Positions 1 to 64,000 of a stretch of 64,000 bases of DNA are shown piece after piece. This DNA comes from an uncultured Gammaproteobacteria bacterium. GTDB taxonomy: Bacteria; Patescibacteriota; Patescibacteriia; Magasanikbacterales; UBA922. Position numbers and translations under genes: made by a program. The notes beneath the pieces are model-generated. The model was not told the DNA's origin. It made no database searches and saw only the letters and a list, made by a program, of their open reading frames with translations. Location of the stretch: positions 375,632 through 439,631 of the forward strand of contig CAYFPM010000001.1 in the NCBI GenBank assembly GCA_964345045.1, in the 5' to 3' direction. Within the stretch, counting starts at the first letter, position 1, and each line of letters starts with the position of its first letter.

Positions 1-92
1 TAGATAATAAAAATATTTTTTTCATAAGTTAATAGTTACGAATAATTTAGCTTATGGTATAATATAGCAACTTTAGCGTCAAATCAAAAAAT

Positions 93-1061
93 ATGTACGA
101 CATAATTACAATTGGAGATACTACTGTAGATGTTTTTTTGGATGTAGATGAAAAAACCAAGCTTTGCAAAATGGACAAAGATAAAGAATGGCTAAATATA
201 AGATACGCTTCCAAAGTGCCAATTCGTCATGTAAACCAAGTGGCCGGAACCGGGAACGCCGCCAATGTGGCTCATGGTACTAGTCGATTGGGACTTCGTA
301 CCGCTATCTATACAGTACTAGGTGGAGACGACAAAGGCCAAGAAATACAAACCAAATTTGTGAGTAGCAATATAGATACCAAATATATAAAAGTAGAAAA
401 AGACACCGATACCAACATGTCGGTGATAATAGATTACAAGGGAGATCGTACTGCTCTGGTTCACCACGAAGATAGAGAATACAAACTACCCCGATTTTCC
501 AAACCAAAATGGATTTATTTTTCTTCTGTTTGTGGCAATCACAAAGACATAAACAAAGAAATAAACAATTATGTAAAACAAAAAAAAGTAAAATTAGCTT
601 TTAACCCCGGATCTTTGCAAATGCGTTTGGGTGCCAAAGGACTTAGACCAATTTTGTCTGTAGCCGAAGTGGTTTTTCTCAATCGCGAAGAAGCCGAAAA
701 GTTAACTACCAAAAATAGAAATATTAGAAAATTATTACAAGCCGTAAAAAAATTAGGCCCCAAAGTAGTAGTAATTACCGATGGCCGAGAAGGTTCTTAT
801 TGCTATAATGGTAAAAACATGTATCATGTAGGTATTATAGATTTGCCAGTAGTAGAAAGAACCGGCTGTGGCGATGCTTATGCCAGTGGTTTTACTTCGG
901 CTTTGTTTTACGATTTGGATATAAGAGAAGCTATGCGATGGGGGAGTGCCAATGGAGCTCATGCCGCTATGGAGATAGGATCACAAGATGGATTACTTCA
1001 CAAAAAACAGTTAGAAAATATGTTACGCAGACATAGTCATTTGCAACCCAAAAATATATGA
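93..1061 (+). CDS. PfkB-family carbohydrate kinase (ribokinase-like)
   Basis: 322 aa with N-terminal ITIGDTTVD and C-terminal GCGDAYASGF (PfkB signature 2-like); size fits the family. Confidence 0.75.
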   Translation: MYDIITIGDTTVDVFLDVDEKTKLCKMDKDKEWLNIRYASKVPIRHVNQVAGTGNAANVAHGTSRLGLRTAIYTVLGGDDKGQEIQTKFVSSNIDTKYIKVEKDTDTNMSVIIDYKGDRTALVHHEDREYKLPRFSKPKWIYFSSVCGNHKDINKEINNYVKQKKVKLAFNPGSLQMRLGAKGLRPILSVAEVVFLNREEAEKLTTKNRNIRKLLQAVKKLGPKVVVITDGREGSYCYNGKNMYHVGIIDLPVVERTGCGDAYASGFTSALFYDLDIREAMRWGSANGAHAAMEIGSQDGLLHKKQLENMLRRHSHLQPKNI

Positions 1062-1456
1062 AGTCTATTGTATATCTAAAATTAATTTTGGTTTCTGCTA
1101 TTTTTTATTCAATTCTTATGCTACCTTTTGTAGCCAACAAATGTCTGCAAAAAGAGGTTCATATCAATTTTTTTGAAAATAATACAGAAACAGTTTGCCC
1201 CAAAATGACCAATGGCATTTTGAAAGTTGCCATGTCTCATATGAATATAGTTTTGGGAGTAATGGCCACGATTATTGTCAAATTCTTTTTTGAATTAACT
1301 GTAAAAAGAAATTTGGAAAAATTAAAATATTTTTTTGAAAATTTTTCTTATATTTCGCAAACCCTCAAAGAAAGTTTGTTATTGGCAAAGATAATCATAA
1401 GCAAATTATTTTATTTTTTATTAGGTGGTAAGCTACATCCAAAAGTCTATTATTAA
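1058..1456 (+). CDS. hypothetical small membrane protein (weak)
   Basis: 132-aa ORF overlapping the PfkB stop by 4 nt; hydrophobic, low-complexity; no recognisable motif. Confidence 0.25.
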   Translation: MKSIVYLKLILVSAIFYSILMLPFVANKCLQKEVHINFFENNTETVCPKMTNGILKVAMSHMNIVLGVMATIIVKFFFELTVKRNLEKLKYFFENFSYISQTLKESLLLAKIIISKLFYFLLGGKLHPKVYY

Positions 1457-1463
1457 TAACACT

Positions 1464-1500
1464 GATTACACAGATTTTATCGAAAGGATTACGCAGATTT
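1464..1500. promoter_or_regulatory. tandem GATTAC(A/G)CAGATTT motif (2 direct copies, 23 bp apart)
   Basis: gattacacagatttt at 1464 and gattacgcagattt at 1487, upstream of dsbB. The same 14-mer recurs near 46981, 47004 and 57652. Confidence 0.4.
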
Positions 1501-1563
1501 GAACTATCTTAATTGTTTATTAATATCCTACATAAGTATATAATAGTTATTTATTAATAGATT

Positions 1564-2127
1564 ATGCTTACAAAATATGTTACGACAGGCCTGTCTATAT
1601 TAACTATAGCAGGAGATATCATTATAGTTCTTTTTATTCTAGATTGGTTGTTTGGATTATACTCCAAAAAGAAAGAACTAACCTTGTTTCCAATGATTTG
1701 GAAAAAGATAAAGGAGAAAACAGGGGAGTATGCTTTGCTCGTGGCTTCTATCGCTACTCTGGGTAGTTTGTATTATTCCGAAGTGGCTGGTTATAACCCT
1801 TGCAAACTGTGTTGGTACCAAAGAATATTTATGTATCCACAAGTGCTAATGTTCTTGATTCATACCAAGATCCGAGACAAAACTATTTATTTATATTCTT
1901 TAGTTTTGTCTGCTTTTGGGGGTCTTATTGCAGCTTATCACTATTATATCCAAGTGTTTCCAGAACACACTCCAGAGGGGTGTTCGGTAGTAGGTTATGC
2001 TTCTAGTTGTTCGGATAATTTTTTACTACATTTTGGATATATATCTATACCCATGATGGCTTTGACAGCATTTTTGCTGTTGGTGATTTTTTCACTACTA
2101 AAGCTAGATTGGGTAAAAACAAAGTAG
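1564..2127 (+). CDS. disulfide bond formation protein B (DsbB/BdbC family)
   Basis: 187 aa, polytopic membrane protein with CKLCWYQRIFMYP (BdbC-type CxxC-WYQR motif) and a second Cys pair (CSVVGYASSC). Confidence 0.7.
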   Translation: MLTKYVTTGLSILTIAGDIIIVLFILDWLFGLYSKKKELTLFPMIWKKIKEKTGEYALLVASIATLGSLYYSEVAGYNPCKLCWYQRIFMYPQVLMFLIHTKIRDKTIYLYSLVLSAFGGLIAAYHYYIQVFPEHTPEGCSVVGYASSCSDNFLLHFGYISIPMMALTAFLLLVIFSLLKLDWVKTK

Positions 2128-2208
2128 TCTTACAAACCTTATAATCCACATTTGACGAGGATCAAAGAGGTTGTTATAGTTATTTAACTTTTAAAATATT
2201 AATAATAT

Positions 2209-2967
2209 ATGGAAAAACACTCAAATTCACCTTTGGGGGATATGTCTCCAACTAAAATGTTTGCAGTAGGAGCTGTGGCCGGGATTTTGGTACTATGTAC
2301 TATTGGATTTTTTATCCTACTCGGAATAGTGCTAAATGGGGATTCTGCCAAATCGGGTTCAAACGGCAATATAAAAGTGGTAGAACAACCAAGTAATAAT
2401 GGCGCTGGGGCAGGTAATCAAGCACCTACTCCTCCTGCCGGAGAAGTTCCTGCTGTTACAGAAGATGATCATATAAAGGGTGGCAAAAATGCCAAAGTTA
2501 CTTTGATCGAGTATTCTGATTTTGAATGTCCATTCTGTGTTAGATTTGTGCCAACTCTACAACAAGTCGAACAAGAATATGGTGATGATGTTCGTATAGT
2601 GTATCGTCACTTCCCATTGTCATTTCACCCAGAAGCTACTCCATCGGCCGAAGCTTCGGAATGTGCGGCAGAACAAGGTAAATTTTGGGAATTTCACGAT
2701 GTTTTGTTTGAAAACCAAACTAGACTTGGTAGTAGCTTCTATACAGAAGTGGCACAAGACCTAGGTCTAAACATGAACAAGTTTAATGATTGTGTAAGTT
2801 CTAGAAAATACCAACAAAAAGTGATTGATCAGCAAAATGCTGGTGCTGTCGCCGGTGTAGGAGGCACCCCTCATACCTTTGTCGTGGGCAATGATGGTAG
2901 AGCTATCCCTGTTTCAGGAGCTTTGCCATTCTCTCAAATAAAAGCAACTATTGATTCTTTGCTATAG
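2209..2967 (+). CDS. DsbA-family thiol:disulfide oxidoreductase (thioredoxin fold, membrane-anchored)
   Basis: N-terminal TM helix followed by FECPFCVRF (CPFC active site) and DsbA-like spacing; lies directly downstream of the dsbB-like gene. Confidence 0.75.
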   Translation: MEKHSNSPLGDMSPTKMFAVGAVAGILVLCTIGFFILLGIVLNGDSAKSGSNGNIKVVEQPSNNGAGAGNQAPTPPAGEVPAVTEDDHIKGGKNAKVTLIEYSDFECPFCVRFVPTLQQVEQEYGDDVRIVYRHFPLSFHPEATPSAEASECAAEQGKFWEFHDVLFENQTRLGSSFYTEVAQDLGLNMNKFNDCVSSRKYQQKVIDQQNAGAVAGVGGTPHTFVVGNDGRAIPVSGALPFSQIKATIDSLL

Positions 2968-3021
2968 GCAAGCAAACAATAAAGCAAAAAAACCAGAAAG
3001 CAATAAAAATAGAATAGTAAA

Positions 3022-3048
3022 GCACCGGGGTTGTCCTGGTGCTTTTTA
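3022..3048 (+). terminator. rho-independent terminator after the dsbA-like gene
   Basis: gcaccggggttgtcctggtgc hairpin followed by TTTTT. Confidence 0.5.
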
Positions 3049-3103
3049 ATTAGTTGATTTAATGATTTAAAGTTTTTTTGCTTTATTGTTTTCTTGATTT
3101 CAT

Positions 3104-3175
3104 GTCACCCTTCGGGTGATCCCCGCCTGCCATGGTCTGAAGCCCAAGCGACTGGCGGGCAGGAGCCGAAGGCTG
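3104..3175. repeat. GC-rich hairpin element (UUCG-tetraloop hairpin plus second GC stem)
   Basis: gtcacccttcgggtgatc (stem CACCC/GGGTG with TTCG loop) is identical to an 18-mer at 24163. It is followed by ccgcctgcc...tggcgggcagg. The motif gactggcgggca also occurs at ~14200. Confidence 0.5.
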
Positions 3176-3206
3176 GCTTTAAAGCTTTTATGTTTTTTTG
3201 CTCTCG

Positions 3207-3224
3207 TGCTATAATGTAGCTACT
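3207..3224 (+). promoter_or_regulatory. extended -10 promoter (TGcTATAAT) abutting a start codon, possibly leaderless
   Basis: gtgctataat at 3207-3216; ATG at 3225 is 9 nt downstream, so the transcript may be leaderless. Confidence 0.3.
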
Positions 3225-5237
3225 ATGACCGCCCCGCAACTAAAACCAACCCATTCTTCCGAAGAAGACAAAGAAAATTTGTGCTTGTTTGCGCAGACCG
3301 ATTTTCGCAATCAGATGCGTCGTTTTGGTATAAAAACAGACGATCGACGTCGTCATATGTATGTAGTGGGCAAAACCGGTATGGGCAAGACCACCATGAT
3401 GGAAAACATGGTACTTCATGATATTTATAATGGACATGGAGTGGGAATTGTAGATCCTCATGGAGACTTTGCCGAAAAAATAATCAATTATATTCCACCA
3501 CACAGAATCAACGATGTGGTTTATTTCAATCCGGCCGACACCAGTTTCCCCATAGGATTTAATATTTTGGAAGTAAAAAATGATGAACAAAAACACTTGG
3601 TAGCTTCTGGACTTATGGCTACTTTCAAAAAGATTTGGCCGGATGTATGGAGTTCTAGAATGGAATACATCTTGAACAACACTCTTTTGGCACTTTTGGA
3701 CTATCCTGGTTCTACCTTGCTCGGGATAAATAGATTATTGGCTGACAAAGCCTACAGAAAAAAAGTTATTAGCAAATTGAAGGATCCGGTAGTAAAAGCT
3801 TTTTGGCAAAATGAATTTGCCAGCTATAACGACAGATATGCCCAAGAAGCTGTAGCTCCGATCCAAAACAAGATTGGTCAGTTTTTGTCTGCCAGTGTGA
3901 TTAGAAATATGGTAGCTCAGGTAAAATCAACTATAAACATCCGAGAAATTATGGATGGCCAAAAGATATTTGTAATGAATCTGTCCAAAGGTAGAATTGG
4001 AGAAGACAACAGTAGACTGCTTGGTGGTATGCTTATTACCGAAATCCAATTGGCTGCTATGGAAAGAGTAGACACTCCCGAACACGAAAGAAAAGATTTC
4101 TTTTTGTATGTAGACGAATTTCAAAACTTTGCTACCCCCAGTTTTGCCAATATTTTGTCCGAGGCTCGTAAATATCGCCTTAGTTTGATTATGGCGCACC
4201 AGTATATAAAACAGCTAGACGAAATAGTGGGGGATGCTGTGTTTGGGAACGTTGGTACTATTGTAACTTTTCGGGTGGGTGGTCCAGATGCCGAAGTTTT
4301 GGTAAAAGAATTTACTCCAACTTTTATGGAAGAAGATATTGTGAATCTAGAAAAGTTTCATATATTTTTGAAATTAATGATAAACGGAGTAGCTTCTCTA
4401 CCTTTTAGCGCTATGACTATGCCGCCAATTGGCTCGCCAACCGGTAGTGCCGAAAAAGTAATAAAAGTTTCTAGAGAAAGATATGCCAAAGACAAAAGCA
4501 GTATAGAAGACAAAATCACCAGGTGGAGTGGCATGGAGCCGGTAGAATCACAAGAAGAAGAATTTGATGTGGATACTACAAAAAGACCGCCCAAGAAAAA
4601 AGAATCCTCCAAAACAATATCGCTTAGTGATTTGAAACCAAAAGAAAATAATCCTCCAAAGGATAGTTCCAAAAAAACAAGTTCACAAAAACCAAAAGAA
4701 GAACGATCCTCTGCTTCTGATCGTCCAAAAGGAGACAAAGGGGCAGGAAATTCGTCTGCCGGCTTGGGACAAGAAAATAAAAATGGCCAAGCTGTAAGTG
4801 GTGGTGAGAGCCATGATTCGGAAAAGAAAAAAAGAAAACGAAAAAGAAAGAAAAAGAGTGAAGGCCAAAATAATGCTTCTTCTACAAATAATAATGGTAG
4901 TCAACCAAAACCAGAAGACACCCAAAAATCTCTATCCGAATTGCAATCGAGTAAACAAATAGAAAAGACTAATAAACAAGAAGAAGACTCGCCAGAAAAA
5001 CAAGAAACAACCAATACAGAGTATAAAATTAAAGATAGTAAACAACAGGTAGCAGACGTTGATGAAAAAATAGAATATAAGCAAGCTGTAGTAGAGAACA
5101 AAGATAATCAAGAAGAAAAAAACACAGAACCGATGATAAGTCTGGCAGACTTGTCGGAGAAAAAAGAAGACAAACCTACAGAAAACTCTGCCCCAAAAAA
5201 ATTAGACGAAAATGATATAATTAGTTTTGATTCTTAA
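3225..5237 (+). CDS. AAA-like ATPase of the VirD4/TraG/TraD coupling-protein type (DUF87/TraM-recognition-like) with long K/E/S-rich disordered C-terminal tail
   Basis: Walker A VVGKTGMGKTT; Walker B-like FLYVDEFQNF; C-terminal ~230 aa low-complexity lysine/glutamate/serine-rich region. The ORF track starts at TTG 3198; ATG 3225 is preferred. Confidence 0.55.
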   Translation: MTAPQLKPTHSSEEDKENLCLFAQTDFRNQMRRFGIKTDDRRRHMYVVGKTGMGKTTMMENMVLHDIYNGHGVGIVDPHGDFAEKIINYIPPHRINDVVYFNPADTSFPIGFNILEVKNDEQKHLVASGLMATFKKIWPDVWSSRMEYILNNTLLALLDYPGSTLLGINRLLADKAYRKKVISKLKDPVVKAFWQNEFASYNDRYAQEAVAPIQNKIGQFLSASVIRNMVAQVKSTINIREIMDGQKIFVMNLSKGRIGEDNSRLLGGMLITEIQLAAMERVDTPEHERKDFFLYVDEFQNFATPSFANILSEARKYRLSLIMAHQYIKQLDEIVGDAVFGNVGTIVTFRVGGPDAEVLVKEFTPTFMEEDIVNLEKFHIFLKLMINGVASLPFSAMTMPPIGSPTGSAEKVIKVSRERYAKDKSSIEDKITRWSGMEPVESQEEEFDVDTTKRPPKKKESSKTISLSDLKPKENNPPKDSSKKTSSQKPKEERSSASDRPKGDKGAGNSSAGLGQENKNGQAVSGGESHDSEKKKRKRKRKKKSEGQNNASSTNNNGSQPKPEDTQKSLSELQSSKQIEKTNKQEEDSPEKQETTNTEYKIKDSKQQVADVDEKIEYKQAVVENKDNQEEKNTEPMISLADLSEKKEDKPTENSAPKKLDENDIISFDS

Positions 5238-5248
5238 TTTTTATTAAT

Positions 5249-5662
5249 ATGAATATAAAAAGAGCCCTTGGCTTTGGTGTTATGATGTGGATACTGATTT
5301 TTGTAGCAGTGTCTATTATCATGTTTTTACCTTTTTTAGAGGGGCGAGAAGTTTTGCCTTATCTTATTTATTGGGTAGTTTTGGTACCGATGGTACTTTT
5401 TTCTGCCAAGTGGTATTTTCGGGTAGATCCCCCAACTCTTAAAAAAGGGTTTTTTCTTGGAGTGATAGGTGTTTTGGTGGGAACTGTTTTGGATCTAATT
5501 ATTACAATTCCTTTGTTTATTGCCCAAGACATCTCTTATGCAGAAGGTTTGAAAGAGTTTTATGGTATTTGGCCGTTTTGGGTGTCTCTGGCCTGGTTTA
5601 TTTTGCTCTGTGCCTATGCTGGTTGGGAGTTCGATGGTACGTTTAGTAAAAAAGGAAAATAA
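5249..5662 (+). CDS. hypothetical 4-TM membrane protein
   Basis: 137 aa, four hydrophobic helices; AT-rich host-like composition. Confidence 0.45.
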   Translation: MNIKRALGFGVMMWILIFVAVSIIMFLPFLEGREVLPYLIYWVVLVPMVLFSAKWYFRVDPPTLKKGFFLGVIGVLVGTVLDLIITIPLFIAQDISYAEGLKEFYGIWPFWVSLAWFILLCAYAGWEFDGTFSKKGK

Positions 5663-5759
5663 AAGTATTTAGCTATATTAAACAGATTTGTTGGGTATAT
5701 CTTGACAAGTCTGTTTTTTTTTGATAAGTTCAAATATCGCATAGATGTGGAGGTCAAAT

Positions 5760-6260
5760 ATGCGTATCGTAGACATGTTTAGTTTTCTGTTGTTCCTTTT
5801 GGGGCTTTGTAAAAAAAGTCCGGTACCTCTGTGGTACTTGGAGATCAAGCTCAAAAGACAAAAATTCACTCCTAAGACCCCCGAATGGGCAAAGTGGACG
5901 CCCCTTGAGCCCTGCTGGCATGAGACTGGTAGAGAAAAACGGGGAGCCATAAGTTTCCGAATCAGGGGGGACTTGATTCTGAGGAACGATGGTACGGCCG
6001 TGATCTTGAGCAGAGTTTCTAGTGCTAGGACACTAGAGCTGTGTGCTCTTCACACCGGGCAAGGAGTCCCGAGTGGAGAAGAAGCCAGACTGCGTGACCT
6101 AGCCAAAGATATTTTTTCTCGAGAACTATCTGAAGTGACAATCTCACCAAATCTCACGGCAGCCGGGATCTTTCGATTTGTTCGAGAGGAAAATATGTTT
6201 TCTGCCTATGTAAATGGCATTGCTTGTGAATATCGCCAAGCACGCCAATACGGTCAGTAG
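5760..6260 (+). CDS. GC-rich hypothetical secreted/lipoprotein-like protein (foreign-looking cassette gene)
   Basis: GGAGG 6 nt upstream of ATG 5760; TTGACA-17-TAAGTT promoter at 5702-5730; N-terminal hydrophobic segment ending LLGLC; local GC about 50% vs ~33% in flanks. Confidence 0.4.
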   Translation: MRIVDMFSFLLFLLGLCKKSPVPLWYLEIKLKRQKFTPKTPEWAKWTPLEPCWHETGREKRGAISFRIRGDLILRNDGTAVILSRVSSARTLELCALHTGQGVPSGEEARLRDLAKDIFSRELSEVTISPNLTAAGIFRFVREENMFSAYVNGIACEYRQARQYGQ

Positions 6261-6369
6261 AGTTCCTTGTGTGATCTCTCCACAAAAAAATCACCCAAAA
6301 TCAAAAGAACACCATTATATGGTGTCTTTTTGTATTTGGAATGGAGTGGCTCGGATCCTACTCGAGCCG

Positions 6370-6582
6370 CTAGTGGAGGGGATCGCTGGGGTTGGGACCA
6401 GCTTGATTCTCTCCGAGATGGAGACAACGTAGCTTCCAAGTATTGAAGGCATCTTCTTGCTCCGTCATCGGAGCGGCTCTTCCAGTTCGGAAGTATCCTT
6501 TGCCCTGGAGAGCCTTTCTTATGGTAGCAGAATCGGTTCGAGGAGGTGCCTGCCTTTTTTGGGTAATGGTAGCTTGAGCCAT
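6370..6582 (-). CDS. GC-rich hypothetical small protein (70 aa), convergent with the 5760 gene
   Basis: AAGGAG 9 nt upstream of ATG (minus strand). Minus-strand TTGACA-17-TATAAG promoter lies at ~6625-6660. Confidence 0.3.
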   Translation of the reverse strand: MAQATITQKRQAPPRTDSATIRKALQGKGYFRTGRAAPMTEQEDAFNTWKLRCLHLGENQAGPNPSDPLH

Positions 6583-6709
6583 CCGTGTCTTCTCCTTCTG
6601 GAATGTCTGTGACCATCTGGTCAATTTCCTTATACCAAAAATTATATCACTTGTCAAGAGTATCGGCAAGCTTGAAAGAAAAAATTGCCTATGTTAAGGT
6701 TTAGGCATT

Positions 6710-7795
6710 ATGAATAATGCAGACAAAGAAAAACTGTTTAGATTGGCCTTTTGGGGCTTCTTTTTTGTACTCCTGTTTAACGAAGCTTTGCCTTTTGTAG
6801 CTATTGTTTTGGCAATTTATCTGTTGTACAAAAAATCCAAAGGACAAAATCCAATCCCACCAAGCTTGGGCAAACACTTGCCAGAAGATTGGTATTTAAA
6901 AATTAATAATTATTTTGGTGCCAAAAGTGCCAGAGAAGAAAATATTATGGAAACAATAAGACCAAAAAGTGTAAAAAAATTTAAAGGAGTGGTATTTTTG
7001 GCAATCGTACTCATTGTAATTTTGCCGTTTGTTGGTTCTTTTTTTACGATCATTGATGCTGGTGAAACCGGGGTAAGAAGTTTTTTTGGAAAAGTAAGAG
7101 ACAAAGAATTTTCTTCTGGTTTCCACCTAAAAAATCCTTTGGAAAGAGTTACCAAGATGAATATACGAACCCAAGAGTACACCATGAGTATTGCTCACTC
7201 CGAAGGCAAAAGAGTTGGTGATGATTCTATTGCTGCTCTTACCAAAGAAGGTCTGCAAGTAGATTTGGACATTACCGTATTGTTTAGCTTGGTAGAAAAC
7301 AAAGCTTCCGATGTGTACAAAGAAGTTGGCTTAAGTTACGAAGATGTAATAATTAGACCGCAAATAAGAAGTACGATTCGCGAGGTAATCGCCGAATACC
7401 AAGCCAAAGATATTTATTCGGAAAAACGTCAAGAAGCAGCACAAAAGATTTTGGAAAAATTGAAAAAAAGCGTAGATCCTAGAGGGGTAGAAGTAGAAGA
7501 TGTACTACTTCGAAATGTGCAGTTGCCATCTGGCTTGGCCGAAAGTATCCAAGAAAAATTACAAGCCGAACAAGATGCAGAAAGATATAACTTTGTGCTA
7601 GAAAAAGAAGCCAAAGAAGCCGAGAGAAAAAGAATAGAAGCCGAAGGGCAAAGAGATGCTCAGCAAATAATTAATCAAAGTTTGACTCCTAGATATTTGG
7701 AATTCTTGTACATAAATAGTCTAAAAGACAGAGAAGGCACTATCTATGTCCCAACAAATTCGAACAATGGTTTGCCATTATTTCGTGGTATCTAA
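6710..7795 (+). CDS. SPFH/band-7 domain protein (prohibitin/HflK/C-like)
   Basis: TM anchor then SPFH core (GETGVRSFFGKVRDKEF...LTKEGLQVDLDITVLF...) and C-terminal coiled-coil EAERKRIEAEGQRDAQ. Alternative start at METIRPK (~6949). Confidence 0.75.
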   Translation: MNNADKEKLFRLAFWGFFFVLLFNEALPFVAIVLAIYLLYKKSKGQNPIPPSLGKHLPEDWYLKINNYFGAKSAREENIMETIRPKSVKKFKGVVFLAIVLIVILPFVGSFFTIIDAGETGVRSFFGKVRDKEFSSGFHLKNPLERVTKMNIRTQEYTMSIAHSEGKRVGDDSIAALTKEGLQVDLDITVLFSLVENKASDVYKEVGLSYEDVIIRPQIRSTIREVIAEYQAKDIYSEKRQEAAQKILEKLKKSVDPRGVEVEDVLLRNVQLPSGLAESIQEKLQAEQDAERYNFVLEKEAKEAERKRIEAEGQRDAQQIINQSLTPRYLEFLYINSLKDREGTIYVPTNSNNGLPLFRGI

Positions 7796-7938
7796 AAATT
7801 GACTTGTTGATACTGGCTTGATACAATAGGCGCGCAACTAGGGTGAATAATCTAAGATGGATAAAACATCGTCTGTTGCTGTTTGGATTAGTGTCTAATC
7901 CAAAAAAAGGTCGGTTTAATAAAAAACAAGTACAATTT

Positions 7939-8223
7939 ATGGACCAAGGTGACAGACAAATGTACGAAGTAAACGAAAAATGTGCAGAATGTGGTGCGGC
8001 TATTACAAAGCTTCCATTTCAACCAAGTGGTGACAAACCGCTTTACTGCTCAGATTGTCTTCGTGCCAAACGTCAAAACAATCGCGATCGCGCTCCACGT
8101 CAAATGTTTGACGTAGATCTAAAATGTGGGGAATGTGGTGCTGCTATTACACAGCTTCCGTTCCAACCATCTGGTGATCGTCCTGTTTACTGCTTTGACT
8201 GTGTCAAAGCTAGACGTAACTAG
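7939..8223 (+). CDS. tandem zinc-ribbon protein (2x CxxC-x17-CxxC)
   Basis: Two near-identical repeats KC(A/G)ECGAAIT(K/Q)LPFQPSGD(K/R)P(L/V)YC(S/F)DC; the longest ORF starts at 7843; lies immediately upstream of the ECF sigma gene. Confidence 0.55.
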   Translation: MDQGDRQMYEVNEKCAECGAAITKLPFQPSGDKPLYCSDCLRAKRQNNRDRAPRQMFDVDLKCGECGAAITQLPFQPSGDRPVYCFDCVKARRN

Positions 8224-8313
8224 TTTGCAAAAGCAAATTAATCAAAACCACTGGAATTTCCAGTGGTTTTTTGTTTGTTGAAATAAAATAGAGAATATGT
8301 TGTAGTAAAGAGT

Positions 8314-8889
8314 ATGAAACAAGCCGAAATGCAAGCAAAAAGTGACGAGGAAATAGTGAAGATAGTTCAAAATGGGGATGTAGAGGCCTTTGGCCTATTG
8401 GTAAATAGGTTTGAAAAAAAAATGCTTAGGTATGCCAAAAAGTTTTTGTTCGATGCGACAGAGGCCGAAGACTTGGTACAAGAAGTGTTTTTAAAAGCTT
8501 ATACCAACATCCAAAGTTTTGATACTAAAAAACCTTTTTCTCCTTGGCTTTATCGCATAGCCCACAATACATATATAAATGCCGGTAAGAAGAAAAAAAA
8601 TGAACCACTGGGATTTTTTGATTTTGATTTTTTGTCTACCTTTTTTAGTCGTGGCAAAAATGTAGAAGAAAATATAAAAGAAGAAGAGATAAAAGAAATG
8701 GTAAATAAATGTTTGTTTGAACTGGACAAAAAATATCGTGAGGTGATAGTTTTGTATTTTTTGGAAGAAATGGACTACAAAGCTATTTCGGACATTTTGC
8801 ATATTCCTACTTCTACCGTGGGAGTACGATTAAGCCGAGGCAAACAAAAATTGAAAAAAATATATTTGGACAAATATGGAAAAAAATAA
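8314..8889 (+). CDS. RNA polymerase sigma-70 factor, ECF subfamily
   Basis: Region 2 (EDLVQEVFLKAY...FSPWLYRIAHNTYIN) and region 4 HTH (YREVIVLYFLEEMDYKAISDILHIPTSTVGVRLSRGKQKL). Confidence 0.85.
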   Translation: MKQAEMQAKSDEEIVKIVQNGDVEAFGLLVNRFEKKMLRYAKKFLFDATEAEDLVQEVFLKAYTNIQSFDTKKPFSPWLYRIAHNTYINAGKKKKNEPLGFFDFDFLSTFFSRGKNVEENIKEEEIKEMVNKCLFELDKKYREVIVLYFLEEMDYKAISDILHIPTSTVGVRLSRGKQKLKKIYLDKYGKK

Positions 8890-9646
8890 GCACAATTCAA
8901 TTCAAACAGAAATCTTGCAAAAGATAAAAACAGGCGAAGCCAAAATGCGTCCCAAGTGGCATTTTGTATTGAAAGGGATTTTGTTTTTGTCTGGCATTAT
9001 TACTATTAGTTTGTTCTTGTTATATATCTCTAGCCTGATGTTGTTTGCTATGCGTCAGAGTGGAATTTGGTTTGTGCCAAGTCATAGTTGGTATGCGATC
9101 AAGCTTTATTTGTTTTCCATACCTTGGCTTTTGGTTTTGCTTAGTTTGGTATTTTTAATAGTCTTGGAAATTTTGGTAAGGCATTATAAATTTGCTTATA
9201 GAAAACCAATTCTTTTAAGTCTTTTTATAATTTTGATACTGGTTGTTTTTGGCAGTTTGTTTATAAGTAAGATTGGATTACATCAAAAATATTTTAATGC
9301 TATCAACCAAAAAAGTTTTGGTATAACCAAAGATGTTTATTGTAAATATGGTGCAAAAACAGGTAAGGGGGTGCATCCTGGCAAAGTATTATCTATAGAT
9401 GGTTCGGATTTTGTTTTGGTCAATCTGAATCGAGAAAATATTTTGGTACACACAAACAAGCGAACTAGAATACCAAAATTCGAAACTATTTCGGTAGGGG
9501 ATAATCTTTTGGTAATGGGAGAAAACAAACAAGGTGAAATTGTGGCCGTAGGTATAAGAAAAATACCCAAAGATATTTTTGTTTGGCACAAATTTGCTAC
9601 CTCTTCGGCAAAAAGAAATCCGCATCCTTGTTTGCCACGTAGATAA
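8876..9646 (+). CDS. membrane protein, putative anti-sigma factor (positional inference)
   Basis: Overlaps the sigma-factor stop; short cytoplasmic N-terminus followed by several TM helices; no conserved anti-sigma motif recognised. Confidence 0.35.
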   Translation: MEKNKHNSIQTEILQKIKTGEAKMRPKWHFVLKGILFLSGIITISLFLLYISSLMLFAMRQSGIWFVPSHSWYAIKLYLFSIPWLLVLLSLVFLIVLEILVRHYKFAYRKPILLSLFIILILVVFGSLFISKIGLHQKYFNAINQKSFGITKDVYCKYGAKTGKGVHPGKVLSIDGSDFVLVNLNRENILVHTNKRTRIPKFETISVGDNLLVMGENKQGEIVAVGIRKIPKDIFVWHKFATSSAKRNPHPCLPRR

Positions 9647-9678
9647 ATGAAATATTTTATTATTATCTTTGTAGTAAC

Positions 9679-9734
9679 AAATAGAGCCTGGGGCGGCTGT
9701 GTGCCCAAATCACTTTGGGTTCCCAGGCTCTATT
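9679..9734. repeat. perfect 14-bp inverted repeat with nested hairpin (strong stem-loop)
   Basis: aaatagagcctggg ... cccaggctctattt with an internal gcccaaa/tttgggtt hairpin; lies between the membrane-protein gene and the Spy-like gene. Confidence 0.5.
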
Positions 9735-9882
9735 TCGTTCAAGACTTGTGCATTTGAACAGTATGAAATAAAAATCACAACCGACTGTAGTAATAAGTGA
9801 AGCTTCTAAAGTTTTTTACTTGGCCAGTAAAAATTTGAACGAAATTGAACAGCTTTTATTTATAAGAATTAAATTGAAAAAT

Positions 9883-10347
9883 ATGAAAAATAAAAAAATG
9901 GTTATGGCTGTAGTACCAGCTATGGCAGTAGCGCTATTGGTGGGGGCTGGCACAGCTTCGGCACATGGTATGTTTGGCGGAGGAGAAGATCTTACTCCAG
10001 AGCAAAGAGCAGAAAAAGCTAGTCTAATGTTTGAAAGAAAAGCAGAAATGCTGGGGCTAGATGTGAATGTGGTAAAAGAGGCTTGGGCCGAAGGAAAGAA
10101 TTTTCGAGAATTGGCCGAAGAGCAGGGTATAGATATGGCAGAGCTAAAAGAGAAAATGCAGGCCGAACGAAAGGCTAGACAGCAAGAAAGATTGCAAAAT
10201 TTGGTCGAAGCCGGGGTAATTACCCAAGAGCAAGCCAATTTGCGTTTGGAAAGAATGCAAGAAAAAATGACAGAGAGAGCAGAAAATGGAGATGATTTTG
10301 CAGGCAAAAGAGGAGGAAGGGGTATGCACAAAGGATTCAAATTTTAA
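9883..10347 (+). CDS. periplasmic LTXXQ-motif protein (Spy/CpxP-like envelope-stress chaperone family)
   Basis: Signal peptide MKNKKMVMAVVPAMAVALLVGAGTASA; two LTxxQ-like motifs (LTPEQRAEK, ITQEQANLRLERMQEK); helical, K/E-rich. Start moved to 9883 from the track's 9820. Confidence 0.5.
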   Translation: MKNKKMVMAVVPAMAVALLVGAGTASAHGMFGGGEDLTPEQRAEKASLMFERKAEMLGLDVNVVKEAWAEGKNFRELAEEQGIDMAELKEKMQAERKARQQERLQNLVEAGVITQEQANLRLERMQEKMTERAENGDDFAGKRGGRGMHKGFKF

Positions 10348-10367
10348 ACAATTTAGCAGATAAAAAA

Positions 10368-10392
10368 ATCCGGCCGAATAGGTCGGGTTTTT
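10368..10392 (+). terminator. rho-independent terminator
   Basis: ccggccgaataggtcggg hairpin followed by TTTTTTG. Confidence 0.5.
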
Positions 10393-10447
10393 TGTTTGAC
10401 ACAAAACTACTCTAAGGCTACGATATACAATGAATTGAATTTAATTC

Positions 10448-11845
10448 TTGAAAAATATGAGCAATAGAACTATAGGACTAGAATTTGAATTTTTGGCAAT
10501 AAATCCAAACACTGGTTTGGCTATTAATAGAAATCAAATCAAAGCTATTTGGAAAGACTGGGCAGAAAAAGAAAATATAGAGCTGTACAAAGACAAGGGT
10601 ACGGGGGAGCCGGTAGGAGTAATCTACAAACTAGAAGATGGTAGAGAATTTACCATTAATACCGATGGGGGAGTTTGCTTGGTAGAATTTAGCTTTGCTC
10701 CGTTTGCCAACCTACACAAATGCAAAGAAGTACTAGACAAAGTAGTGGCTGAATTTTTGGAAATTGGTAAAAAACATGATGTTGCTCTTATATCTCATGG
10801 AGTACAGCCAAAAACACCGTGGTACTACCCAGATCTCAAAACCGAAAAAACTTGGTACCGTAGTTTTGCCAAAATGCCATACTTTCAACTATGGCACGAC
10901 CAGTTTCACAATATCGCAGCTCACCAAGCCTGTATCGGTATGGAATACAAAGAGATTATTCCAGTTATAAATGCTATGAATGCTTTGGGCGGAGCCACAG
11001 TAGCACTCTTTGCCAATAGCTCTATTCAAGAATACGAAGTAAGTGATTACCACGAAGAAAGGGAGTTTCGTTGGGAAAGATTGGTGGAAGGTTACGAAGA
11101 AATAATTCAAAATATCCAGGGCATTCCCAAAAAGCCGTTTACCTCTTTTCGGGATTATCTAGAGTACAACTGGAGTGTATATTTGCCAGCAGCTTTTCGA
11201 GGGGCAGACTTGCACAATTTTAAACAAAGAAAAACTATTAAAGAATTTTTGTTTGGCGCCGATCAGACAAGTTTCAATATTACCCAAACCAAACCAGACA
11301 AAATCACTCCAAACATTACCGACGCCAACATGCTAAACATGTATATTTGGATTCAAGCTAGACCAAAATTATTTTTTGACAAAAGCTTAGAGCTTACAGA
11401 TTTGCTAAAAGCTTTTGAAGAAAACAAAATTGATGAATTTGCCAGTGCAGAGGGAGCAATTGACAATTTGTATGCCGAAAACAGAAACATTGCGTCTCAG
11501 CCCTGGGAAGACAGGTTGGCTGGGGCGGCCTACTGCCTAGGGATTATGGAAAATATAGAAAAGGTAGAAGAGCTGGTAAAAGAAAAAACTTGGGAAGAGT
11601 GGCGAGCTTTGCGCCTAGAAACAATGAAATCTAGTATGGAAGTGGATGAAGCTGTAGAGGTGATTGAAAAACTTTTGCCACTGGCAAAAGAGGGATTAGA
11701 AAAAAGAGGATTGGGTGAAGAAGTTTACCTGGAGCCACTTTTTGAAAGATTAGAAAAAAAAGAATCGCCGGCAATGCGAGCGATTCAAGATTTTGAAGAT
11801 AAAGGATTGGATGATTTTATAGAGTCTAGGATTATAAAGGTTTAG
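10448..11845 (+). CDS. carboxylate-amine ligase / glutamate-cysteine ligase family-2-like protein (tentative)
   Basis: N-terminal IGLEFEF motif typical of GCS2/YbdK-type ligases; 465 aa; no other motif confidently recognised. Confidence 0.35.
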   Translation: MKNMSNRTIGLEFEFLAINPNTGLAINRNQIKAIWKDWAEKENIELYKDKGTGEPVGVIYKLEDGREFTINTDGGVCLVEFSFAPFANLHKCKEVLDKVVAEFLEIGKKHDVALISHGVQPKTPWYYPDLKTEKTWYRSFAKMPYFQLWHDQFHNIAAHQACIGMEYKEIIPVINAMNALGGATVALFANSSIQEYEVSDYHEEREFRWERLVEGYEEIIQNIQGIPKKPFTSFRDYLEYNWSVYLPAAFRGADLHNFKQRKTIKEFLFGADQTSFNITQTKPDKITPNITDANMLNMYIWIQARPKLFFDKSLELTDLLKAFEENKIDEFASAEGAIDNLYAENRNIASQPWEDRLAGAAYCLGIMENIEKVEELVKEKTWEEWRALRLETMKSSMEVDEAVEVIEKLLPLAKEGLEKRGLGEEVYLEPLFERLEKKESPAMRAIQDFEDKGLDDFIESRIIKV

Positions 11846-11847
11846 TT

Positions 11848-12630
11848 TTATTTATCTACTTCTTGCATTTGTCTAATCTGTTTGAGTAGTATTTTTTTTG
11901 GCAAAAATGGAACTATAGCCATTAAAATTTTTTGCCCAAAACTAATTCCTGAAACAACATCTAGCTTGCCATCTAGCATACCTTGGTATCCATCTAGAGC
12001 AACACTCTTGGCAGAAACTGTATTGGCAAAAAGTGAAGTTTTGTCCATACCAGAAGTTTTGGCGAATTCTGTTTCTGTAGCTCCTGGCATAAGATTGGTT
12101 ATTGTAATATTGGTATCGTGTAATTCTTCTGCAATTGCATTGGAAAAAGATTGTACATAAGCTTTTGTAGCATAATATACTGCTTGCAAAGGTCCTGGAA
12201 AAAAACTAGCTGTAGAACTTACATTTAAAATTTTTCCAGAATTTTTTGATACAAAATCAGGTAAGAATAATCTACAAAGATGAGTTAATGTAGTTATGTT
12301 AAGTTCGATCATTTGTTCATCTTTTTTCCAATCTCTTTCGTAAAATTTTCCTCTACCTCCAAAACCGGCATTGTTGATTAGATAATCAATTTCAATGTTT
12401 TCTTTTTTGATTTCATCATAAATTTCTTGAGGAGAATTTTTAACTGTAAGATCTTTGGCAATTATTTTAACAGAAACATTATATAATTTTTCTAATTCAT
12501 TTTTTAATTCCTTTAGGAGATCTTCTCGTCTGGCAACAATAACCAAATCACCTCCTTGTTTGGCATGGATTTTGGCTAGTTCTCTGCCTATTCCAGAGCT
12601 GGCTCCAGTAATAAGAGCTGTTTTTTTCAT
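11848..12630 (-). CDS. short-chain dehydrogenase/reductase (SDR) family oxidoreductase
   Basis: TGASSGIGRELA Rossmann motif, NNAG motif and a YxxxK catalytic pair (YYATK). Confidence 0.85.
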   Translation of the reverse strand: MKKTALITGASSGIGRELAKIHAKQGGDLVIVARREDLLKELKNELEKLYNVSVKIIAKDLTVKNSPQEIYDEIKKENIEIDYLINNAGFGGRGKFYERDWKKDEQMIELNITTLTHLCRLFLPDFVSKNSGKILNVSSTASFFPGPLQAVYYATKAYVQSFSNAIAEELHDTNITITNLMPGATETEFAKTSGMDKTSLFANTVSAKSVALDGYQGMLDGKLDVVSGISFGQKILMAIVPFLPKKILLKQIRQMQEVDK

Positions 12631-12831
12631 AGTGTTTTAGTTTGACAAGTTAGGGATTACTTTACATTAAAATAAAGATTAGAACAATGGAGCGCAGCGT
12701 TCCTTTTTGTTTATTTTTTCAAATTACTTTTTACAACAACTTGCACTACTTGACAGTTTGCCTGCTTTCATGATAATCTGCAATGTCCCTTGGACCGTGC
12801 CTTAATATAGAGGTGCGCATGGAGGTACAAA

Positions 12832-13353
12832 TTGATGAAAAAAATCATGGTGAAGGCCTTCGCCATGGCGGCCTTGACCTTGGCTATATACTTCGCCTTC
12901 GCATGGTACTTCGGTACTGTGGAGTCCCTAAGTGTGCACTCCCTCGGGAGGCGTTACTTCGAGGGGGTCTCCACCTCCATCGTGGTATTCTGCGGCTTTG
13001 TGTTTATCTTCTTTCTAGACGATTTCAACACATTTGCCGCCTGGGTAATTGCTGTTTTTACTCCCTTTGGGAGCGTCTGTTCCTGGTTCCTGTTCAGAGT
13101 ATCAGACGAAATGCCCTTAGGTCCCTTAGGAGGTTTCCTCTTTCTTCCGAGTTTCTCCCTTCTCCTAGTCGGGATTTTATCCGATTACGTCGTTAGAAAG
13201 GAGAAGGATGATCAGTACATATCCTTCATGCTTTTGTCTGACAAGGGCTATGTGCTGAAAGAGGTGTCGTATAGGAAGGTGTTCCTCGTCTACCTCGTCG
13301 AGGTGGCGAGCATCTCGATTCCCATATTCCTCCACCTGAGAAGTCTTAGGTAG
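12832..13353 (+). CDS. GC-rich hypothetical 4-TM membrane protein (foreign-looking cassette gene)
   Basis: GGAGG 7 nt upstream of ATG; GC about 50%; hairpin gagtgcttttttt after the stop (~13425-13450); TTGACAAGT at 12651. Confidence 0.45.
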   Translation: MMKKIMVKAFAMAALTLAIYFAFAWYFGTVESLSVHSLGRRYFEGVSTSIVVFCGFVFIFFLDDFNTFAAWVIAVFTPFGSVCSWFLFRVSDEMPLGPLGGFLFLPSFSLLLVGILSDYVVRKEKDDQYISFMLLSDKGYVLKEVSYRKVFLVYLVEVASISIPIFLHLRSLR

Positions 13354-13594
13354 GATCTACAAGGAGAGCCCACTCGTGTTTGAACGTACCATTCATCGTC
13401 AGACACGGGCGGGCAGACACATTCACTCTATGGAGTGCTTTTTTTATTATAAAAAATATTCTATCACGTTCCAGAATATGCGATGTTTGCTGGTGATATA
13501 ATAGCGAACGAAGTGAGCCAACACCAGCAAATATGGGTGGAGCGACCAACGGGAGCGAAACTGCATATTCTGTGTTATACGCTGTGATTATGTT

Positions 13595-14173
13595 TCAACC
13601 TCTATATAAAGATATTCCCCAAATCAAAAATGGAATCCACATTGATATTAAGAGAAACTGTTTGATGAGAAAATATTCAGTTTCGCGGCGTTTCAAACAT
13701 AAATAAATAATTGCAATAAATGGTAATAATATACCTAGCTCAATTAACAAATTTCGATATAGATAATAATTTTGCCAATCGAGCTTACCTGCGCTTGGCA
13801 ATACTCCAAAGGGAAGGGTTAATTTGCCACTATAAAATGGCCATAGATACGCTTTTGGGAAAACTCCTACCAGTAAATCCAGAAAAAGGTGTGAGAAAGA
13901 AGCAGTAAAAAGTTGAAAGCTTTTATTTAATAAATTTCTGTTTTTTTTGTATTTAAGGAATAATACACTTAGAATTGGCAAAATTAGTACAAATCCAATT
14001 GAGTGAGAATGTTTAAGTATTGTCTGAGAACCTAATATCCACAATGCAATATAATTTATATCAGGGGAAAATGCTAAAAACATTAGCCATACTGACCATT
14101 TCCAAGAATTGCTCTTTTTAGAAAGCCGCGAAACAGATAGACCTATAATGCTATGGCCGATAAATGATGACAT
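13595..14173 (-). CDS. membrane-bound metal-dependent hydrolase (DUF457/YdjM-like)
   Basis: IGHSIIG and HSHSIGF motifs with multiple TM helices. The track ORF extends to 14254 through a GC-rich leader; the MSSFIGHS start is preferred. Confidence 0.55.
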   Translation of the reverse strand: MSSFIGHSIIGLSVSRLSKKSNSWKWSVWLMFLAFSPDINYIALWILGSQTILKHSHSIGFVLILPILSVLFLKYKKNRNLLNKSFQLFTASFSHLFLDLLVGVFPKAYLWPFYSGKLTLPFGVLPSAGKLDWQNYYLYRNLLIELGILLPFIAIIYLCLKRRETEYFLIKQFLLISMWIPFLIWGISLYRG

Positions 14174-14448
14174 AATTTTTTGATAAGCACGGCGGACGAC
14201 TGGCGGGCACCGCCGCCCATTGATTGCAATGGAGCGAAGCGACATTGCGGTCAACGTTCGCGTGTATCAGAAGTGCCGCCCCTCATCATCGCACAAAACT
14301 TTGATTTATCACAGACTCTGTTGAATGCCCCAGGCTTTGGTTTCAGCTAGCGGCATTTGGGAGAGGGGAAAAGAAGTACCTTTAAAATCAATAAACAAAT
14401 TTCTTTTTCCCGAACCTGCTATACGCTGTTAGTCGATGTTGGGTTGAT

Positions 14449-14955
14449 TTATTCTATAGCATGCAATATGACTTCACTGATACGGATGTAATTAATTTCT
14501 CCCTCATCATTCTGACTGTACATTATTATTGTATCATCTTCTGAAACCCCCACTTTATCGGGGTTAAATTTTTGTATTTTTTTGACAATATCATTATCAG
14601 GAGAAAAATCAAATTTCCCAGAATCTTTTATTCTCTGTAAGCGTTTTAATACTTGGTCTCGAGTTTCGTTTCCACAACAGCTCGTTGCCTCCAAGTAATA
14701 ATCCACGTTGTCAGCCAAAAAACTAGATATAGTTTCAAAGTTCTTTTCCTTTTGACCGAGACTTTCCTCAAACATTTGAGCCGTCTCAATTATGATGTTG
14801 TTAACTTGTGTAGCTTGAGTCTTAGTTAGATGTGCAACATTCGCGACATTTGTTTTTTCTCCATTATCTAAGTTAAAAAAATACAAAATACTACCTATTG
14901 CTATAATTATCACAATAACTACAATACCCGTTACTAATTTTACTATACTGTTCAT
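14449..14955 (-). CDS. hypothetical protein with N-terminal TM anchor
   Basis: 168 aa, single N-terminal helix then soluble domain; no recognised motif. Confidence 0.4.
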   Translation of the reverse strand: MNSIVKLVTGIVVIVIIIAIGSILYFFNLDNGEKTNVANVAHLTKTQATQVNNIIIETAQMFEESLGQKEKNFETISSFLADNVDYYLEATSCCGNETRDQVLKRLQRIKDSGKFDFSPDNDIVKKIQKFNPDKVGVSEDDTIIMYSQNDEGEINYIRISEVILHAIE

Positions 14956-15107
14956 ATATCTAAGTGATTAAAGAATAAATCAGCCTAATTTCGCCTAACG
15001 TTTCGGTATATCTGATGTTTTGCGGAACGCAGTGGAGCAAAACTAGAGATTATGCGGAATCAGTTTGCAAAAGATAACATTATGGTATATTATGCAGAAA
15101 ATTATAC

Positions 15108-15932
15108 TTGATATGTATTATGAAATCTCTAAATGATATTGTAACCCGAGAAATGGAATTAGGCAATTATAGTCAAAAAACAATCAAAACCTATCTTGGG
15201 ATATACCAAGACCTATACAAAAATTTGGGCAAACCCCCAAGAGAAGCAAGTATGGATGAACTAAAAGATTATATCCATCAAAAAACAAAGAAAAATTTAT
15301 CTTCACAAACTATAGCTTTGTATGCCAATGCCATAAATTTTTTGTATATCTCGGTATATAAGAAAAAATCATACGAAAAATTTAAAATGCCTAAAAAGAC
15401 GAAGAAATTACCAGTAGTTTTGAGTAAAAAAGAAATCGAAACAATTGCAGCTCAAACCAAAAATTCAAAACACAAGCTAATGATTTTGTTGGCCTATGCT
15501 GCCGGACTCAGGGTAAGTGAAGTTACCAATTTGCGTGCAAAAGATATAGAATGCGACGAAGCACTGCTTACAATTCGTCAGGGAAAAGGCAAAAAAGATC
15601 GAGTTACAGTATTAAGTAATAAATTAATTGAAGAATTAAGAAGTTTAACTATAAAAAAGAATTCAGATGATTATTTGTTTGAAAGTGAGAGAGGGGGTAA
15701 ACTTACAAATGCAACCCCGCAAAAAGTATTTCAAAAATGTTTGACTAGTGCGCAAATAAAAAAGTCGGCCACCTTTCATAGTCTGCGTCATAGTTTTGCT
15801 ACGCACTTACTAGAAAACGGTGTAGATGTTCGATATGTCCAAGAACTACTCGGTCATGCCAATATTCGTACTACTCAGATATATACCAAAGTAACCAACC
15901 CAGCCATAAAAAATATCCAAAGTCCCTTATGA
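15108..15932 (+). CDS. tyrosine site-specific recombinase (XerC/XerD-like integrase family)
   Basis: C-terminal HSLRHSFATHLLENGVDVRYVQELLGHANIRTTQIYTKV (R...HxxR...Y catalytic signature); N-terminal SAM-like core-binding domain; 4-nt overlap with mnmA. Confidence 0.8.
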   Translation: MICIMKSLNDIVTREMELGNYSQKTIKTYLGIYQDLYKNLGKPPREASMDELKDYIHQKTKKNLSSQTIALYANAINFLYISVYKKKSYEKFKMPKKTKKLPVVLSKKEIETIAAQTKNSKHKLMILLAYAAGLRVSEVTNLRAKDIECDEALLTIRQGKGKKDRVTVLSNKLIEELRSLTIKKNSDDYLFESERGGKLTNATPQKVFQKCLTSAQIKKSATFHSLRHSFATHLLENGVDVRYVQELLGHANIRTTQIYTKVTNPAIKNIQSPL

Positions 15933-17062
15933 TTTTCTCAAAAGCTAAAAATAAAAAAACTAAAGTTTTAGTAGGTATGAGCGGTGGGGTAGATTCTTCT
16001 CTAGCTGCGGCTCTTTTGGTTAAACAAGGATATGACGTAACCGGAGCTTTTATGAAGCAGTGGAGCGATACCAAAGATGTTTCGGGACTCTGTACTTGGA
16101 AACAAGATAGACGAGATGCTATGCGGGTAGCAGCCAAACTTGGGATTCCTTTAATTACCTTAGACTTTGAAAAAGAATATAAAGACTGGGTAATGACCTA
16201 CATGTTTGACGAATACCAGGCAGGGAGAACCCCAAATCCAGATGTGCTTTGTAATAAGTATATTAAGTTTGGCGTGTGGCTGGATAAAGCTAAGGAATTG
16301 GGGTTTGATTATCTAGCTACTGGTCATTATGCTCGCGTGAAAGCGAAAAGCGAAAAGCGAAAAGCGGAAAGTAGTCTATCAGCTGTTAACTTTCAGCTGT
16401 TAGCCGGAGTTGATAATAACAAAGACCAAACTTATTTTCTTCACCAAATTACCCAAGAACAGTTGGCTCATACACTATTCCCAATTGGAAAATACAAAAA
16501 AAGTAAAGTAAGAAAACTAGCCAAGAAGTTTGATTTGCCTACTGCAGATAGGGAAGAGAGTATGGGGATTTGTTTTGTAGGCGAGATGCCGATGAAAGAT
16601 TTTCTACTTCAAAAGATTAAGCCAAATCCAGGCAAGATTGTAAATTCAAAAGGTGAAGTGCTAGGTGAGCACGATGGCCTGCCATTTTATACGATTGGAC
16701 AAAGGAATATTGGGATAGAAGGAACAAAAAGCAAGGAACAAGATACAAAACCTTTGTATGTAGTCGCCAAAAATTTTGATAAGAACGAATTGGTGGTGGG
16801 AGAAGAAAATGATCCTCTTTTGTACAGTAAAAAAGCCGAGGTGGCAGAGGTGAATTGGGTGTCTGGACTAGAGCCTGACTTTCCGTTAGAATGTGAAGTA
16901 AGATTGCGACACAGACAGGCTTTACAAAAAGCCAAAATCATAAATCATAAATCTAAAATCATAATTGAGTTTAGAGAACCTCAAAAAGCAGTCACTCCTG
17001 GGCAGTTTGCAGTTTTTTATAAGGATAATGAGTGTTTGGGTGGGGGAGTTGTAAGACAATAA
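15929..17062 (+). CDS. mnmA: tRNA-specific 2-thiouridylase MnmA
   Basis: VLVGMSGGVDSS PP-loop; DYLATGHYAR; catalytic Cys residues; conserved C-terminal VTPGQFAVFY...CLGGG. Confidence 0.9.
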   Translation: MIFSKAKNKKTKVLVGMSGGVDSSLAAALLVKQGYDVTGAFMKQWSDTKDVSGLCTWKQDRRDAMRVAAKLGIPLITLDFEKEYKDWVMTYMFDEYQAGRTPNPDVLCNKYIKFGVWLDKAKELGFDYLATGHYARVKAKSEKRKAESSLSAVNFQLLAGVDNNKDQTYFLHQITQEQLAHTLFPIGKYKKSKVRKLAKKFDLPTADREESMGICFVGEMPMKDFLLQKIKPNPGKIVNSKGEVLGEHDGLPFYTIGQRNIGIEGTKSKEQDTKPLYVVAKNFDKNELVVGEENDPLLYSKKAEVAEVNWVSGLEPDFPLECEVRLRHRQALQKAKIINHKSKIIIEFREPQKAVTPGQFAVFYKDNECLGGGVVRQ

Positions 17063-17095
17063 ACAGTGGTACATTAAACAATTAAGAACCTATTT

Positions 17096-19123
17096 ATGTT
17101 TATAGAAAAAGGTCTAAAATCAAAATCAGAAAGGTTATTATTTCTAGGCTTAGCTTTTATCACGTCGTTTCTTTACGATTTTTTGGTTTGGGATCAAAAT
17201 CTAGGGCTTGGTTTTGTAGCTTTTATTTTAGTTTCAATACTTTTGTTTGTACTCTGCGTGGGCTTGGTAAAAAAACAAGGTTTGCGTTGGTCACTGGTTT
17301 TACTTTTGCCAATCACTGTTATGGGTTTTGACATTCTTGTATATAACAACCAATTGGTTACCATTGGTGTGCCTATATTTGTTGTAATTTTGTTATTGAT
17401 TTTTTTTAGTCTATATACTCTCAAAAATCCAAACAGATTAAAATTTTCTTTTTTGGGAGTGCCTGTTTTAAAAAGTGCTGATTTGCCCATTGCCAAGTGG
17501 GGCAAAATTTACAAAGATATCTTTGGCAAATCAGAAGATAGTGAAAAGAATATTTTTGGTAAAATATTTTTGGGTTTTATTATAGCTTTACCTATTTTGT
17601 TTATTTTTGGAATACTTTTTGCCAAAGCCGATGCCTTGTTTGCAGATTGGTTAAATAATTTTTTAAGCATAGAGCCGGTAGACTTTTGGCGTATTATTAG
17701 AACCGTTGCTATCACTCTCTTGCTCGGTGGACTTTTTTACGTAGTTATTGACAATAACTATCATCTAAAAGAAAGACTATCTTCGGTAAAAAAATTTGAC
17801 GGCCTAATAATCAGTATTGTTTTGGGAAGTATAAATTTATTATTTGCTGTATTTCTTTTTTTCCAGTTTAAGTATTTGTTTGGTGGAGTAGCGTTTGTAC
17901 TTGATAATGGATTAAGTTTTGCTGAGTACGCCAGAGCTGGTTTTTTTCAATTGTGTTGGGTGGTAGCTCTGTCTGCTCTAATGCTTATAATAATCTACCG
18001 ATCATTTGTAGCTCACAAGGGAGCTTGGTCAGTATCAATACTTCAAACTTTATTGATCGTTCAGGTTATGGCTGTGGCTGCTTCGGCTCTAAAAAGAATG
18101 AATTTATATCAAGCAGAATTTGGCTATACAGTTTTGCGTTTGTATGTAGAATGGTTTATTTATTTTACCTTGATCATACTCGCTTTGGCTGGTTTTAGTC
18201 TGCTGGCTAGATTTAGTTTCCGTCGGTTTTACCATACTTCTGTGTTAATGGGTGTTTTGGCATTTTGTTTGGTTGCTTCTGTAAATGTTGATTTGGTAAT
18301 TGCCAAAGAAAATGTCGCTAGAAGTATAAATCAAGATAAAGCTTTGGATTTGGATTATTTAAAGTCATTGTCATCAGACACCATGCCGGCATTAATGCCT
18401 TTGTTTAAAGTCGATAACTTGCAAAAGCTTGATTATTATCAAAAATTGCAACTAAAAGGGATTTTGGATGAAATAAATAATAATTTTGGAAAAAGAGATT
18501 CTTGGAGAGAAATAAATTTTGGAGCTGTTAAGAGTCAACTATTGCTTCTGCAAATTCCAGAAACAAGCACAAAAAGTTTAAATAATTTGCAAAATAAAAA
18601 TATTTCTTTTAATGAAGAATTTTCACAGTTAAGCAAACAAACGGTACTAGCAAATTGTCCATACGATTTGATGAATAAATTTAATTTAGACAATAGTGTT
18701 GGTAATTTTAGTTTTTCTTGTGTTGAAAAAAAAGACGCTGATCAGGTTTATACTATTATTTTGAAGAAACCTGTATGGCTTTTCCCAAATATTCTAGATT
18801 CTAAAAACACCTTAGAAGATCCTGAATTTTTAAAAACTTCTTATTTGGTTTATCGAAACGACAATGTTTCTAAACCAATTTTTCAAAAGGATTTTGAGTT
18901 TGATATTAAAATAGTGTCCAACAAAGACTATTACAAATTGGCAGATTACTTTGCCCCTCAATTTGTAGGTATTAGAAATAGCGATAACTATATGTCGAAG
19001 AATAATTTTTTCTTGCAAAAAGATGGTTCTATTTTGGAGTCAGATTTTTATAGTTTGGATAATTACTTATATAGCTTTACTTTTTCTAATAATATTTTAA
19101 TCAAAAAAAACATTACAAAATAA
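17096..19123 (+). CDS. large polytopic membrane protein with C-terminal soluble domain, function unknown
   Basis: About 10 predicted TM helices in the first 400 aa, then an N/K/S-rich domain. Confidence 0.45.
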   Translation: MFIEKGLKSKSERLLFLGLAFITSFLYDFLVWDQNLGLGFVAFILVSILLFVLCVGLVKKQGLRWSLVLLLPITVMGFDILVYNNQLVTIGVPIFVVILLLIFFSLYTLKNPNRLKFSFLGVPVLKSADLPIAKWGKIYKDIFGKSEDSEKNIFGKIFLGFIIALPILFIFGILFAKADALFADWLNNFLSIEPVDFWRIIRTVAITLLLGGLFYVVIDNNYHLKERLSSVKKFDGLIISIVLGSINLLFAVFLFFQFKYLFGGVAFVLDNGLSFAEYARAGFFQLCWVVALSALMLIIIYRSFVAHKGAWSVSILQTLLIVQVMAVAASALKRMNLYQAEFGYTVLRLYVEWFIYFTLIILALAGFSLLARFSFRRFYHTSVLMGVLAFCLVASVNVDLVIAKENVARSINQDKALDLDYLKSLSSDTMPALMPLFKVDNLQKLDYYQKLQLKGILDEINNNFGKRDSWREINFGAVKSQLLLLQIPETSTKSLNNLQNKNISFNEEFSQLSKQTVLANCPYDLMNKFNLDNSVGNFSFSCVEKKDADQVYTIILKKPVWLFPNILDSKNTLEDPEFLKTSYLVYRNDNVSKPIFQKDFEFDIKIVSNKDYYKLADYFAPQFVGIRNSDNYMSKNNFFLQKDGSILESDFYSLDNYLYSFTFSNNILIKKNITK

Positions 19124-19164
19124 AATTAACAAATGAGTAGATATTGTTCACTGCTCACTGACAA

Positions 19165-21489
19165 TTGTTTACTGTTATGAAAACAAACGAACTAAGACAA
19201 AAATTTCTAGAATTTTTCAAAGAAAGAGAGCATGAGATAGTGCCCTCTGCTTCGCTATTGCCAGAGAACGACCCAACCACTCTCTTTACAGGCTCTGGTA
19301 TGCAGCCAATGGTCCCGTACTTGCTTGGAGAGAAACATCCAAAGGGAGTGAGACTAGCAGATTCACAAAAATGTTTCCGAGCTCAAGACATTGAGGAAGT
19401 AGGCGACAATCGCCACACCACATTTTTTGAGATGCTTGGCAACTGGTCACTGGGGGACTACTTCAAAAAAGAACAAATTAGCTGGATGTTTGAATTTTTA
19501 ACAAAAGAGCTAAAGTTAGATCCAAAAAATATTTATATTACTTGTTTCAAAGGTAATGAAGCTTTGCAAATAGAAAGAGATGAAGAATCTGTAAAACTAT
19601 GGCAAGAAGAATTTAAAAAACTAGGTATAGAAGCTACTGTAGGAGAAAATCCAGAGGCAGATGGAATGCAAGATAATAAGATTTTTTACTACGATGATAA
19701 GAAAAATTGGTGGAGCCGCTCTGGAGTACCAGCCAAAATGCCAGAAGGCGAACCAGGTGGACCAGACAGTGAAATGTTTTGGGACTATGGCGTAGAATTG
19801 GGCTTGCACGAGAAGTCTGAGTGGAAAGATGAACCTTGTCATGTCAATTGTGATTGTGGCCGCTTTATGGAGATTGGCAATAATGTTTTCATGGAGTATC
19901 AAAAAGTTCAGAAAAAAATATTGTTCGTGGACGCGATGTATACTTTATTCGATGAAAATTGGCAACCTGTTGTTGAAGTTGTTGAAGCTGTAAAAAATAT
20001 ATCTACAAAATATGATCTAAAGGTATTTGTTATCACTAACGGACCAAAAGAGATTGTATCACAATCCATTAGCAATACTGATCTTAATGCAACAATCATA
20101 ACATACGAGAATAGCCCTAGTAAAAATAATCCGTCATATTTTGCTAAGGTTCTAGACGAATACAACTTAAATTCACTTGATATTTTATATATAGATCACA
20201 GCCAGGATAATCTTGCTTCTGCCAACCAGCACAACATTTCAGGGGTTCACTTTAAGGGGGTTGATTCACTTTCTATTGTTGACACCAAGTTGAGTGCCTT
20301 CCAAAAACTAGAACAACAAAACGTAGACGAAGGTAGTGGTCTAGAGCGAATGGTGGCAGCTACTATAAACAATCCTGATGTATTCATGATTGATGCTTTT
20401 GATAATGGACGAAGCGTATTAGAAGAGTTAAGTGGTAAAAAATATGGTGAAAGCGAAGAAGTAACCGAAGCTTTCCGCGTTATCTTAGATCATTTACGGG
20501 CTGCTACTTTCTTAATTTCCGACTCAGCTTATCCATCGAACAAAGACCAAGGTTACTTTACTCGCAGACTAATTCGCAGATCAGTACGCTTTGCTGCGAG
20601 CCTTGGTATAGAAGAAAACTTTTGTGGTAGAGTGGCCGAAGGCTTTATAGAGACTTACCAAGAAGCATATCCAAATCTAGGAGAAGAAAAGAAAAGCATT
20701 CTAGACAATATGAGTAAGGAAGAAGAGAAGTTCCGAAAAGCTCTAAAACGTGGAGCCAAAGAATATGATAAGAAAATAGATGAGATTAAAAAAAGTGCTA
20801 GCCAAGAAAATTATGGCGAGCTAGCCAAAATTGCTTTTGACCTATACCAAACCCATGGTTTGCCAGTAGAAGTATTTACAGATTACTTAAATAATATTGG
20901 TGTAGCGGTAGAAGAAATGAAAATGCTGGATGAGTTTGATAAAGTTGTCAAAGAACATCAAGCCGTATCTCGCGCCGGAGCCGAAAAGAAATTTCATGGT
21001 GGACTAGCAGATCATAGTGAAAAATCTGTGCGGGGTCATACGGCCACTCATTTGCTCCATGCAGCTCTCCGTGAAGTATTAGGCGAACATGTACAGCAAA
21101 AGGGGAGTAACATTACTCCAGAGAGAGTTAGATTTGATTTTTCTCATAGTGATAAGCTAACAGACGAAGAAGTTAAAAAAGTTGAAGACCTGGTAAACGC
21201 TGCTATAGAAAAGGACTACCCAGTGAGCTGGCACGAGATGACAGTAGACGAAGCTTACCAGAAAAAAGCCATTGGTTTTTTCCCAGAGCGGTATGATGAG
21301 ATTGTAAAAGTCTATACTATTGGCGATCCAGAAAAACCTATGAAAGCCGATCCAGAATCAGCAACTTTTTCACAAGAAATCTGTGGTGGACCTCATGTAG
21401 AACATACTAGCGTGGTAGGCAAATTCAAGATTGCCAAAGAAGAAGCTTTGGGGACAGGATTACGTAGAATAAAGGCATTATTAGAGTAG
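19165..21489 (+). CDS. alaS: alanine--tRNA ligase (short form lacking C-Ala domain) with ~145-aa internal insertion
   Basis: Class II core (FTGSGMQPMVPY, RHTTFFEMLGNWS), GSGLERMVAA, editing domain (HTATHLLHAAL, CGGPHVEH); extra block KKILFVDAMYTLF...VFVITNG...ILYIDHSQDN between FMEYQKVQ and GLERM. Confidence 0.85.
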   Translation: MFTVMKTNELRQKFLEFFKEREHEIVPSASLLPENDPTTLFTGSGMQPMVPYLLGEKHPKGVRLADSQKCFRAQDIEEVGDNRHTTFFEMLGNWSLGDYFKKEQISWMFEFLTKELKLDPKNIYITCFKGNEALQIERDEESVKLWQEEFKKLGIEATVGENPEADGMQDNKIFYYDDKKNWWSRSGVPAKMPEGEPGGPDSEMFWDYGVELGLHEKSEWKDEPCHVNCDCGRFMEIGNNVFMEYQKVQKKILFVDAMYTLFDENWQPVVEVVEAVKNISTKYDLKVFVITNGPKEIVSQSISNTDLNATIITYENSPSKNNPSYFAKVLDEYNLNSLDILYIDHSQDNLASANQHNISGVHFKGVDSLSIVDTKLSAFQKLEQQNVDEGSGLERMVAATINNPDVFMIDAFDNGRSVLEELSGKKYGESEEVTEAFRVILDHLRAATFLISDSAYPSNKDQGYFTRRLIRRSVRFAASLGIEENFCGRVAEGFIETYQEAYPNLGEEKKSILDNMSKEEEKFRKALKRGAKEYDKKIDEIKKSASQENYGELAKIAFDLYQTHGLPVEVFTDYLNNIGVAVEEMKMLDEFDKVVKEHQAVSRAGAEKKFHGGLADHSEKSVRGHTATHLLHAALREVLGEHVQQKGSNITPERVRFDFSHSDKLTDEEVKKVEDLVNAAIEKDYPVSWHEMTVDEAYQKKAIGFFPERYDEIVKVYTIGDPEKPMKADPESATFSQEICGGPHVEHTSVVGKFKIAKEEALGTGLRRIKALLE

Positions 21490-21512
21490 ATTTTAAACAA
21501 AAAGTTTAAAAA

Positions 21513-21537
21513 AGCTGGTTTTAACCAGCTTTTTTTG
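21513..21537 (+). terminator. rho-independent terminator after alaS
   Basis: agctggttttaaccagct hairpin followed by TTTTTTT. Confidence 0.55.
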
Positions 21538-21617
21538 CTCTTTATTTTGCTTGTGTGTACTATCGTTCACATCCAGGCAATGGATAAAGTGAATGAGGGG
21601 GCACTGCCAAAATTTGT

Positions 21618-22043
21618 ATGATTGTCCATAGAAAACTTATGAAAGGCTATAATTTTTCGCAAAATGGCAACATACAATACCCAGATTACGGGAAGATTTG
21701 CCCGGCCACATTTCATATAGATCTTTCTGGCTGCCAAGCAAAATTTTTGCAGAGCAGATCTGTAGAGCATTTTTTCGATAGGGTGTGCCATCTGTTAGGG
21801 GTACAAAGGAGGGGGGATGCTCTTTTGCTGTATTTTGACGAAAGTCCGGATTTCAAAGGTTACAAAGCTGTACAAATTTTATCCAAGATATTTATCACCG
21901 GTCATTTTTGCCAAAACAAAAATTCTGTTAGCTTGGATATTTATTCGTATAGAGATTTGGATATCTATAGGATAGGAGCTTGGTCCAAAAAATATTTTGA
22001 TGCCAATAACCTAGCTATTCAGGATTTTACCAGATTGGTATAG
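21618..22043 (+). CDS. hypothetical protein
   Basis: 141-aa ORF, Cys/His-containing, no motif; weak. Confidence 0.3.
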   Translation: MIVHRKLMKGYNFSQNGNIQYPDYGKICPATFHIDLSGCQAKFLQSRSVEHFFDRVCHLLGVQRRGDALLLYFDESPDFKGYKAVQILSKIFITGHFCQNKNSVSLDIYSYRDLDIYRIGAWSKKYFDANNLAIQDFTRLV

Positions 22044-22045
22044 AT

Positions 22046-22888
22046 CTATAGTGGGCCAAATATTTTTTTAAATCTATTTTTTATTTTTTGAGCATCTTTT
22101 GGATGTTTTTTTAATACCAATTTTGCTTTTATCTTTCTTTTTACTAATTCGATAATATAATCTGGGTCAATCTCATTGTAGCTAGGAAATTTTTTATAAA
22201 TCTCGTCTATAAAATTTACAGTTTCTTGATCCAAGGTAATCGTCAAAATATAATCATCTATAACTGTAAAACTTTTGTTTCGCTCTTTTTTAAAAGATTC
22301 TCCATCTGGCAAAAGAAAGTATTTTTGTCTGGGATATTTTTCCCAGATTTTTTTACTATATCGGTCGAGTGGGGTATTCCCTCCCACAATCATATAATCA
22401 TCACTTACTAGTTTGTGAAAAGAGTTCAAAAACTGATCATTTTGTTTTTGGATAATTAGATCAAACCAAGTATGAGGACAATAGCTAGTGGCATAAGTTT
22501 CTGTAGAGTCATGTGCCATAGCCAAAAGTACCTGCGCCCAAGAACCATCCAACGTAACCATATCACTAAACTGCCAACTGATTTTTTGTTTTTCGTCTTT
22601 TGGCAAAATACTTTTTAAATAATTCAAATCAAAATAAACACTCTCTGCACGTTCGGCAAATTTGGCCAGGTTGAGTATCCAAGGTATGCGCAAAGAATAA
22701 GTTGTTTTGTTTTTTATAATAACGGCGTCTTGTTCTAATTGTTTCAAGACCTTGTATACAGATTGAATAGAAACCAAAATATCGTTTTGTCTACATTTTT
22801 GGTGAATTGCTTTGGCACTAAGGTTTGGCCTTTCTGACAGGGCATGAATTATACAGTTTTCTAGTTGTAGATTTATACCCAGTAGCAT
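22046..22888 (-). CDS. winged-helix (HTH) domain protein with uncharacterised C-terminal domain
   Basis: N-terminal LSAKAIHQKCRQNDILVSIQSVYKVLKQLEQDAVI resembles a wHTH; rest unknown. Confidence 0.4.
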   Translation of the reverse strand: MLLGINLQLENCIIHALSERPNLSAKAIHQKCRQNDILVSIQSVYKVLKQLEQDAVIIKNKTTYSLRIPWILNLAKFAERAESVYFDLNYLKSILPKDEKQKISWQFSDMVTLDGSWAQVLLAMAHDSTETYATSYCPHTWFDLIIQKQNDQFLNSFHKLVSDDYMIVGGNTPLDRYSKKIWEKYPRQKYFLLPDGESFKKERNKSFTVIDDYILTITLDQETVNFIDEIYKKFPSYNEIDPDYIIELVKRKIKAKLVLKKHPKDAQKIKNRFKKIFGPL

Positions 22889-23017
22889 ATAATAATTAAA
22901 AAATAAGTTATTTAGTTTCTAATAGCTTACAAAAAGAAATTGTAAGTTGCAACTTTTTTTAAAAAGGAGTTCCAACAAGAGTTTCTTTCGTAGATTCGTC
23001 GAAAAGTAGGGAGTGCA

Positions 23018-23569
23018 ATGAATATAAGGAGACCCCCCACAAGGGGGAAATACGATCACACCTCTCTCGAGGTAAGAGATTCAAATATTCAGGGACTGGG
23101 GCTTTTTGTAACTGCCAACATCGAGCTTGGCACAAAATTGTCACCTTTTGATGGTGTTATCTATAGAGCAGATTCTGATTATCAACTTCCCACAGAAATC
23201 AGAGGTTTGCCTATCCAAATTGGAGCTGGGCTTGTACAGATGGCCACCGGTTATGCTCTTTTTGTTGCTCATAAGTGCAACACCCCGAGTGCTATAATCC
23301 AGCTAGATGCTGAGACAGGTTTTTTTTGGGTAGTCGCTCGGATAAATTTGTCGGCACAAGCAGAAGTAACCATTGATTATGGTACGATTCAGTATCCAGA
23401 TCATTTTACGCTTTATCCGGCTTATACCAAATGTAAGTGTGGCGATGCCAACTGCAGAGGTAATAGGTTGGGATTTGAATCTATGCCAGTGCCACTTCGT
23501 CGTAGTTATCGAGACGAAGGTGCTATCCCAGATTGGCTTTGGGGGTTGCAAAAAAATGACGAGACTTAA
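23018..23569 (+). CDS. SET-domain protein (putative protein-lysine methyltransferase)
   Basis: GLGLFVTANIELGTKL (GxG SAM pocket), AHKCNTPSA (NHSCxPN-like), EVTIDYG (ELxxDYG-like), post-SET CKCGDANCRG; local GC about 45%; AGGGAG SD. Confidence 0.6.
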   Translation: MNIRRPPTRGKYDHTSLEVRDSNIQGLGLFVTANIELGTKLSPFDGVIYRADSDYQLPTEIRGLPIQIGAGLVQMATGYALFVAHKCNTPSAIIQLDAETGFFWVVARINLSAQAEVTIDYGTIQYPDHFTLYPAYTKCKCGDANCRGNRLGFESMPVPLRRSYRDEGAIPDWLWGLQKNDET

Positions 23570-23668
23570 TGTTCTTTTTGCAAAGGTTTTTGGGTCAGAG
23601 GCAGACTGACCCCCAGAATTCATTAACAAATTGTTTAACAGATTAAAAAGTGTTATACTTTTTTTATT

Positions 23669-24109
23669 ATGGTAAAAAAGACAGTGTTATATTTTTGGTC
23701 TTTGCGTCGAGAATTTGCAAAGTACTTCATTATCGGCTTCAGTGGCCTTTTTTTGGATTTGGGGACATTGTATATCTTAACAGATTTGTTTGGTATTTTG
23801 GCTTATATCTCTGTTATTTTGAATCAAGCCATCGTACTAACTTATAATTTTACTCTAAACAAATATTGGGCATTTCGAAACAAAGAAGTCCCTCACAAAC
23901 AAATGGTAAGGTATGGCATACTAGCCACCTGGAATTATATTTTTTCGGTAGTGGCCATGTATATTTTCAATAGTCAACTTGGTTACGAACACAAACTGGT
24001 TAGAATTGGTAGTATTGCGGTTATGGTAAGTTGGAATTTTTTCCTATACAAGTATTGGGTTTACAAGGAAAAAGAAGAACCCGTAATGAATCCTTTGTCA
24101 GAATATTAG
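23669..24109 (+). CDS. GtrA-family membrane protein (polysaccharide synthesis-associated)
   Basis: 146 aa, 4 TM helices, YNFTLNKYWAF and WNFFLYKYWVY GtrA-type motifs. Confidence 0.65.
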   Translation: MVKKTVLYFWSLRREFAKYFIIGFSGLFLDLGTLYILTDLFGILAYISVILNQAIVLTYNFTLNKYWAFRNKEVPHKQMVRYGILATWNYIFSVVAMYIFNSQLGYEHKLVRIGSIAVMVSWNFFLYKYWVYKEKEEPVMNPLSEY

Positions 24110-24119
24110 AACATTATCC

Positions 24120-24200
24120 CGACCTTGGTCGGGACTTTGCCTCTCGGCAAAGAGCAAGAAAGTCACCCTTCGGGTGATCACCCGAAGGGTGGCAAGAAAA
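24120..24200. repeat. stack of GC-rich tetraloop hairpins (repeat family shared with 3104)
   Basis: cccgaccttggtcggg; gtcacccttcgggtgatc (identical to 3104-3121) immediately followed by its complement cacccgaagggtgg. Confidence 0.5.
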
Positions 24201-24225
24201 CATTAAAGCATTAAAAAATTGTATT

Positions 24226-24663
24226 ATGAAAGCGGGGATGGATTATATTGGAATTGGTGTTGGGGCCTTTATTTTAAACGACAAGAAACAAGTATTACTA
24301 CAAAAAAGAGGATCTAAAAGCAAAAACGAAGTAGGAGTATGGGTAAAGCCTGGAGGAGCCGTAGAGTATGGAGAAACTGCCGAAGAAGCTCTTTTGCGAG
24401 AAATAAAAGAAGAATTAGATATAGAAATCGAAATTTTGGATTTTCTAGGTTACGAAGATCATTTGTTAAAAAAAGACAAACAACATTGGATAGCCTTGTT
24501 TTTTTTGGCCAAAGTAAAATCTGGTGAAGCAAAAAATATGGAACCGAGTAAAACAGATGAAATTGGGTGGTTTGATTTGAATAATATGCCAGAAGAAAAA
24601 GGAACATTTTTGGAAACGTCTTTACCTGTTTTGGAGAAATATTTAACTGTGAATAACTTTTAG
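24226..24663 (+). CDS. NUDIX hydrolase
   Basis: Nudix box GGAVEYGETAEEALLREIKEELDI (Gx5Ex7REUxEExGU). Confidence 0.8.
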   Translation: MKAGMDYIGIGVGAFILNDKKQVLLQKRGSKSKNEVGVWVKPGGAVEYGETAEEALLREIKEELDIEIEILDFLGYEDHLLKKDKQHWIALFFLAKVKSGEAKNMEPSKTDEIGWFDLNNMPEEKGTFLETSLPVLEKYLTVNNF

Positions 24664-24802
24664 GTTTTTACTCTTGAGTCAAACAGTCTCTATAATATAT
24701 ACTAAATTAAGCCAAAAATCTGATTAATCAAACTCTGGGCTTTGTCTATTGACAAGTTTTTTAGTTTCCTGTAAACTATGCCCAGATTAAGCCAAAGTAT
24801 TC

Positions 24803-25018
24803 ATGGCAAAAGAAAATTTGATAGAAGTAAAAGGGGAAATAGAAGAACTTCTTCCGGGCGGAAAATTTCGTGTCAGATTGGAAAATGGTCACGAAGTCAC
24901 AGCCCACCTATCTGGTAAACTAAGAAAAAATAGAATCAGAATAGGTATTGGAGACGAAGTAAAGGTAGAAATGACCCCTTACGATCTTACAAAAGGTCGC
25001 ATAACATTTAGAATGTAA
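24803..25018 (+). CDS. infA: translation initiation factor IF-1
   Basis: 71-aa S1-like OB fold, [13 protein letters not shown]...[18 protein letters not shown]; TTGACAagttttttagtttcctgTAAACT promoter at ~24738. Confidence 0.9.
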
Positions 25019-25138
25019 TTAAAATTTATAACTTATATCAACCAGTGCGGTGGAGCATTCTCTTCTGTAAAAGGCAGTTAGGTCAGTTAAGAGAAGCATA
25101 GATATCGCGGCAGTGGTTGGTATTTTTTGTTTAAAAAT

Positions 25139-25276
25139 ATGAAAGTAAAGGCTTCTGCAAAAAAAAGATGTAAGAATTGCAAAACTGTCCGTCGTAGGGG
25201 AGCCATTTATGTAATTTGTGAAAATCCTCGTCACAAACAAAGACAAGGCACCAAACAACGTAAGAAATCAGCTTAA
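25139..25276 (+). CDS. rpmJ: 50S ribosomal protein L36
   Basis: Manual translation [45 protein letters not shown] (CxxC...C...H zinc ribbon); absent from the track because it is under 60 aa. Confidence 0.8.
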
Positions 25277-25283
25277 TAAAAAT

Positions 25284-25670
25284 ATGCGTGTAGCAGGTAT
25301 TACAATCCCAAAAGAAAAAAGAATCGTTATCAGCCTAACATATATTTATGGTATTGGTCCGACCACTGCCAAAAAAGTATTGTCTGCCGCTGGTATTGAC
25401 GAAACTATTAGAACCAAAGATCTAAAACCGGAACAAGAAGACAAAATTCGTAACATCATCGAAAAAGACAATAGAACAGAAGGTGATTTGCGTCGTGAAG
25501 TAGTATCAAATATCAAAAGACTAAAAGATATCAAGTGCTACAGAGGTGTAAGACACACCAGAAGATTGCCGGTACGTGGTCAAAGAACCAAAACTAATTC
25601 TCGTACTGTTCGTGGCAACAAACGTAACATGGCCACTAGTGGTAAAAAACCAGCAGCACAAAAGACATAG
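25284..25670 (+). CDS. rpsM: 30S ribosomal protein S13
   Basis: [33 protein letters not shown]... canonical S13; start moved from the track's 25218 to ATG 25284. Confidence 0.9.
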
Positions 25671-25693
25671 TACTTCTTGTTTGAATGAATTTT

Positions 25694-26089
25694 ATGGCAC
25701 AAGCTAAAAAAACAACTAAAAAGAAAAAAGCCGTAGCAAAACAAGTTAGCCACGCTAAGGCTTATATTCAGGCTACCTTTAACAACACTATTGTAAGCGT
25801 TACTGACCAAAACGGAGATGTATTGGGTTGGGCTAGCGCCGGTCAAGTAGGTTTCAAAGGACCTAAAAAAGCTACTCCTTATGCCGCCGGTCAAGTTGTA
25901 AAAAAAGTAGTTGAAAATATCAAAGATTGTGGAGTAAAAGAAGTAAGCGTATTTGTAAAAGGTATTGGTGGTGGTAGAGAAGGTGCGATTCGTGGTTTCA
26001 ACAGCAACGGTGTTTCTGTTGTTTCTATCAAAGATGTGACACCTATTCCACACAATGGTTGTAGACCTCCAAAAAGAAGAAGAGTATAA
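25694..26089 (+). CDS. rpsK: 30S ribosomal protein S11
   Basis: AYIQATFNNTIVSVTD...GFKGPKKATPYAAG...CRPPKRRRV. Confidence 0.9.
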   Translation: MAQAKKTTKKKKAVAKQVSHAKAYIQATFNNTIVSVTDQNGDVLGWASAGQVGFKGPKKATPYAAGQVVKKVVENIKDCGVKEVSVFVKGIGGGREGAIRGFNSNGVSVVSIKDVTPIPHNGCRPPKRRRV

Positions 26090-26129
26090 AAAATGTGCGA
26101 ATTACGAAATTTAGGAATATAAAATAAAT

Positions 26130-26753
26130 ATGGGAAGATATATTGGACCAAAAAATAAAATTGCTCGTCGCTTCGGCATAAATTTGGGTTTGAAAACAAA
26201 TGCTACCAAAGTTGCCAGAAGACTAAGCCAACCGCCTGGAGTGCATGGACCAAGAAAAAGACCTGGTGCCAGTTCTTCTTTTGGTAAACAATTGGCAGAA
26301 AAACAAAAAGCCAAATATATGTACGGTCTAAGAGAAAAGCAATTTAGCGCTTATGTAAAAGAGGCCAACCGTAGAGAAGGTGATTCTGGTGTTAACTTAC
26401 AACAAATTTTGGAAATGAGACTAGACAATGTTGTATACAGATTAGGTTTTGCCACTACCAGAGCTCAAGCCAGACAATTTGTAAACCACGGTATGTTTGT
26501 CCTAAATGGTAAAAAAATGGATATCCCATCTCACTTGGTAAAGGTAGGAGATGTAGTAGCTCTAAAAGAAAACAAAGCTAAGAAAAAAGCCTTTGAAACT
26601 ATAACTGATCAACTAAACAAAGTGGATTTGCCATCTTGGTTGAAAAATGATCCTGCAAAGAAAACCGGTACTGTTACTAACAAACCAGGTGAAAAAGATT
26701 TTGACAAAGTCTTTGACGTCAAACTTATCATTGAGTACTACTCTTCTAGATAA
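26130..26753 (+). CDS. rpsD: 30S ribosomal protein S4
   Basis: MGRYIGPKNKIARRFG..., S4 domain MRLDNVVYRLGFATTRAQARQFVNHG. Confidence 0.9.
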   Translation: MGRYIGPKNKIARRFGINLGLKTNATKVARRLSQPPGVHGPRKRPGASSSFGKQLAEKQKAKYMYGLREKQFSAYVKEANRREGDSGVNLQQILEMRLDNVVYRLGFATTRAQARQFVNHGMFVLNGKKMDIPSHLVKVGDVVALKENKAKKKAFETITDQLNKVDLPSWLKNDPAKKTGTVTNKPGEKDFDKVFDVKLIIEYYSSR

Positions 26754-26779
26754 GGTATTACTCTATTAACATTTGTTAT

Positions 26780-27538
26780 ATGGAACAAATTTTGCTCCCA
26801 ACAAAAATCGAATTCCAAGAAACCGATAACCCAAATGTGGGTAAGGTTGTAATTACTCCATGTCATCAAGGATATGGTACTACTCTTGGTAATGCCCTGC
26901 GTCGAGTATTGTTGTCTTCTTTGCCAGGAGCAGCAGTTGAATCTGTAAAAATAAAAGGCGTGCAGCATGAATTTTCGGCTGTAGAAGGTGTAAAGGAAGA
27001 CATGATTCAAATTATTTTAAATCTAAAGCAGTTGGCTGTTAGATCTCATTCCGATGAGGTAGTTACTTTAACCCTTAACAAAAAAGGTAAAGGTGATGTA
27101 ACTGCTGCTGATTTTGAAAAAAATTCTGATGTAGATGTAATTAGCAAAGATCTAAAAATTTGTACTGTTACAGATGCCAATATTAATTTTGAAATGGAAG
27201 TTAAAATTAGCAAAGGTAGAGGTTATGTAACTGTAGCCGAAAAAGAAACCAAAGGCCTAGACCTTGGAACTATTGCTATTGACTCACTTTATACTCCTAT
27301 TAGAGATATCGGTTACAATGTAGAAGCTACTCGTGTAGGAGACGTAACTGACTACGAAAAATTAACTTTGAGAATTGAAACCAATGGAGCTATTTCTCCA
27401 AAAGAAGCTATTTCTCAATCAACCAAAATTTTGATGGATCACTTTGCTATTGTACTAGATGCTGCTACCGAAGGTAAAAAAGAAACAGCAAAGGTAGAAT
27501 CAAAAGAAGAGGAAGAAGAAGTGCCCGCCGACGCCTAG
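26780..27538 (+). CDS. rpoA: DNA-directed RNA polymerase alpha subunit, N-terminal domain only (no alpha-CTD)
   Basis: Alpha-NTD dimerisation/assembly motifs (GYGTTLGNALRRVLLSSLPGAAV); ends after 252 aa with an acidic tail; rplQ starts 31 nt later. Confidence 0.8.
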   Translation: MEQILLPTKIEFQETDNPNVGKVVITPCHQGYGTTLGNALRRVLLSSLPGAAVESVKIKGVQHEFSAVEGVKEDMIQIILNLKQLAVRSHSDEVVTLTLNKKGKGDVTAADFEKNSDVDVISKDLKICTVTDANINFEMEVKISKGRGYVTVAEKETKGLDLGTIAIDSLYTPIRDIGYNVEATRVGDVTDYEKLTLRIETNGAISPKEAISQSTKILMDHFAIVLDAATEGKKETAKVESKEEEEEVPADA

Positions 27539-27568
27539 GCTCTGGCGTGGTAAAGAATAATTATAAAT

Positions 27569-27919
27569 ATGAGACACAGAAAAACAGGAAAAACTTTAGG
27601 TAGACCAAAAGCACAAAGAGAAGCTCTAATGAAAAATTTGGCTGAGAGTTTAATTTTGCATGGTTCAATCAATACTACCAAAGCCAAAGCTCAAGTTTTG
27701 AAAACAGTAGTAGAACCAATGGTAACAAAAGCTAAAAAAGGTGATTTGGCTGCCAGAAGACAGTTGATAAAAGGATTGTTTACAGACAAAGCTGTAAATA
27801 CTTTGCTAAAAGATATTGCCCCACGTTACAAAGATCGCAATGGTGGTTACACCAGAATTACCAAAATCGGCACCAGACAAAATGATGCAGCTGAAATGGT
27901 AAGAATAGAATTTGTATAA
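27569..27919 (+). CDS. rplQ: 50S ribosomal protein L17
   Basis: MRHRKTGKTLGRPKAQREALMKNLAESLILHG... Confidence 0.9.
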   Translation: MRHRKTGKTLGRPKAQREALMKNLAESLILHGSINTTKAKAQVLKTVVEPMVTKAKKGDLAARRQLIKGLFTDKAVNTLLKDIAPRYKDRNGGYTRITKIGTRQNDAAEMVRIEFV

Positions 27920-27923
27920 AAAT

Positions 27924-28286
27924 ATGGCTAAAGAAATAAAAAGACAAAAGCACGAAATCAATGCAGCCGGTAGAGCTGTTGGTAGAATTGCTACAGAAGT
28001 AGCCATGATTTTGCGTGGCAAAAACAAACCTGATTTTTCTCCTCATGTGGACAGTGGTGATTTTGTAACTATTCTAAATGCTTCACAAGTTAAATTTACC
28101 GGTAAAAAATTAGTTCAAAAAGATTATTATCATCACACTCTTTATCCGGGTGGTTTGAAAAGAACTCCTATGAAAAAGGTGTTTGAAGAAAAACCAGAAG
28201 AGATTTTGCGCAAAGCTGTATTTGGCATGTTGCCAAAAAACAATTTGCGTAACGAGATGATGAAAAGACTTACTATCAAAGCATAA
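27924..28286 (+). CDS. rplM: 50S ribosomal protein L13
   Basis: INAAGRAVGRIATEVAMILRGKNKPDFSPHVDSGDFV; start moved to ATG 27924. Confidence 0.9.
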   Translation: MAKEIKRQKHEINAAGRAVGRIATEVAMILRGKNKPDFSPHVDSGDFVTILNASQVKFTGKKLVQKDYYHHTLYPGGLKRTPMKKVFEEKPEEILRKAVFGMLPKNNLRNEMMKRLTIKA

Positions 28287-28288
28287 AT

Positions 28289-28690
28289 ATGGCAGATTTA
28301 AAAGAAACAATGCAAAGAGCCGTAGGTAGACGCAAAAAAGCTTCTGCTCGTGTTAGAATTACCCCTGGTAAAGGTGGTATTAATGTAAACGGCAAAGATT
28401 ATAAAGAATATTTTCCAACCGCTATTTGGCAAGAGATTGTACTCTCGCCATTGGTAGCGCTTGGCAAAGAAAAAGATTACGAAGTGAGTGTAAGAGTCGC
28501 CGGTGGTGGTGTAAAGGGACAAGCCGAAGCTGTAAGACATGGTCTTTCTCGCGCTTTGGTAGAGTGGAATGAAGATTTCAAACCAGTTCTAAAATCTCAT
28601 GGTTACCTAACTCGTGATTCTAGAGCCAAAGAAAGAAAGAAACCTGGTATGTACAAAGCTCGTAGAGCTCACCAATGGAGAAAACGTTAA
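28289..28690 (+). CDS. rpsI: 30S ribosomal protein S9
   Basis: AVGRRKKASARVRITPGKG...GGGVKGQAEAVRHGLSRAL...ARRAHQWRKR. Confidence 0.9.
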   Translation: MADLKETMQRAVGRRKKASARVRITPGKGGINVNGKDYKEYFPTAIWQEIVLSPLVALGKEKDYEVSVRVAGGGVKGQAEAVRHGLSRALVEWNEDFKPVLKSHGYLTRDSRAKERKKPGMYKARRAHQWRKR

Positions 28691-28736
28691 TATTGGATGT
28701 ACGAAATACGAAAAATACGAATTTACGAATAATTTA

Positions 28737-28767
28737 AAACCGACTTGTGTAGACAAGTCGGTTTTTG
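28737..28767 (+). terminator. rho-independent terminator after rpsI
   Basis: ccgacttgtgtagacaagtcgg hairpin followed by TTTTTG; preceded by a tacgaa-type short repeat. Confidence 0.55.
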
Positions 28768-28799
28768 TTTTTGAATGGTGGGAGAGAGTCTCCTTGATG

Positions 28800-29099
28800 T
28801 TATTGGTCTTGAGGTTTGACTGGTCGGCCATCTGGTGAAATTTCTGTAAGGGCTTTTAGCACCTTGGTTACAATGCTTTCGGACATCTCATCGGGTACCC
28901 AGTTTCCTTGCCATTTCCCACCTGCAAAAAGCAAACCAGCGTGAAAAACTACTTTTTCATCTGCGTCAACTTGTTTCAGATCGGCAATATGGGTGTCGCC
29001 CTCTCGCCAGCAGCAGGTGACTTGGTACCTGTTGCCCTCTTCTTCAAAACTCCAGGCAAAGCCTCCGTGGTCATTGTACTCAAGATCTTCTGGTTTCAC
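28800..29099 (-). CDS. GC-rich hypothetical protein (~99 aa; start uncertain)
   Basis: Start placed at GTG 29099 with a GGGAG SD. The track ORF runs to 29366, but a minus-strand terminator (caactcccaaagagttgttttttt, ~29140-29165) sits upstream, so the long form is unlikely. GC about 47%. Confidence 0.3.
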   Translation of the reverse strand: MKPEDLEYNDHGGFAWSFEEEGNRYQVTCCWREGDTHIADLKQVDADEKVVFHAGLLFAGGKWQGNWVPDEMSESIVTKVLKALTEISPDGRPVKPQDQ

Positions 29100-29230
29100 A
29101 TTTTCTCCCACTTGATTGTAATGAAAGTAAAAATTTTTTGCAATAAAAAAACAACTCTTTGGGAGTTGCTTAATTTTTGGATTGTCCTGACGAACTTGGC
29201 TTCTGTTGTAACTGCAATTCTCTAGTTTTG

Positions 29231-29590
29231 TCAGGTTTCTTCTTCTACCACTGTATAGGCGGGGAGTTCCCCATTGGGCGATAGGACTTTGATGCGAATC
29301 ATAAATGGGTTTATACAAACTTGGTGGGCATCTGGAACATTGGAGTCTCTCGATACCTCTAGCCATCTACCATCGAACCATCTGCAGATGTATTGTACCG
29401 TTGCCCCCTTGGGTCCATAGAAATCTGTCAGATTCATCTCTGCTTTGGCGCCATGCTCTCCATGAATCTTGACCAGGCAGATAGCATTCCGTCCTTTGAT
29501 AAGAGCCGCCCAACTGACAGATTCCATGAATTCAGCATCAACATAGGTTGCTTTTGTTCCGTCATGGTCGAGGGTAACTTCTATACTCAT
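29231..29590 (-). CDS. GC-rich hypothetical protein (119 aa)
   Basis: ATG at 29588-29590 with GGAG about 10 nt upstream; terminator hairpin immediately after the stop; no recognised motif. Confidence 0.4.
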   Translation of the reverse strand: MSIEVTLDHDGTKATYVDAEFMESVSWAALIKGRNAICLVKIHGEHGAKAEMNLTDFYGPKGATVQYICRWFDGRWLEVSRDSNVPDAHQVCINPFMIRIKVLSPNGELPAYTVVEEET

Positions 29591-29689
29591 GTGGTCAATC
29601 TCCTGTATAAACAAGATTAATTGAGTTATAAGTTTGTGTCAAATAATCCAACTTGAAAATTAGCTATTTTTAGAATAAAATTAGACTAT

Positions 29690-31120
29690 ATGGCAAACTC
29701 TATTACCAAAAATACCGCTTTTATGACTATGGCCTCGGTCGGCCAAAAAATAGTCGCTTTTGTATACTTTACACTTATTGCTAGAAATATCGGAGCAGAG
29801 GGAACTGGTAAGTATTTTTTCGCCTTGTCTTTTACTACTATTTTTGTAGTTTTTGTAGATCTTGGTCTTACCAATGTTTTGGTACGCGAAGCCGCTAGGA
29901 TGAAAGAAAAAATGCAGCAATATTTGTCTACTATTTTGTCGGTAAAATTATTTTTTGGGGTTATAACTTATATTGTGGCGGTTATAACCATAAATTTGCT
30001 TGGCTACCCGATAGAAACCAAACACTTGGTTTATCTCTCGGCAGTGACCATGTTGTTTGATTCTTTGCATTTGACTATTTATGGAGTTTTGCGGGCCATT
30101 GGAGATTTGAAATACGAAGCAATTGGTATTGTAAGTAGTCAATTAATTACGCTTATTTTGGGTAGTATATTCTTATATTTTGGTTACCCGCTTATTTTTC
30201 TTATTCTTGCTTTTACTATTCCTAGTTTCTTCAATGTTTTGTTTGCTGCTACAGTTCTAATAAGTAAATATAAAATAAGTCTAAAACCCAAGTTTGAAAA
30301 AGAAACTTTTTTGTTTATTTCCAAGATTGCCGTGCCTTTTGCCTTGGCCGCAGTTTTTGCGAGGGTCTATTCGTATATAGATTCAGTTTTACTTTCCAAA
30401 CTGGCAGGAGATGTGGCAGTCGGTTGGTACAGTATTGCTTACAAAATTACTTTTGCTTTTCAGTTTGTGCCGCTTGCTTTGGTGGCAGCTCTGTACCCAC
30501 GTTTTAGCGAATATTTCAAAAATAATAAAAGTAAGCTTTCCTTTGCTTTTGAACAAAGTTTAAAATATTTGTTGATAATAGCTTTTCCAATTGTATTTGG
30601 GATTTCCATACTAGCCAAGGATATTGTACTTACTCTTTATACAGAAGAATTTATAAACGCTATTTTGCCATTGCAAATTCTTTTGGCAGGTTTGATTTTT
30701 TCTTATGTTAGTTTTCCTATTGGAGCTTTTCTCAATGCTTGTGACAGACAAAAAACACAAACAACTATTGTAGGAATTGTTCTTAGTTTTAATGTAGTTT
30801 TGAATTTAATTTTGATACCCAAGTTTGGAGTAGTTGGAGCGGCCAGTGCTGCTGCTATTGGCAATGTGCTTTTGACAATTTTGGGGTATGCTGTAGCGCC
30901 AAGTATTAGCAAAATTAGACATAGTTTTATATTAAAAACTTTTATTCAACTTTTAGTTTCGGCTAGTGTAATGGGAGTATTTGTTTGGTATATCAATAAG
31001 TTATCTAATTTTATTTTGGCAATTTTGGTTGGAGCCGTGGTTTATCCGTTTATGTTATTTATAACTAGAGCTGTTACCAAAAGACAACTAAGAGAAGCTA
31101 TTTTGTTTGTAAAAAGATGA
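29690..31120 (+). CDS. polysaccharide/oligosaccharide flippase (Wzx-like, MOP superfamily)
   Basis: 476 aa with about 12-14 TM helices and a typical Wzx N-terminus (KNTAFMTMASVGQKIVAFVYFTLIAR). Confidence 0.7.
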   Translation: MANSITKNTAFMTMASVGQKIVAFVYFTLIARNIGAEGTGKYFFALSFTTIFVVFVDLGLTNVLVREAARMKEKMQQYLSTILSVKLFFGVITYIVAVITINLLGYPIETKHLVYLSAVTMLFDSLHLTIYGVLRAIGDLKYEAIGIVSSQLITLILGSIFLYFGYPLIFLILAFTIPSFFNVLFAATVLISKYKISLKPKFEKETFLFISKIAVPFALAAVFARVYSYIDSVLLSKLAGDVAVGWYSIAYKITFAFQFVPLALVAALYPRFSEYFKNNKSKLSFAFEQSLKYLLIIAFPIVFGISILAKDIVLTLYTEEFINAILPLQILLAGLIFSYVSFPIGAFLNACDRQKTQTTIVGIVLSFNVVLNLILIPKFGVVGAASAAAIGNVLLTILGYAVAPSISKIRHSFILKTFIQLLVSASVMGVFVWYINKLSNFILAILVGAVVYPFMLFITRAVTKRQLREAILFVKR

Positions 31121-31130
31121 AGTATCAATT

Positions 31131-31203
31131 ATCACTATTTTTTTGCTGCGGAATAAGGCTCACTTCGTTCTCGCAAACGTCCTCGCTGCAAAAATAGTGA
31201 TAA
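31131..31203. repeat. 72-bp GC-rich palindromic repeat element, copy 1
   Basis: atcactatttttttgctgcggaataaggctcacttcgttctcgcaaacgtcctcgctgcaaaaatagtgat; internally palindromic; about 95% identical to 32466-32539. Confidence 0.6.
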
Positions 31204-31277
31204 TTGAATTTAATATTTGTCATAATTTTTACTAAATCTATTATTTAAAAATCAGGATTCTATAAGATAATTATTAT

Positions 31278-32435
31278 ATGAAAAAAGTTTTATTAGTTAC
31301 TTTGGAGCATCCTCCACAGATTGGGGGGATTGCGACTTATTGTCATGATTTGGCAGCGGCTCTGGGCAAAGAAAATGTTGTAGTTTTGGCTCCAGCTGGC
31401 AAAGACAAGTACGCCACGCAAGCAGAAAAATTAGCTTGGGACAAAGAACAACCTTACAAAATTGTACGTAAGCGAATGTTATTGCCAAAGTTTATTTGGC
31501 CTCGTTGGATTTTGTTAGGCTGGCAGCTTTGGCGTACAGCCAAAGAAGAAAATTGTCAGATTGTATTTGTACAACATGTCTTGCCAGTAGGTTATGCCGC
31601 TATTTTTACCAAAATTATTGGCAAAATTCCGTTTTTATTATTTTCTCATGGTACAGATTTGGTAGCTGGTACAGCCAACTGGTGGAAGAAAAAAATGGTA
31701 ACCATGGTTTCGGAACATTCCGAAGAAATTATTTTTAATAGCGAATCACTCAAGCGTCGTTTTTTGCGAGTCTTGTCACAGTTCGAAAGTAAATCTTTGG
31801 TACTTTATCCTTGTCCGGAGCCGGCTTTTTTGGAGCCACCAAACGAGGCAGATTTGTTGGCCTTGCGTGCACAGTATGCGCTAGAAGGTAAAAAAGTTTT
31901 GCTTTCTATTTCTAGATTAACCGATGGTAAGGGGTTCCCACACCTTATAAATATAATGCCCGAGGTTTTGAAAAAAAATCCGAACTTGGTTTGGTTTATC
32001 GTAGGAGATGGACCAAAAAAGAATGAAATTATAAAACATATTAGAGAAAATAATTTACAAAATATTGTTCGTTTTATTGGAGAAATTCCACATATCGCTT
32101 TGCATCAATATTATTATTTGGCAGATCTTTTTGTACTGTTAACTCATCCGGACGAAGGTAAAGAAGAAGGTTTGGGATTGGTATTTTTGGAGGCTTCGGC
32201 AGCGGGTTTGCCTATAGTGGCTGGCAAAAGTGGGGGAGTAGAAGAGGCAGTATTAGACAAACAAACCGGTTTGGTGGTGGACACTCACAATGGTACAGAA
32301 GTGGCGGAAGCAATCTTGGGGATGCTAGAAAACGAGGGGCAAGCCAAACAATTTGGAAATGCTGCTAAAAATAGAATTATTAATGATTTTAATTGGCCAA
32401 AACAAGTGGCAAAGCTAGGTCCTTGGTTAAAATAG
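31278..32435 (+). CDS. glycosyltransferase family 4 (GT-B, group 1)
   Basis: C-terminal EASAAGLPIVAGKSGGVEEAV...GLVVD (EX7E-type GT1 motif). Confidence 0.8.
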   Translation: MKKVLLVTLEHPPQIGGIATYCHDLAAALGKENVVVLAPAGKDKYATQAEKLAWDKEQPYKIVRKRMLLPKFIWPRWILLGWQLWRTAKEENCQIVFVQHVLPVGYAAIFTKIIGKIPFLLFSHGTDLVAGTANWWKKKMVTMVSEHSEEIIFNSESLKRRFLRVLSQFESKSLVLYPCPEPAFLEPPNEADLLALRAQYALEGKKVLLSISRLTDGKGFPHLINIMPEVLKKNPNLVWFIVGDGPKKNEIIKHIRENNLQNIVRFIGEIPHIALHQYYYLADLFVLLTHPDEGKEEGLGLVFLEASAAGLPIVAGKSGGVEEAVLDKQTGLVVDTHNGTEVAEAILGMLENEGQAKQFGNAAKNRIINDFNWPKQVAKLGPWLK

Positions 32436-32465
32436 CCTTATAATTTTGAATTACAGTAGTATCAG

Positions 32466-32539
32466 GAATCACTATTTTTTTGCTGCGGAATAAGGCTCGC
32501 TTCGCTCTCGCAAACGTCCTCGCTGCAAGAATAGTGATT
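32466..32539. repeat. 72-bp GC-rich palindromic repeat element, copy 2
   Basis: gaatcactatttttttgctgcggaataaggctcgcttcgctctcgcaaacgtcctcgctgcaagaatagtgattc; with copy 1 it lies on both sides of the GT4 gene. Confidence 0.6.
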
Positions 32540-32610
32540 CCTTCACTTTAGAGGTAATTCAAAATAATATTTAGATAGATCACTTCATTCAGGATGGCTC
32601 TTAGAGAACT

Positions 32611-33309
32611 ATGCACGACTTAATTAGTATAATTATTCCGGTTTACAATCACGAAGCAGAACTTCGACATGCTTTGGATTCTATTTTTTTGCAAACTTAC
32701 AAAAATATAGAAGTGATTGTGGTAAACGATGGATCGCAAAAACCCTTACAACTTACAACTTATAACTTACAACTGATTAATCAGGAAAATAAAGGTGCTC
32801 CGGCAGCTAGAAACAGAGGTCTAAGAGAGGCCAAAGGAGATTATGTAATATTTTGGGATGCCGATGTGGTGGCCGAGCCAGAAATGTTAGAAAAAATGCA
32901 TCATGTGCTAGAAATACATCCAGAAGCTAGTTATGTTTACAGTGATTTTTGTTTTGGCGACAAACTAATGAAAGCCCAAAAGTTTTCTGCCGAAGCTTTG
33001 CAAAAAAATAATTTTATTCATTCTACTTCTTTGATTAGAAAAGAGGCTATGGAAAAGATTGCTTGGGACGAAAGTTTAAAAAGATTTCAAGATTGGGATT
33101 TGTGGTTAACAATGCTCAAAAAAAGAAAAGAGGGGATTTATATTCCGGAAACCTTGTTTAAGGTAGTCCCCAGAAAAACCGGCATAAGTAGCTGGTTGCC
33201 GTCGTTTGCTTACAAAAAACCTTTTAGATTTTTGCCAGGCTTTGCAAAAAGAGTTAGAGAATATGAGGAAAAGAAGGAAATTGTGATGAAGAAACAAGGA
33301 CTTCTTTAG
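32611..33309 (+). CDS. glycosyltransferase family 2 (GT-A)
   Basis: SIIIPVYNHEAELRHALDSIFLQTY...VVNDGS, DxD-like WDADVV; contains a short acaactta-type tandem repeat at ~32745-32775. Confidence 0.8.
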   Translation: MHDLISIIIPVYNHEAELRHALDSIFLQTYKNIEVIVVNDGSQKPLQLTTYNLQLINQENKGAPAARNRGLREAKGDYVIFWDADVVAEPEMLEKMHHVLEIHPEASYVYSDFCFGDKLMKAQKFSAEALQKNNFIHSTSLIRKEAMEKIAWDESLKRFQDWDLWLTMLKKRKEGIYIPETLFKVVPRKTGISSWLPSFAYKKPFRFLPGFAKRVREYEEKKEIVMKKQGLL

Positions 33310-33383
33310 TAATTTGTAAACAGTAAATTGTAAATAGATATTTACTTATCGCAGACGCTTTCTCCAAGTAACTTGTTATGTAA

Positions 33384-33446
33384 GGGATCCTTCGGCTTTG
33401 CCTCAGGATGACTCGTGTAGTCATTCTGAGCGTTAGCGAAGAATCT
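33384..33446. repeat. dispersed GC-rich repeat element (intergenic copy)
   Basis: Blocks gggatccttcg, caggatgactc, gtcattctgagcg and gaagaatctc recur, circularly permuted, inside tatD at 47533-47614. Confidence 0.5.
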
Positions 33447-33451
33447 CTAAC

Positions 33452-34909
33452 CTATAAGATCTCTCTAACCTTATCTACCAACACATCTACAAAGCTGTGT
33501 TTTTCTGTAGAAATAGTAAAAGCGTATACAAAAAAGACAATCCCAAATAAATGAAAAATAAGAGGGGCGGTAATGTTCATAAGTAAAACAGCAAACAAGC
33601 TAGCTACAACTCCAAGTTCTATAAATTGACAATGTGGATCTTTTTTGTAAATTTTTATAAGTTTATAAATTAAATAAACCAAAACAGTTAATAAAATTGC
33701 CAAACCAATGATTCCCATTTCGGCTAATATTTCTAGATAACCCCAATCAAATTGTCGAGTAGTGATTTGTGAAAATCCACCATCTGGATTGGGGGCAAAG
33801 AAGGTAACGCTGCTGCCAAGCCCATGGCCATAAAAGGGATTTTGTTTTACTAATTCTATCGCTGGTGTAAGTAATGCCGATCTGGTATAAGCACTTAGCT
33901 CTGTGCTAGGACTAGCAATGCTTCCAAAACGATTACTAATTAGTGCCAATCCAAAAGAAGTAAAATTACTAGCAACTAAGTGAATAGAGAAAAATAAAAA
34001 TATGGTAATGCCAGCTAGACTAGCAGACACTTTGAACCATTTTTTGAAATTTTGTTTGTAAAGTAGAATTAAAAATCCAAAAGCTAATCCCAAAAAGTAA
34101 GTGCGAGAAAGATTTAGTACTAGAGTAAACAAAGCTAGTGTTGCTAGGGTGTAAAAAAGTTTATTATGTTTGTCTGTTTTCATTAGTTTGGCAGCCGCAC
34201 CCAACACAATTGGTACGAGTAGCAAGTGAATAGGCTCGACAATACGAAAAAATCCAGTGCCTGTGTTTGTTATTTTGCCAGCCAGGACATCGCGAATCCA
34301 TTTGTAGTAGGGATCATGAATTATTTCCCAGCCTATAGTAAACACAACAAAATTGTATAAGCCAAAAATAGCGGTGCCGATAACAAAGGCAATTAATAAG
34401 TTTTTGCAATAGTTTATTAGTTTTTTGTCCTCGAATAATTCTGTAGAAGGAAAGACAAGTAAAATATATAGGTAAGGAATAAAATCTTGTGTGGCTGCGA
34501 AAAAACCATTGTTAATAGCTCCTAGAATCCAAAATATACCGACAAAAGCAATTAAGCCAAAGATTGCTAATCTTTGGGTTTTGTTTAGGTGTTTGCTAAG
34601 TTTTTTTCTATTGATTATTTTATCGCCAAACCAGAGAGTTACAAATGTGACAAGGAATACACTACGGAGTGACAGGCCGTAGAGTTCTAGCAGTTGCCCA
34701 GATCCCCCGAGAAGTAGTTCTGTTATAACTATAGCAAAAGCCGTTTTTGGAGATCGGTAATAAGCATAGCCTAAAGTTATGACTAATAAGAAGGTGAGGA
34801 GGGATTGAAGGATTAAATGGTTTGCAGTGAAGTAGGAAAGAATGCGAAAAGAAAAAAATGTTAACAACAAGATGATTATTTGGCTTTGTTTGTTTGGTTT
34901 CATATACAA
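33452..34909 (-). CDS. O-antigen ligase/polymerase-like polytopic membrane protein (Wzy/WaaL family, tentative)
   Basis: 485 aa, more than 10 TM helices with a central periplasmic loop; sits in the glycosyltransferase/flippase neighbourhood. Confidence 0.45.
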   Translation of the reverse strand: MYMKPNKQSQIIILLLTFFSFRILSYFTANHLILQSLLTFLLVITLGYAYYRSPKTAFAIVITELLLGGSGQLLELYGLSLRSVFLVTFVTLWFGDKIINRKKLSKHLNKTQRLAIFGLIAFVGIFWILGAINNGFFAATQDFIPYLYILLVFPSTELFEDKKLINYCKNLLIAFVIGTAIFGLYNFVVFTIGWEIIHDPYYKWIRDVLAGKITNTGTGFFRIVEPIHLLLVPIVLGAAAKLMKTDKHNKLFYTLATLALFTLVLNLSRTYFLGLAFGFLILLYKQNFKKWFKVSASLAGITIFLFFSIHLVASNFTSFGLALISNRFGSIASPSTELSAYTRSALLTPAIELVKQNPFYGHGLGSSVTFFAPNPDGGFSQITTRQFDWGYLEILAEMGIIGLAILLTVLVYLIYKLIKIYKKDPHCQFIELGVVASLFAVLLMNITAPLIFHLFGIVFFVYAFTISTEKHSFVDVLVDKVREIL

Positions 34910-34969
34910 ATATTATCTCAGAGTTTGGAGCTATTAACAAATGAAATGATCCGCTATAAGGGGAGCTTT

Positions 34970-35884
34970 TTATTTTAATTTAGAATTATCCAAATTCACA
35001 TTCCCTCTCACAAACTCCTCACCACTCATTTCTTTTTTTCCTTCTAGTTGAAGTTTTTTCGCTACTATAGATCCAGTACCACAACCAATCAAAACTTGTT
35101 TATCGACAAATCGAATAGTCCCGGTCGGGATAGATTCTTGACTGGGTTCTATTTCGGTCAATTTCAAACGCTTGTTTTCTACGGTAGTCCAAATTCCAGG
35201 CCATGGAGTAAGACCACGAAAAAGATTAAAAATTTTAATATTAGACTGATTCCAATCTATCCGACCATCTTCGCGAGAGAATTGCCCGCAGGTAGTAGCT
35301 TGGCTATTATCTTGGTCCTTTGGCATTAACTCACCAGCTACATAGGCTGGTATAGCCTCCAAAAGCGCTTCTCGGCCTATTTTGGCTAGTTTTTGATCAA
35401 CTATAGGGTAGGTGTCGTTTGCTTCTATTACAAGGCTTTTTTGCAATAGTATAGGACCTGTATCCAAGCCTTCGTCCATTTTCATAATTGTGACTCCGGT
35501 TTTAGTTTCGCCATTTATTAGAGCAGATTGGATTGGAGATGCTCCACGATATTTTGGGAGTAGAGAAGTGTGGACATTGAGTATGCCAAGTTCTGGAGCT
35601 TCTAAAATGTGTTTGGGAACTAACAAACCATATTGAGCAGTTATTCCTAGTTTGTAGGTTGTAGTTGGTAGTGAGTAATTTTTTAAACTTTTTGGCTGTT
35701 CTACTTTTAGGCCATTTTGTTCGGCTAGGATTTTTACCGGTGGGGGAGTGAGGATTTTTTTTCTACCCGCGGGTTTGTCTGGTTGGGTGATTACCAAATC
35801 AACCGAAATATTAGGGTCGTCGATTAGGCCTTGTAAAATTGTAGTGGCAAATTGATGAGTGCCAAAAAAGATTGTTTTTATCAT
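34970..35884 (-). CDS. fmt: methionyl-tRNA formyltransferase
   Basis: N-terminal IFFGT...; HTSLLPKYRGASPIQ (SLLP formyltransferase motif); C-terminal fmt domain. Confidence 0.85.
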   Translation of the reverse strand: MIKTIFFGTHQFATTILQGLIDDPNISVDLVITQPDKPAGRKKILTPPPVKILAEQNGLKVEQPKSLKNYSLPTTTYKLGITAQYGLLVPKHILEAPELGILNVHTSLLPKYRGASPIQSALINGETKTGVTIMKMDEGLDTGPILLQKSLVIEANDTYPIVDQKLAKIGREALLEAIPAYVAGELMPKDQDNSQATTCGQFSREDGRIDWNQSNIKIFNLFRGLTPWPGIWTTVENKRLKLTEIEPSQESIPTGTIRFVDKQVLIGCGTGSIVAKKLQLEGKKEMSGEEFVRGNVNLDNSKLK

Positions 35885-35885
35885 A

Positions 35886-36629
35886 TTATTTAAAAATCAA
35901 AACTGCGGCTGAAATAAGAACTACCAAACCAAATAAAATTTTCACCCATTCTGCTCCTTTTTTTAAGGCTGTATGAGCTCCTAGCCAACCGCCCACCAAC
36001 ATCCCCAGAAAAAGAGCAATTCCATATTCGATATTAACAATCCCATTCATCGTAAACATAATCAATGGAATTAAGGTTATAAAAATACCTGGAATTTTCA
36101 TGGTGGCGGCTGATTCTATTGTAGTGAATCCAAAAAAGATCATGTATACGTAGGCTGTAAGTGTAGCCCCGGCTGCTCCAAAAAAAGCTCCCCAAGTTTG
36201 GGTTAAAAAATTTAAACAGTAACCAATGAAATTTTTGAATTTGCTGTGTTCACGGTTGATAGTTCCTATTTCTTTTTTGTAAAAAAGCAAAGGTAAAAGT
36301 GCCAAGATAATAATACTAATCAAAACTTCCAAAATTTTTCTATCAATATTCAAAAGTAATTGAGCTCCTAAGTAAGAAGAAAAAATAGCCATGATAGAAA
36401 AAGCTGGCACATATTTCCATTGGATTTTGTCGCTTTTTACATATCTAGACAAAGCTCCCAACAAAAGGCCAAATCCACCAAATTTGTTGGTAGCAATAGC
36501 TACTTGTGGTGGCACACCCATAAAAATTAAAAAAGGGATAGATACTAGTCCACCACCTCCAACCATAGCGCCAAACCAGGCGGCAAATGCCCCTACAAAA
36601 AATATCGCAATGTCGGCCCCAATGTTCAT
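35886..36629 (-). CDS. TauE/SafE-family (DUF81) membrane transporter
   Basis: 247 aa, 7-8 TM helices, GGGGLVSIPFLIFMGVPPQVAIATNKF signature. Confidence 0.7.
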   Translation of the reverse strand: MNIGADIAIFFVGAFAAWFGAMVGGGGLVSIPFLIFMGVPPQVAIATNKFGGFGLLLGALSRYVKSDKIQWKYVPAFSIMAIFSSYLGAQLLLNIDRKILEVLISIIILALLPLLFYKKEIGTINREHSKFKNFIGYCLNFLTQTWGAFFGAAGATLTAYVYMIFFGFTTIESAATMKIPGIFITLIPLIMFTMNGIVNIEYGIALFLGMLVGGWLGAHTALKKGAEWVKILFGLVVLISAAVLIFK

Positions 36630-36689
36630 AAGTTTTTTTAGATAATTTTACTTTTATTACTTGACATAGATTGAAATTTATGATATTTT

Positions 36690-37135
36690 GTTTTGTCATT
36701 GTTCGTGTTCCTATTGAATGCGTTCGGACCCTCGGTATCCGACATAAGACGATGAATGATATCCGCTTCTCGTTCGACTAACCTAGAACTTTAATCAAGG
36801 AAAGTCGACATGGAATGCAGGAAAATTGACAAGGGAATCCCCCCACGCCTCGCCATGAGATTGGGACGTAGCCGATCGTTGCGCGTACTTTCTCTAGTGC
36901 TTGAAGGTGGCAAGGAGGTATCCTTTTTACCTGCCTACGTTGCGTATGCAAGAGGCCGATTCCCGAGAGGAACGCCTTGCTTCTACGCACTAGGTAAGGA
37001 TCTAATCACTGGTCGGCCGTGCAAGGTTTTTAGCCGTCGGTTCTGTGAAGGATTTTTCCTAGTTACTTGGTGAAGCCTCGTCAATGCCTTTATTTGCCCG
37101 GACGGTCTGTTTTATCGGATCGTTCGGGCTTCTTC
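36690..37135. other. GC-rich (~52%) island without convincing ORF; candidate structured RNA or degraded cassette
   Basis: Sharp composition shift. Only an 87-aa Arg-rich ORF (36810..37073) with a weak SD is present. Minus strand contains GUCCGGGC and ACAGAACCGACGGCU (RNase P P4-like words), but their spacing is wrong for RNase P RNA. Confidence 0.25.
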
Positions 37136-37147
37136 ATTTACAAAAAT

Positions 37148-37663
37148 TTAGTCTTGTCTTTTTCTAACTCTTTCAATTTTTTCTTCTGGATCAACTTCGT
37201 AAACATCTTTGGCTCTGTCGATAAATAAAATACCGTTCAAATGATCAAGTTCGTGTTGGACTACTCTGGCAAAAAAGTTTTTGGCTTCGAAATCTAGATC
37301 ACTTCCATCAACTGCCATAGCCCGTACTCGCAAATGGCTGGCTCGCTTAACTTTGCCAAAAGTATGAGGGACAGACAAACAACCTTCCGAGTCTACATTT
37401 TTTTTGCGACTAAGAATCTCTATCTCCGGATTAACCAAAATCAGATCTTCTTTCAAAGAATTGTCAGCGTCTTTGCCAATTACACAAATGCGAATATTTT
37501 TGTCTACTTGTGGAGCAGCCAGACCAATGCCTTCGTAATGGTACATGGCTGGGATCATGTCTTCGCAAAATTTTTGCATTTCTGGGGTAAGCAATTCTTC
37601 TTTGGAGACAGTCTGTGATTCTTGGCGGAGAGATTCACGAGGTAAGGTAACTAGGGGTAACAT
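37148..37663 (-). CDS. def: peptide deformylase
   Basis: GIGLAAPQV, EGCLSVP, QHELDHLNG metal-binding motifs. Confidence 0.9.
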   Translation of the reverse strand: MLPLVTLPRESLRQESQTVSKEELLTPEMQKFCEDMIPAMYHYEGIGLAAPQVDKNIRICVIGKDADNSLKEDLILVNPEIEILSRKKNVDSEGCLSVPHTFGKVKRASHLRVRAMAVDGSDLDFEAKNFFARVVQHELDHLNGILFIDRAKDVYEVDPEEKIERVRKRQD

Positions 37664-37732
37664 ACTTTCTTTATCAATTTAAGATGAAATTGTCATTGCG
37701 GTCTAAAATCGCTCGCAATGACAGAGGATAGT

Positions 37733-39595
37733 TTAGGGATTTAAAATAGAAATTGGATTAGGATCTACTTTCCAGTTGGCAGGGATTATTTTATTCAATG
37801 CTATAAGCTGTTTTTGCCAATCTTTTTTTTCTAATTTTACAGTAATTACGTACCAAAATTGTTTTCTATAAAACTTTGGTTGCATTTCTACTGGAAGACT
37901 TATTTTAGCGGCAAAATTAGTTTTTGTCAACGCAGCTTTAAGATCTTTGGCCACTCTTTCGGCTTCATTTTTGGCAATTAATTTGTCTGGGTTACCATAA
38001 AAATATCTTACCAAGTAACTATATGGTGGATAAAACGTTTTCATGCGGTAGTTAAGCTCTGTACGATAAAATCTGTCTGGTTCAATTAAAGAACGAAAAA
38101 CAAGATGATTGGGGTTGTGAGTTTGGACAAAAATTTTGCTATTGTCTCGGGTTCGAAAATCAAACTCACCCAAAGTTTGCCACAAAGATTCGGCTGCTTG
38201 AAATTCTGGGATATTTAATTCCATGTCTGGATTGATCAAAATTACCAAATCAGTTTTGTCCCAACGTACATGCCGCTTGGCCATTTGGGTGCCAATTATG
38301 ATGCGTGGTTTTTTTGTATATGGCAAATCTTCTTCTATAGAACTATCAATTCTAATAATTTCGTAAGGGCAGTCTTTGCCTAACAAGTTTTTTACTCCTT
38401 CTTCGATAAATTCTGTACCTACACCACGTAATTCTACAAACTTGTCTTTGCAACGAGGGCAAGTAAAGTTGGCTGTAATTTTTATTCTACAGTAGTTGCA
38501 AGCAAACACATTTTGTTTGGCGTGGTAGATAAGTGGTTGGTTACATTTGTGACAAGTGTTTACAAAACTACAACTAGCACAATGAACAATAGAAGAAAAA
38601 CCAAGTTTATTAATATAAAGAAAAATATCACCGGTAGCATTTTTGATAGCTTCTTTTGCTTGGTCGGCCAAAACTCCATAATGCCCGGCTTTTTTTTCGT
38701 AGAGCATGTTTAATAGTTCTATTTTTTCGAGCGGGGGTAATTTGGTGGTGTTTGTGTCCAGACCGTTTTTGTGAATATCAAAATAAGCTTCTGAGCTAGG
38801 GGAGTGAGAAACAAAAACAGTTTCAAGATTAGCTTTTTTGGCAATTAACTTGGCCAAATCTTTGGTATGAAATCTGGGGTTTTGATCCCAGTGTTTGTGA
38901 TTATTATCTCCTTCAAAAAGAATAACAATTTGATCAAAATGAAAAATTGGCAAAAGCAAAGTACCTCTAGTACCTATAATAATATTTTTTTCTTCGTTTC
39001 TAATTTCGAGCCAGCGTTCAAATTTTTGTTTGGTGCTAAGGGCACTGTGCCAAACTACAGTTTCTTTTTGTTTCTCAATAGAAAGATTTTTTTTGACTTC
39101 ATCTATCAAATAAACTTCGGGGACTACAAAAATAGTTTTTTTGTTTTTTTCCAAAAGTGTTTGGATAACTTGTTTTTGTTCATCTGGGTTTTTTACAATA
39201 AAAAATTTTTCTTTCTTGTCACCCTTTGGGGGACTTTCTTGCCCTATTATTTGTTTAAATTCTACTTTTTTAAGTTTGTTTTTTTGCAAAGGCAATAAAC
39301 TCATCTGTGCCAAAGTGGGTAGGGAAGTGGCATAAATTTGAGAAAGTTCTTTTAGATAATTTATAAAATTTTCTGTTACAATTGGTTCTTGGTTTACTAT
39401 CGATGTTACATTTTTTAATTTTGGGTCATCTTCATTTTTCAATCGCAAAACCAAGCCAAAAATTTCTGACTTGCGAAAGGAGATTTTTACCAGTTGGCCA
39501 ACTTTTATTTTTTGGGCCAAATCTGCCTCTACATTGTAATCAAAAAAAGATATTGCACGGGGCAATCTCTTTAGTGGGATAACTTCGGCAATCAT
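37733..39595 (-). CDS. priA: primosomal protein N' (PriA)-like protein lacking Walker A and with degenerate Walker B
   Basis: PriA blocks: KKTIFVVPEVYLIDEV, VVWHSALS...ERW, IIIGTRGTLLLP, VFVSHSPSSEAY, Cys-rich Zn cluster CASCSF...CHKC...CNYC...CPRC. The GxGKT P-loop segment is absent and DEEH reads FEGD. Confidence 0.55.
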   Translation of the reverse strand: MIAEVIPLKRLPRAISFFDYNVEADLAQKIKVGQLVKISFRKSEIFGLVLRLKNEDDPKLKNVTSIVNQEPIVTENFINYLKELSQIYATSLPTLAQMSLLPLQKNKLKKVEFKQIIGQESPPKGDKKEKFFIVKNPDEQKQVIQTLLEKNKKTIFVVPEVYLIDEVKKNLSIEKQKETVVWHSALSTKQKFERWLEIRNEEKNIIIGTRGTLLLPIFHFDQIVILFEGDNNHKHWDQNPRFHTKDLAKLIAKKANLETVFVSHSPSSEAYFDIHKNGLDTNTTKLPPLEKIELLNMLYEKKAGHYGVLADQAKEAIKNATGDIFLYINKLGFSSIVHCASCSFVNTCHKCNQPLIYHAKQNVFACNYCRIKITANFTCPRCKDKFVELRGVGTEFIEEGVKNLLGKDCPYEIIRIDSSIEEDLPYTKKPRIIIGTQMAKRHVRWDKTDLVILINPDMELNIPEFQAAESLWQTLGEFDFRTRDNSKIFVQTHNPNHLVFRSLIEPDRFYRTELNYRMKTFYPPYSYLVRYFYGNPDKLIAKNEAERVAKDLKAALTKTNFAAKISLPVEMQPKFYRKQFWYVITVKLEKKDWQKQLIALNKIIPANWKVDPNPISILNP

Positions 39596-39605
39596 TGTCT
39601 AATGT

Positions 39606-40379
39606 TTATATAGAAAAATGGGCAGTAAGATAGCCTACACCGTAGGGATGTTCGTACGAGTTTATAGTAAGGCGATAATTGATATTTTTCAAGATACCCA
39701 TAAGAATTAAGATAGATCTATAGCCACATTCTTCCAAATCTTTGGATTTTGACTCTAATTCTAGCAAAGACTCTATATCTTTGTCGGCTAGAGCTTGCAT
39801 TATAGTTTCGTCAAATTTTTGAGCCAAGCTGTCTTCGACATTTGCTCCATGAGCTAGATCTCCAGAAGCAATCACGGCTACTTTTTTGTTTCCTTCCATG
39901 ATTATTTCTTTGATAAGCTTACCAAAGGCAATATGGTCTGGGCCAGCCAAATTGCTATAACCTATCGGCAAAATTTTGGTTTCTTTTAAATGTTCGGTTA
40001 GATAATACAAAGGAACTGTAGATCCATGATCCAAAGTTTCATCACTTACAATTGTAATTGGGATATGTTTTTTTTTGGCACAATGATTTATTTTTGTAGC
40101 AAAGTTGGTATCTCCTTGCCAAGTTGGGTTGGTAGTTAAGTCTCCAAATTTTTGGAATTGTGATACAAAATGGGTATTTGAATTAATAGAAAAAGAATCT
40201 GCAAACAAAGCACTATGAGGAGATATAACAATTATTAAATCTGGTTTGCAGAGGTAGAGGCTTTCTTCCAATTCTTTCATGGCTTTTTGGGTGTGGGCCA
40301 AGTCAGACAATTTTTCTTTGCCTATATTTGGGATTAACACGGGTGGATGTGGGGTGATAGCAGCAAAACAAATAGACAT
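39606..40379 (-). CDS. class III extradiol dioxygenase-like / AmmeMemoRadiSam system protein B-like (LigB/MEMO fold, tentative)
   Basis: ITPHPPVLIP, VISPHSA, ASGDLAHG motifs typical of the LigB/MEMO1 family. Confidence 0.45.
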   Translation of the reverse strand: MSICFAAITPHPPVLIPNIGKEKLSDLAHTQKAMKELEESLYLCKPDLIIVISPHSALFADSFSINSNTHFVSQFQKFGDLTTNPTWQGDTNFATKINHCAKKKHIPITIVSDETLDHGSTVPLYYLTEHLKETKILPIGYSNLAGPDHIAFGKLIKEIIMEGNKKVAVIASGDLAHGANVEDSLAQKFDETIMQALADKDIESLLELESKSKDLEECGYRSILILMGILKNINYRLTINSYEHPYGVGYLTAHFSI

Positions 40380-40382
40380 ATT

Positions 40383-42632
40383 TTAAAAATTATTAATTGC
40401 CCATTTGGCAAATTTTTCTGGTTCGGCAAATTTATTGGCATGGTCAGGATTGCCCAAAGTAATTAATATAAAATTTTTCCCATCTTTTTTTCTTTTTACA
40501 TTCATTACCAAATTATCTCCAGCTTCTTCTAGATAACCGGTTTTGCTGGTAATTATATCAAAAGGTAAACCCGCTCGTCTGGTTAGATGATTACTGTGGT
40601 TGTCAAAATGTCTTGGTTTGTTGTCTAGATCCAATCTTTCGTTATATTCATATTTTTTCATCCCCAAAAATTTGGCAACATCAATGTTTTTGGTAGCGTT
40701 TCGATAAACGGTTAAATATTCTTTGGCAGTAGAAACATTGCCCACTCCACCACCAGTTGGATCATCAAAATTAGTGTGGGCTAATTTCCAAGTATCAATT
40801 TGGCTGTTCATGCGATTTATAAATTTGGATTGATTTTTTTCTACAGAATCTACCAACATTTTGGCCGGAGTATTTAGCGAAGAAATTAGAGTAGCTTGCA
40901 AGAGATGTTTGTTCAAAACACTCTCACCTGGAGCAATACGGAAGCGATGGTAAATAGACTTGTGTTCACTTGGCACATAAGTAGTACTACGGTTTAGGTT
41001 TACACCTTCTTTCATTAGTTGGTAAGCAGTCATTACTTTGGTAAGGCTGGCTAGTGGACGGACAGTATCTATGTTTTTACCGGCCAAAATTTCTCCGGTT
41101 TCTGCATCGGCAACCAAGTAACTATCTATGTCTGTATCAAATTTTTCACCTACAAATTCGAATTTTTCCCTAGGAGTTACTACCATTTTGGCGCTAGAGA
41201 TAATTTCTACTACTTCTGCTTTGTTTGTGGTTGGTTTGTCTACTATCTGCAATTCTCGACGCATATAAACAGGCTGACCGGTAGGGTGATTGAGTCCGGT
41301 AAATTCATCGGTCCAGATAATATTGCTCCAATTATAACCCAGGACATTGAAAACCGTTTCATTGGCTATATGACGTTTTTTGCTATTTTCAATTACATAT
41401 ATTTTGCTAAAGCCTTTTATCCCTAGCAAAGTTCCATCTTTGAAAAGGATTGGCTCGGCACTAGTTAAAGGGTGTAGTTCTGTAGCCGAAACTTTTTCTA
41501 CAGACAAATGCGGAAAAACAGAATCAATAATCTGTTCGTCTGTAATAGCGTGATAAGTAGTATCTGTTAGGTAGTAGTAATTATTATTTTCTTTTACTTT
41601 TACCACTCTACCTAGGGCAGAGTTGGTATTTTCTCCAATTAGGTTGCCAGATTGGTAAGTGGCCAAGTCTAAACTAGAAATTTCGATTATTTCGTCTGGG
41701 TGATAGCCTAATTTTTTAACTACATTATAATTGGCAAATTTTCTGGATTTTTCATTGTCGAGTAGATAATAATTGGGCCCAGATTTGACTACAGAATAAT
41801 TTGGCAAGCTAATGTCTGGAGCAGATTCATAACGAGATAGTTCTGTATCTGGAGCTGTAATAATGTATTTGGGATCAAATCTAGTTTGCAGAGCTGTCAT
41901 GTTGGCAAAAGCTCTTTTTTTGCCATCTTGAATTAGGTAGACAGTATTATCACTTTGACCTTTTACCAAAGTTCCATCTGGATAAACTTGTTCAAACCAT
42001 CTTTGCCAAAGGATCCAAAAATTTTTATTACCCAAGATATGGGGAGTGTAGGTATAAAGAAATCCAGTAGCGAGAGAGAGTGGTCTTACTGTAGTAGAGT
42101 CTATTCTATAACTATAACCAGTTCGTTTGATCCAAGATTCTTTGTTTAGATTGTCGTAGTACCAACGCATAATAGCGGCTGCACTATCTACCTGCACGCC
42201 AAAGCCTTTGTGTTTTTGCAAAGTTGGATCAGACTTGCTGCAACTATCACAAATACCATATCCAGTGGCCCAGTCCAATTGTTTTTGACTAGGGTTTTTG
42301 GCACTAATTAGGCTTTGTTCTTTTTGTAATTTTACGAGTATATATTTGGGATTTATTTGGTGTTCTTTGGCTGCTCTGGCGATAATATCGGCAACTGTTC
42401 TTTGGGTTCCTTTGTAATCGGTTGTTTTGTAGTTGGCAATAAAACCAGATTGATCATCCAAAAAAGCTTGGATATCGGCTCTATTCATACTTTGCCAATT
42501 TTGCAGCTCAAAGTCGCTTAGCAAAAAATTGGGATCAAAATCTTCTTCGGCAGCCGCCAAAGAGGTAAATGGAGTTAGTAGCAAACTTAGCACTACTACA
42601 AAATTTGTCAGTTTAAAAGCTGTTTTTTTCAT
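40383..42632 (-). CDS. serine-type D-Ala-D-Ala carboxypeptidase (PBP5/DacA-like, S11) with ~450-aa N-terminal extension
   Basis: Signal peptide; C-terminal SLTK (SxxK), SSLN (SxN), KTG triad; long N-terminal domain of unknown function. Confidence 0.6.
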   Translation of the reverse strand: MKKTAFKLTNFVVVLSLLLTPFTSLAAAEEDFDPNFLLSDFELQNWQSMNRADIQAFLDDQSGFIANYKTTDYKGTQRTVADIIARAAKEHQINPKYILVKLQKEQSLISAKNPSQKQLDWATGYGICDSCSKSDPTLQKHKGFGVQVDSAAAIMRWYYDNLNKESWIKRTGYSYRIDSTTVRPLSLATGFLYTYTPHILGNKNFWILWQRWFEQVYPDGTLVKGQSDNTVYLIQDGKKRAFANMTALQTRFDPKYIITAPDTELSRYESAPDISLPNYSVVKSGPNYYLLDNEKSRKFANYNVVKKLGYHPDEIIEISSLDLATYQSGNLIGENTNSALGRVVKVKENNNYYYLTDTTYHAITDEQIIDSVFPHLSVEKVSATELHPLTSAEPILFKDGTLLGIKGFSKIYVIENSKKRHIANETVFNVLGYNWSNIIWTDEFTGLNHPTGQPVYMRRELQIVDKPTTNKAEVVEIISSAKMVVTPREKFEFVGEKFDTDIDSYLVADAETGEILAGKNIDTVRPLASLTKVMTAYQLMKEGVNLNRSTTYVPSEHKSIYHRFRIAPGESVLNKHLLQATLISSLNTPAKMLVDSVEKNQSKFINRMNSQIDTWKLAHTNFDDPTGGGVGNVSTAKEYLTVYRNATKNIDVAKFLGMKKYEYNERLDLDNKPRHFDNHSNHLTRRAGLPFDIITSKTGYLEEAGDNLVMNVKRKKDGKNFILITLGNPDHANKFAEPEKFAKWAINNF

Positions 42633-42662
42633 AGGTCTTTATTATAGCATATTTTGTAGGGT

Positions 42663-42759
42663 GTAGGCAGGAGGGAATAGGCAATAGGGTTTAAAGTTTA
42701 TTTCTATTCTCTATACCATATGTTTTTGGCAATAACCAATACTATTGCCTACTGCCTGT
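42663..42759. promoter_or_regulatory. imperfect ~25-bp inverted repeat in divergent promoter region
   Basis: gtaggcaggagggaataggcaatagg ... ctattgcctactgcctg between the dacA-like gene (minus) and rsmI (plus). Confidence 0.3.
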
Positions 42760-42843
42760 TGCCTCTTATCTTCTAAATTTATTAAAAAGTATCTCAACCT
42801 AAAAAGTTGAAATAAGTTACTTATTTGTTATACTTACCTCCAT

Positions 42844-43512
42844 ATGACAGGAAACTTATACATGGTTGCCACTCCGATTGGCAATTTGGGGGATATTAGT
42901 GTTCGGGCTTTGGCTACCTTGAAAGAGGTAGATTTAATTTTGTGCGAAGACACCAGAGTTACGAAAAAACTTTTGAATCATTTTGAAATAAATACTCCAA
43001 CCAAGAGTTATCATCAACATAGCAATGTAAAGAAGTACAAAGAAATATTGAATTTGCTTGAGAATGATCAAAGCATAGCTCTCGTTACAGATGCTGGTAC
43101 GCCTGGGATTTCGGATCCTGGCAACGAACTAGTTGCTTATTTAACAGAAAATTTGGAAGATCTAAAAGTAATTCCCGTGCCTGGTGCATCTGCCATGGTT
43201 TCCGCGCTATCTATTTCTGGTTTTCCTACAGACAAATTTATTTTTCTCGGTTTTCCACCACACAAGAATAAGCGTAAAAAATATTTTGAAGAATTGGCCA
43301 AAGAAAAAAGAACCGTTGTTTTTTACGAGTCGTCTCACAGAATTAAAAAAGCTTTGGCAGATTTGCAAAGTGTTTTGAGTAAAGACAGAAAGGTAATGAT
43401 TGCTAGAGAATTAACTAAAAAATTTGAAACTATATACAGGGGGACAATTGAAGAATTGTTGGAAATGAATATTTCGGAAAAGGGAGAGTTTGTGGTGGTG
43501 GTAGGAAAATAA
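42844..43512 (+). CDS. rsmI: 16S rRNA (cytidine1402-2'-O)-methyltransferase RsmI
   Basis: LYMVATPIGNLGDISVRALATLKEVDLILCEDTR... tetrapyrrole-methylase fold of the RsmI type. Confidence 0.8.
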   Translation: MTGNLYMVATPIGNLGDISVRALATLKEVDLILCEDTRVTKKLLNHFEINTPTKSYHQHSNVKKYKEILNLLENDQSIALVTDAGTPGISDPGNELVAYLTENLEDLKVIPVPGASAMVSALSISGFPTDKFIFLGFPPHKNKRKKYFEELAKEKRTVVFYESSHRIKKALADLQSVLSKDRKVMIARELTKKFETIYRGTIEELLEMNISEKGEFVVVVGK

Positions 43513-43592
43513 ATTTTGTTAATTAAAAATAATTAAATCAAGCTTTGGCTTGATTTTTTTGTGTATTTGTTTTAGGTTTAGATTAAGGAGGT

Positions 43593-44006
43593 GTGTCTAT
43601 GACACCCAAAGAAATTGAGAGAAATAGGATTAAATTCCTTTTGGATGTTCTTTCTGTTGATAAGCCCAATGGTTGGAGGGTTCTAGAGATCCCAAAGGAC
43701 AAAAGAGGAAATTGGCTTTGCCAAAGTCCGGGTTCTCCATTTACAAACTTTTCACAATTAAATCCAATATTGAGTGATTTGAGATTTTTTGGTTATCTTG
43801 GTCAAAGAAAATCCAGATCCCCGTGGCACTGGTGGAGGTGGAACCCTTTTACCAAAGAACCTATGGCTGAAAAAAATCCCTATAACGAGGCCTATGCCAA
43901 ACAAAGGAACGCTGCGATTGTAGCATCCAGAGGTAAAAGAGGTGTTCCTTTCCAGGATCCGATTAATTGGAGCCTTATTGATTTTGGGGGAAATAATGGG
44001 GTTTAG
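43593..44006 (+). CDS. hypothetical protein (Trp-rich)
   Basis: Strong AAGGAGG SD 8 nt upstream; 137 aa with SPWHWWRWNPF segment; no recognised family. Confidence 0.4.
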   Translation: MSMTPKEIERNRIKFLLDVLSVDKPNGWRVLEIPKDKRGNWLCQSPGSPFTNFSQLNPILSDLRFFGYLGQRKSRSPWHWWRWNPFTKEPMAEKNPYNEAYAKQRNAAIVASRGKRGVPFQDPINWSLIDFGGNNGV

Positions 44007-44166
44007 TTTTTTGTGCCTTATCCCGAATCGTTTAGGAGTCATTACCGAACTTGCCGTGCCTTTGTAAGTCGGTCAAATCCCATTATTTATGAATGATCGT
44101 AAATAGTGGGTTTTTTCTTGTAATTTATAGGCTTTTTTGCTAATCTTAGTTGGTTAACAAAAGTTT

Positions 44167-45666
44167 ATGAAACCATTTTATATCACTACAACTCTGCCAT
44201 ATGTAAACGCTGATCCACATATTGGCTTTGCTTTGGAAATTATCCAGGCCGATGCTGTAGTTCGCTACCAACGCCTGCTTGGTAACGAAGTTTTTTACAA
44301 CACTGGTACAGACGAACATGGTCTAAAAATTTATAGAAAAGCTGTAGAAGCAGGCCAAGATCCGCAAGCATATTGCGACGAGTATGCTGCCAAGTTTCGT
44401 GAATTGGAAAATCTTTTAAATTTAGACAATCCAACCTTTATTCGCACTACCGACGAGCATCATGTAAAAGCAGCACAAGAGTTTTGGAAGCTGTGCGAAG
44501 CCAAGGGAGATATTTACAAAAAAAATTATCAAGTAAAGTATTGTGTTGGTTGTGAATTAGAAAAAACAGATTCCGAATTGGTCGATGGCAAATGTCCTAT
44601 TCACCCTAGCTACGAATTGGAATTGATTGATGAAGAAAATTATTTTTTCAAATTTTCCAATTATCAAGATAAACTTTTGGAATTTTATGACAATAACCCA
44701 AATTTTGTAATCCCTACCCACAGACAAAAAGAAATTGCTGCTTTTGCAGAGCGTGGCTTACAAGATTTTTCAATTTCCAGAATCAAAGAAAAAATGCCTT
44801 GGGGCGTGCCGGTTCCAGGAGACGACGAGCATGTAATGTATGTTTGGTTTGATGCACTTGTAAATTATATTTCCACCCTTGGTTGGCCTGGTGACCAAGA
44901 AAATTTTGATAAGTTTTGGGGCACAGAAGAAAGCCCAAATGCTATTCAAGTGGCTGGCAAAGATAATTTGCGTCAGCAAACTGCGATGTGGCAAGCCATG
45001 CTTATGTCTGCCGATTTGCCAAGCAGCAAGCAGGTTTTTATACATGGTTTTGTTACTAGCGAAGGCCAAAAGATGAGCAAGAGTGTGGGCAATGTTGTAA
45101 ACCCATACGATGTGGTAGAAAAGTACGGAGTCGACGCTTTGCGTTACTACATTTTGGGAGCTGTACCAGCTAGCGAAGATGGAGATTTTTCTGTAGCTAG
45201 ATTCGAAGAGTTTTATACAGCTCATTTGGTAAATGGGGTAGGGAACCTAACTTCTCGGGTTCTAACAATGCTAGAAAAATACTGCAATAATTGTTTGGAA
45301 GAAAAATCGGCGGATAATTTTGATATTAAAAAATATTGGGATAGATATACTAACCATGTTGAAAATTACGAATTTGAAGAAATGGTAAAAGTTTCACAGG
45401 ATTTGGTTTGTGTATGTGACAAGCTTATAAATGAAGAAAAGCCCTGGGAGAAAGTAAAAAATGGTGAAAATATTGATGGCTTAATTTATCAGCTTGCAGA
45501 ATCGCTTCGTCATATAGCTCTTATGTTACTTCCAATTATCCCAAACGCTGCCGAGAAAATTTTGGAGCAACTTGGAGCAGGGGAAATTAGAAGTCGAGAT
45601 TGGGGAGGATTGCCAGAAGGTGGTATAATAAAAAAAGGAGAAATACTTTTTCCTAGATTGAATTAA
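44167..45666 (+). CDS. metG: methionine--tRNA ligase
   Basis: HIGH-type PHIGF, KMSKS, single CxxC...CPIH zinc knuckle; 499 aa (no C-terminal tRNA-binding extension). Confidence 0.9.
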   Translation: MKPFYITTTLPYVNADPHIGFALEIIQADAVVRYQRLLGNEVFYNTGTDEHGLKIYRKAVEAGQDPQAYCDEYAAKFRELENLLNLDNPTFIRTTDEHHVKAAQEFWKLCEAKGDIYKKNYQVKYCVGCELEKTDSELVDGKCPIHPSYELELIDEENYFFKFSNYQDKLLEFYDNNPNFVIPTHRQKEIAAFAERGLQDFSISRIKEKMPWGVPVPGDDEHVMYVWFDALVNYISTLGWPGDQENFDKFWGTEESPNAIQVAGKDNLRQQTAMWQAMLMSADLPSSKQVFIHGFVTSEGQKMSKSVGNVVNPYDVVEKYGVDALRYYILGAVPASEDGDFSVARFEEFYTAHLVNGVGNLTSRVLTMLEKYCNNCLEEKSADNFDIKKYWDRYTNHVENYEFEEMVKVSQDLVCVCDKLINEEKPWEKVKNGENIDGLIYQLAESLRHIALMLLPIIPNAAEKILEQLGAGEIRSRDWGGLPEGGIIKKGEILFPRLN

Positions 45667-45671
45667 AAAAT

Positions 45672-46052
45672 ATGGACAAAAAAATCCATACAGAACTTTC
45701 TACATTTTTGGTAAAAAAAGGTAAAGAAGCTAGAGCAGAAGAATGGATGAAACTTTTGCAAGAAAAACAGGCAGAATGTGTAGAAACTTTACCAAGAGAA
45801 CAAATGCTTTTTGAATCAGTATTTAAATTTTATAAAAATGAAAGAATGTATTTGACTTGGTTTTCTGTGCAAAAAGAAGGTCATAAAAAGATTGATACTT
45901 CTGAACATGAAATTGATAAACTCCATTTACAATTTTGGAATGAATGTTTGGAAAGAAATAAAGAAACAGGGGAATTTCCTTCTGATGATCATCAGCATGT
46001 GGTTTCTTTTTTACCAAAAGAATTAGAAGAAATTTTTAATAAACTATATTAG
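45672..46052 (+). CDS. hypothetical cytoplasmic protein
   Basis: 126 aa, helical; 5-nt gap after metG. Confidence 0.4.
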   Translation: MDKKIHTELSTFLVKKGKEARAEEWMKLLQEKQAECVETLPREQMLFESVFKFYKNERMYLTWFSVQKEGHKKIDTSEHEIDKLHLQFWNECLERNKETGEFPSDDHQHVVSFLPKELEEIFNKLY

Positions 46053-46055
46053 TTT

Positions 46056-46613
46056 ATGCCACTAGAAACAGTAGATGTAATTCTACTTTTAATCATTGCC
46101 GGTTTTGCTTTGGCCGGACTTTGGTTTGGATTTGTACATGCCTTGGGATCTCTGCTTGGAACCGTTTTGGGAGTTTATTTGGCAGCTCGTTACTTTACAG
46201 TGCTAGCTGGTTGGCTAACTAATATTTTTGGTTGGGAAGGTAACGCACCAAAAGTATTGGCTTTTGTAGTTTCTTTTTTTGTAATAAATAGAGTAGTTGG
46301 ATTCGCGTTTTGGTTTTTGGAAAAATTTATAGGATTTTTTACCAGATTACCTTTTGTTCGTTCGCTAAACAGATTATTAGGATTACTTCTAGGGGCAGCC
46401 GAAGGGATAATTTCGGTTGGTATAGTGCTTTACTTTATAGAAAGGTTTCCTTTGTCTTTGCCATTTATGAGTCACTTGGCCAATTCGCAAGTGGCTCCAT
46501 ATGCTGTGTCGGTAGTATCTGTATTTTTGCCACTTGTGCCAGAGGCAATCAAATTTTTGGAATCCACGGTTGATTATGTAGAAAATAGAGTGGTAGAGGT
46601 GGTAGCTTCGTAG
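46056..46613 (+). CDS. CvpA-family (colicin V production) membrane protein
   Basis: 4 TM helices; VILLLIIAGFALAGLWFGFVHAL CvpA-type N-terminus. Confidence 0.7.
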   Translation: MPLETVDVILLLIIAGFALAGLWFGFVHALGSLLGTVLGVYLAARYFTVLAGWLTNIFGWEGNAPKVLAFVVSFFVINRVVGFAFWFLEKFIGFFTRLPFVRSLNRLLGLLLGAAEGIISVGIVLYFIERFPLSLPFMSHLANSQVAPYAVSVVSVFLPLVPEAIKFLESTVDYVENRVVEVVAS

Positions 46614-46672
46614 TTGTAAATTGACTTTTGTAAAAAAATGTTTTAAATTCTTTTTTAGAAAGGGGCAAGAAG

Positions 46673-46828
46673 GTGTCTGACAAAAGCAAAAAAACAGGAA
46701 AAGTGAAAGAACAGTCAAAATGTGGACGTTGCCAAGGTACGGGAATAGATCCTATTCCTCTTTTACCGCCAGGAGCAAAAAAGAAAGAGTCGTGCATTCG
46801 ATGCCATGGTACCGGAAAGAAAAAATGA
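46673..46828 (+). CDS. mini zinc-finger protein with two DnaJ-type CxxCxGxG motifs (51 aa)
   Basis: Manual translation VSDKSKKTGKVKEQSKCGRCQGTGIDPIPLLPPGAKKKESCIRCHGTGKKK; GTG start with AAAGGGG upstream; absent from the ORF track. Confidence 0.3.
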   Translation: MSDKSKKTGKVKEQSKCGRCQGTGIDPIPLLPPGAKKKESCIRCHGTGKKK

Positions 46829-46967
46829 GATATGATTTTCAATTGGTGGGCATTTCTCAAACGGCACCTCCATTCAAAATAAGAATACACTCGACAAGAG
46901 TGTTTTTTGGTTCTATACTTTCAACTATAGATTTCACCCCGACACTCACTGCGTTCGGTCGGAGCAG

Positions 46968-47034
46968 GCAGATTAAAAAAGATTACGCAGATTTAAATTC
47001 AAAAATCTGCGTAATCTTAAATAATCTGCGCAAT
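46968..47034. promoter_or_regulatory. cluster of GATTACGCAGATTT motifs (1 direct, 2 inverted)
   Basis: gattacgcagattt (46981), aaatctgcgtaatc (47004), taatctgcgcaatc (47021); ends 9 nt upstream of the tatD start. Confidence 0.4.
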
Positions 47035-47042
47035 CAACTTAT

Positions 47043-47975
47043 ATGATGATAGATACTCACTGCCATGTGCAGTTCAAAGCTTTTAAAGATGATTACGAAG
47101 AAGTAATAAAAAAGTGCCTCGACAAAGGCATGATTTTGAATTTGGTGGGTACACAAAAAGACACTAGCCAGTGGGGCGTAGAATTGGCAGAACAGTATGA
47201 CAATGTTTACGCTAGTATAGGCACACATCCATTACACCTGCATCCTACTCATGTAGACGAAGAAGAAACACATTTTATGTCTCGCGAAGAAAGTTTTGAT
47301 TGGGAACATTACGAAAAATTAGCCAAATCAAAAAAAGTAATCGGAGTGGGGGAGTGTGGGCTAGAACTTTTTCATGTACCAAAAGACAAAACCAAAGAAG
47401 AAGTTTTGGCCAAACAAAAAATAGTATTTTTAGATCATGTGCGGTTTGCTAGCCAACACAACTTACCATTAGTAGTGCACTGCCGTGATGCCCACGACGA
47501 GATGATTGAATTGTTACAAAATTATTTGACCAGTCATTCTGAGCGAAGCGCAGCGGAGTCGAAGAATCTCGGTGAATTACCAAAGGGATCCTTCGTTAGC
47601 ACTCAAGATGACTCTGGAAAATTTAGAGGAACAATCCACTGCTTCACCTCCAACTGGGATCATGCTCAAAAATATTTGGATATGGGATTTAATCTAGGTT
47701 TTACCGGAGTAGTGACTTTTCCACCAAAAAAGACCGATCCCCAGCCACAGCTGGATCTAGAAGAAGTAATTCAAAATATACCGCTAGATAAAATAGTGGT
47801 AGAAACAGACTCTCCATATCTAGCCCCACAGGCCTATAGAGGCAAGCGATCCGAACCCTGGATGGTAGAAGAAGTAATCAAAAAATTCGCTAAAGTAAGA
47901 GGAAAAAGTCAAAAAGAAATGGAAGACATTATAGCCGAAAATACCCTTCGATTATTTACACACATACAAGCTTAA
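47043..47975 (+). CDS. tatD: TatD-family metal-dependent hydrolase (DNase)
   Basis: IDTHCHV, GVGECGLE, HCRDAHDE, HCFTSN, ETDSPYL motifs; an extra ~30-aa segment (TSHSERSAAESKNLGELPKGSFVSTQDDSGKF) precedes HCF and is encoded by a dispersed repeat. Confidence 0.85.
   Translation: MMIDTHCHVQFKAFKDDYEEVIKKCLDKGMILNLVGTQKDTSQWGVELAEQYDNVYASIGTHPLHLHPTHVDEEETHFMSREESFDWEHYEKLAKSKKVIGVGECGLELFHVPKDKTKEEVLAKQKIVFLDHVRFASQHNLPLVVHCRDAHDEMIELLQNYLTSHSERSAAESKNLGELPKGSFVSTQDDSGKFRGTIHCFTSNWDHAQKYLDMGFNLGFTGVVTFPPKKTDPQPQLDLEEVIQNIPLDKIVVETDSPYLAPQAYRGKRSEPWMVEEVIKKFAKVRGKSQKEMEDIIAENTLRLFTHIQA
47533..47614. repeat. dispersed GC-rich repeat element inserted in-frame within tatD
   Basis: gtcattctgagcg, gaagaatctc, gggatccttcg and caagatgactc blocks shared with 33384-33446; GC-rich relative to the rest of tatD. 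Confidence 0.45.
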
Positions 47976-48028
47976 AAATACATTGACGAAAGACTAAATT
48001 TCGTATATACTAGTGCCGTTCAAAACTT

Positions 48029-48328
48029 ATGAAAGAATTAGAAAAACAAAAGGAAGCTTTGATGCACAAGTCCTTTACCATGATGTTTAGGGTAGCTTTG
48101 ATATTTGGATTACCGGCTGCTGCTGCTTTTTTTGTAGGTCGATATTTGGACACTACTTATAGTATTAGACCTTGGGGTAGTGTAGGGGTATTGGCTGTTA
48201 CTTTTTTAGGTTCTTGGATAGCCGTGATAAAAATGTATCTAAAATTGGACAAAGAATTAAGAGAGTTTCGTCAAAAAGAAGATGAAGCCGAAGAACAAGA
48301 AAAAAAAGAGTTAGAAATTAAGAGTTAG
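48029..48328 (+). CDS. AtpZ/AtpI-like small membrane protein preceding the atp operon
   Basis: 99 aa, 2 TM helices, located directly upstream of atpB. Confidence 0.4.
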   Translation: MKELEKQKEALMHKSFTMMFRVALIFGLPAAAAFFVGRYLDTTYSIRPWGSVGVLAVTFLGSWIAVIKMYLKLDKELREFRQKEDEAEEQEKKELEIKS

Positions 48329-48339
48329 GAATTACAAAT

Positions 48340-49134
48340 TTGGTTATAAATATGATTTTTCAAGTAGCCGCCGAACAACCTCCAGTAAAACCAGAAACAA
48401 TTTTTTCAATTGGTTCTCTTGATTTTACCAACGCCATGATTACAGGCGTGGCTATTACATTGTTATTTTTGTTAATTAGTTTAATTATAAAAAACAGAAG
48501 CAAATTGCTACCAAGTAAATTTCAAACAATTATAGAACTAACAGTAGAAGCTTTTCTTACTTTGCTAGAACAAATATCTGGAGACAAGAAAAAAGCAGAA
48601 AAACTTTTGCCGTTAGTCGGAACTATCTTCTTGTTTTTTGGACTTTCCAATATTATTACTTTGTTTCCTTTTATTGGTTCGTTTACATACAATGGAGTAC
48701 CTCTTTTTCGTACCCCAACCAATGATTTCAACATGACCTTTAGCGTGGCTACAGGGATTGTTATCCTTACCCAAATTATGAGTGTAAAAGTATTTGGTTT
48801 TTTGGGACACTTGGGCAAGTATTTCAAATTCAAAGATGTGTACTTGGGATTCAAAAAAGGAATTGGAGCCGGAGTTTTGTCTATCGTAGATTTTCTAATT
48901 GGTTTGCTTGATATTATTTCCGAGATTGCGAAGGTGGTATCTTTGTCCTTACGTCTGTTTGGTAATATGTACGCCGGAGAAGTTTTGGCAGCTATTCTTT
49001 TGGGAGCATTTGCTCTGGCTGTGCCATCGGCTTGGCTGGGTATGAATTTGTTAGTAGGGTTGCTACAAGCTATGGTATTTGGAGCTTTGACTGCGGCTTA
49101 TTATACTTTGTCTACAGAGGTAGAGGAGAGTTAA
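48340..49134 (+). CDS. atpB: F0F1 ATP synthase subunit a
   Basis: LSLRLFGNMYAGE (essential Arg region), 5-6 TM helices. Confidence 0.85.
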   Translation: MVINMIFQVAAEQPPVKPETIFSIGSLDFTNAMITGVAITLLFLLISLIIKNRSKLLPSKFQTIIELTVEAFLTLLEQISGDKKKAEKLLPLVGTIFLFFGLSNIITLFPFIGSFTYNGVPLFRTPTNDFNMTFSVATGIVILTQIMSVKVFGFLGHLGKYFKFKDVYLGFKKGIGAGVLSIVDFLIGLLDIISEIAKVVSLSLRLFGNMYAGEVLAAILLGAFALAVPSAWLGMNLLVGLLQAMVFGALTAAYYTLSTEVEES

Positions 49135-49203
49135 TTTCTATTTGATATCTATTAATATTAGTGGGTATCAACCAGTAATTAATAAGTTATTAATAATAGA
49201 CAT

Positions 49204-49419
49204 ATGGACATTGAAGCAGCTCGTCTTATTGCCAAAGGTCTTTGTACTGTATCCATGTTTGGATCTGGTATTGGAGAAGGTTACTTGGTAGGTAAGGCTC
49301 TAGAAGCTATTGGACGTAATCCAAAAATGGAAGGTAGCATCTTTTCAAAGATGATTATCGGTGTGGCGCTAGCAGAATCTACTGCTATCTACGCTTTCGT
49401 AGCTTTCTTTATCGTATAA
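49204..49419 (+). CDS. atpE: F0F1 ATP synthase subunit c
   Basis: 71-aa hairpin with GIGEGYLVGKALEAIGRNP loop and conserved carboxylate (AESTAIYAFVAFF). Confidence 0.9.
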   Translation: MDIEAARLIAKGLCTVSMFGSGIGEGYLVGKALEAIGRNPKMEGSIFSKMIIGVALAESTAIYAFVAFFIV

Positions 49420-49471
49420 TTAATTACGACCACTCGTCTTGAGTGGAGAGGCAAGAACTTCTCCATTCAAG

Positions 49472-49993
49472 ATGAATAAAAAATTTATGAATTACATTTT
49501 AGAAACATTGGGTAAGGTAGGGTTTGAGTGGCAAATGGGTTTGTTCAACCTTATTAACTTTTTGATTATCTTTTTTATTCTCAAAAAGTTTTTCTTTGCT
49601 TCTGTAACAAAAACTATTAACGAAAGACAACTAAAAGCAAAAGAGGCTGTAGAAAACTTTGAAAGAGCCAAAACCGAACTTGGTATGGCTACCAAAAAAT
49701 CTCAAGAAATTATCGATGGTGCCAAGGTAGAAGCCAACAAAATTGTAGAAAAAGCCAGTGACGAATCTAAAGCAGAATCTGAACGAAACAAAGAAAAAGC
49801 TAAAAAAGAAATTGAAATGTTGGTAACTCAAGCCAAAAAGAATATTGAAATTGATAAAAAAGAAATGAAAGAAGAAATTAGCAAAGAAACTGCTAATTTG
49901 GTGGTAGCTGCTGTAGAAAAAATTATCGGTGAAAAAATGGATCAAAAGAAAGATACCAAAATCATAGAGGAGACTTTGACTGAATTAAACTAG
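49472..49993 (+). CDS. atpF: F0F1 ATP synthase subunit b
   Basis: Single N-terminal TM then long charged helix (ERQLKAKEAVENFERAKTEL...); start moved to ATG 49472. Confidence 0.7.
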   Translation: MNKKFMNYILETLGKVGFEWQMGLFNLINFLIIFFILKKFFFASVTKTINERQLKAKEAVENFERAKTELGMATKKSQEIIDGAKVEANKIVEKASDESKAESERNKEKAKKEIEMLVTQAKKNIEIDKKEMKEEISKETANLVVAAVEKIIGEKMDQKKDTKIIEETLTELN

Positions 49994-49996
49994 TTT

Positions 49997-50377
49997 ATGA
50001 AGTTATTACCAAAACAGTACGCTAAAATTTTGTACGATTTGACTATCAACAAAACCGGAAAAGATTTGGATACCGCTATAAAAGAATTTGCTCTTTTTTT
50101 GAGAAAAGAACAAATGGCTTCTAAGCTAAGCTATATAGTGGATGAGTTTATTAGTTATTCCAAAAAAATGTCTGGCGTAAAACAAATTACTATAAAAAGT
50201 GCCAGAAAACTTACTGAAGCTCAAATAAAAAAGATTTCCAAACAATTTGCTAACAAAGTAGAAGCAGATGTTATAGTAGAACCTCGATTGGTGGGAGGTA
50301 TTATTGTAAAAGATGGAAATAGAGTATTAAACGGAAGTGTAAAAAAACAAATTGAGAATTTAAAAACTCGATTATAA
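49997..50377 (+). CDS. atpH: F0F1 ATP synthase subunit delta (short form)
   Basis: Position between b and alpha; C-terminal EPRLVGGIIVKDGNRVLNGSVKKQIENLK matches the OSCP/delta C-terminus. Confidence 0.7.
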   Translation: MKLLPKQYAKILYDLTINKTGKDLDTAIKEFALFLRKEQMASKLSYIVDEFISYSKKMSGVKQITIKSARKLTEAQIKKISKQFANKVEADVIVEPRLVGGIIVKDGNRVLNGSVKKQIENLKTRL

Positions 50378-50436
50378 TTCGTACATTCGCCTGCCTATCG
50401 GCAGACAGGTACTATTCGTAATTCGCAAATAATAAT

Positions 50437-51933
50437 ATGTCGTATACAGATCAAGTTGTAAAAACTTTAAAAAAGAATATTGAATCTTTCAAAAAAGAAG
50501 TCCAAGTAGAAGAAGTTGGTACTGTTATTCAAATTGGAGACGGTATCGCTCGCATGACCGGATTAGACAAATGTCAGGCCATGGAGATGCTAGAATTCCC
50601 AGGTGGAACATACGGACTGGCTCTAAATCTAGAAGAAGAAACTGTCGGGGCTATTATCCTAGGTGAGTACAAACACATCAAAGAAGGGGATGAAGTAAAA
50701 AGAACTGGTAAGATTATGTCTGTACCTGTAGGAGAATCTTTGGTAGGTAGAGTAGTAAACGCTATTGGTGAGCCAATTGATGGAGCCGGAGAATTGAAAA
50801 CTAAAGAATTTTATCCTGTAGAGAGAGTAGCTCCTGGTGTAATGACCCGTCAGCCGGTAGATACGCCTGTACAAACTGGTATCAAAGCCATTGATGCGCT
50901 TATCCCCGTTGGTCGTGGACAGCGTGAACTTATTATTGGAGACCGCCAAACTGGTAAAACTGCGGTAGCTGTAGACACCATTATCAACCAAAAAGGCCAA
51001 GACATGATTTGTATCTATGTTGCTGTTGGTCAAAAAGAATCAAAAGTAGCTCGTTTAGTAGCCAAGTTAAAAGAAACTGGGGCTATGGATTACTCTATAG
51101 TAGTTTCTGCCGGTGCTAGTGAGCCGGCTCCTATGAGTTACTTGGCTCCATACGCTGGTGTGGCTATGGCCGAATACTTTGCCGATCGTGGCAAGGACGT
51201 ACTAGTAGTATACGATGACTTGACCAAACAAGCTTGGGCATACCGTGAAATGTCGCTACTACTTCGCCGTCCACCAGGACGCGAGGCCTACCCAGGTGAT
51301 GTGTTCTACCTTCACTCACGCCTACTTGAACGTGCTTGTAATTTAAACGAAGAAAACGGTGGTGGTTCTATTACTGCGTTGCCTATTATCGAGACTCAGG
51401 CTGGCGACATTTCTGCTTATGTTCCAACCAATGTAATTTCTATTACCGATGGTCAGATTTTCTTGGAAACAGATCTATTCTACCGTGGTATTCGTCCAGC
51501 TCTTAATGTAGGACTGTCTGTATCTCGTGTAGGTGGAGCTGCCCAGACCAAACCAATGAAAAAAGTGGTTGGAAGTATGAAACTTTCATTGGCTCAATTT
51601 CGTGAACTAGAAGCTTTTGCTCAATTTGCTAGTGATCTTGATCCAGAAACCAAGAAACAAATTGACCGTGGTAGCAGACTTACCGAACTATTAAAACAAG
51701 GTCAATTTGCTCCGCTAGCTGTAGAAAAACAAGTTATCTCAATTTTTGCAGCTTCCAATGGTTATTTTGATGATGTAGAAGTCTCCGAAGTAAAAGAAAC
51801 AGAAGAAAAACTTCTTAATTTTTTTGAAAAGAGTAAAGGTAATGTACTAGAAAAAATTGCTAGTGGAGATTGGAGTGATGAAACACAAACTGCCATTAAA
51901 GAAGGCGTAGAAGAATGGAAAAAATCAATATAA
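50437..51933 (+). CDS. atpA: F0F1 ATP synthase subunit alpha
   Basis: GDRQTGKT Walker [42 protein letters not shown]. Confidence 0.95.
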
Positions 51934-51986
51934 CAATTTAGCCAGATAACAATTAATTGTTAAATTGTTATATTGTTAATAAGCTT

Positions 51987-52979
51987 ATGCCCGTAAACAC
52001 AAAGGCCATTAAAGGCCGCATAAAATCAGTTAAAAACACCAAGAAAATTACCAAGGCAATGGAAATGGTGTCGGCCGCCAAGATGCGCAAAGCTGTGCAG
52101 GCTGCTTTGGATACTAGAGAATATGGAAATTTGGCAAGAGAATTAATGCAACATCTATCAAAAATCAATGAGCCTAATTATGCACTATTAGAAACTCGCC
52201 CTGTTAAAAATCTTTTAGTAGTTTTGATTAGTTCAAACAGAGGCTTGTGTGGTAGTTTTAATTCCAATGTTTTCAAAAAAACCGGTCAAATTTTGGCTGA
52301 CAAAGAAAACCTTGGTAAACACAGAATAGAAGATGGTGAAGATATATTGCCAGAAAAAGACTTTAATATAAATGTAATTGGTGTTGGTAAGAAGAGCGCC
52401 AGTTTTGCCAAGAAAAATGGTTACAACTTGGTAGCTGTGTTTGATTCACTAAGTGAAAAAAGAGATTTTGACGAAATTGTGCCGATTGGTCGAATGATAA
52501 TAGAAGAATACAAAAAAGGAACTTATGACAAAGTAGTAGTAGCTTATACAGATTATGTTTCCAGTCTTTTGCAAGTTGCCAAAGTTAGACAACTTTTGCC
52601 AATATCACCAAAAGATTTGGAAAAAATGATGGATATTGATCTTGGTAAAAATAAATCTGCCGACGTTCGTTTGGAGACAGACTCTAGCGAGGCAAAAGAA
52701 GAAGGGGAATATCCATTGGAAAATTATTTGTTTGAGCCAGATACAGAAGCTATTGTAGAGTATGTTTTGCCTAGATTAGTAGAAATCCAAATCTTCCAAG
52801 CTGTACTAGAATCTGCTGCTAGTGAACATAGTGCCAGAATGATGGCCATGAGAAATGCCAGTGATTCTGCCGGAGAAATGATAGAAAACTTAAATCTTAC
52901 TTTTAACAAAGCTAGACAAGCGGCCATTACCCAAGAAATTGCCGAGATTGCCGGTGGTGCAGCAGCGTTAAGTAGTTAA
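51987..52979 (+). CDS. atpG: F0F1 ATP synthase subunit gamma
   Basis: ITKAMEMVSAAKMRKA N-terminus and ASDSAGEMIENLNLTFNKARQAAITQEI C-terminus; start moved to ATG 51987. Confidence 0.85.
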   Translation: MPVNTKAIKGRIKSVKNTKKITKAMEMVSAAKMRKAVQAALDTREYGNLARELMQHLSKINEPNYALLETRPVKNLLVVLISSNRGLCGSFNSNVFKKTGQILADKENLGKHRIEDGEDILPEKDFNINVIGVGKKSASFAKKNGYNLVAVFDSLSEKRDFDEIVPIGRMIIEEYKKGTYDKVVVAYTDYVSSLLQVAKVRQLLPISPKDLEKMMDIDLGKNKSADVRLETDSSEAKEEGEYPLENYLFEPDTEAIVEYVLPRLVEIQIFQAVLESAASEHSARMMAMRNASDSAGEMIENLNLTFNKARQAAITQEIAEIAGGAAALSS

Positions 52980-52982
52980 TAA

Positions 52983-54431
<1,449 letters not shown>

Positions 54432-54469
54432 TTAGTAACTTTTAATAATTATTTTTTGCAACGATTTGT

Positions 54470-55135
54470 ATGAATAAAATTATTTTACTAACTTTTAGTT
54501 TAATACTGATTGGTCAGGGTTGTGCTTCTTCTCTGCCAGATGCAAAAGTACAAACCAAATCGGCCAATTTGGAGACTAATGTTAGTGTAACTAATAAACA
54601 AGAAAAAATATCAAAACGTATGATAGATGGACAAAAAGACTTGGTAAAAGAATACAAACAAGCTGTTCTAAAAACCAACAAGGGAGATATCGTAATAGAA
54701 TTTTACGGAGAAGCTTCTCCTGTTACTGTAAATAATTTTTTGAATTTGGCAGAATCAGAATTCTACAATGGTACAACCTTTCACAGAGTTATAAAAGATT
54801 TTATGATCCAAGGTGGTGACCCAAATAGCAAGGATCAATCAAAAAGATTTTTGCATGGTACCGGTGGCCCAGATTATCGTTTTGCCGATGAATTTAATAA
54901 TGAAAAATTAGTAAGAGGAAGCCTCGCTATGGCCAACTCTGGTCCAGACACCAATGGCTCTCAATTTTTTATTGTTACTGCTGCCGAAACTCCATGGTTG
55001 GATGGCAAACACACTAACTTTGGTAAAGTAGTTTCTGGTATGGAAATAGTGGATTTAATTGAAAATGTAGAAGTTGATCCAAATGATAATCCTGTCCAGC
55101 CTGTGATCGTAGAAAGTATTAGTCTACTACCTTAA
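54470..55135 (+). CDS. cyclophilin-type peptidyl-prolyl cis-trans isomerase, lipoprotein
   Basis: Lipobox LIGQGC; FHRVIKDFMIQGGDP, FFIVT...WLDGKHTNFGKVV cyclophilin core; inserted between atpD and atpC. Confidence 0.85.
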   Translation: MNKIILLTFSLILIGQGCASSLPDAKVQTKSANLETNVSVTNKQEKISKRMIDGQKDLVKEYKQAVLKTNKGDIVIEFYGEASPVTVNNFLNLAESEFYNGTTFHRVIKDFMIQGGDPNSKDQSKRFLHGTGGPDYRFADEFNNEKLVRGSLAMANSGPDTNGSQFFIVTAAETPWLDGKHTNFGKVVSGMEIVDLIENVEVDPNDNPVQPVIVESISLLP

Positions 55136-55198
55136 TCTAGTAGCAATTAACAATGGAACAATTCATACATGAAGTTAATCCATTGTTTATAAATTTAT

Positions 55199-55633
55199 AT
55201 GAGTGAAAAAAAATCCACAATGCAATTTAAGATAGTAACTCCAGAAGGAGTAGTTTATGATAGTGAGATAGAAAAAGTTACTATTCCTACCGAAGCGGGT
55301 GAAATTACCGTACTGCCAACTCATGCTCCAATTGTATCTGTTTTGAAACCCGGTGAATTATTGGTTTACAAAGAAGGACAAGCTTACAGCCTGGCTGTTT
55401 CTGGTGGAATCCTAGAGATCAGGCCAACCGGAGAAGTGATTATACTGGCAGACACTGCCGAGAGAGCCGAAGATATTGATGTTTCTAGAGCCGAGGAAGC
55501 CAGGAAGCGTGCCGAAGCCTTGCTCAAAGAGCAAGAGAATGTAGCCGATGTGGATTTTGCCAGACTCCAAGCTGCTATTGAAAAGGAGTTGGCGAGAATC
55601 AGTATTGGGAAGAAATATAAAAATGTAAAATAA
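55199..55633 (+). CDS. atpC: F0F1 ATP synthase subunit epsilon
   Basis: MQFKIVTPEG...ITVLPTHAPIVSVLKPGEL, C-terminal helical hairpin. Confidence 0.85.
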   Translation: MSEKKSTMQFKIVTPEGVVYDSEIEKVTIPTEAGEITVLPTHAPIVSVLKPGELLVYKEGQAYSLAVSGGILEIRPTGEVIILADTAERAEDIDVSRAEEARKRAEALLKEQENVADVDFARLQAAIEKELARISIGKKYKNVK

Positions 55634-55635
55634 AA

Positions 55636-55662
55636 AGAAGAGCCGGAAGGCTCTTTTTTTTT
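55636..55662 (+). terminator. rho-independent terminator after atpC
   Basis: agagccggaaggctct hairpin followed by 9 T. Confidence 0.6.
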
Positions 55663-55849
55663 ATAGGTAGAAGTAGTTAATCCGATAAGTTTTTATCTTG
55701 AAAAAAGACTTTTTGTAACAATTTACCTTGTTTTACGTCTACTATATATAACCCCACATTCTGGTGGGGCTAATTGCTTTTTTATGAGCATACGCGAATG
55801 CAAGGAGGACCACCCAACCCGGGTGGGTGGAAGGAGGGTAATATAGATT

Positions 55850-57610
55850 ATGAAATATCACACCAAACTCACATTCAAGATATATCTACAACATGCTTTG
55901 CGCTACAAGCTAATGTTTTTTGTAATACTTGCTAGTGCTGTTTTTGCTTCTGTTTCAGATTTGGTAGCTCCATTTTTGTATAAAGAATTTTTTGATATCC
56001 TTACAGATTCAAGCATTACAGAGGCAAAAGCTGAACTGATAAGAATTCTACTTTTTATTCTGGGGATTCACATGCTTACTACTTTGTTTTGGCGAATTAG
56101 TTTTTTTACCAACAACAGATTTCAACCAAAGGTGATGGCAGATTTGGCCAACACTTGTTTTGCATATTTGCACAAGCATTCTTTTTCATTTTTCAACAAT
56201 AATTTTGTAGGTTCTCTGGTCAAAAGAGTAAACCGTTTTTATAGAGCTTTTGAAGCTTTGTCAGATCGGTTAATGTTTGACCTCTTGAAACTAGCTATCG
56301 AAGTAACAGTAATTACTGCTGTTTTGTTTACAAAAAGTGTAATCCTCGGTATTTCAATTTTACTTTGGACGATACTTTTTGTAGCTTTGAATTATTTTTA
56401 TAGTGTTTTCAAATTAAAATACGATATAGAGCGTAGCGAACAAGACACCAAAGTAACTGGTGTTTTGGCAGATTCTGTAACCAATCAATCAAACATAAAA
56501 CTTTTTGCAGGGTACGATAGAGAAAGAAAAAGATTTGGTTCTGTAACAGAAGAGCTGCGTAGATTAAGAACCTTAACTTGGGATTTGGGGCAAATTGCCG
56601 AGTCTGTGCAGATTTTGCTTATGATTGCTCTTGAAGTGATCTTAATGTACTTTGCCATAGGTTTGTGGGAACAAGGCGTTTTGAGTATTGGAGACTTTGT
56701 GTTATTGCAGGCTTACCTAATGTCTTTGTTTAACCATATTTGGAGCTTTGGTCGTATTATAAGAGACTTTTACGAGCAGCTTGCCGATGCCGAAGAAATG
56801 ACTGTAATACTCGACACGCCACACGAAGTAAAGGACAAAAAAAGAGCTGGTTTGCTAGATGTAAAAAAAGCCAAAATAAAGTTTGATAATGTGGATTTTT
56901 ATTATCATAAAACTCGCAAGGTTATTGATAAATTAAAACTTATTATAAAACCAGGAGAGAAAGTGGCTTTGGTAGGACCTTCGGGAGCTGGTAAATCTAC
57001 TATAATAAAACTTTTACTTAGAATACACGATGTTTCTGGTGGTAAAATTTTTATTGATGAACAAAATATTGCCAATGTGAGTCAAGATAGTTTGCACCAA
57101 GCCATTAGTTTAGTTCCTCAAGATCCGATTTTATTTCATAGAACATTGCTCGAAAATATTAGGTATGCCAAACCAAATGCTACAGAAGAAGAAGTTATAA
57201 AAGCAGCAGAATTGGCTCATTGTCACGAATTTATCAAGGATTTCCCAGAAGGTTACAACACTTATGTTGGAGAAAGAGGGGTAAAATTGTCTGGTGGAGA
57301 AAGACAGAGAGTAGCTATTGCTAGAGCAATTTTGAGCAATAGCCCAATTTTAATTTTGGACGAAGCTACATCTAGTCTTGATTCAGAATCAGAAAAATTG
57401 ATTCAAGATGCACTGGACCAACTAATGAAGAAAAAAACAGTAATCGTTGTGGCTCATAGATTGTCTACTATTATGAAAATGGATAGAATTCTTGTAGTAG
57501 AAGGAGGTAAAATAGTAGAACAAGGTTCTCACAAAGAACTGTTAAAGAAGAAAAAAGGCATCTATAGTCGTTTGTGGAAATACCAAGCCGGTGGATTTAC
57601 AAAGACTTAA
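55850..57610 (+). CDS. ABC transporter, fused permease/ATP-binding exporter (MsbA-like type I)
   Basis: 6-TM domain then GPSGAGKST, LSGGERQRVAIARA, ILILDEATSSLD; GGAAGGAGGG SD; two GC hairpins (ccccacattctggtgggg, ccacccaacccgggtgggtgg) in the leader. Confidence 0.9.
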   Translation: MKYHTKLTFKIYLQHALRYKLMFFVILASAVFASVSDLVAPFLYKEFFDILTDSSITEAKAELIRILLFILGIHMLTTLFWRISFFTNNRFQPKVMADLANTCFAYLHKHSFSFFNNNFVGSLVKRVNRFYRAFEALSDRLMFDLLKLAIEVTVITAVLFTKSVILGISILLWTILFVALNYFYSVFKLKYDIERSEQDTKVTGVLADSVTNQSNIKLFAGYDRERKRFGSVTEELRRLRTLTWDLGQIAESVQILLMIALEVILMYFAIGLWEQGVLSIGDFVLLQAYLMSLFNHIWSFGRIIRDFYEQLADAEEMTVILDTPHEVKDKKRAGLLDVKKAKIKFDNVDFYYHKTRKVIDKLKLIIKPGEKVALVGPSGAGKSTIIKLLLRIHDVSGGKIFIDEQNIANVSQDSLHQAISLVPQDPILFHRTLLENIRYAKPNATEEEVIKAAELAHCHEFIKDFPEGYNTYVGERGVKLSGGERQRVAIARAILSNSPILILDEATSSLDSESEKLIQDALDQLMKKKTVIVVAHRLSTIMKMDRILVVEGGKIVEQGSHKELLKKKKGIYSRLWKYQAGGFTKT

Positions 57611-57651
57611 CAAAAAGCTATACTTAGGTAGATTATAAGTTAATAAACATT

Positions 57652-57686
57652 GATTACGCAGATTATTTTAAGATTACACAGATTTG
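57652..57686. promoter_or_regulatory. tandem GATTAC(G/A)CAGATT motif (2 direct copies, 21 bp apart)
   Basis: gattacgcagatt at 57652 and gattacacagattt at 57673, about 100 nt upstream of the lipoprotein operon. Confidence 0.4.
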
Positions 57687-57784
57687 AATTGATTTAATCC
57701 CTCAATGTTTACATTGGAAAATAATAATTATTCAAGTTTATACCCTGTTTCTTACGGTGGGTATATTCATTTAATAGTCTACCT

Positions 57785-58384
57785 ATGTATATGGCTAAAA
57801 ATTTACACAAGAATAACAAGTATGGATTACTGGTTCTGTTATCAGTAGTTTTTTTATTATCTGGCTTTGGTTGCAATAGCAAAGACAATGTAGAAAAAGA
57901 AACAATGACTGGAAAAATGGAATTGGGTGAGTTTGTAGGGGATATGCAAACAAAAGAAAAAATGGAAGAAAGTACAGTTTCTACAGATAAAATGATGAAG
58001 AAATTTAATGGAACAGAAACCGGAATGATGATGACAAAAACAGATTATCAGTACGAAGGCTTTTTGGAAGATGTAAGTGGAGGAAATGCTTCTGGTGTCG
58101 CCAAAGCTAGTTTTGAGGATGGAACTTACAAATTGTTAGCTAGTTTTTCCGATTTGCCACCACTTGAAAAAGATTATTTTTACGAAGGTTGGGTAGTCAG
58201 AAAAAATCCATTCGATTTTATTAGTACCGGAGCTGCCAAAAATATGGGGGGAATATACAACAATCTTTATCAATCCGATCAAAATCTAACAGATTATGAT
58301 TTTTATGTGCTTACCTTGGAACCGGACGATGGAGACCCTGCTCCGGCAGCTCATATAGTAGAGGGAACAATGAAGAAAAAATAA
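57785..58384 (+). CDS. hypothetical lipoprotein
   Basis: Signal peptide with lipobox LLSGFGC; Met/Lys-rich mature region. Confidence 0.5.
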   Translation: MYMAKNLHKNNKYGLLVLLSVVFLLSGFGCNSKDNVEKETMTGKMELGEFVGDMQTKEKMEESTVSTDKMMKKFNGTETGMMMTKTDYQYEGFLEDVSGGNASGVAKASFEDGTYKLLASFSDLPPLEKDYFYEGWVVRKNPFDFISTGAAKNMGGIYNNLYQSDQNLTDYDFYVLTLEPDDGDPAPAAHIVEGTMKKK

Positions 58385-58391
58385 TTAGTAA

Positions 58392-59057
58392 ATGAAATTT
58401 CGGCAACAAAAAAATTTAATATTGCTTCTAACACTATTTTTGGGTACGGTTGCACTGTATCTTTGGTTTGCCGATAGCCAATATTATCAAGAATTTATTA
58501 TTTGGATTGAGAGTAATATGTTACTTTTTTTCTCGATCCTTTTTTTAATAAAATTTTTGGGGCTAGTTTGGCCGCCAATACCCGGAGGGGTACTTACCTT
58601 GGGAGCAATCCCTATTATTGGTTGGCAAAAAGCTTTTTTGATAGATTTTTTGGGAGAGTTAGCCGGTAGTGTAGTAGCTTATTATTTGGCTTTGTATTGG
58701 GGAGAGACTTTGGTAAAAAAGGTGGTAGATAAAAAAAATTACGAAAAGATCAAAAATTTTAAAGTAAAAAAGAATAGAGAATTTGAGTTGGTATTTTTGC
58801 TTAGAGTATTTGGGGGGACTCTAATAGAAATAGTTTGTTATGCAGCTGGTCTTATGAAAGTCAAATTCAAACCTTTTTTCTTGGCTTCTTTTATTGGTTA
58901 TGCATTGGTTGGTTCATTTACTTTTTACTTTGCAGGGGCTGCTATCCAAAGAGAAAATCTATTAGTCAATACATTTTTACTAATTGTGGCTGCCGTTATA
59001 TTTATTTCTTTTCGAAAGAGATATTTTGAGCTTAATAGCCTAAATAAGAAAAAATAA
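58392..59057 (+). CDS. DedA/TVP38/TMEM64-family membrane protein
   Basis: VWPPIPGGVLTLGAIPIIG and ...LLRVFGGTLIEIVCYAAGLMKVKF re-entrant-loop motifs. Confidence 0.7.
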   Translation: MKFRQQKNLILLLTLFLGTVALYLWFADSQYYQEFIIWIESNMLLFFSILFLIKFLGLVWPPIPGGVLTLGAIPIIGWQKAFLIDFLGELAGSVVAYYLALYWGETLVKKVVDKKNYEKIKNFKVKKNREFELVFLLRVFGGTLIEIVCYAAGLMKVKFKPFFLASFIGYALVGSFTFYFAGAAIQRENLLVNTFLLIVAAVIFISFRKRYFELNSLNKKK

Positions 59058-59058
59058 T

Positions 59059-59508
59059 ATGAGCAAAAAAGTAATTATAATTTTTTTATTAGGAATTTCT
59101 TTTTTGATTGCTTTTTGGTTGATTTCGCCTCTTTTTATAGACAAAGAAGTAAATGAAAGTTTAACAGATATATTAGGGGAAAATGAAGATTTGGAAGTAA
59201 TTTCAAAAGGTGATTTTGTAGGATTGGATAATCATAGAGCTACAGGGACTGCCACACTGCTAAAATCAAATGAGAATTATTTTATTAGATTTGAAGATGA
59301 TTTTGATATTACCAATGGTCCGGATCTGTTTGTAGATCTGGGAAAAAGTGGTCAACATGATTCAGAAGCAAGATTAGGTAAATTAAAGGGGAGTATTGGT
59401 AGCCAAAATTATAAAATTCCAACGGATTTAAATATAGATGAGTACAATGAAGTTTGGGTGTGGTGCCGAGCTTTTTCTGTGCCATTTGGAAAAGTAACTT
59501 TTAAATAA
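59059..59508 (+). CDS. DM13-domain protein (membrane-anchored)
   Basis: TM anchor; GTATLLKS...YFIRFE...ITNGPDLFVDLG...YNEVWVWCRAFSVPFG. Confidence 0.45.
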   Translation: MSKKVIIIFLLGISFLIAFWLISPLFIDKEVNESLTDILGENEDLEVISKGDFVGLDNHRATGTATLLKSNENYFIRFEDDFDITNGPDLFVDLGKSGQHDSEARLGKLKGSIGSQNYKIPTDLNIDEYNEVWVWCRAFSVPFGKVTFK

Positions 59509-59512
59509 TTTT

Positions 59513-60373
59513 ATGCATAAGAAAGAAATTATCAAGAATATAGCCAGAGGTTTTGTAATGGGGAGTGCCGATGTCGTTCCTGGAGTTTCTGGTGGAACTA
59601 TGGCACTTATATTGGGGATTTATGAAAAATTAATAAATTCAATTAGAACTATAAACAAAAAAACTTTAAAACTTTTTTTTAATTTCAAATGGAAAGTTTT
59701 TTTCAAAGAAATCCCAACTATTTTTTTGGGTTCTTTGGCTTTTGGGATACTCTTGGCAGTTTTTACTTTGGCCAAACCAATCGAATGGTTACTAGATCAC
59801 AATCCTAGTTTGGTTTGGGCGTTTTTCTTTGGTTTGGTCTTGGCTTCTATACTTGTGGTAAAAAATAGAATAAAAACTCATTCTTTTTATACGCTGATCG
59901 TGTTTTTGATAGGAGTTGTAGTGGCTTACATTATTGCCGGTCTCTTGCCGGCCGAGACAGCTGCTACTCCGATTTTGTTTTTTATTTCCGGAGCAATCGC
60001 TATTTCGGCTATGATTTTGCCTGGTATTTCTGGATCATTTTTGCTGGTTATAATGGGCAAATACGAACAAGTTCTTTCGGCAGTTAATAATAGAGAAATA
60101 GATACTCTTTTTATTTTTTTATGTGGAATTATTGTAGGTTTACTTTTGTTTGCCAAGTTTTTGTCTTGGCTTTTGCATAATTATCATGATTTAACCATGG
60201 CTACTTTGGTAGGACTTATGTTTGGTTCATTACGCAAGATTTGGCCGTGGAAAATTGGCGAAGCCAATATTGTTCCAACTGATTTTTCTATAAATAATTT
60301 TTATTTGCTTTTGCTTGTCATTTTGGGAATGGCGACGGTTTTTCTTTTGCAAAAGTTAGCAAACAACAAGTAA
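59513..60373 (+). CDS. DUF368-family membrane protein (putative polyprenyl-phosphate transporter)
   Basis: Duplicated (V/I)PG(V/I)SG(G/S) motif: VVPGVSGGTMALILG and ILPGISGSFLLVIMG. Confidence 0.8.
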   Translation: MHKKEIIKNIARGFVMGSADVVPGVSGGTMALILGIYEKLINSIRTINKKTLKLFFNFKWKVFFKEIPTIFLGSLAFGILLAVFTLAKPIEWLLDHNPSLVWAFFFGLVLASILVVKNRIKTHSFYTLIVFLIGVVVAYIIAGLLPAETAATPILFFISGAIAISAMILPGISGSFLLVIMGKYEQVLSAVNNREIDTLFIFLCGIIVGLLLFAKFLSWLLHNYHDLTMATLVGLMFGSLRKIWPWKIGEANIVPTDFSINNFYLLLLVILGMATVFLLQKLANNK

Positions 60374-60377
60374 TTTT

Positions 60378-61271
60378 ATGAAGAAATTATCTAAAGAAAG
60401 AGTAGGAGAATTAAATTTGTTGGGGACAGCTGTTTTGTGGTCTTTTTTCCCAATTATTTCTATTTTGATTATTTCAGGACTCGCACCTTTGGCTGCGGCT
60501 GCTGTTAGTACTTTTTTTTCTACTTTTTTCTTTCTTTTGATCATGATCAAAAAAAGATTGTTTGCAGAGTTAAAAATAAAAGAAGCTTGGCCAGATATAC
60601 TAAAAGCTACTTTTATTATAGGATTTTTGGTTTATTTTTTTATCTTTATAGGTTTAAAATTTACTAGTGCCGGCAACATGATTATTATATCCCAATCAGA
60701 ATCCTTGTTTGCCATTTTTATAATGTATTATTGGAAAGGAGAAAAACTTACCAGACCTCAACTCTATGGAGCCTTACTTATGCTTCTGGGGGTTGGGTTG
60801 GTTCTTTACAACGGGGCTTTTGAATTGAATAGGGGAGATGTATTGGTTCTTTTGGCTGCGGCCGTAGCTCCGGTTGGAAATTATTATGCCAAAAGAGTAA
60901 TGAGATTGGTTAGTAGTCATACTCTAATGTTTGTAAGAAGTATTATTAGTTTTATCTTGTTATTTTTTTCTGCCCTTCTTTTGGAAGGTATGCCAAGCTT
61001 TTCGGCTATTGAAGCTTCGTTATTGTTTTTGTTAATAAATGGTTTTTTGCTTTTAGGATATTCCAAACATTTGTGGTTAGAAGGCTTGAGAAGATTGTCT
61101 GTTTCCAAAGCTACCGCCATGATGCCGATTATTCCAGCTTTTACCTTGCTCTTTGCTATTCCTATCTTAGGTCAAATTCCTACTATTTATCATCTTTTGG
61201 GTTTGGTGATTATTATTTTTGGTCTGTATCTTATTACATTTAACAATGGTAAATTACCAAAAACAACTTGA
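60378..61271 (+). CDS. EamA/DMT-family transporter
   Basis: 297 aa, 10 TM helices arranged as two EamA repeats. Confidence 0.7.
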   Translation: MKKLSKERVGELNLLGTAVLWSFFPIISILIISGLAPLAAAAVSTFFSTFFFLLIMIKKRLFAELKIKEAWPDILKATFIIGFLVYFFIFIGLKFTSAGNMIIISQSESLFAIFIMYYWKGEKLTRPQLYGALLMLLGVGLVLYNGAFELNRGDVLVLLAAAVAPVGNYYAKRVMRLVSSHTLMFVRSIISFILLFFSALLLEGMPSFSAIEASLLFLLINGFLLLGYSKHLWLEGLRRLSVSKATAMMPIIPAFTLLFAIPILGQIPTIYHLLGLVIIIFGLYLITFNNGKLPKTT

Positions 61272-61290
61272 TTTTAGTAACTTTTAAATT

Positions 61291-61854
61291 ATGAAATTAA
61301 AATTAACTATCTTGCTTGGTACTGCCAGAGAAGGTAGACAAAGCGAAAACGTGGCCAAGTTTGTAGAAACAGAGGCCAAAAAATTGGATAATGTAGAAAT
61401 TACTTATGTAGATGTAAAGGATCACCCTATGACAGCTACAGTGCCAAACTGGCAACCTGGTTTGGCCGAACCATCTGCTTGGTCAAAAATCGCCAAAGAG
61501 TCTGATGGTTTTATATTTGTAGTGCCAGAATATAATCATAGTTTTCCTGGGGAATTTAAGCTCCTTTTTGATACGGCTTTTGAAGAATATAAGCACAAAC
61601 CAGTAGCTATAGTACCAGTGTCTTCTGGTGGGTTTGGTGGTACTAGACTGGTAGAAACTTTGCAAAATGTATTGATAGAAACTGGGGCGATTCCGGTTTC
61701 TACAGTTTGGAATGTGTCCAAAGTGGGGGATATGTTTGATGAGTCTGGTAAAGTGATAGATGAAAAAGCTTCGGGGAGACTTAAAAAAGTTTTGGATGAA
61801 CTAGTTTGGTTTGGAAGAATTATGAAAGAAGCAAGAGAGAAACAGGTAAAATAA
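61291..61854 (+). CDS. NADPH-dependent FMN reductase family flavoprotein
   Basis: LTILLGTAREGRQSE, FIFVVPEYNHSFPGEFKLLFD flavodoxin-like motifs; terminator aacatctgatgaggatgtt at ~61862. Confidence 0.8.
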   Translation: MKLKLTILLGTAREGRQSENVAKFVETEAKKLDNVEITYVDVKDHPMTATVPNWQPGLAEPSAWSKIAKESDGFIFVVPEYNHSFPGEFKLLFDTAFEEYKHKPVAIVPVSSGGFGGTRLVETLQNVLIETGAIPVSTVWNVSKVGDMFDESGKVIDEKASGRLKKVLDELVWFGRIMKEAREKQVK

Positions 61855-61935
61855 AAAACATCTGATGAGGATGTTTGGATAGTTGGTTTTTCAAGCTTCG
61901 AGGAGATCGTGACCTCCCCGAAGCTTGTAGCTTGA

Positions 61936-62070
61936 TCAGCCTTTTCGGACGTTGCCGCATTTCGTGCAGACGTAGTCCCTGCCGCTTTGGTCATGATCCG
62001 TGTCATCGTAGCAGTTAGTGCAGTACAGCGTGACTGCTTTGTATAGGGCTATCGCGATGAGCTTGATCAT
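61936..62070 (-). CDS. GC-rich small zinc-ribbon protein (44 aa)
   Basis: MIKLIAIALYKAVTLYCTNCYDDTDHDQSGRDYVCTKCGNVRKG (CxxC-x17-CxxC); AAGGAG 6 nt upstream; followed by long hairpin caagcttcgaggag...ctccccgaagcttg. Confidence 0.35.
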   Translation of the reverse strand: MIKLIAIALYKAVTLYCTNCYDDTDHDQSGRDYVCTKCGNVRKG

Positions 62071-62140
62071 TTCTTCTCCTTCGCTCCCAATGTTGTGGGG
62101 AGCTGAGGAGATCTTATTGTATTTTTTTGATTTTGTCAAT

Positions 62141-62209
62141 ATGTATTTAGAAATTAAAAAAGACCTTCGCAATTTAGCACACCTAGAAAAGAAAAAGCTA
62201 TACAAGTAG
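62141..62209 (+). pseudogene. truncated duplicate of the alkD 5' end (22 codons then stop)
   Basis: aaaaaagaccttcgcaatttagcacacctagaaaagaaaaag is about 90% identical to 62858-62900 at the start of intact alkD; encodes MYLEIKKDLRNLAHLEKKKLYK*. Confidence 0.5.
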
Positions 62210-62335
62210 TTTTTTAAGATTGGAAAATGGCACTATGCTGAGGACGTAAATATGTCACAGACAGACGCTTGACAAATGATTAATAACCTTTTATCTTTTA
62301 AGCGGATCAATAGATCCCCATAGGAAGGAGAAATC

Positions 62336-62668
62336 GTGCAAAATCTGGAAACCTCTAGAAAAGATCTGGAGAGTACCTACAAGGCCTACTATAGGGCCCT
62401 CCGGGGGAGAGACCAAAAAGAATCCCTCACGCCGGAGAGATTCATGCAGATCATGGGAGGGGGGCCAAACTCGGGTCAGGAGCTTCGCCTCAAAGGAGGA
62501 GATGATCCCAAGTTGGTCCAGGCCGTAGTAAAGGCCGTTCAGGTCTATACTTCTGCCGTCCAGAGTCACAATGCCTCAGTGGGGGATAGGTACGTCGTGA
62601 ACCTCAATGACCCCGTCTCGCGAGGCCTGGCCGATGACGCACCTGGCCGGTACAGGTACCGACGGTAG
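62336..62668 (+). CDS. GC-rich hypothetical protein (110 aa) on an inserted cassette
   Basis: GTG start with AGGAAGGAG SD; TTGACA-17-TATCTT promoter at ~62269; 10-bp-stem hairpin cccagagtgc...gcactctggg at 62684-62719; GC over 55%. Confidence 0.45.
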   Translation: MQNLETSRKDLESTYKAYYRALRGRDQKESLTPERFMQIMGGGPNSGQELRLKGGDDPKLVQAVVKAVQVYTSAVQSHNASVGDRYVVNLNDPVSRGLADDAPGRYRYRR

Positions 62669-62732
62669 CTCGAATTCAAGAATCCCAGAGTGCATGAATA
62701 ATTTTCAGGCACTCTGGGAGATCGATCATTAT

Positions 62733-62762
62733 TTTGTAAATATAAAAATTCATATTTACAAA
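62733..62762. promoter_or_regulatory. perfect 11-bp inverted repeat upstream of alkD (operator-like)
   Basis: tttgtaaatat-aaaaattc-atatttacaaa. Confidence 0.4.
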
Positions 62763-62840
62763 ATAATAAGATAGTTTAATTTTTTATTTTTTCGTATAGT
62801 ATTTTTCTGTGCTAGTCGAGGTATTTACTTAAAAGTTTTT

Positions 62841-63548
62841 ATGAGTGTAGCAAAAATAAAAAAAGACCTTCGCAATCTAGCAGACCCAGAAAGAAAAAAA
62901 GTTTATGAGTGGTTTTTTAAGACTGGTCGAGGCCAATATGGGGAAGGGGATAAATTTTTGGGAGTAGTGATGCCAAACATTCGTAAAGTTGCCAAAAATT
63001 ATGTAGAAATGGATTTAGAGAATATAGAAAAGATTTTACAATCTTCATTTCACGAAGATCGGATGTGTGCTTTGGTAATAATGACTTATAAATTTAAAAA
63101 AGTTGATGAAAAAGAACAGAAGAAAATTTATAATTCTTATCTAAAACATATAAAAAAGTATGTAAATAATTGGGATTTGGTAGATGTAAGTGCCCATAAG
63201 ATTGTGGGGGAGTATTTGTTAGACAAAGATAGGAATATACTTTACAAATTAGCTAAATCAAAAAATTTGTGGGAAAGACGAGTAGCAATTGTAGCTACTT
63301 ATCAATTTATAAAAAATAAAGAATTGGAAGATACTTTGAAAATATCAAAAATATTGCTAGAAGATAGTCATGATCTAATCCACAAAGCTGTGGGGTGGAT
63401 GTTGCGAGAGGCTGGGAAAAAAGATGTAAAAGTTTTGGAAAAATTTTTGAAAAAATATTATAAAAAAATGCCACGGACTATGCTTCGTTATTCAATAGAA
63501 AAATTCCCAGAAAAAATTAGAAAAGATTATTTGGTTGGTAAGATATAA
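62841..63548 (+). CDS. DNA alkylation repair protein (AlkD/AlkC-like HEAT-repeat glycosylase family)
   Basis: LRNLADPERKKVYEWFFKTG..., WDLVDVSA, WERRVAIVATY HEAT-like repeats typical of AlkD. Confidence 0.7.
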   Translation: MSVAKIKKDLRNLADPERKKVYEWFFKTGRGQYGEGDKFLGVVMPNIRKVAKNYVEMDLENIEKILQSSFHEDRMCALVIMTYKFKKVDEKEQKKIYNSYLKHIKKYVNNWDLVDVSAHKIVGEYLLDKDRNILYKLAKSKNLWERRVAIVATYQFIKNKELEDTLKISKILLEDSHDLIHKAVGWMLREAGKKDVKVLEKFLKKYYKKMPRTMLRYSIEKFPEKIRKDYLVGKI

Positions 63549-63629
63549 AAATTCAATAAAAATCTAGACTGCCAAGGTCTTGATTTTTTTGTTTATTTCT
63601 GGTAGCGTCTCAATTGGAGGTAGTTAGAC

Positions 63630-64000
63630 ATGTGTATTGAAAAGAGTGAGGTTTTGTCGGGTGGGTACCCTATGTTGGCTTATTTGCCTAGGCAAACAAA
63701 CTCTCAGTTTCAAGATCCTCAAAGACTCTTGATTTTTCATGGAGGTATCCCTTGTGCCCCCATGGAGGTTCTAATGCGCCACGCCGCTCATCGGTTGGGG
63801 TATACCAGTCTATGGGTAGGAAGAGGTCGTCAAAGAGAAGAGGCTCTTTGGTTGTATGATTTGGGACAAGCTGCAAATGGCTTGGGTTATGATTCTCAAT
63901 ATTTGCATAGAGCAAGTCACCTCAGTTTCAGCATGGGATCTTGTTTTGCCCTGCGTGCTATTTTGCATTTTGGTGGAGCCAATTCTTTATATGCCCTGCA
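63630..64000 (+). CDS. GC-rich alpha/beta-hydrolase-like protein, 5' partial (runs off window)
   Basis: GGAGG 9 nt upstream of ATG 63630; manual translation MCIEKSEVLSGGYPMLAYLP...LLIFHGG...SFSMGSCFAL (HGG oxyanion and GxSxG-like nucleophile elbow); GC about 50%. Confidence 0.4.
   Translation, partial: MCIEKSEVLSGGYPMLAYLPRQTNSQFQDPQRLLIFHGGIPCAPMEVLMRHAAHRLGYTSLWVGRGRQREEALWLYDLGQAANGLGYDSQYLHRASHLSFSMGSCFALRAILHFGGANSLYAL

Follow-up and report, generated by a model that had tools for sequence, protein, structure and literature searches.

A REP-type palindromic dimer as a probable recent in-frame insertion in tatD of a candidate-phyla-radiation bacterium

That a palindromic repeat can reside in-frame within a protein-coding gene is already known. 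The elements of Rickettsia (Rickettsia palindromic elements, RPEs) reportedly occur in-frame in essential genes of this small-genome bacterium; they are said to be translated and to be tolerated because they land in surface segments of the proteins. RPE-1, with a length of 100-150 bp, is reportedly confined to Rickettsia. Another described class is that of the REPs bearing a CGTC or TGTC tag, or also a CCTC tag (Di Nocera, De Gregorio & Rocco 2013, BMC Genomics 14:522, PMC3733652). In this survey, Rickettsia RPE-4 and RPE-6 are equated with CGTC-4 and CGTC-1. For CGTC repeats it covers five phyla, to which the candidate-phyla-radiation (CPR) bacteria do not belong. In the REPIN/RAYT systems, a Y1 transposase encoded by a single-copy gene mobilises doublets of GTAG-tagged REPs (Bertels & Rainey 2011, PMC3116915).

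The repeat described here is located in tatD (positions 47043-47975, plus strand) of a 64-kb stretch of DNA, referred to as the window. The gene encodes a TatD-family hydrolase of 310 aa that matches PF01026 (TatD_DNase) over the full length (E = 1.3e-67) and retains all invariant catalytic columns of the family (H6, H8, E104, H146, H199 and D256). Its best-named relatives belong to Candidatus Magasanikbacteria. The element occupies codons 164-191 and is free of stop codons, so that the reading frame is kept, as originally predicted. Its GC content is 50%, compared to 38.8% in the rest of tatD and 36.6% in the window. Typical TatD orthologues have 280-285 aa and possess an 11-residue loop (e.g. 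LLQSLNRPIRG), which leads from the helix following HCRDAH to the GxxHC strand. At this position, the window protein has 40 residues. The predicted gain of about 30 residues therefore holds when compared to the common 11-residue loop (+29 residues) and shrinks to 25 when compared to the nearest orthologue. The two nearest orthologues, P0002 (75-80% identity) and P0003 (71-78%), have loops of 15 and 11 residues, respectively. Neither protein has a homologous segment and no traces of the repeat unit were found in the DNA of either, so that the alignment of orthologues identifies the segment as an insertion. Correspondingly, the Thermotoga maritima structure 1j6o has 5 residues opposite residues 161-193 of the window protein, and the HMMER alignment is split there.

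The AlphaFold2 model of the protein has a mean pLDDT of 90.8, with drops to 62 and 51 in the region of residues 171-190. The insert, which the model sets at the end of the helix 151-175 and in the poorly predicted segment ahead of the strand 196-199, is the sole low-confidence part of the TIM barrel. The loops that lead from helix to strand in TIM barrels lie opposite the catalytic face. According to the model, the insert is now a translated, largely disordered loop extension of 29 residues. The identical TatD protein is encoded by five contigs from at least three samples, which argues against an assembly artefact. Of 80 TatD loci taken from metagenome contigs, 78 proved to be distantly related (about 30-40% identity) and uninformative. 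None of the relatives offered an empty site near enough for mapping the ends of the insertion, or any target duplication, at nucleotide resolution. A precise junction, reconstructed by deleting positions 47538-47614, was rejected: the deletion yields CAGTCATTGGAAAA, in which 14 nt are identical to the gene of P0003 (locus L205), but the frames differ and the lengths would need further indels of +14 nt and -4 nt.

The original prediction had described four short blocks shared by tatD (47533-47614) and an intergenic spacer. Word matching at both loci confirmed all four as exact or near-exact matches. GTCATTCTGAGCG is identical at 33420 and 47533, GGGATCCTTCG at 33384 and 47585, and the 10-mer GAAGAATCTC at 33438 and 47561; the fourth block, CARGATGACTC, occurs at 33404 and 47604 with a single-base difference (CAAGATGACTC vs CAGGATGACTC). 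Even with one or two mismatches allowed, the chance expectation for the 11- and 13-mer blocks is only 0.4-1.1 per window. Random occurrences of the 10-mer GAAGAATCTC are more frequent (4.2 expected vs 10 found in the whole window with one mismatch). Only two sites in the window, of 82 and 64 nt, unite all four blocks, and such clustering greatly exceeds the chance expectation. The blocks also follow each other in swapped order, as had been proposed, but one permuted element is not the cause. When reverse-complemented, the blocks GGGATCCTTCG ... CARGATGACTC correspond to the unit GTCATYYTGAG ... CGAAGRATCCC, and both loci are inverted dimers in opposite arrangement, which accounts for the swapped order: the tatD locus consists of a unit, a 14-nt spacer and an inverted unit with the GTC tags pointing outward, while the intergenic locus consists of an inverted unit, 5 nt and a unit with the GTC tags facing inward.

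To define the units, a covariance model was built from 36 diverse units (29 positions) and searched against the window with filters switched off. Exactly four units were significant in the 64 kb (33-39 bits) and all other hits remained at or below 10 bits. With these two dimers alone, the genome appears repeat-poor. The left tatD unit (47533-47570, plus strand; model match 47531-47570, 35.3 bits, E = 1e-6) reads GTC-ATTCT-GAGCG-AAGCGCAGCGGAGT-CGA-AGAAT-CTC and translates to SHSERSAAESKNL. It belongs to a long-loop subtype with additional NAGCG pentamers, which is also present at the loci L017, L055 and L060 from other phyla. By sequence, the spacer between the units (47571-47584, no strand) is GGTGAATTACCAAA. 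The right tatD unit (47585-47614, minus strand; 32.6 bits, E = 5.5e-6) reads GAGTC-ATCTT-GAGTG-CTAA-CGA-AGGAT-CCC on the minus strand and translates to GSFVSTQDDS. It is partly decayed, with GTG in place of GCG at the apex and a CTAA loop, and has lost its own folding. The 14-nt spacer leaves out the CTC and GGG tails; measured between the unit cores (47533-47567 and 47588-47612), the distance amounts to 20 nt and lies inside the range of 10-111 nt that was found across phyla by the same measure.

The intergenic dimer is flanked by a convergent pair of genes, a GT2 gene (32611-33309, plus strand) and a Wzy_C gene (33452-34909, minus strand). Its minus-strand unit (33384-33414; 34.1 bits, E = 2.4e-6) reads GAGTC-ATCCT-GAGGC-AAA-GCCGA-AGGAT-CCC and is separated from the plus-strand unit by GTGTA (33415-33419, no strand, taken from the sequence). 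The plus-strand unit (33420-33447; model match 33418-33447, 39.2 bits, E = 1.2e-7), GTC-ATTCT-GAGCG-TTAG-CGA-AGAAT-CTC, is near-canonical with a 4-nt loop compared to 5 nt in GCGNNAGC. In all four window units the base preceding GTC is an A (AGTC), a deviation specific to this genome.

We also considered a MITE with terminal inverted repeats and target duplication, the class to which the element had been likened. The ends of the dimers are indeed inverted (GTCAT...ATGAC), with no known parent IS, and the intergenic copy is bordered at either end by the 3-nt sequence TAA, a possible coincidence at a genomic GC content of 37%. No clear target duplication flanks the tatD copy. The element is probably a REP-type hairpin dimer rather than a MITE; the proposal of a mobile repeat that TatD tolerates is supported by the data.

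The general unit has 25-38 nt and can be written as (T/A)GTC-ATTCT-GA-GCGNAGC-GA-AGAAT-C. It is composed of an unpaired GTC tag, a variable 5-bp box that pairs with its own counterpart, a tandem GA/AG mismatch and a GCGNAGC or GCGNNAGC apex. The stem comprises nine stacked positions (ATTCTGAGC / GCGAAGAAT), of which positions 6 and 7 are the G.A and A.G mismatches. The boxes mostly begin with AT (ATTCT, ATCCT, ATGCT, ATTCC, ATTGC), some with AC. For a covariation test, units were picked by their constant parts alone without any pairing filter, which gave 47 units with a box that had not been searched for. Of these, 33 keep five of five Watson-Crick pairs within the unit. The mean within-unit pairing is 4.3 compared to 3.2 after shuffling, and none of 2000 shuffles attained the observed value. 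Seven different box pairs occur (ATCCT/AGGAT, ACCCT/AGGGT, ATTCC/GGAAT, ATGCT/AGCAT, ATGTT/AACAT, ATTTC/GAAAT and GTTCT/AGAAC). In heterodimers, the second box is self-complementary yet mismatched to the first, indicating that the small hairpin is conserved and not a long hairpin between the units. Nearest-neighbour DNA folding of single units was no better than that of shuffled sequences. The hairpin of the unit is hence supported by covariation within the family, not by folding energy nor by the tatD copy itself. d(GCGNAGC) and its longer form d(GCGNNAGC) are described as an extraordinarily stable DNA mini-hairpin (PMC13037366). The apex of the unit fits this consensus, with all four bases occurring at N. 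The mini-hairpin is a physicochemical motif rather than a genetic element, and any such stability of the units would escape nearest-neighbour folding.

To assess the spread of the unit, the exact pattern GTCATTCTGAGCG-N2-20-CGAAGAATC was scanned over GTDB contigs (one genome per species). At least 120 loci from more than ten phyla were found. They include Acidobacteriota, Chloroflexota, Nitrospirota, Bacteroidota (among them cultured Pedobacter, Flavobacterium and Mucilaginibacter), Clostridia, Verrucomicrobiota, Planctomycetes, Omnitrophota, Gracilibacteria, Saccharimonadales, Desulfovibrio, Helicobacter and others. Another set of at least 120 loci was obtained from IMG/VR viral contigs, which results in at least 240 unrelated loci together. 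Most of the matches listed are 25-mers with a 3-nt loop (AAG 44, CAG 29, TAG 16, GAG 13), and 4-nt loops occur as well among them (CCAG, AGAG, TTAG, ATAG, AAAG, CTAG); together with the flanking bases, the loops of the matches listed give GCGNAGC. The base before the invariant GTC was T in 114, C in 17, A in 5 and G in 5 of the 141 units listed. An inverted partner was present for 51 of these 141 units and formed 14 homodimers and at least 24 heterodimers with different, self-complementary boxes. Among the units listed, the tags of the dimers point outward in 30 cases and inward in 3, and 10 pairs have the same orientation. By a rough count that is inflated by spurious ORFs of GC-rich genomes, about one fifth of the units at genome loci lie inside long ORFs. 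The presence of the 25-nt unit in at least 120 unrelated genomes contradicts the second option of the original prediction, a recently expanded loop.

The expectation that further copies exist was borne out, by the intergenic dimer in this genome and by abundant units in relatives. In a covariance-model census of the relatives' loci, L206 carries the tatD dimer and an intergenic dimer, and L210 a single unit. L209 carries six dimers (at least 12 units) in 17.8 kb: one in tatD, one in-frame within the coding sequence of ThiI, and four in spacers, most of which belong to the ATP-synthase operon. No units were found in the 12-14 kb that were covered for each of the two nearest relatives (L204 and L205).

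The same TatD loop has received repeats more than once. Loops of more than 30 residues are present in 24 of 119 TatD orthologues. At least 12 of these bear a peptide signature of the repeat type (VIA/VIP or xHxER on the left; RND, QND, QDD or GMT on the right), and canonical dimers were confirmed at the DNA level in three of them. The dimer of P0089 (boxes ATTCT and ATCCT) begins after two loop residues and 1 nt, that of P0115 (boxes ATTGC) after one loop residue and that of P0091 (boxes ATTCC and ATCCC) after three; in the window tatD, the junction follows five loop residues and 1 nt. The same loop of P0120 is occupied by a long, unrelated palindrome (-60.8 kcal/mol). In a neighbour-joining tree calculated with the loop masked, the window protein (P0001) is nested among short-loop proteins, far from the clade of P0089. 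Different junctions and sequence variants point to repeated and independent gains, and several such gains would be the economical reading of the recurrence at this loop. Within some sub-clades the insert has clearly been inherited (P0087, P0100 and P0115; P0091 and P0118).

Based on these findings, the 82 bp in tatD probably represent a recently inserted REP-type palindromic dimer, which the gene carries as a tolerated passenger. A recent ancestor of this Magasanikbacteria-like lineage would have received the dimer in the part of the gene that encodes the loop from helix alpha-5 to strand beta-6. Its survival there may be owed to the chance that the copy was open in frame and had a length divisible by three, and to the position of the loop on the face of the TIM barrel away from the catalytic site. 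The decay of the right arm speaks for a neutral passenger rather than for an RNA or protein module under selection. The genome would have its own subfamily of the repeat, of which the intergenic copy is a second dimer, in the less common form with inward tags and at the 3' ends of convergent genes. The distribution of the repeat suggests that it is mobile, and it may spread via a single-stranded DNA hairpin intermediate with the help of a trans-acting enzyme encoded away from the copies. A Pfam scan of the window ORFs of at least 90 aa, apart from the ATP-synthase genes downstream of tatD (assigned by synteny) and a 108-aa ORF at 46720-47046, identified no transposase. The neighbours of the 120 cross-phylum loci had no ORF family in common except generic ABC, SDR and kinase genes. 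Recurrent neighbours at the viral loci resemble structural phage genes, which probably reflects related phages. A gene for an XerC/D-like recombinase (15108-15932) is among the window ORFs that were scanned.

The recurrence at one loop probably results mainly from tolerance, with purifying selection removing insertions elsewhere, but it could also result from targeting. If so, the TatD loop of Patescibacteria may be a targeted hot spot, e.g. for hairpin-into-hairpin or sequence-directed integration, and the unit may be the single-stranded DNA substrate of a very widespread, possibly phage-borne, enzyme. This would be compatible with at least five junctions within one 8-residue loop, with unrelated palindromes at the same site and with at least 120 viral contigs that bear the unit while no known transposase is nearby. 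The role as an enzyme substrate would also explain why the unit is conserved letter for letter from Acidobacteriota to CPR bacteria and phages. We nevertheless regard this scenario as unlikely.

Quite unlikely, too, is a functional RNA hairpin that is selected at both loci, whether by stabilising mRNA 3' ends, as a target of RNases or as a factor-independent terminator, with the tatD copy regulating tatD or the downstream ATP-synthase operon. Folding of the element, which had been proposed as a check, gave different results for the two copies. The intergenic dimer, located between convergent genes, folds strongly both as RNA (-33.3 kcal/mol, z = -5.8) and as DNA (-14.5 kcal/mol, z = -3.9), and a role as RNA would also agree with the dimers that fill spacers of the ATP-synthase operon in relatives and with the description of REPs as mostly 3' of genes and transcribed (PMC3733652). 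The tatD dimer, however, has no significant structure (z = -1.0 and -2.1; z = -1.0 for the sense strand), its right unit is decayed and the nearest relatives manage without the element. Across the window, there was no Rfam match at the gathering thresholds and no tRNA or tmRNA; around the intergenic copy, Rfam gave nothing meaningful at E <= 10, and a scan of 33200-33600 found neither terminators nor promoters and no terminator-like T-run. Single units showed no bias in orientation relative to the upstream ORF, neither in genomes (32 vs 23) nor in viral contigs (30 vs 30). The lack of an orientation bias and of a T-run argues against a strand-specific RNA role.

As a further alternative, the long loops might descend from one ancient orthologous insertion in the TatD proteins of Patescibacteria, followed by vertical descent, repeated loss and homogenisation of the copies to the resident repeats. 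All 24 long loops are indeed at a single site, inserts occur in 19 of about 26 members of one clade, and the sister proteins named above have insert types in common. We still consider a single origin highly unlikely, as the window protein is nested among short-loop relatives, the inserts begin at five or more different offsets or frames after 'LL' (1, 2, 3, 3+1 nt and 5+1 nt), unrelated palindromes such as that of P0120 occupy the same site, and like peptide types are found on distant branches (e.g. P0059 vs P0064 and P0109). Finally, local duplication or slippage within tatD, with the likeness to the intergenic copy being coincidental or due to gene conversion, could draw on an indel-prone loop with short duplications (KSEVRSQKSEVR in P0006, KSE...KSE in P0002) and on slippage of NAGCG pentamers in the left unit, but is effectively refuted by the identical 13+9-nt pattern at the cross-phylum and viral loci and by the match of both tatD units to a covariance model from other phyla (E ~ 1e-6), and does not fit a segment of 50% GC within a gene of 39% GC.

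Our findings extend the protein-coding palindromic repeats, best known from Rickettsia, to the CPR bacteria as another group with reduced genomes. The loop of a conserved enzyme that has absorbed repeats independently and many times represents a natural experiment on which parts of a TIM barrel tolerate insertions. That a hairpin unit without a known mobilising enzyme is nearly identical in more than ten phyla and in phage contigs raises a question for the field of mobile DNA. The units also call for caution in annotation, as they give rise to spurious ORFs and to low-complexity segments (HSERSEES, VILSEAKNL, PQNDK, GMT) in predicted proteins. In the literature, the core sequence was not found in a relevant context and no link between Patescibacteria and intragenic palindromes was found; the RepRanger survey does not cover the repeat family of the unit.

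How does the repeat relate to the known systems? With REPIN/RAYT, it shares the organisation of two inverted hairpin units and a spacer as the repeat entity, as well as populations of repeats within genomes. Unlike REPINs, it is tagged by GTC and not by GTAG, and no RAYT/Y1 transposase was found among the scanned ORFs of the 64-kb window or beside the 120 cross-phylum copies. As both defining features that were tested, the GTAG tag and a cognate transposase within the window, are lacking, the repeat does not appear to be a member of this group. The behaviour of the tatD insert is that of an RPE: it is in-frame and free of stops, absent from the nearest orthologues and placed in a surface segment, and it leaves the catalytic residues intact.

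The closest described class appears to be that of the CGTC/TGTC-tagged REPs, as described in the 2013 survey (PMC3733652). Both are short, self-complementary multicopy units (25-38 nt here, 20-40 bp in the survey) with a short tail, and one of their ends is an unpaired (C/T)GTC tag. The stems of the described REPs open with A-T and T-A; in the unit, most boxes begin with AT and some with AC. According to the same descriptions, both mostly form inverted dimers with outward tags, heterodimers being frequent and the opposite arrangement rare, and both occur in several phyla and in-frame within genes with no associated transposase. Even the encoded peptides have a similar flavour (VIPAKAGI...IPAFAGMT for the described REPs; VILSEAKNL / HSERSEES...PQNDK / GMT for the unit here). 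In contrast to the perfect 8-9 bp stem given for the CGTC/TGTC REPs, the stem of the unit is broken by the tandem GA/AG mismatch. Its apex consists of 3-4 nt (GNA/GNNA), with long-loop variants occurring, and differs from the 4-5 nt loop of those REPs; the window units moreover have AGTC in place of the CGTC/TGTC tag. Owing to the different apex loop, we have filed the unit as a member of a new family, set apart from the four CGTC/TGTC families on the basis of their published descriptions, although it may be identical to one of them. In its CPR host, in the repeated colonisation of one TatD loop and in its near-identity across phyla and phages, the case goes beyond the textbook example.

Several further hairpins were found in the window. 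One of these, GTCATTGCGGTCTAAAATCGCTCGCAATGAC, occupies positions 37690-37722 in the gap between def (37148-37663) and priA (37733-39595), both encoded on the minus strand. It has the GTCAT...ATGAC ends of the tatD-type repeat and lacks the inner halves; its folding energy is -15.8 kcal/mol (z = -3.9), and it received no score from the covariance model of the hairpin unit. This hairpin may represent a collapsed dimer.

Two direct repeats of 81 nt, 93% identical to each other, are located at 31121-31201 and 32458-32538, and each begins directly 3' of the stop codon that ends a gene for the cell envelope, encoding a Polysacc_synt flippase (29690-31120) and a GT1 glycosyltransferase (31278-32435), respectively. 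Each copy is a palindrome with the closing ends TCACTATTTTT/AAAAATAGTGA; in the second, the minus strand contains the core GAGCGAAGCGA. The mini-hairpin core GAGCGNAGCGA is present at three further sites in the window, at 14232 (plus strand), 32497 (minus strand) and 56429-56439 (plus strand), compared to 0.01 expected. At 14220-14250, the core is embedded in the hairpin TTGCAATG-GAGCGAAGCGA-CATTGCGGTC, which has GTC on its 3' side and overlaps the start of a YdjM-like ORF (13595-14254, minus strand). Two intergenic regions far apart from each other, at 3096-3124 and 24154-24215, have in common GC-rich palindromes such as TCACCCTTCGGGTGA (inverted pair I1, 43 nt, 81% complementary). These palindromes look like another small repeat family.

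Copies of the repeat also occur within genes other than tatD. In a 17.8-kb locus (L209) from the genome that encodes the TatD orthologue P0091, an in-frame dimer at locus positions 1045-1148, inside the ThiI gene (761-2050), encodes CHSDNEGGISVRLSRDEWDRDPSSLAAASSLGMT; the locus holds six dimers, four of which fill spacers, chiefly those of the ATP-synthase operon. A Fibrobacter sp. locus (L042) bears two single units at 7195-7343 within a gene that, by its sequence, would encode a lipoprotein. One of them lies in the signal-peptide region (MKNSFPS-VILSVAKNL-AMLSIAAVMFVACGG), the other in a Ser-rich linker of this putative lipoprotein.

Among the TatD orthologues in alignment A1, the related proteins P0065 and P0068 harbor an inserted peptide of 10-12 residues, EKSPDGSL(V/A)A, at differing positions, after LPND in P0065 versus after HCRD in P0068. 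Back-translation suggests that this insert would correspond to a small hairpin, AAGTCCCC-TGAC-GGGGACTT. In the orthologues most closely related to the TatD of the window (P0002, P0004, P0006, P0007 and P0023), the loop that carries the repeat insert contains either short duplications within itself or peptides that resemble AT-rich palindromes, namely KSEVRSQKSEVR, KSEFLNLKSEIN and KSEISNQKSANPITNYRLQITDIKSKIN. These suggest earlier, different insertions or footprints at this site.

The window also encodes a TrwB/TraG-like type IV coupling protein (3198-5237), followed by a markedly GC-rich stretch (5865-6508, within the region 5745-6616) whose ORFs gave no Pfam match, and a XerC/D-like recombinase (15108-15932). 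Together, the coupling protein, the GC-rich stretch and the recombinase may be the remnant of an integrated element. Beyond cellular genomes, the exact hairpin unit was recovered in at least 120 IMG/VR contigs (loci L211-L330). In 21 of the 120 viral loci listed, it is located at most 1.5 kb from a member of one common ORF family of about 360 aa, which, judged from sequence, looks like a putative phage structural protein. The contigs bearing the unit may stem from related phages or from prophage flanks.

Follow-up and report, generated by a model that had tools for sequence, protein, structure and literature searches.

In the window, by which we mean the whole 64-kb stretch of DNA that was analysed, a set of small GC-rich reading frames surrounds an intact alkD gene. 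The layout across the locus is zn44 (minus strand); P', the alkD stub, orf110 and module 1; P, alkD, orf318 and module 2; and a cupredoxin gene (minus strand). The features, with their coordinates in the window, are as follows:

61291–61854, plus strand: FMN_red, an NADPH-dependent FMN reductase and the left native flank (PF03358, E = 9.8e-29)
61892–61927, no strand: GC-rich hairpin 1, directly 3' of zn44, with 17-nt arms that are 88% complementary
61936–62070, minus strand: zn44, an ORF of 44 aa whose product has a hydrophobic helix at the N-terminus and a CxxC..CxxC zinc ribbon, preceded by a strong Shine-Dalgarno (SD) sequence
62112–62140, plus strand: sequence preceding the stub, with weak similarity to that preceding the resident alkD (62792–62827)
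62141–62251, plus strand: pseudogene stub of the alkD 5' end, with an ORF of 22 codons and in-frame homology reaching to about 62251
62269–62297, plus strand: match to a sigma-70-like promoter (TTGACA-17-TATCTT), preceding orf110
62336–62668, plus strand: orf110, a 110-aa ORFan with a GTG start, an AGGAGA SD 5 nt upstream and a GC content of 0.56
62677–62791, plus strand: 3' module copy 1, a stretch of about 115 nt that follows orf110, homologous to the one after orf318
62792–62840, plus strand: AT-rich region upstream of the resident alkD, weakly similar to 62112–62149
62841–63548, plus strand: the resident, intact alkD, of the DNA alkylation repair glycosylase family (PF08713, E = 9.1e-66)
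63630–64000, plus strand: 5' part of orf318 (318 aa; it runs past the window end), a GC-richer ORFan with a GGAGG SD

The locus is no assembly chimera, because the same sequence is found in independent assemblies: two pipelines and four sequencing runs independently gave contigs that are identical at this locus, and nine contigs from the four runs agree across it except for one mismatch. All contigs with the locus come from one project, and across the nine no polymorphism of the source population is seen beyond that mismatch. The contig breaks in one of the runs look like low coverage.

The resident alkD is a full-length match to PF08713 (222 bits, cut-off 21; profile positions 1–213 of 213 covered), is host-like in composition (GC 0.30, CAI 0.72) and has thousands of homologues at 50–66% identity. 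The nearest of these, P0003 (65% amino acid identity), is encoded on Logan contig L170, which is syntenic with the locus over six genes whose products share 53% (VTT), 52% (VCA0040-like), 75% (FMN_red), 65% (AlkD), 59% (cupredoxin) and 72% (UvrD-like) amino acid identity. The first-pass annotation had proposed a search for an alkD without the insert, and L170 supplies one: the stop codon of FMN_red and the ATG of alkD are separated by 15 nt, and the stop codons of alkD and cupredoxin by 28 nt. Because FMN_red and alkD stand so close together in this contig, it represents, on gene order, the empty site for the FMN_red–alkD insert, and the 986 nt at 61855–62840 (including 62792–62840, which is likewise missing) are lineage-specific. 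This single syntenic relative is distant, and insertion was told apart from deletion by composition and not by phylogeny. Inspection of the gene contexts of five alkD homologues revealed synteny for P0003 alone (L170/L171). An alkD search of genome contigs returned 80 loci, none of which is syntenic or exceeds 60% identity, and the best identity in an FMN_red search of metagenomes was 46%. Also without counterpart in the L170 region are orf318, an ABC transporter, a 199-aa ORF, DM13 and EamA; this chromosomal stretch, which lies downstream of the ATP synthase operon, is a hot spot that has gained several genes and in which turnover between the two relatives is high.

Composition and content of the GC-rich reading frames

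The host baseline, taken from the 74 called genes of the window, is a GC3 of 0.32 ± 0.09 and a CAI of 0.68 ± 0.08, and of 52 long host ORFs only 2 have an SD-like 5-mer. By these measures zn44 (GC 0.52, GC3 0.71, CAI 0.36–0.38) and orf110 (GC1/2/3 of 0.62/0.42/0.65, CAI 0.40) are compositionally foreign, and their GC1 > GC2 < GC3 pattern would fit coding DNA from a donor of about 55–60% GC. Both carry SD sequences of the GAAGGAGAA type at proper spacing; the GC content of orf318 is 0.454. Among the 74 window genes, hardly any carries an SD motif apart from eight small outliers that have no Pfam match and show higher GC or lower CAI. These eight are mutually unrelated, and three of them sit around alkD.

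The first-pass annotation had described the 110-aa frame as a GC-rich gene with its own promoter, SD and hairpin. The reading frame, its AGGAGA and the hairpin at 62683–62719 stand; a promoter-like match is present as well, but such matches in the region number no more than is expected from shuffles, which makes the one upstream of orf110 weak evidence. The 44-aa GC-rich zinc-ribbon gene that it placed on the opposite strand was recovered as zn44.

Database searches with orf110 yielded no match in Pfam, PHROG, PADLOC or NCBIfam, and a k-mer search found only the protein itself. An exhaustive HMMER search over 1.84 billion representatives returned orf110 and three spurious matches to repeat proteins, one an Ig-like invasin repeat protein and two TPR-STAND proteins. 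These were rejected: their folds are unrelated, and their E-values are inflated by the summing of 5–7 weak repeats of ~28% identity. The AF2 model of orf110 is helical with a pLDDT of 54, too poor for a fold search. For zn44, a k-mer search gave no homologue, Pfam gave sub-threshold matches to zinc-ribbon families only (OrfB_Zn_ribbon is not among the matches at E ≤ 1), and comparison with the PDB gave only generic zinc ribbons; in appearance zn44 looks like a generic zinc ribbon. The region of orf110 and zn44 has no similarity to viral contigs, plasmids or phages, and the other reading frames of the insert match nothing in Pfam. Thus, orf110 and zn44 appear to be without credible homologue in the public protein collections searched. 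The two proteins were found nowhere else in those collections. No match to orf318 was obtained from Pfam, PADLOC, NCBIfam, the PDB, plasmids or viruses. Between orf110 and orf318 there is no DNA or protein similarity, and the idea that orf110 is what decay has left of an orf318 copy was rejected.

In AT-rich genomes, islands of high GC content are in many cases RNAs, and here the GC-rich blocks, taken with their hairpins, fold at z = −4.1 and z = −5.8 (hairpin 1, with a fold energy of −26.3 kcal/mol, at z = −6.1). The blocks could on this basis be structured non-coding RNAs, or remnants of TnpB/IS605-type elements with a zinc ribbon and terminal hairpins, instead of protein genes. Without the hairpins, however, the ORF bodies are no more stably folded than shuffled sequences (z = −1.9, −0.7 and −1.05), and comparison with Rfam 15 gave nothing at gathering thresholds for the window and only noise at E ≤ 10 for 61700–62900; the structured-RNA form of this reading was rejected on these two results. 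The codon-position GC pattern and the SD spacing also fit coding sequence. For the TnpB form, the evidence is a tentative lead, a pair of weak PADLOC matches of zn44 to Cas12f (E = 0.0039) and Cas12u4 (E = 0.037), which cover the ribbon part only and are equalled in score by generic ribbons. The locus resembles IS200/IS605 elements with TnpB in this CxxC..CxxC ribbon, in the GC-rich hairpins at block ends and in having no short target-site duplication, and differs from them in having no RuvC motif, no TnpA and no frame of TnpB length; none of the frames of the insert has a TnpB-like translation, and the Pfam OrfB_Zn_ribbon family is unmatched, with other zinc-ribbon families scoring equally. 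We therefore regard either form as hardly probable.

Several short sequences recur in and around the blocks. The arms of hairpin 1 repeat a 13-mer of the FMN_red coding sequence (61766–61778) in both orientations, for three occurrences in all, with a local-alignment significance of only p about 0.01. The insert has three copies of the heptamer GGAGATC, located at block ends or close to them, and the whole window has 8 against 3.3 expected. An 11-mer, AAAATAAAAAA, occurs at the FMN_red stop, in alkD codons 5–8 and, inverted, in module 1.

Two interleaved repeat pairs

The 5' end of alkD is duplicated 703 nt upstream of the gene. Positions 62151–62237 and 62854–62940 form an ungapped alignment of 87 nt with 78% identity, whose core of 39 nt (62151–62189 against 62854–62892) reaches 89.7%; by BLAST the match is 73 nt at 82% (E = 1.4e-16). 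A gapped local alignment reaches 62251 against 62955 (~100 nt, one gap) and scores 50, compared to 10.8 ± 1.4 in shuffles (maximum 17). The repeat corresponds in frame to codons 5–38 of alkD, and the start codons of the stub and the resident gene align with a one-codon indel. The duplicate reported earlier at 62158–62200 is therefore borne out at about twice the length first noted, and its similarity is above chance. Beyond the aligned part no further downstream similarity was found, and the end of FMN_red has no similarity to the region upstream of the resident alkD. Within the repeat lies an 18-nt identical core, AAAAAAGACCTTCGCAAT, of a kind that a conserved coding block would give as well.

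The upstream copy opens with an ATG at 62141 and, as annotated before, ends after 22 codons in a TAG (62207–62209), which occupies the position of W24 in alkD (TGG to TAG). In addition to this change from tryptophan to stop, seven conserved residues are replaced in the stub (P, T, three G, D and K). Over 34 codons, the differences between the stub and the resident gene fall 7/8/13 by codon position. The stub DNA matches the resident alkD at 68 of 87 positions, and 80 other alkD genes at no more than 54 (median 47); the stub protein is only marginally nearer to the resident (19/31) than to other AlkD N-termini (17–18/31). With L170 alkD as the outgroup, the stub and the resident gene are sisters (in the first 60 nt they are 78% identical to each other and ~54% identical to L170), and since their split at least 12 changes in 102 nt are stub-derived and at least 7 resident-derived. 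The stretch at 62141–62251 thus combines in-frame similarity to alkD, the resident gene as closest relative and disabling changes, and is an alkD-derived pseudogene. Comparison of the copies indicates that the stub really derives from alkD, with the resident copy as its nearest relative. Because the two copies are only about 72–78% identical (22–28% diverged), have changed on both lineages and differ by hits at conserved residues, the stub is an old, decaying pseudogene fragment and no fresh footprint.

A second repeat pair is located 3' of the two ORFans. Module copy 1 comprises a GC hairpin (62683–62719), a GATC..ATCA element, an AT-rich 40-nt palindrome (62728–62767) and a T-run (62780–62790); the stem of the hairpin is the perfect 11-bp inverted repeat that the first-pass annotation had picked out. 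Copy 2 follows the orf318 stop codon on contig L083, at 7764–7868 (window-equivalent ~64604–64708, beyond the window end). The pair is ~71% identical, BLAST alone reports 18 nt (E = 0.005), and a permissive-gap score is equally high at one unrelated low-complexity site at 12.6 kb. This site was rejected as a third copy of the module, as its similarity is of low complexity and it has no GC arm. Two patterns taken from the orf318 copy, ATCCC[N0-1]GAGTGCA and the 14-mer TAAATATAAAAATT, occur once each in the 64-kb window (expected counts of 0.00 and 0.65), and both fall in 62682–62750 in the same order. We accept the two modules as homologous because of this rare GC-rich arm and the collinearity. 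Both copies fold as two tandem hairpins, and the arms differ by a compensatory A/T insertion that preserves the stem.

At the other end, the stretch at 62112–62140 is similar to the region upstream of the resident alkD with a local score of 14.5, which is marginal against shuffles (p about 0.03–0.05). It may tentatively mark the 5' end of the first copy of a duplicated unit, and 62792–62840 is proposed as the start of the second. The resulting order is a-X-b-a'-Y-b', with both pairs in the same orientation and of similar divergence, as a tandem duplication would yield; this order carries the signature of a duplicated unit and not of a target-site duplication. Because two repeat pairs are interleaved, what was duplicated would be the whole alkD unit and not a target site.

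Campbell-type insertion-duplication and homology-facilitated illegitimate recombination occur in naturally transformable bacteria and require no dedicated recombinase. By either route, the former through a single crossover, a small circular or linear DNA with orf110 and a short alkD 5' fragment of a diverged relative could have inserted in one step at the alkD 5' end and regenerated the target. The geometry, with a truncated copy upstream, an intact copy downstream and the insert between them, fits such an event, as does the foreign DNA that lies beside a duplicated target segment, and no recombinase would be needed. Moreover, the stub keeps the consensus K18 and K30 where the resident has R, which fits two alleles better than pure decay. 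Against this, the stub, in which conserved sites have undergone non-conservative changes, is clearly a pseudogene, so that much of the divergence is decay; zn44, outside the repeat, is left unaccounted for; and the likeness of module 1 to the region after orf318 would be explained only by a donor with the same unit, in which case this reading merges with the duplication of the whole alkD unit. The locus also differs from a Campbell-type product in its 22–28% diverged repeats and in having no vector or plasmid backbone. We consider a one-step insertion of this kind unlikely. Recombination with a cassette-bearing relative, which the first-pass annotation offered as one of two possibilities, is compatible with the data.

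Tests for mobile elements

The other possibility it offered was a site-specific or duplicative insertion with the target regenerated, brought about by an unrecognised mobilisation mechanism. As it had noted, there is no transposase or integrase, a statement that holds for ~6 kb on either side of the locus. The only recombinase in the 64-kb window is a Xer-like tyrosine recombinase at 15120–15932, 46 kb away, and the recombinase gene expected of a site-specific integrative element is thus absent within ~6 kb. Neither the called genes of the whole window nor six-frame pieces of the insert match a transposase Pfam family, and the block ends display no terminal inverted repeats and no identical target-site duplication of 2–14 bp. 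The flanking repeat (87–100 nt, 72–78% identical) is far longer than the target-site duplication of a transposase. A diversity-generating retroelement finds no reverse transcriptase among the called genes, and the substitutions are of all types. Overall, no evidence of mobility was found, and the searched collections appear to hold no second copy of the locus and no mobile-element context for it. Given that no recombinase is near, that the repeat is long and diverged, that zn44 lies outside it, that there is no second copy and that the module pair brackets alkD and orf318, the insertion with target regeneration is not supported in the form proposed earlier.

A different form of mobility is suggested by the modules. 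Two unrelated ORFs end in the same hairpin-containing module, whose stem survives the insertion in one arm, and small ORFans are typical of integrons. At 31–32.5 kb of the window, a glycosyltransferase gene is flanked by 81-nt hairpin repeats that are 93% identical, one of them at 31121–31201. Taken together, these could be cassettes with a common 3' recombination module (orf110 with its module, orf318 with its module and maybe the glycosyltransferase), moved in an integron-like or Xer-dependent manner by a recombinase acting in trans, for example the Xer-like one at 15.1 kb. The likeness to integron cassettes and attC sites, including integrase-less attC clusters, lies in the small atypical ORFans, each followed by an imperfect palindromic module common to unrelated ORFs. 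In contrast to such systems, no IntI gene and no attC array were found; there are only two module copies in ~70 kb, and they flank a housekeeping-type gene; and the ORFs carry their own promoter-like and SD sequences. By eye, the attC pair of R'' (RYYYAAC) and R' (GTTRRRY) is not present: copy 1 lacks the consensus, and the GTTRRRY-like motif of copy 2, GTTGGAT, occurs only after orf318 and has no complementary R''. The ORFs and modules were found nowhere else searched, and cassettes of this type do not predict an alkD stub. We judge this reading improbable.

Origin of the locus

The explanation that we prefer, with a probability of slightly more than one half (about 0.55), is that the locus is a passive evolutionary mosaic produced by ordinary genome flux, an old partial duplication combined with horizontally acquired DNA, and no working element. 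The ancestral order would have been FMN_red, alkD and cupredoxin with spacers of 15 and 28 nt, as kept in L170. After the split from the L170 lineage, zn44, orf110 and orf318 would have been gained around alkD, probably by illegitimate recombination, from one or more donors that were GC-richer and used SD sequences. The whole alkD unit, from a short upstream region and the alkD 5' end up to and including the hairpin module that follows the downstream ORF, would then have been duplicated, either as an intrachromosomal tandem or by unequal or illegitimate recombination with DNA of a diverged relative; on this account a single duplication gave rise to both repeat pairs. The redundant upstream unit would subsequently have decayed, with deletion of the alkD body leaving a stub of ~110 nt that contains a premature TAG and is now linked to orf110 and module 1, and the downstream unit would have retained intact alkD, orf318 and module 2. 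We infer this order of events from the arrangement of the repeats.

Tandem (segmental) duplication followed by pseudogenisation is matched at the locus by two collinear repeat pairs in the same orientation, with one copy intact and host-like and the other truncated, with a premature stop and relaxed substitutions. It is not matched by the interiors of the units, orf110 in one and the alkD body with orf318 in the other. The main weakness of the preferred explanation lies here: orf110 and orf318 occupy equivalent positions and are unrelated, so that a pure tandem duplication needs reciprocal deletions (or an additional deletion or replacement) or two diverged haplotypes. Other points against it are the marginal homology upstream of the start, the weak similarity of the modules by BLAST alone and the reliance on composition, with one distant syntenic relative, to tell insertion from deletion.

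A more far-reaching proposal, to which we assign very little probability, would treat the SD-bearing GC-rich ORFans (8 of the 74 genes, with three around alkD) as cassettes that are recombinase-independent or mobilised in trans. Their 3' hairpin modules, both that of orf110 and orf318 and the 81-nt repeats, would serve as recombination sites, insertion would duplicate ~80–100 nt of the target, and the donor could possibly be a GC-richer partner organism. If the 3' hairpin module were indeed a recombination site, the locus would matter much more.

As a passive mosaic, the locus would offer a view of a redundant alkD copy caught in the middle of decay in a poorly sampled, AT-rich bacterium with a small genome, and would be a new instance of known processes. 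In addition, SD motifs mark the foreign genes here almost perfectly, and in lineages that do without SD sequences they provide an inexpensive and independent indicator of recent horizontal transfer.

Shine-Dalgarno use and compositional outliers

Shine-Dalgarno (SD) sites are almost unused in this genome, as judged from the window, where they precede only 2 of 52 long ORFs. Across the whole window, the SD motifs that are present precede small ORFs that lack Pfam domains and have either raised GC content or a low CAI. A comparison of the outlier ORFs of the window among themselves revealed no relationship between any of them.

Outlier ORFs in the window (SD motif plus GC/CAI, except where stated)
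5760-6260, SD-preceded ORF
6254-6616, minus strand, SD-preceded ORF
12835-13353, SD-preceded ORF
29231-29614, minus strand, ORF without an SD motif, flagged on composition (GC/CAI)
43599-44006, SD-preceded ORF
around alkD, the SD-preceded ORFs zn44 (zinc ribbon), orf110 and orf318

The last of these, orf318, encodes 318 amino acids with a GC content of 0.45 and the SD sequence GGAGG; it occupies window positions 63630-64000 and continues onward, and its coordinates in L083, the contig that runs past the window end, are 6790-7746. No match was found in Pfam, PADLOC, NCBIfam, the PDB, or plasmid and viral sequences. The gene is absent from the syntenic relative L170, in which alkD abuts a cupredoxin gene.

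Short recurrences and hairpin repeats

Several short sequences recur in and around the insert that separates FMN_red from alkD. The 13-mer AAGCTTCGGGGAG lies within the FMN_red coding sequence (61766-61778) and again in both arms of the GC-rich hairpin 3' of zn44 (61893-61905 and 61914-61926), where one copy is direct with 1 mismatch and the other is inverted and perfect. This recurrence could reflect chance (p about 0.01), alternative RNA pairing, or the trace of a template switch. The heptamer GGAGATC has three of its eight window copies inside the insert (61902, 62107, and 62717). Two of these sit where a GC-rich block meets an AT-rich one, and the other lies midway through the hairpin 3' of zn44. 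Three of the six TTTTTTATTTT/AAAATAAAAAA 11-mers are located at the FMN_red stop (61848-61858), in the hairpin-containing module after orf110 (62780-62790), and at alkD codons 5-8 (62853-62863). Both the heptamers and the 11-mers may be microhomologies exploited in rearrangements, or may be due to chance.

A pair of direct repeats of 81 nt, 93% identical to each other, brackets a glycosyltransferase gene, and each copy folds into a long hairpin (z=-3.0). The gene order is flippase (unrelated), repeat, GT4, repeat, GT2; the repeats are the window's second instance of one hairpin module ending unrelated adjacent genes.

Repeat-bracketed gene
31121-31201, 81-nt repeat
31278-32435, GT4 glycosyltransferase gene
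32458-32538, 81-nt repeat

Recombinase, coupling ATPase and gene-content turnover

The sole recombinase in the window is Xer-like, and a coupling ATPase is also encoded. Further genes are missing from L170 in the compared region, 55850-61271.

Recombinase, coupling ATPase, and genes missing from L170
3225-5237, VirD4/TrwB-like coupling ATPase
15120-15932, Xer-like tyrosine recombinase, 270 aa (Phage_int_SAM_4 and Phage_integrase)
55850-57610, ABC transporter, SD GGAGG, missing
57785-58384, 199-aa ORF, missing
59059-59508, DM13 gene, missing
60378-61271, EamA gene, missing

Gene content changes at a hot spot downstream of the ATP synthase operon.
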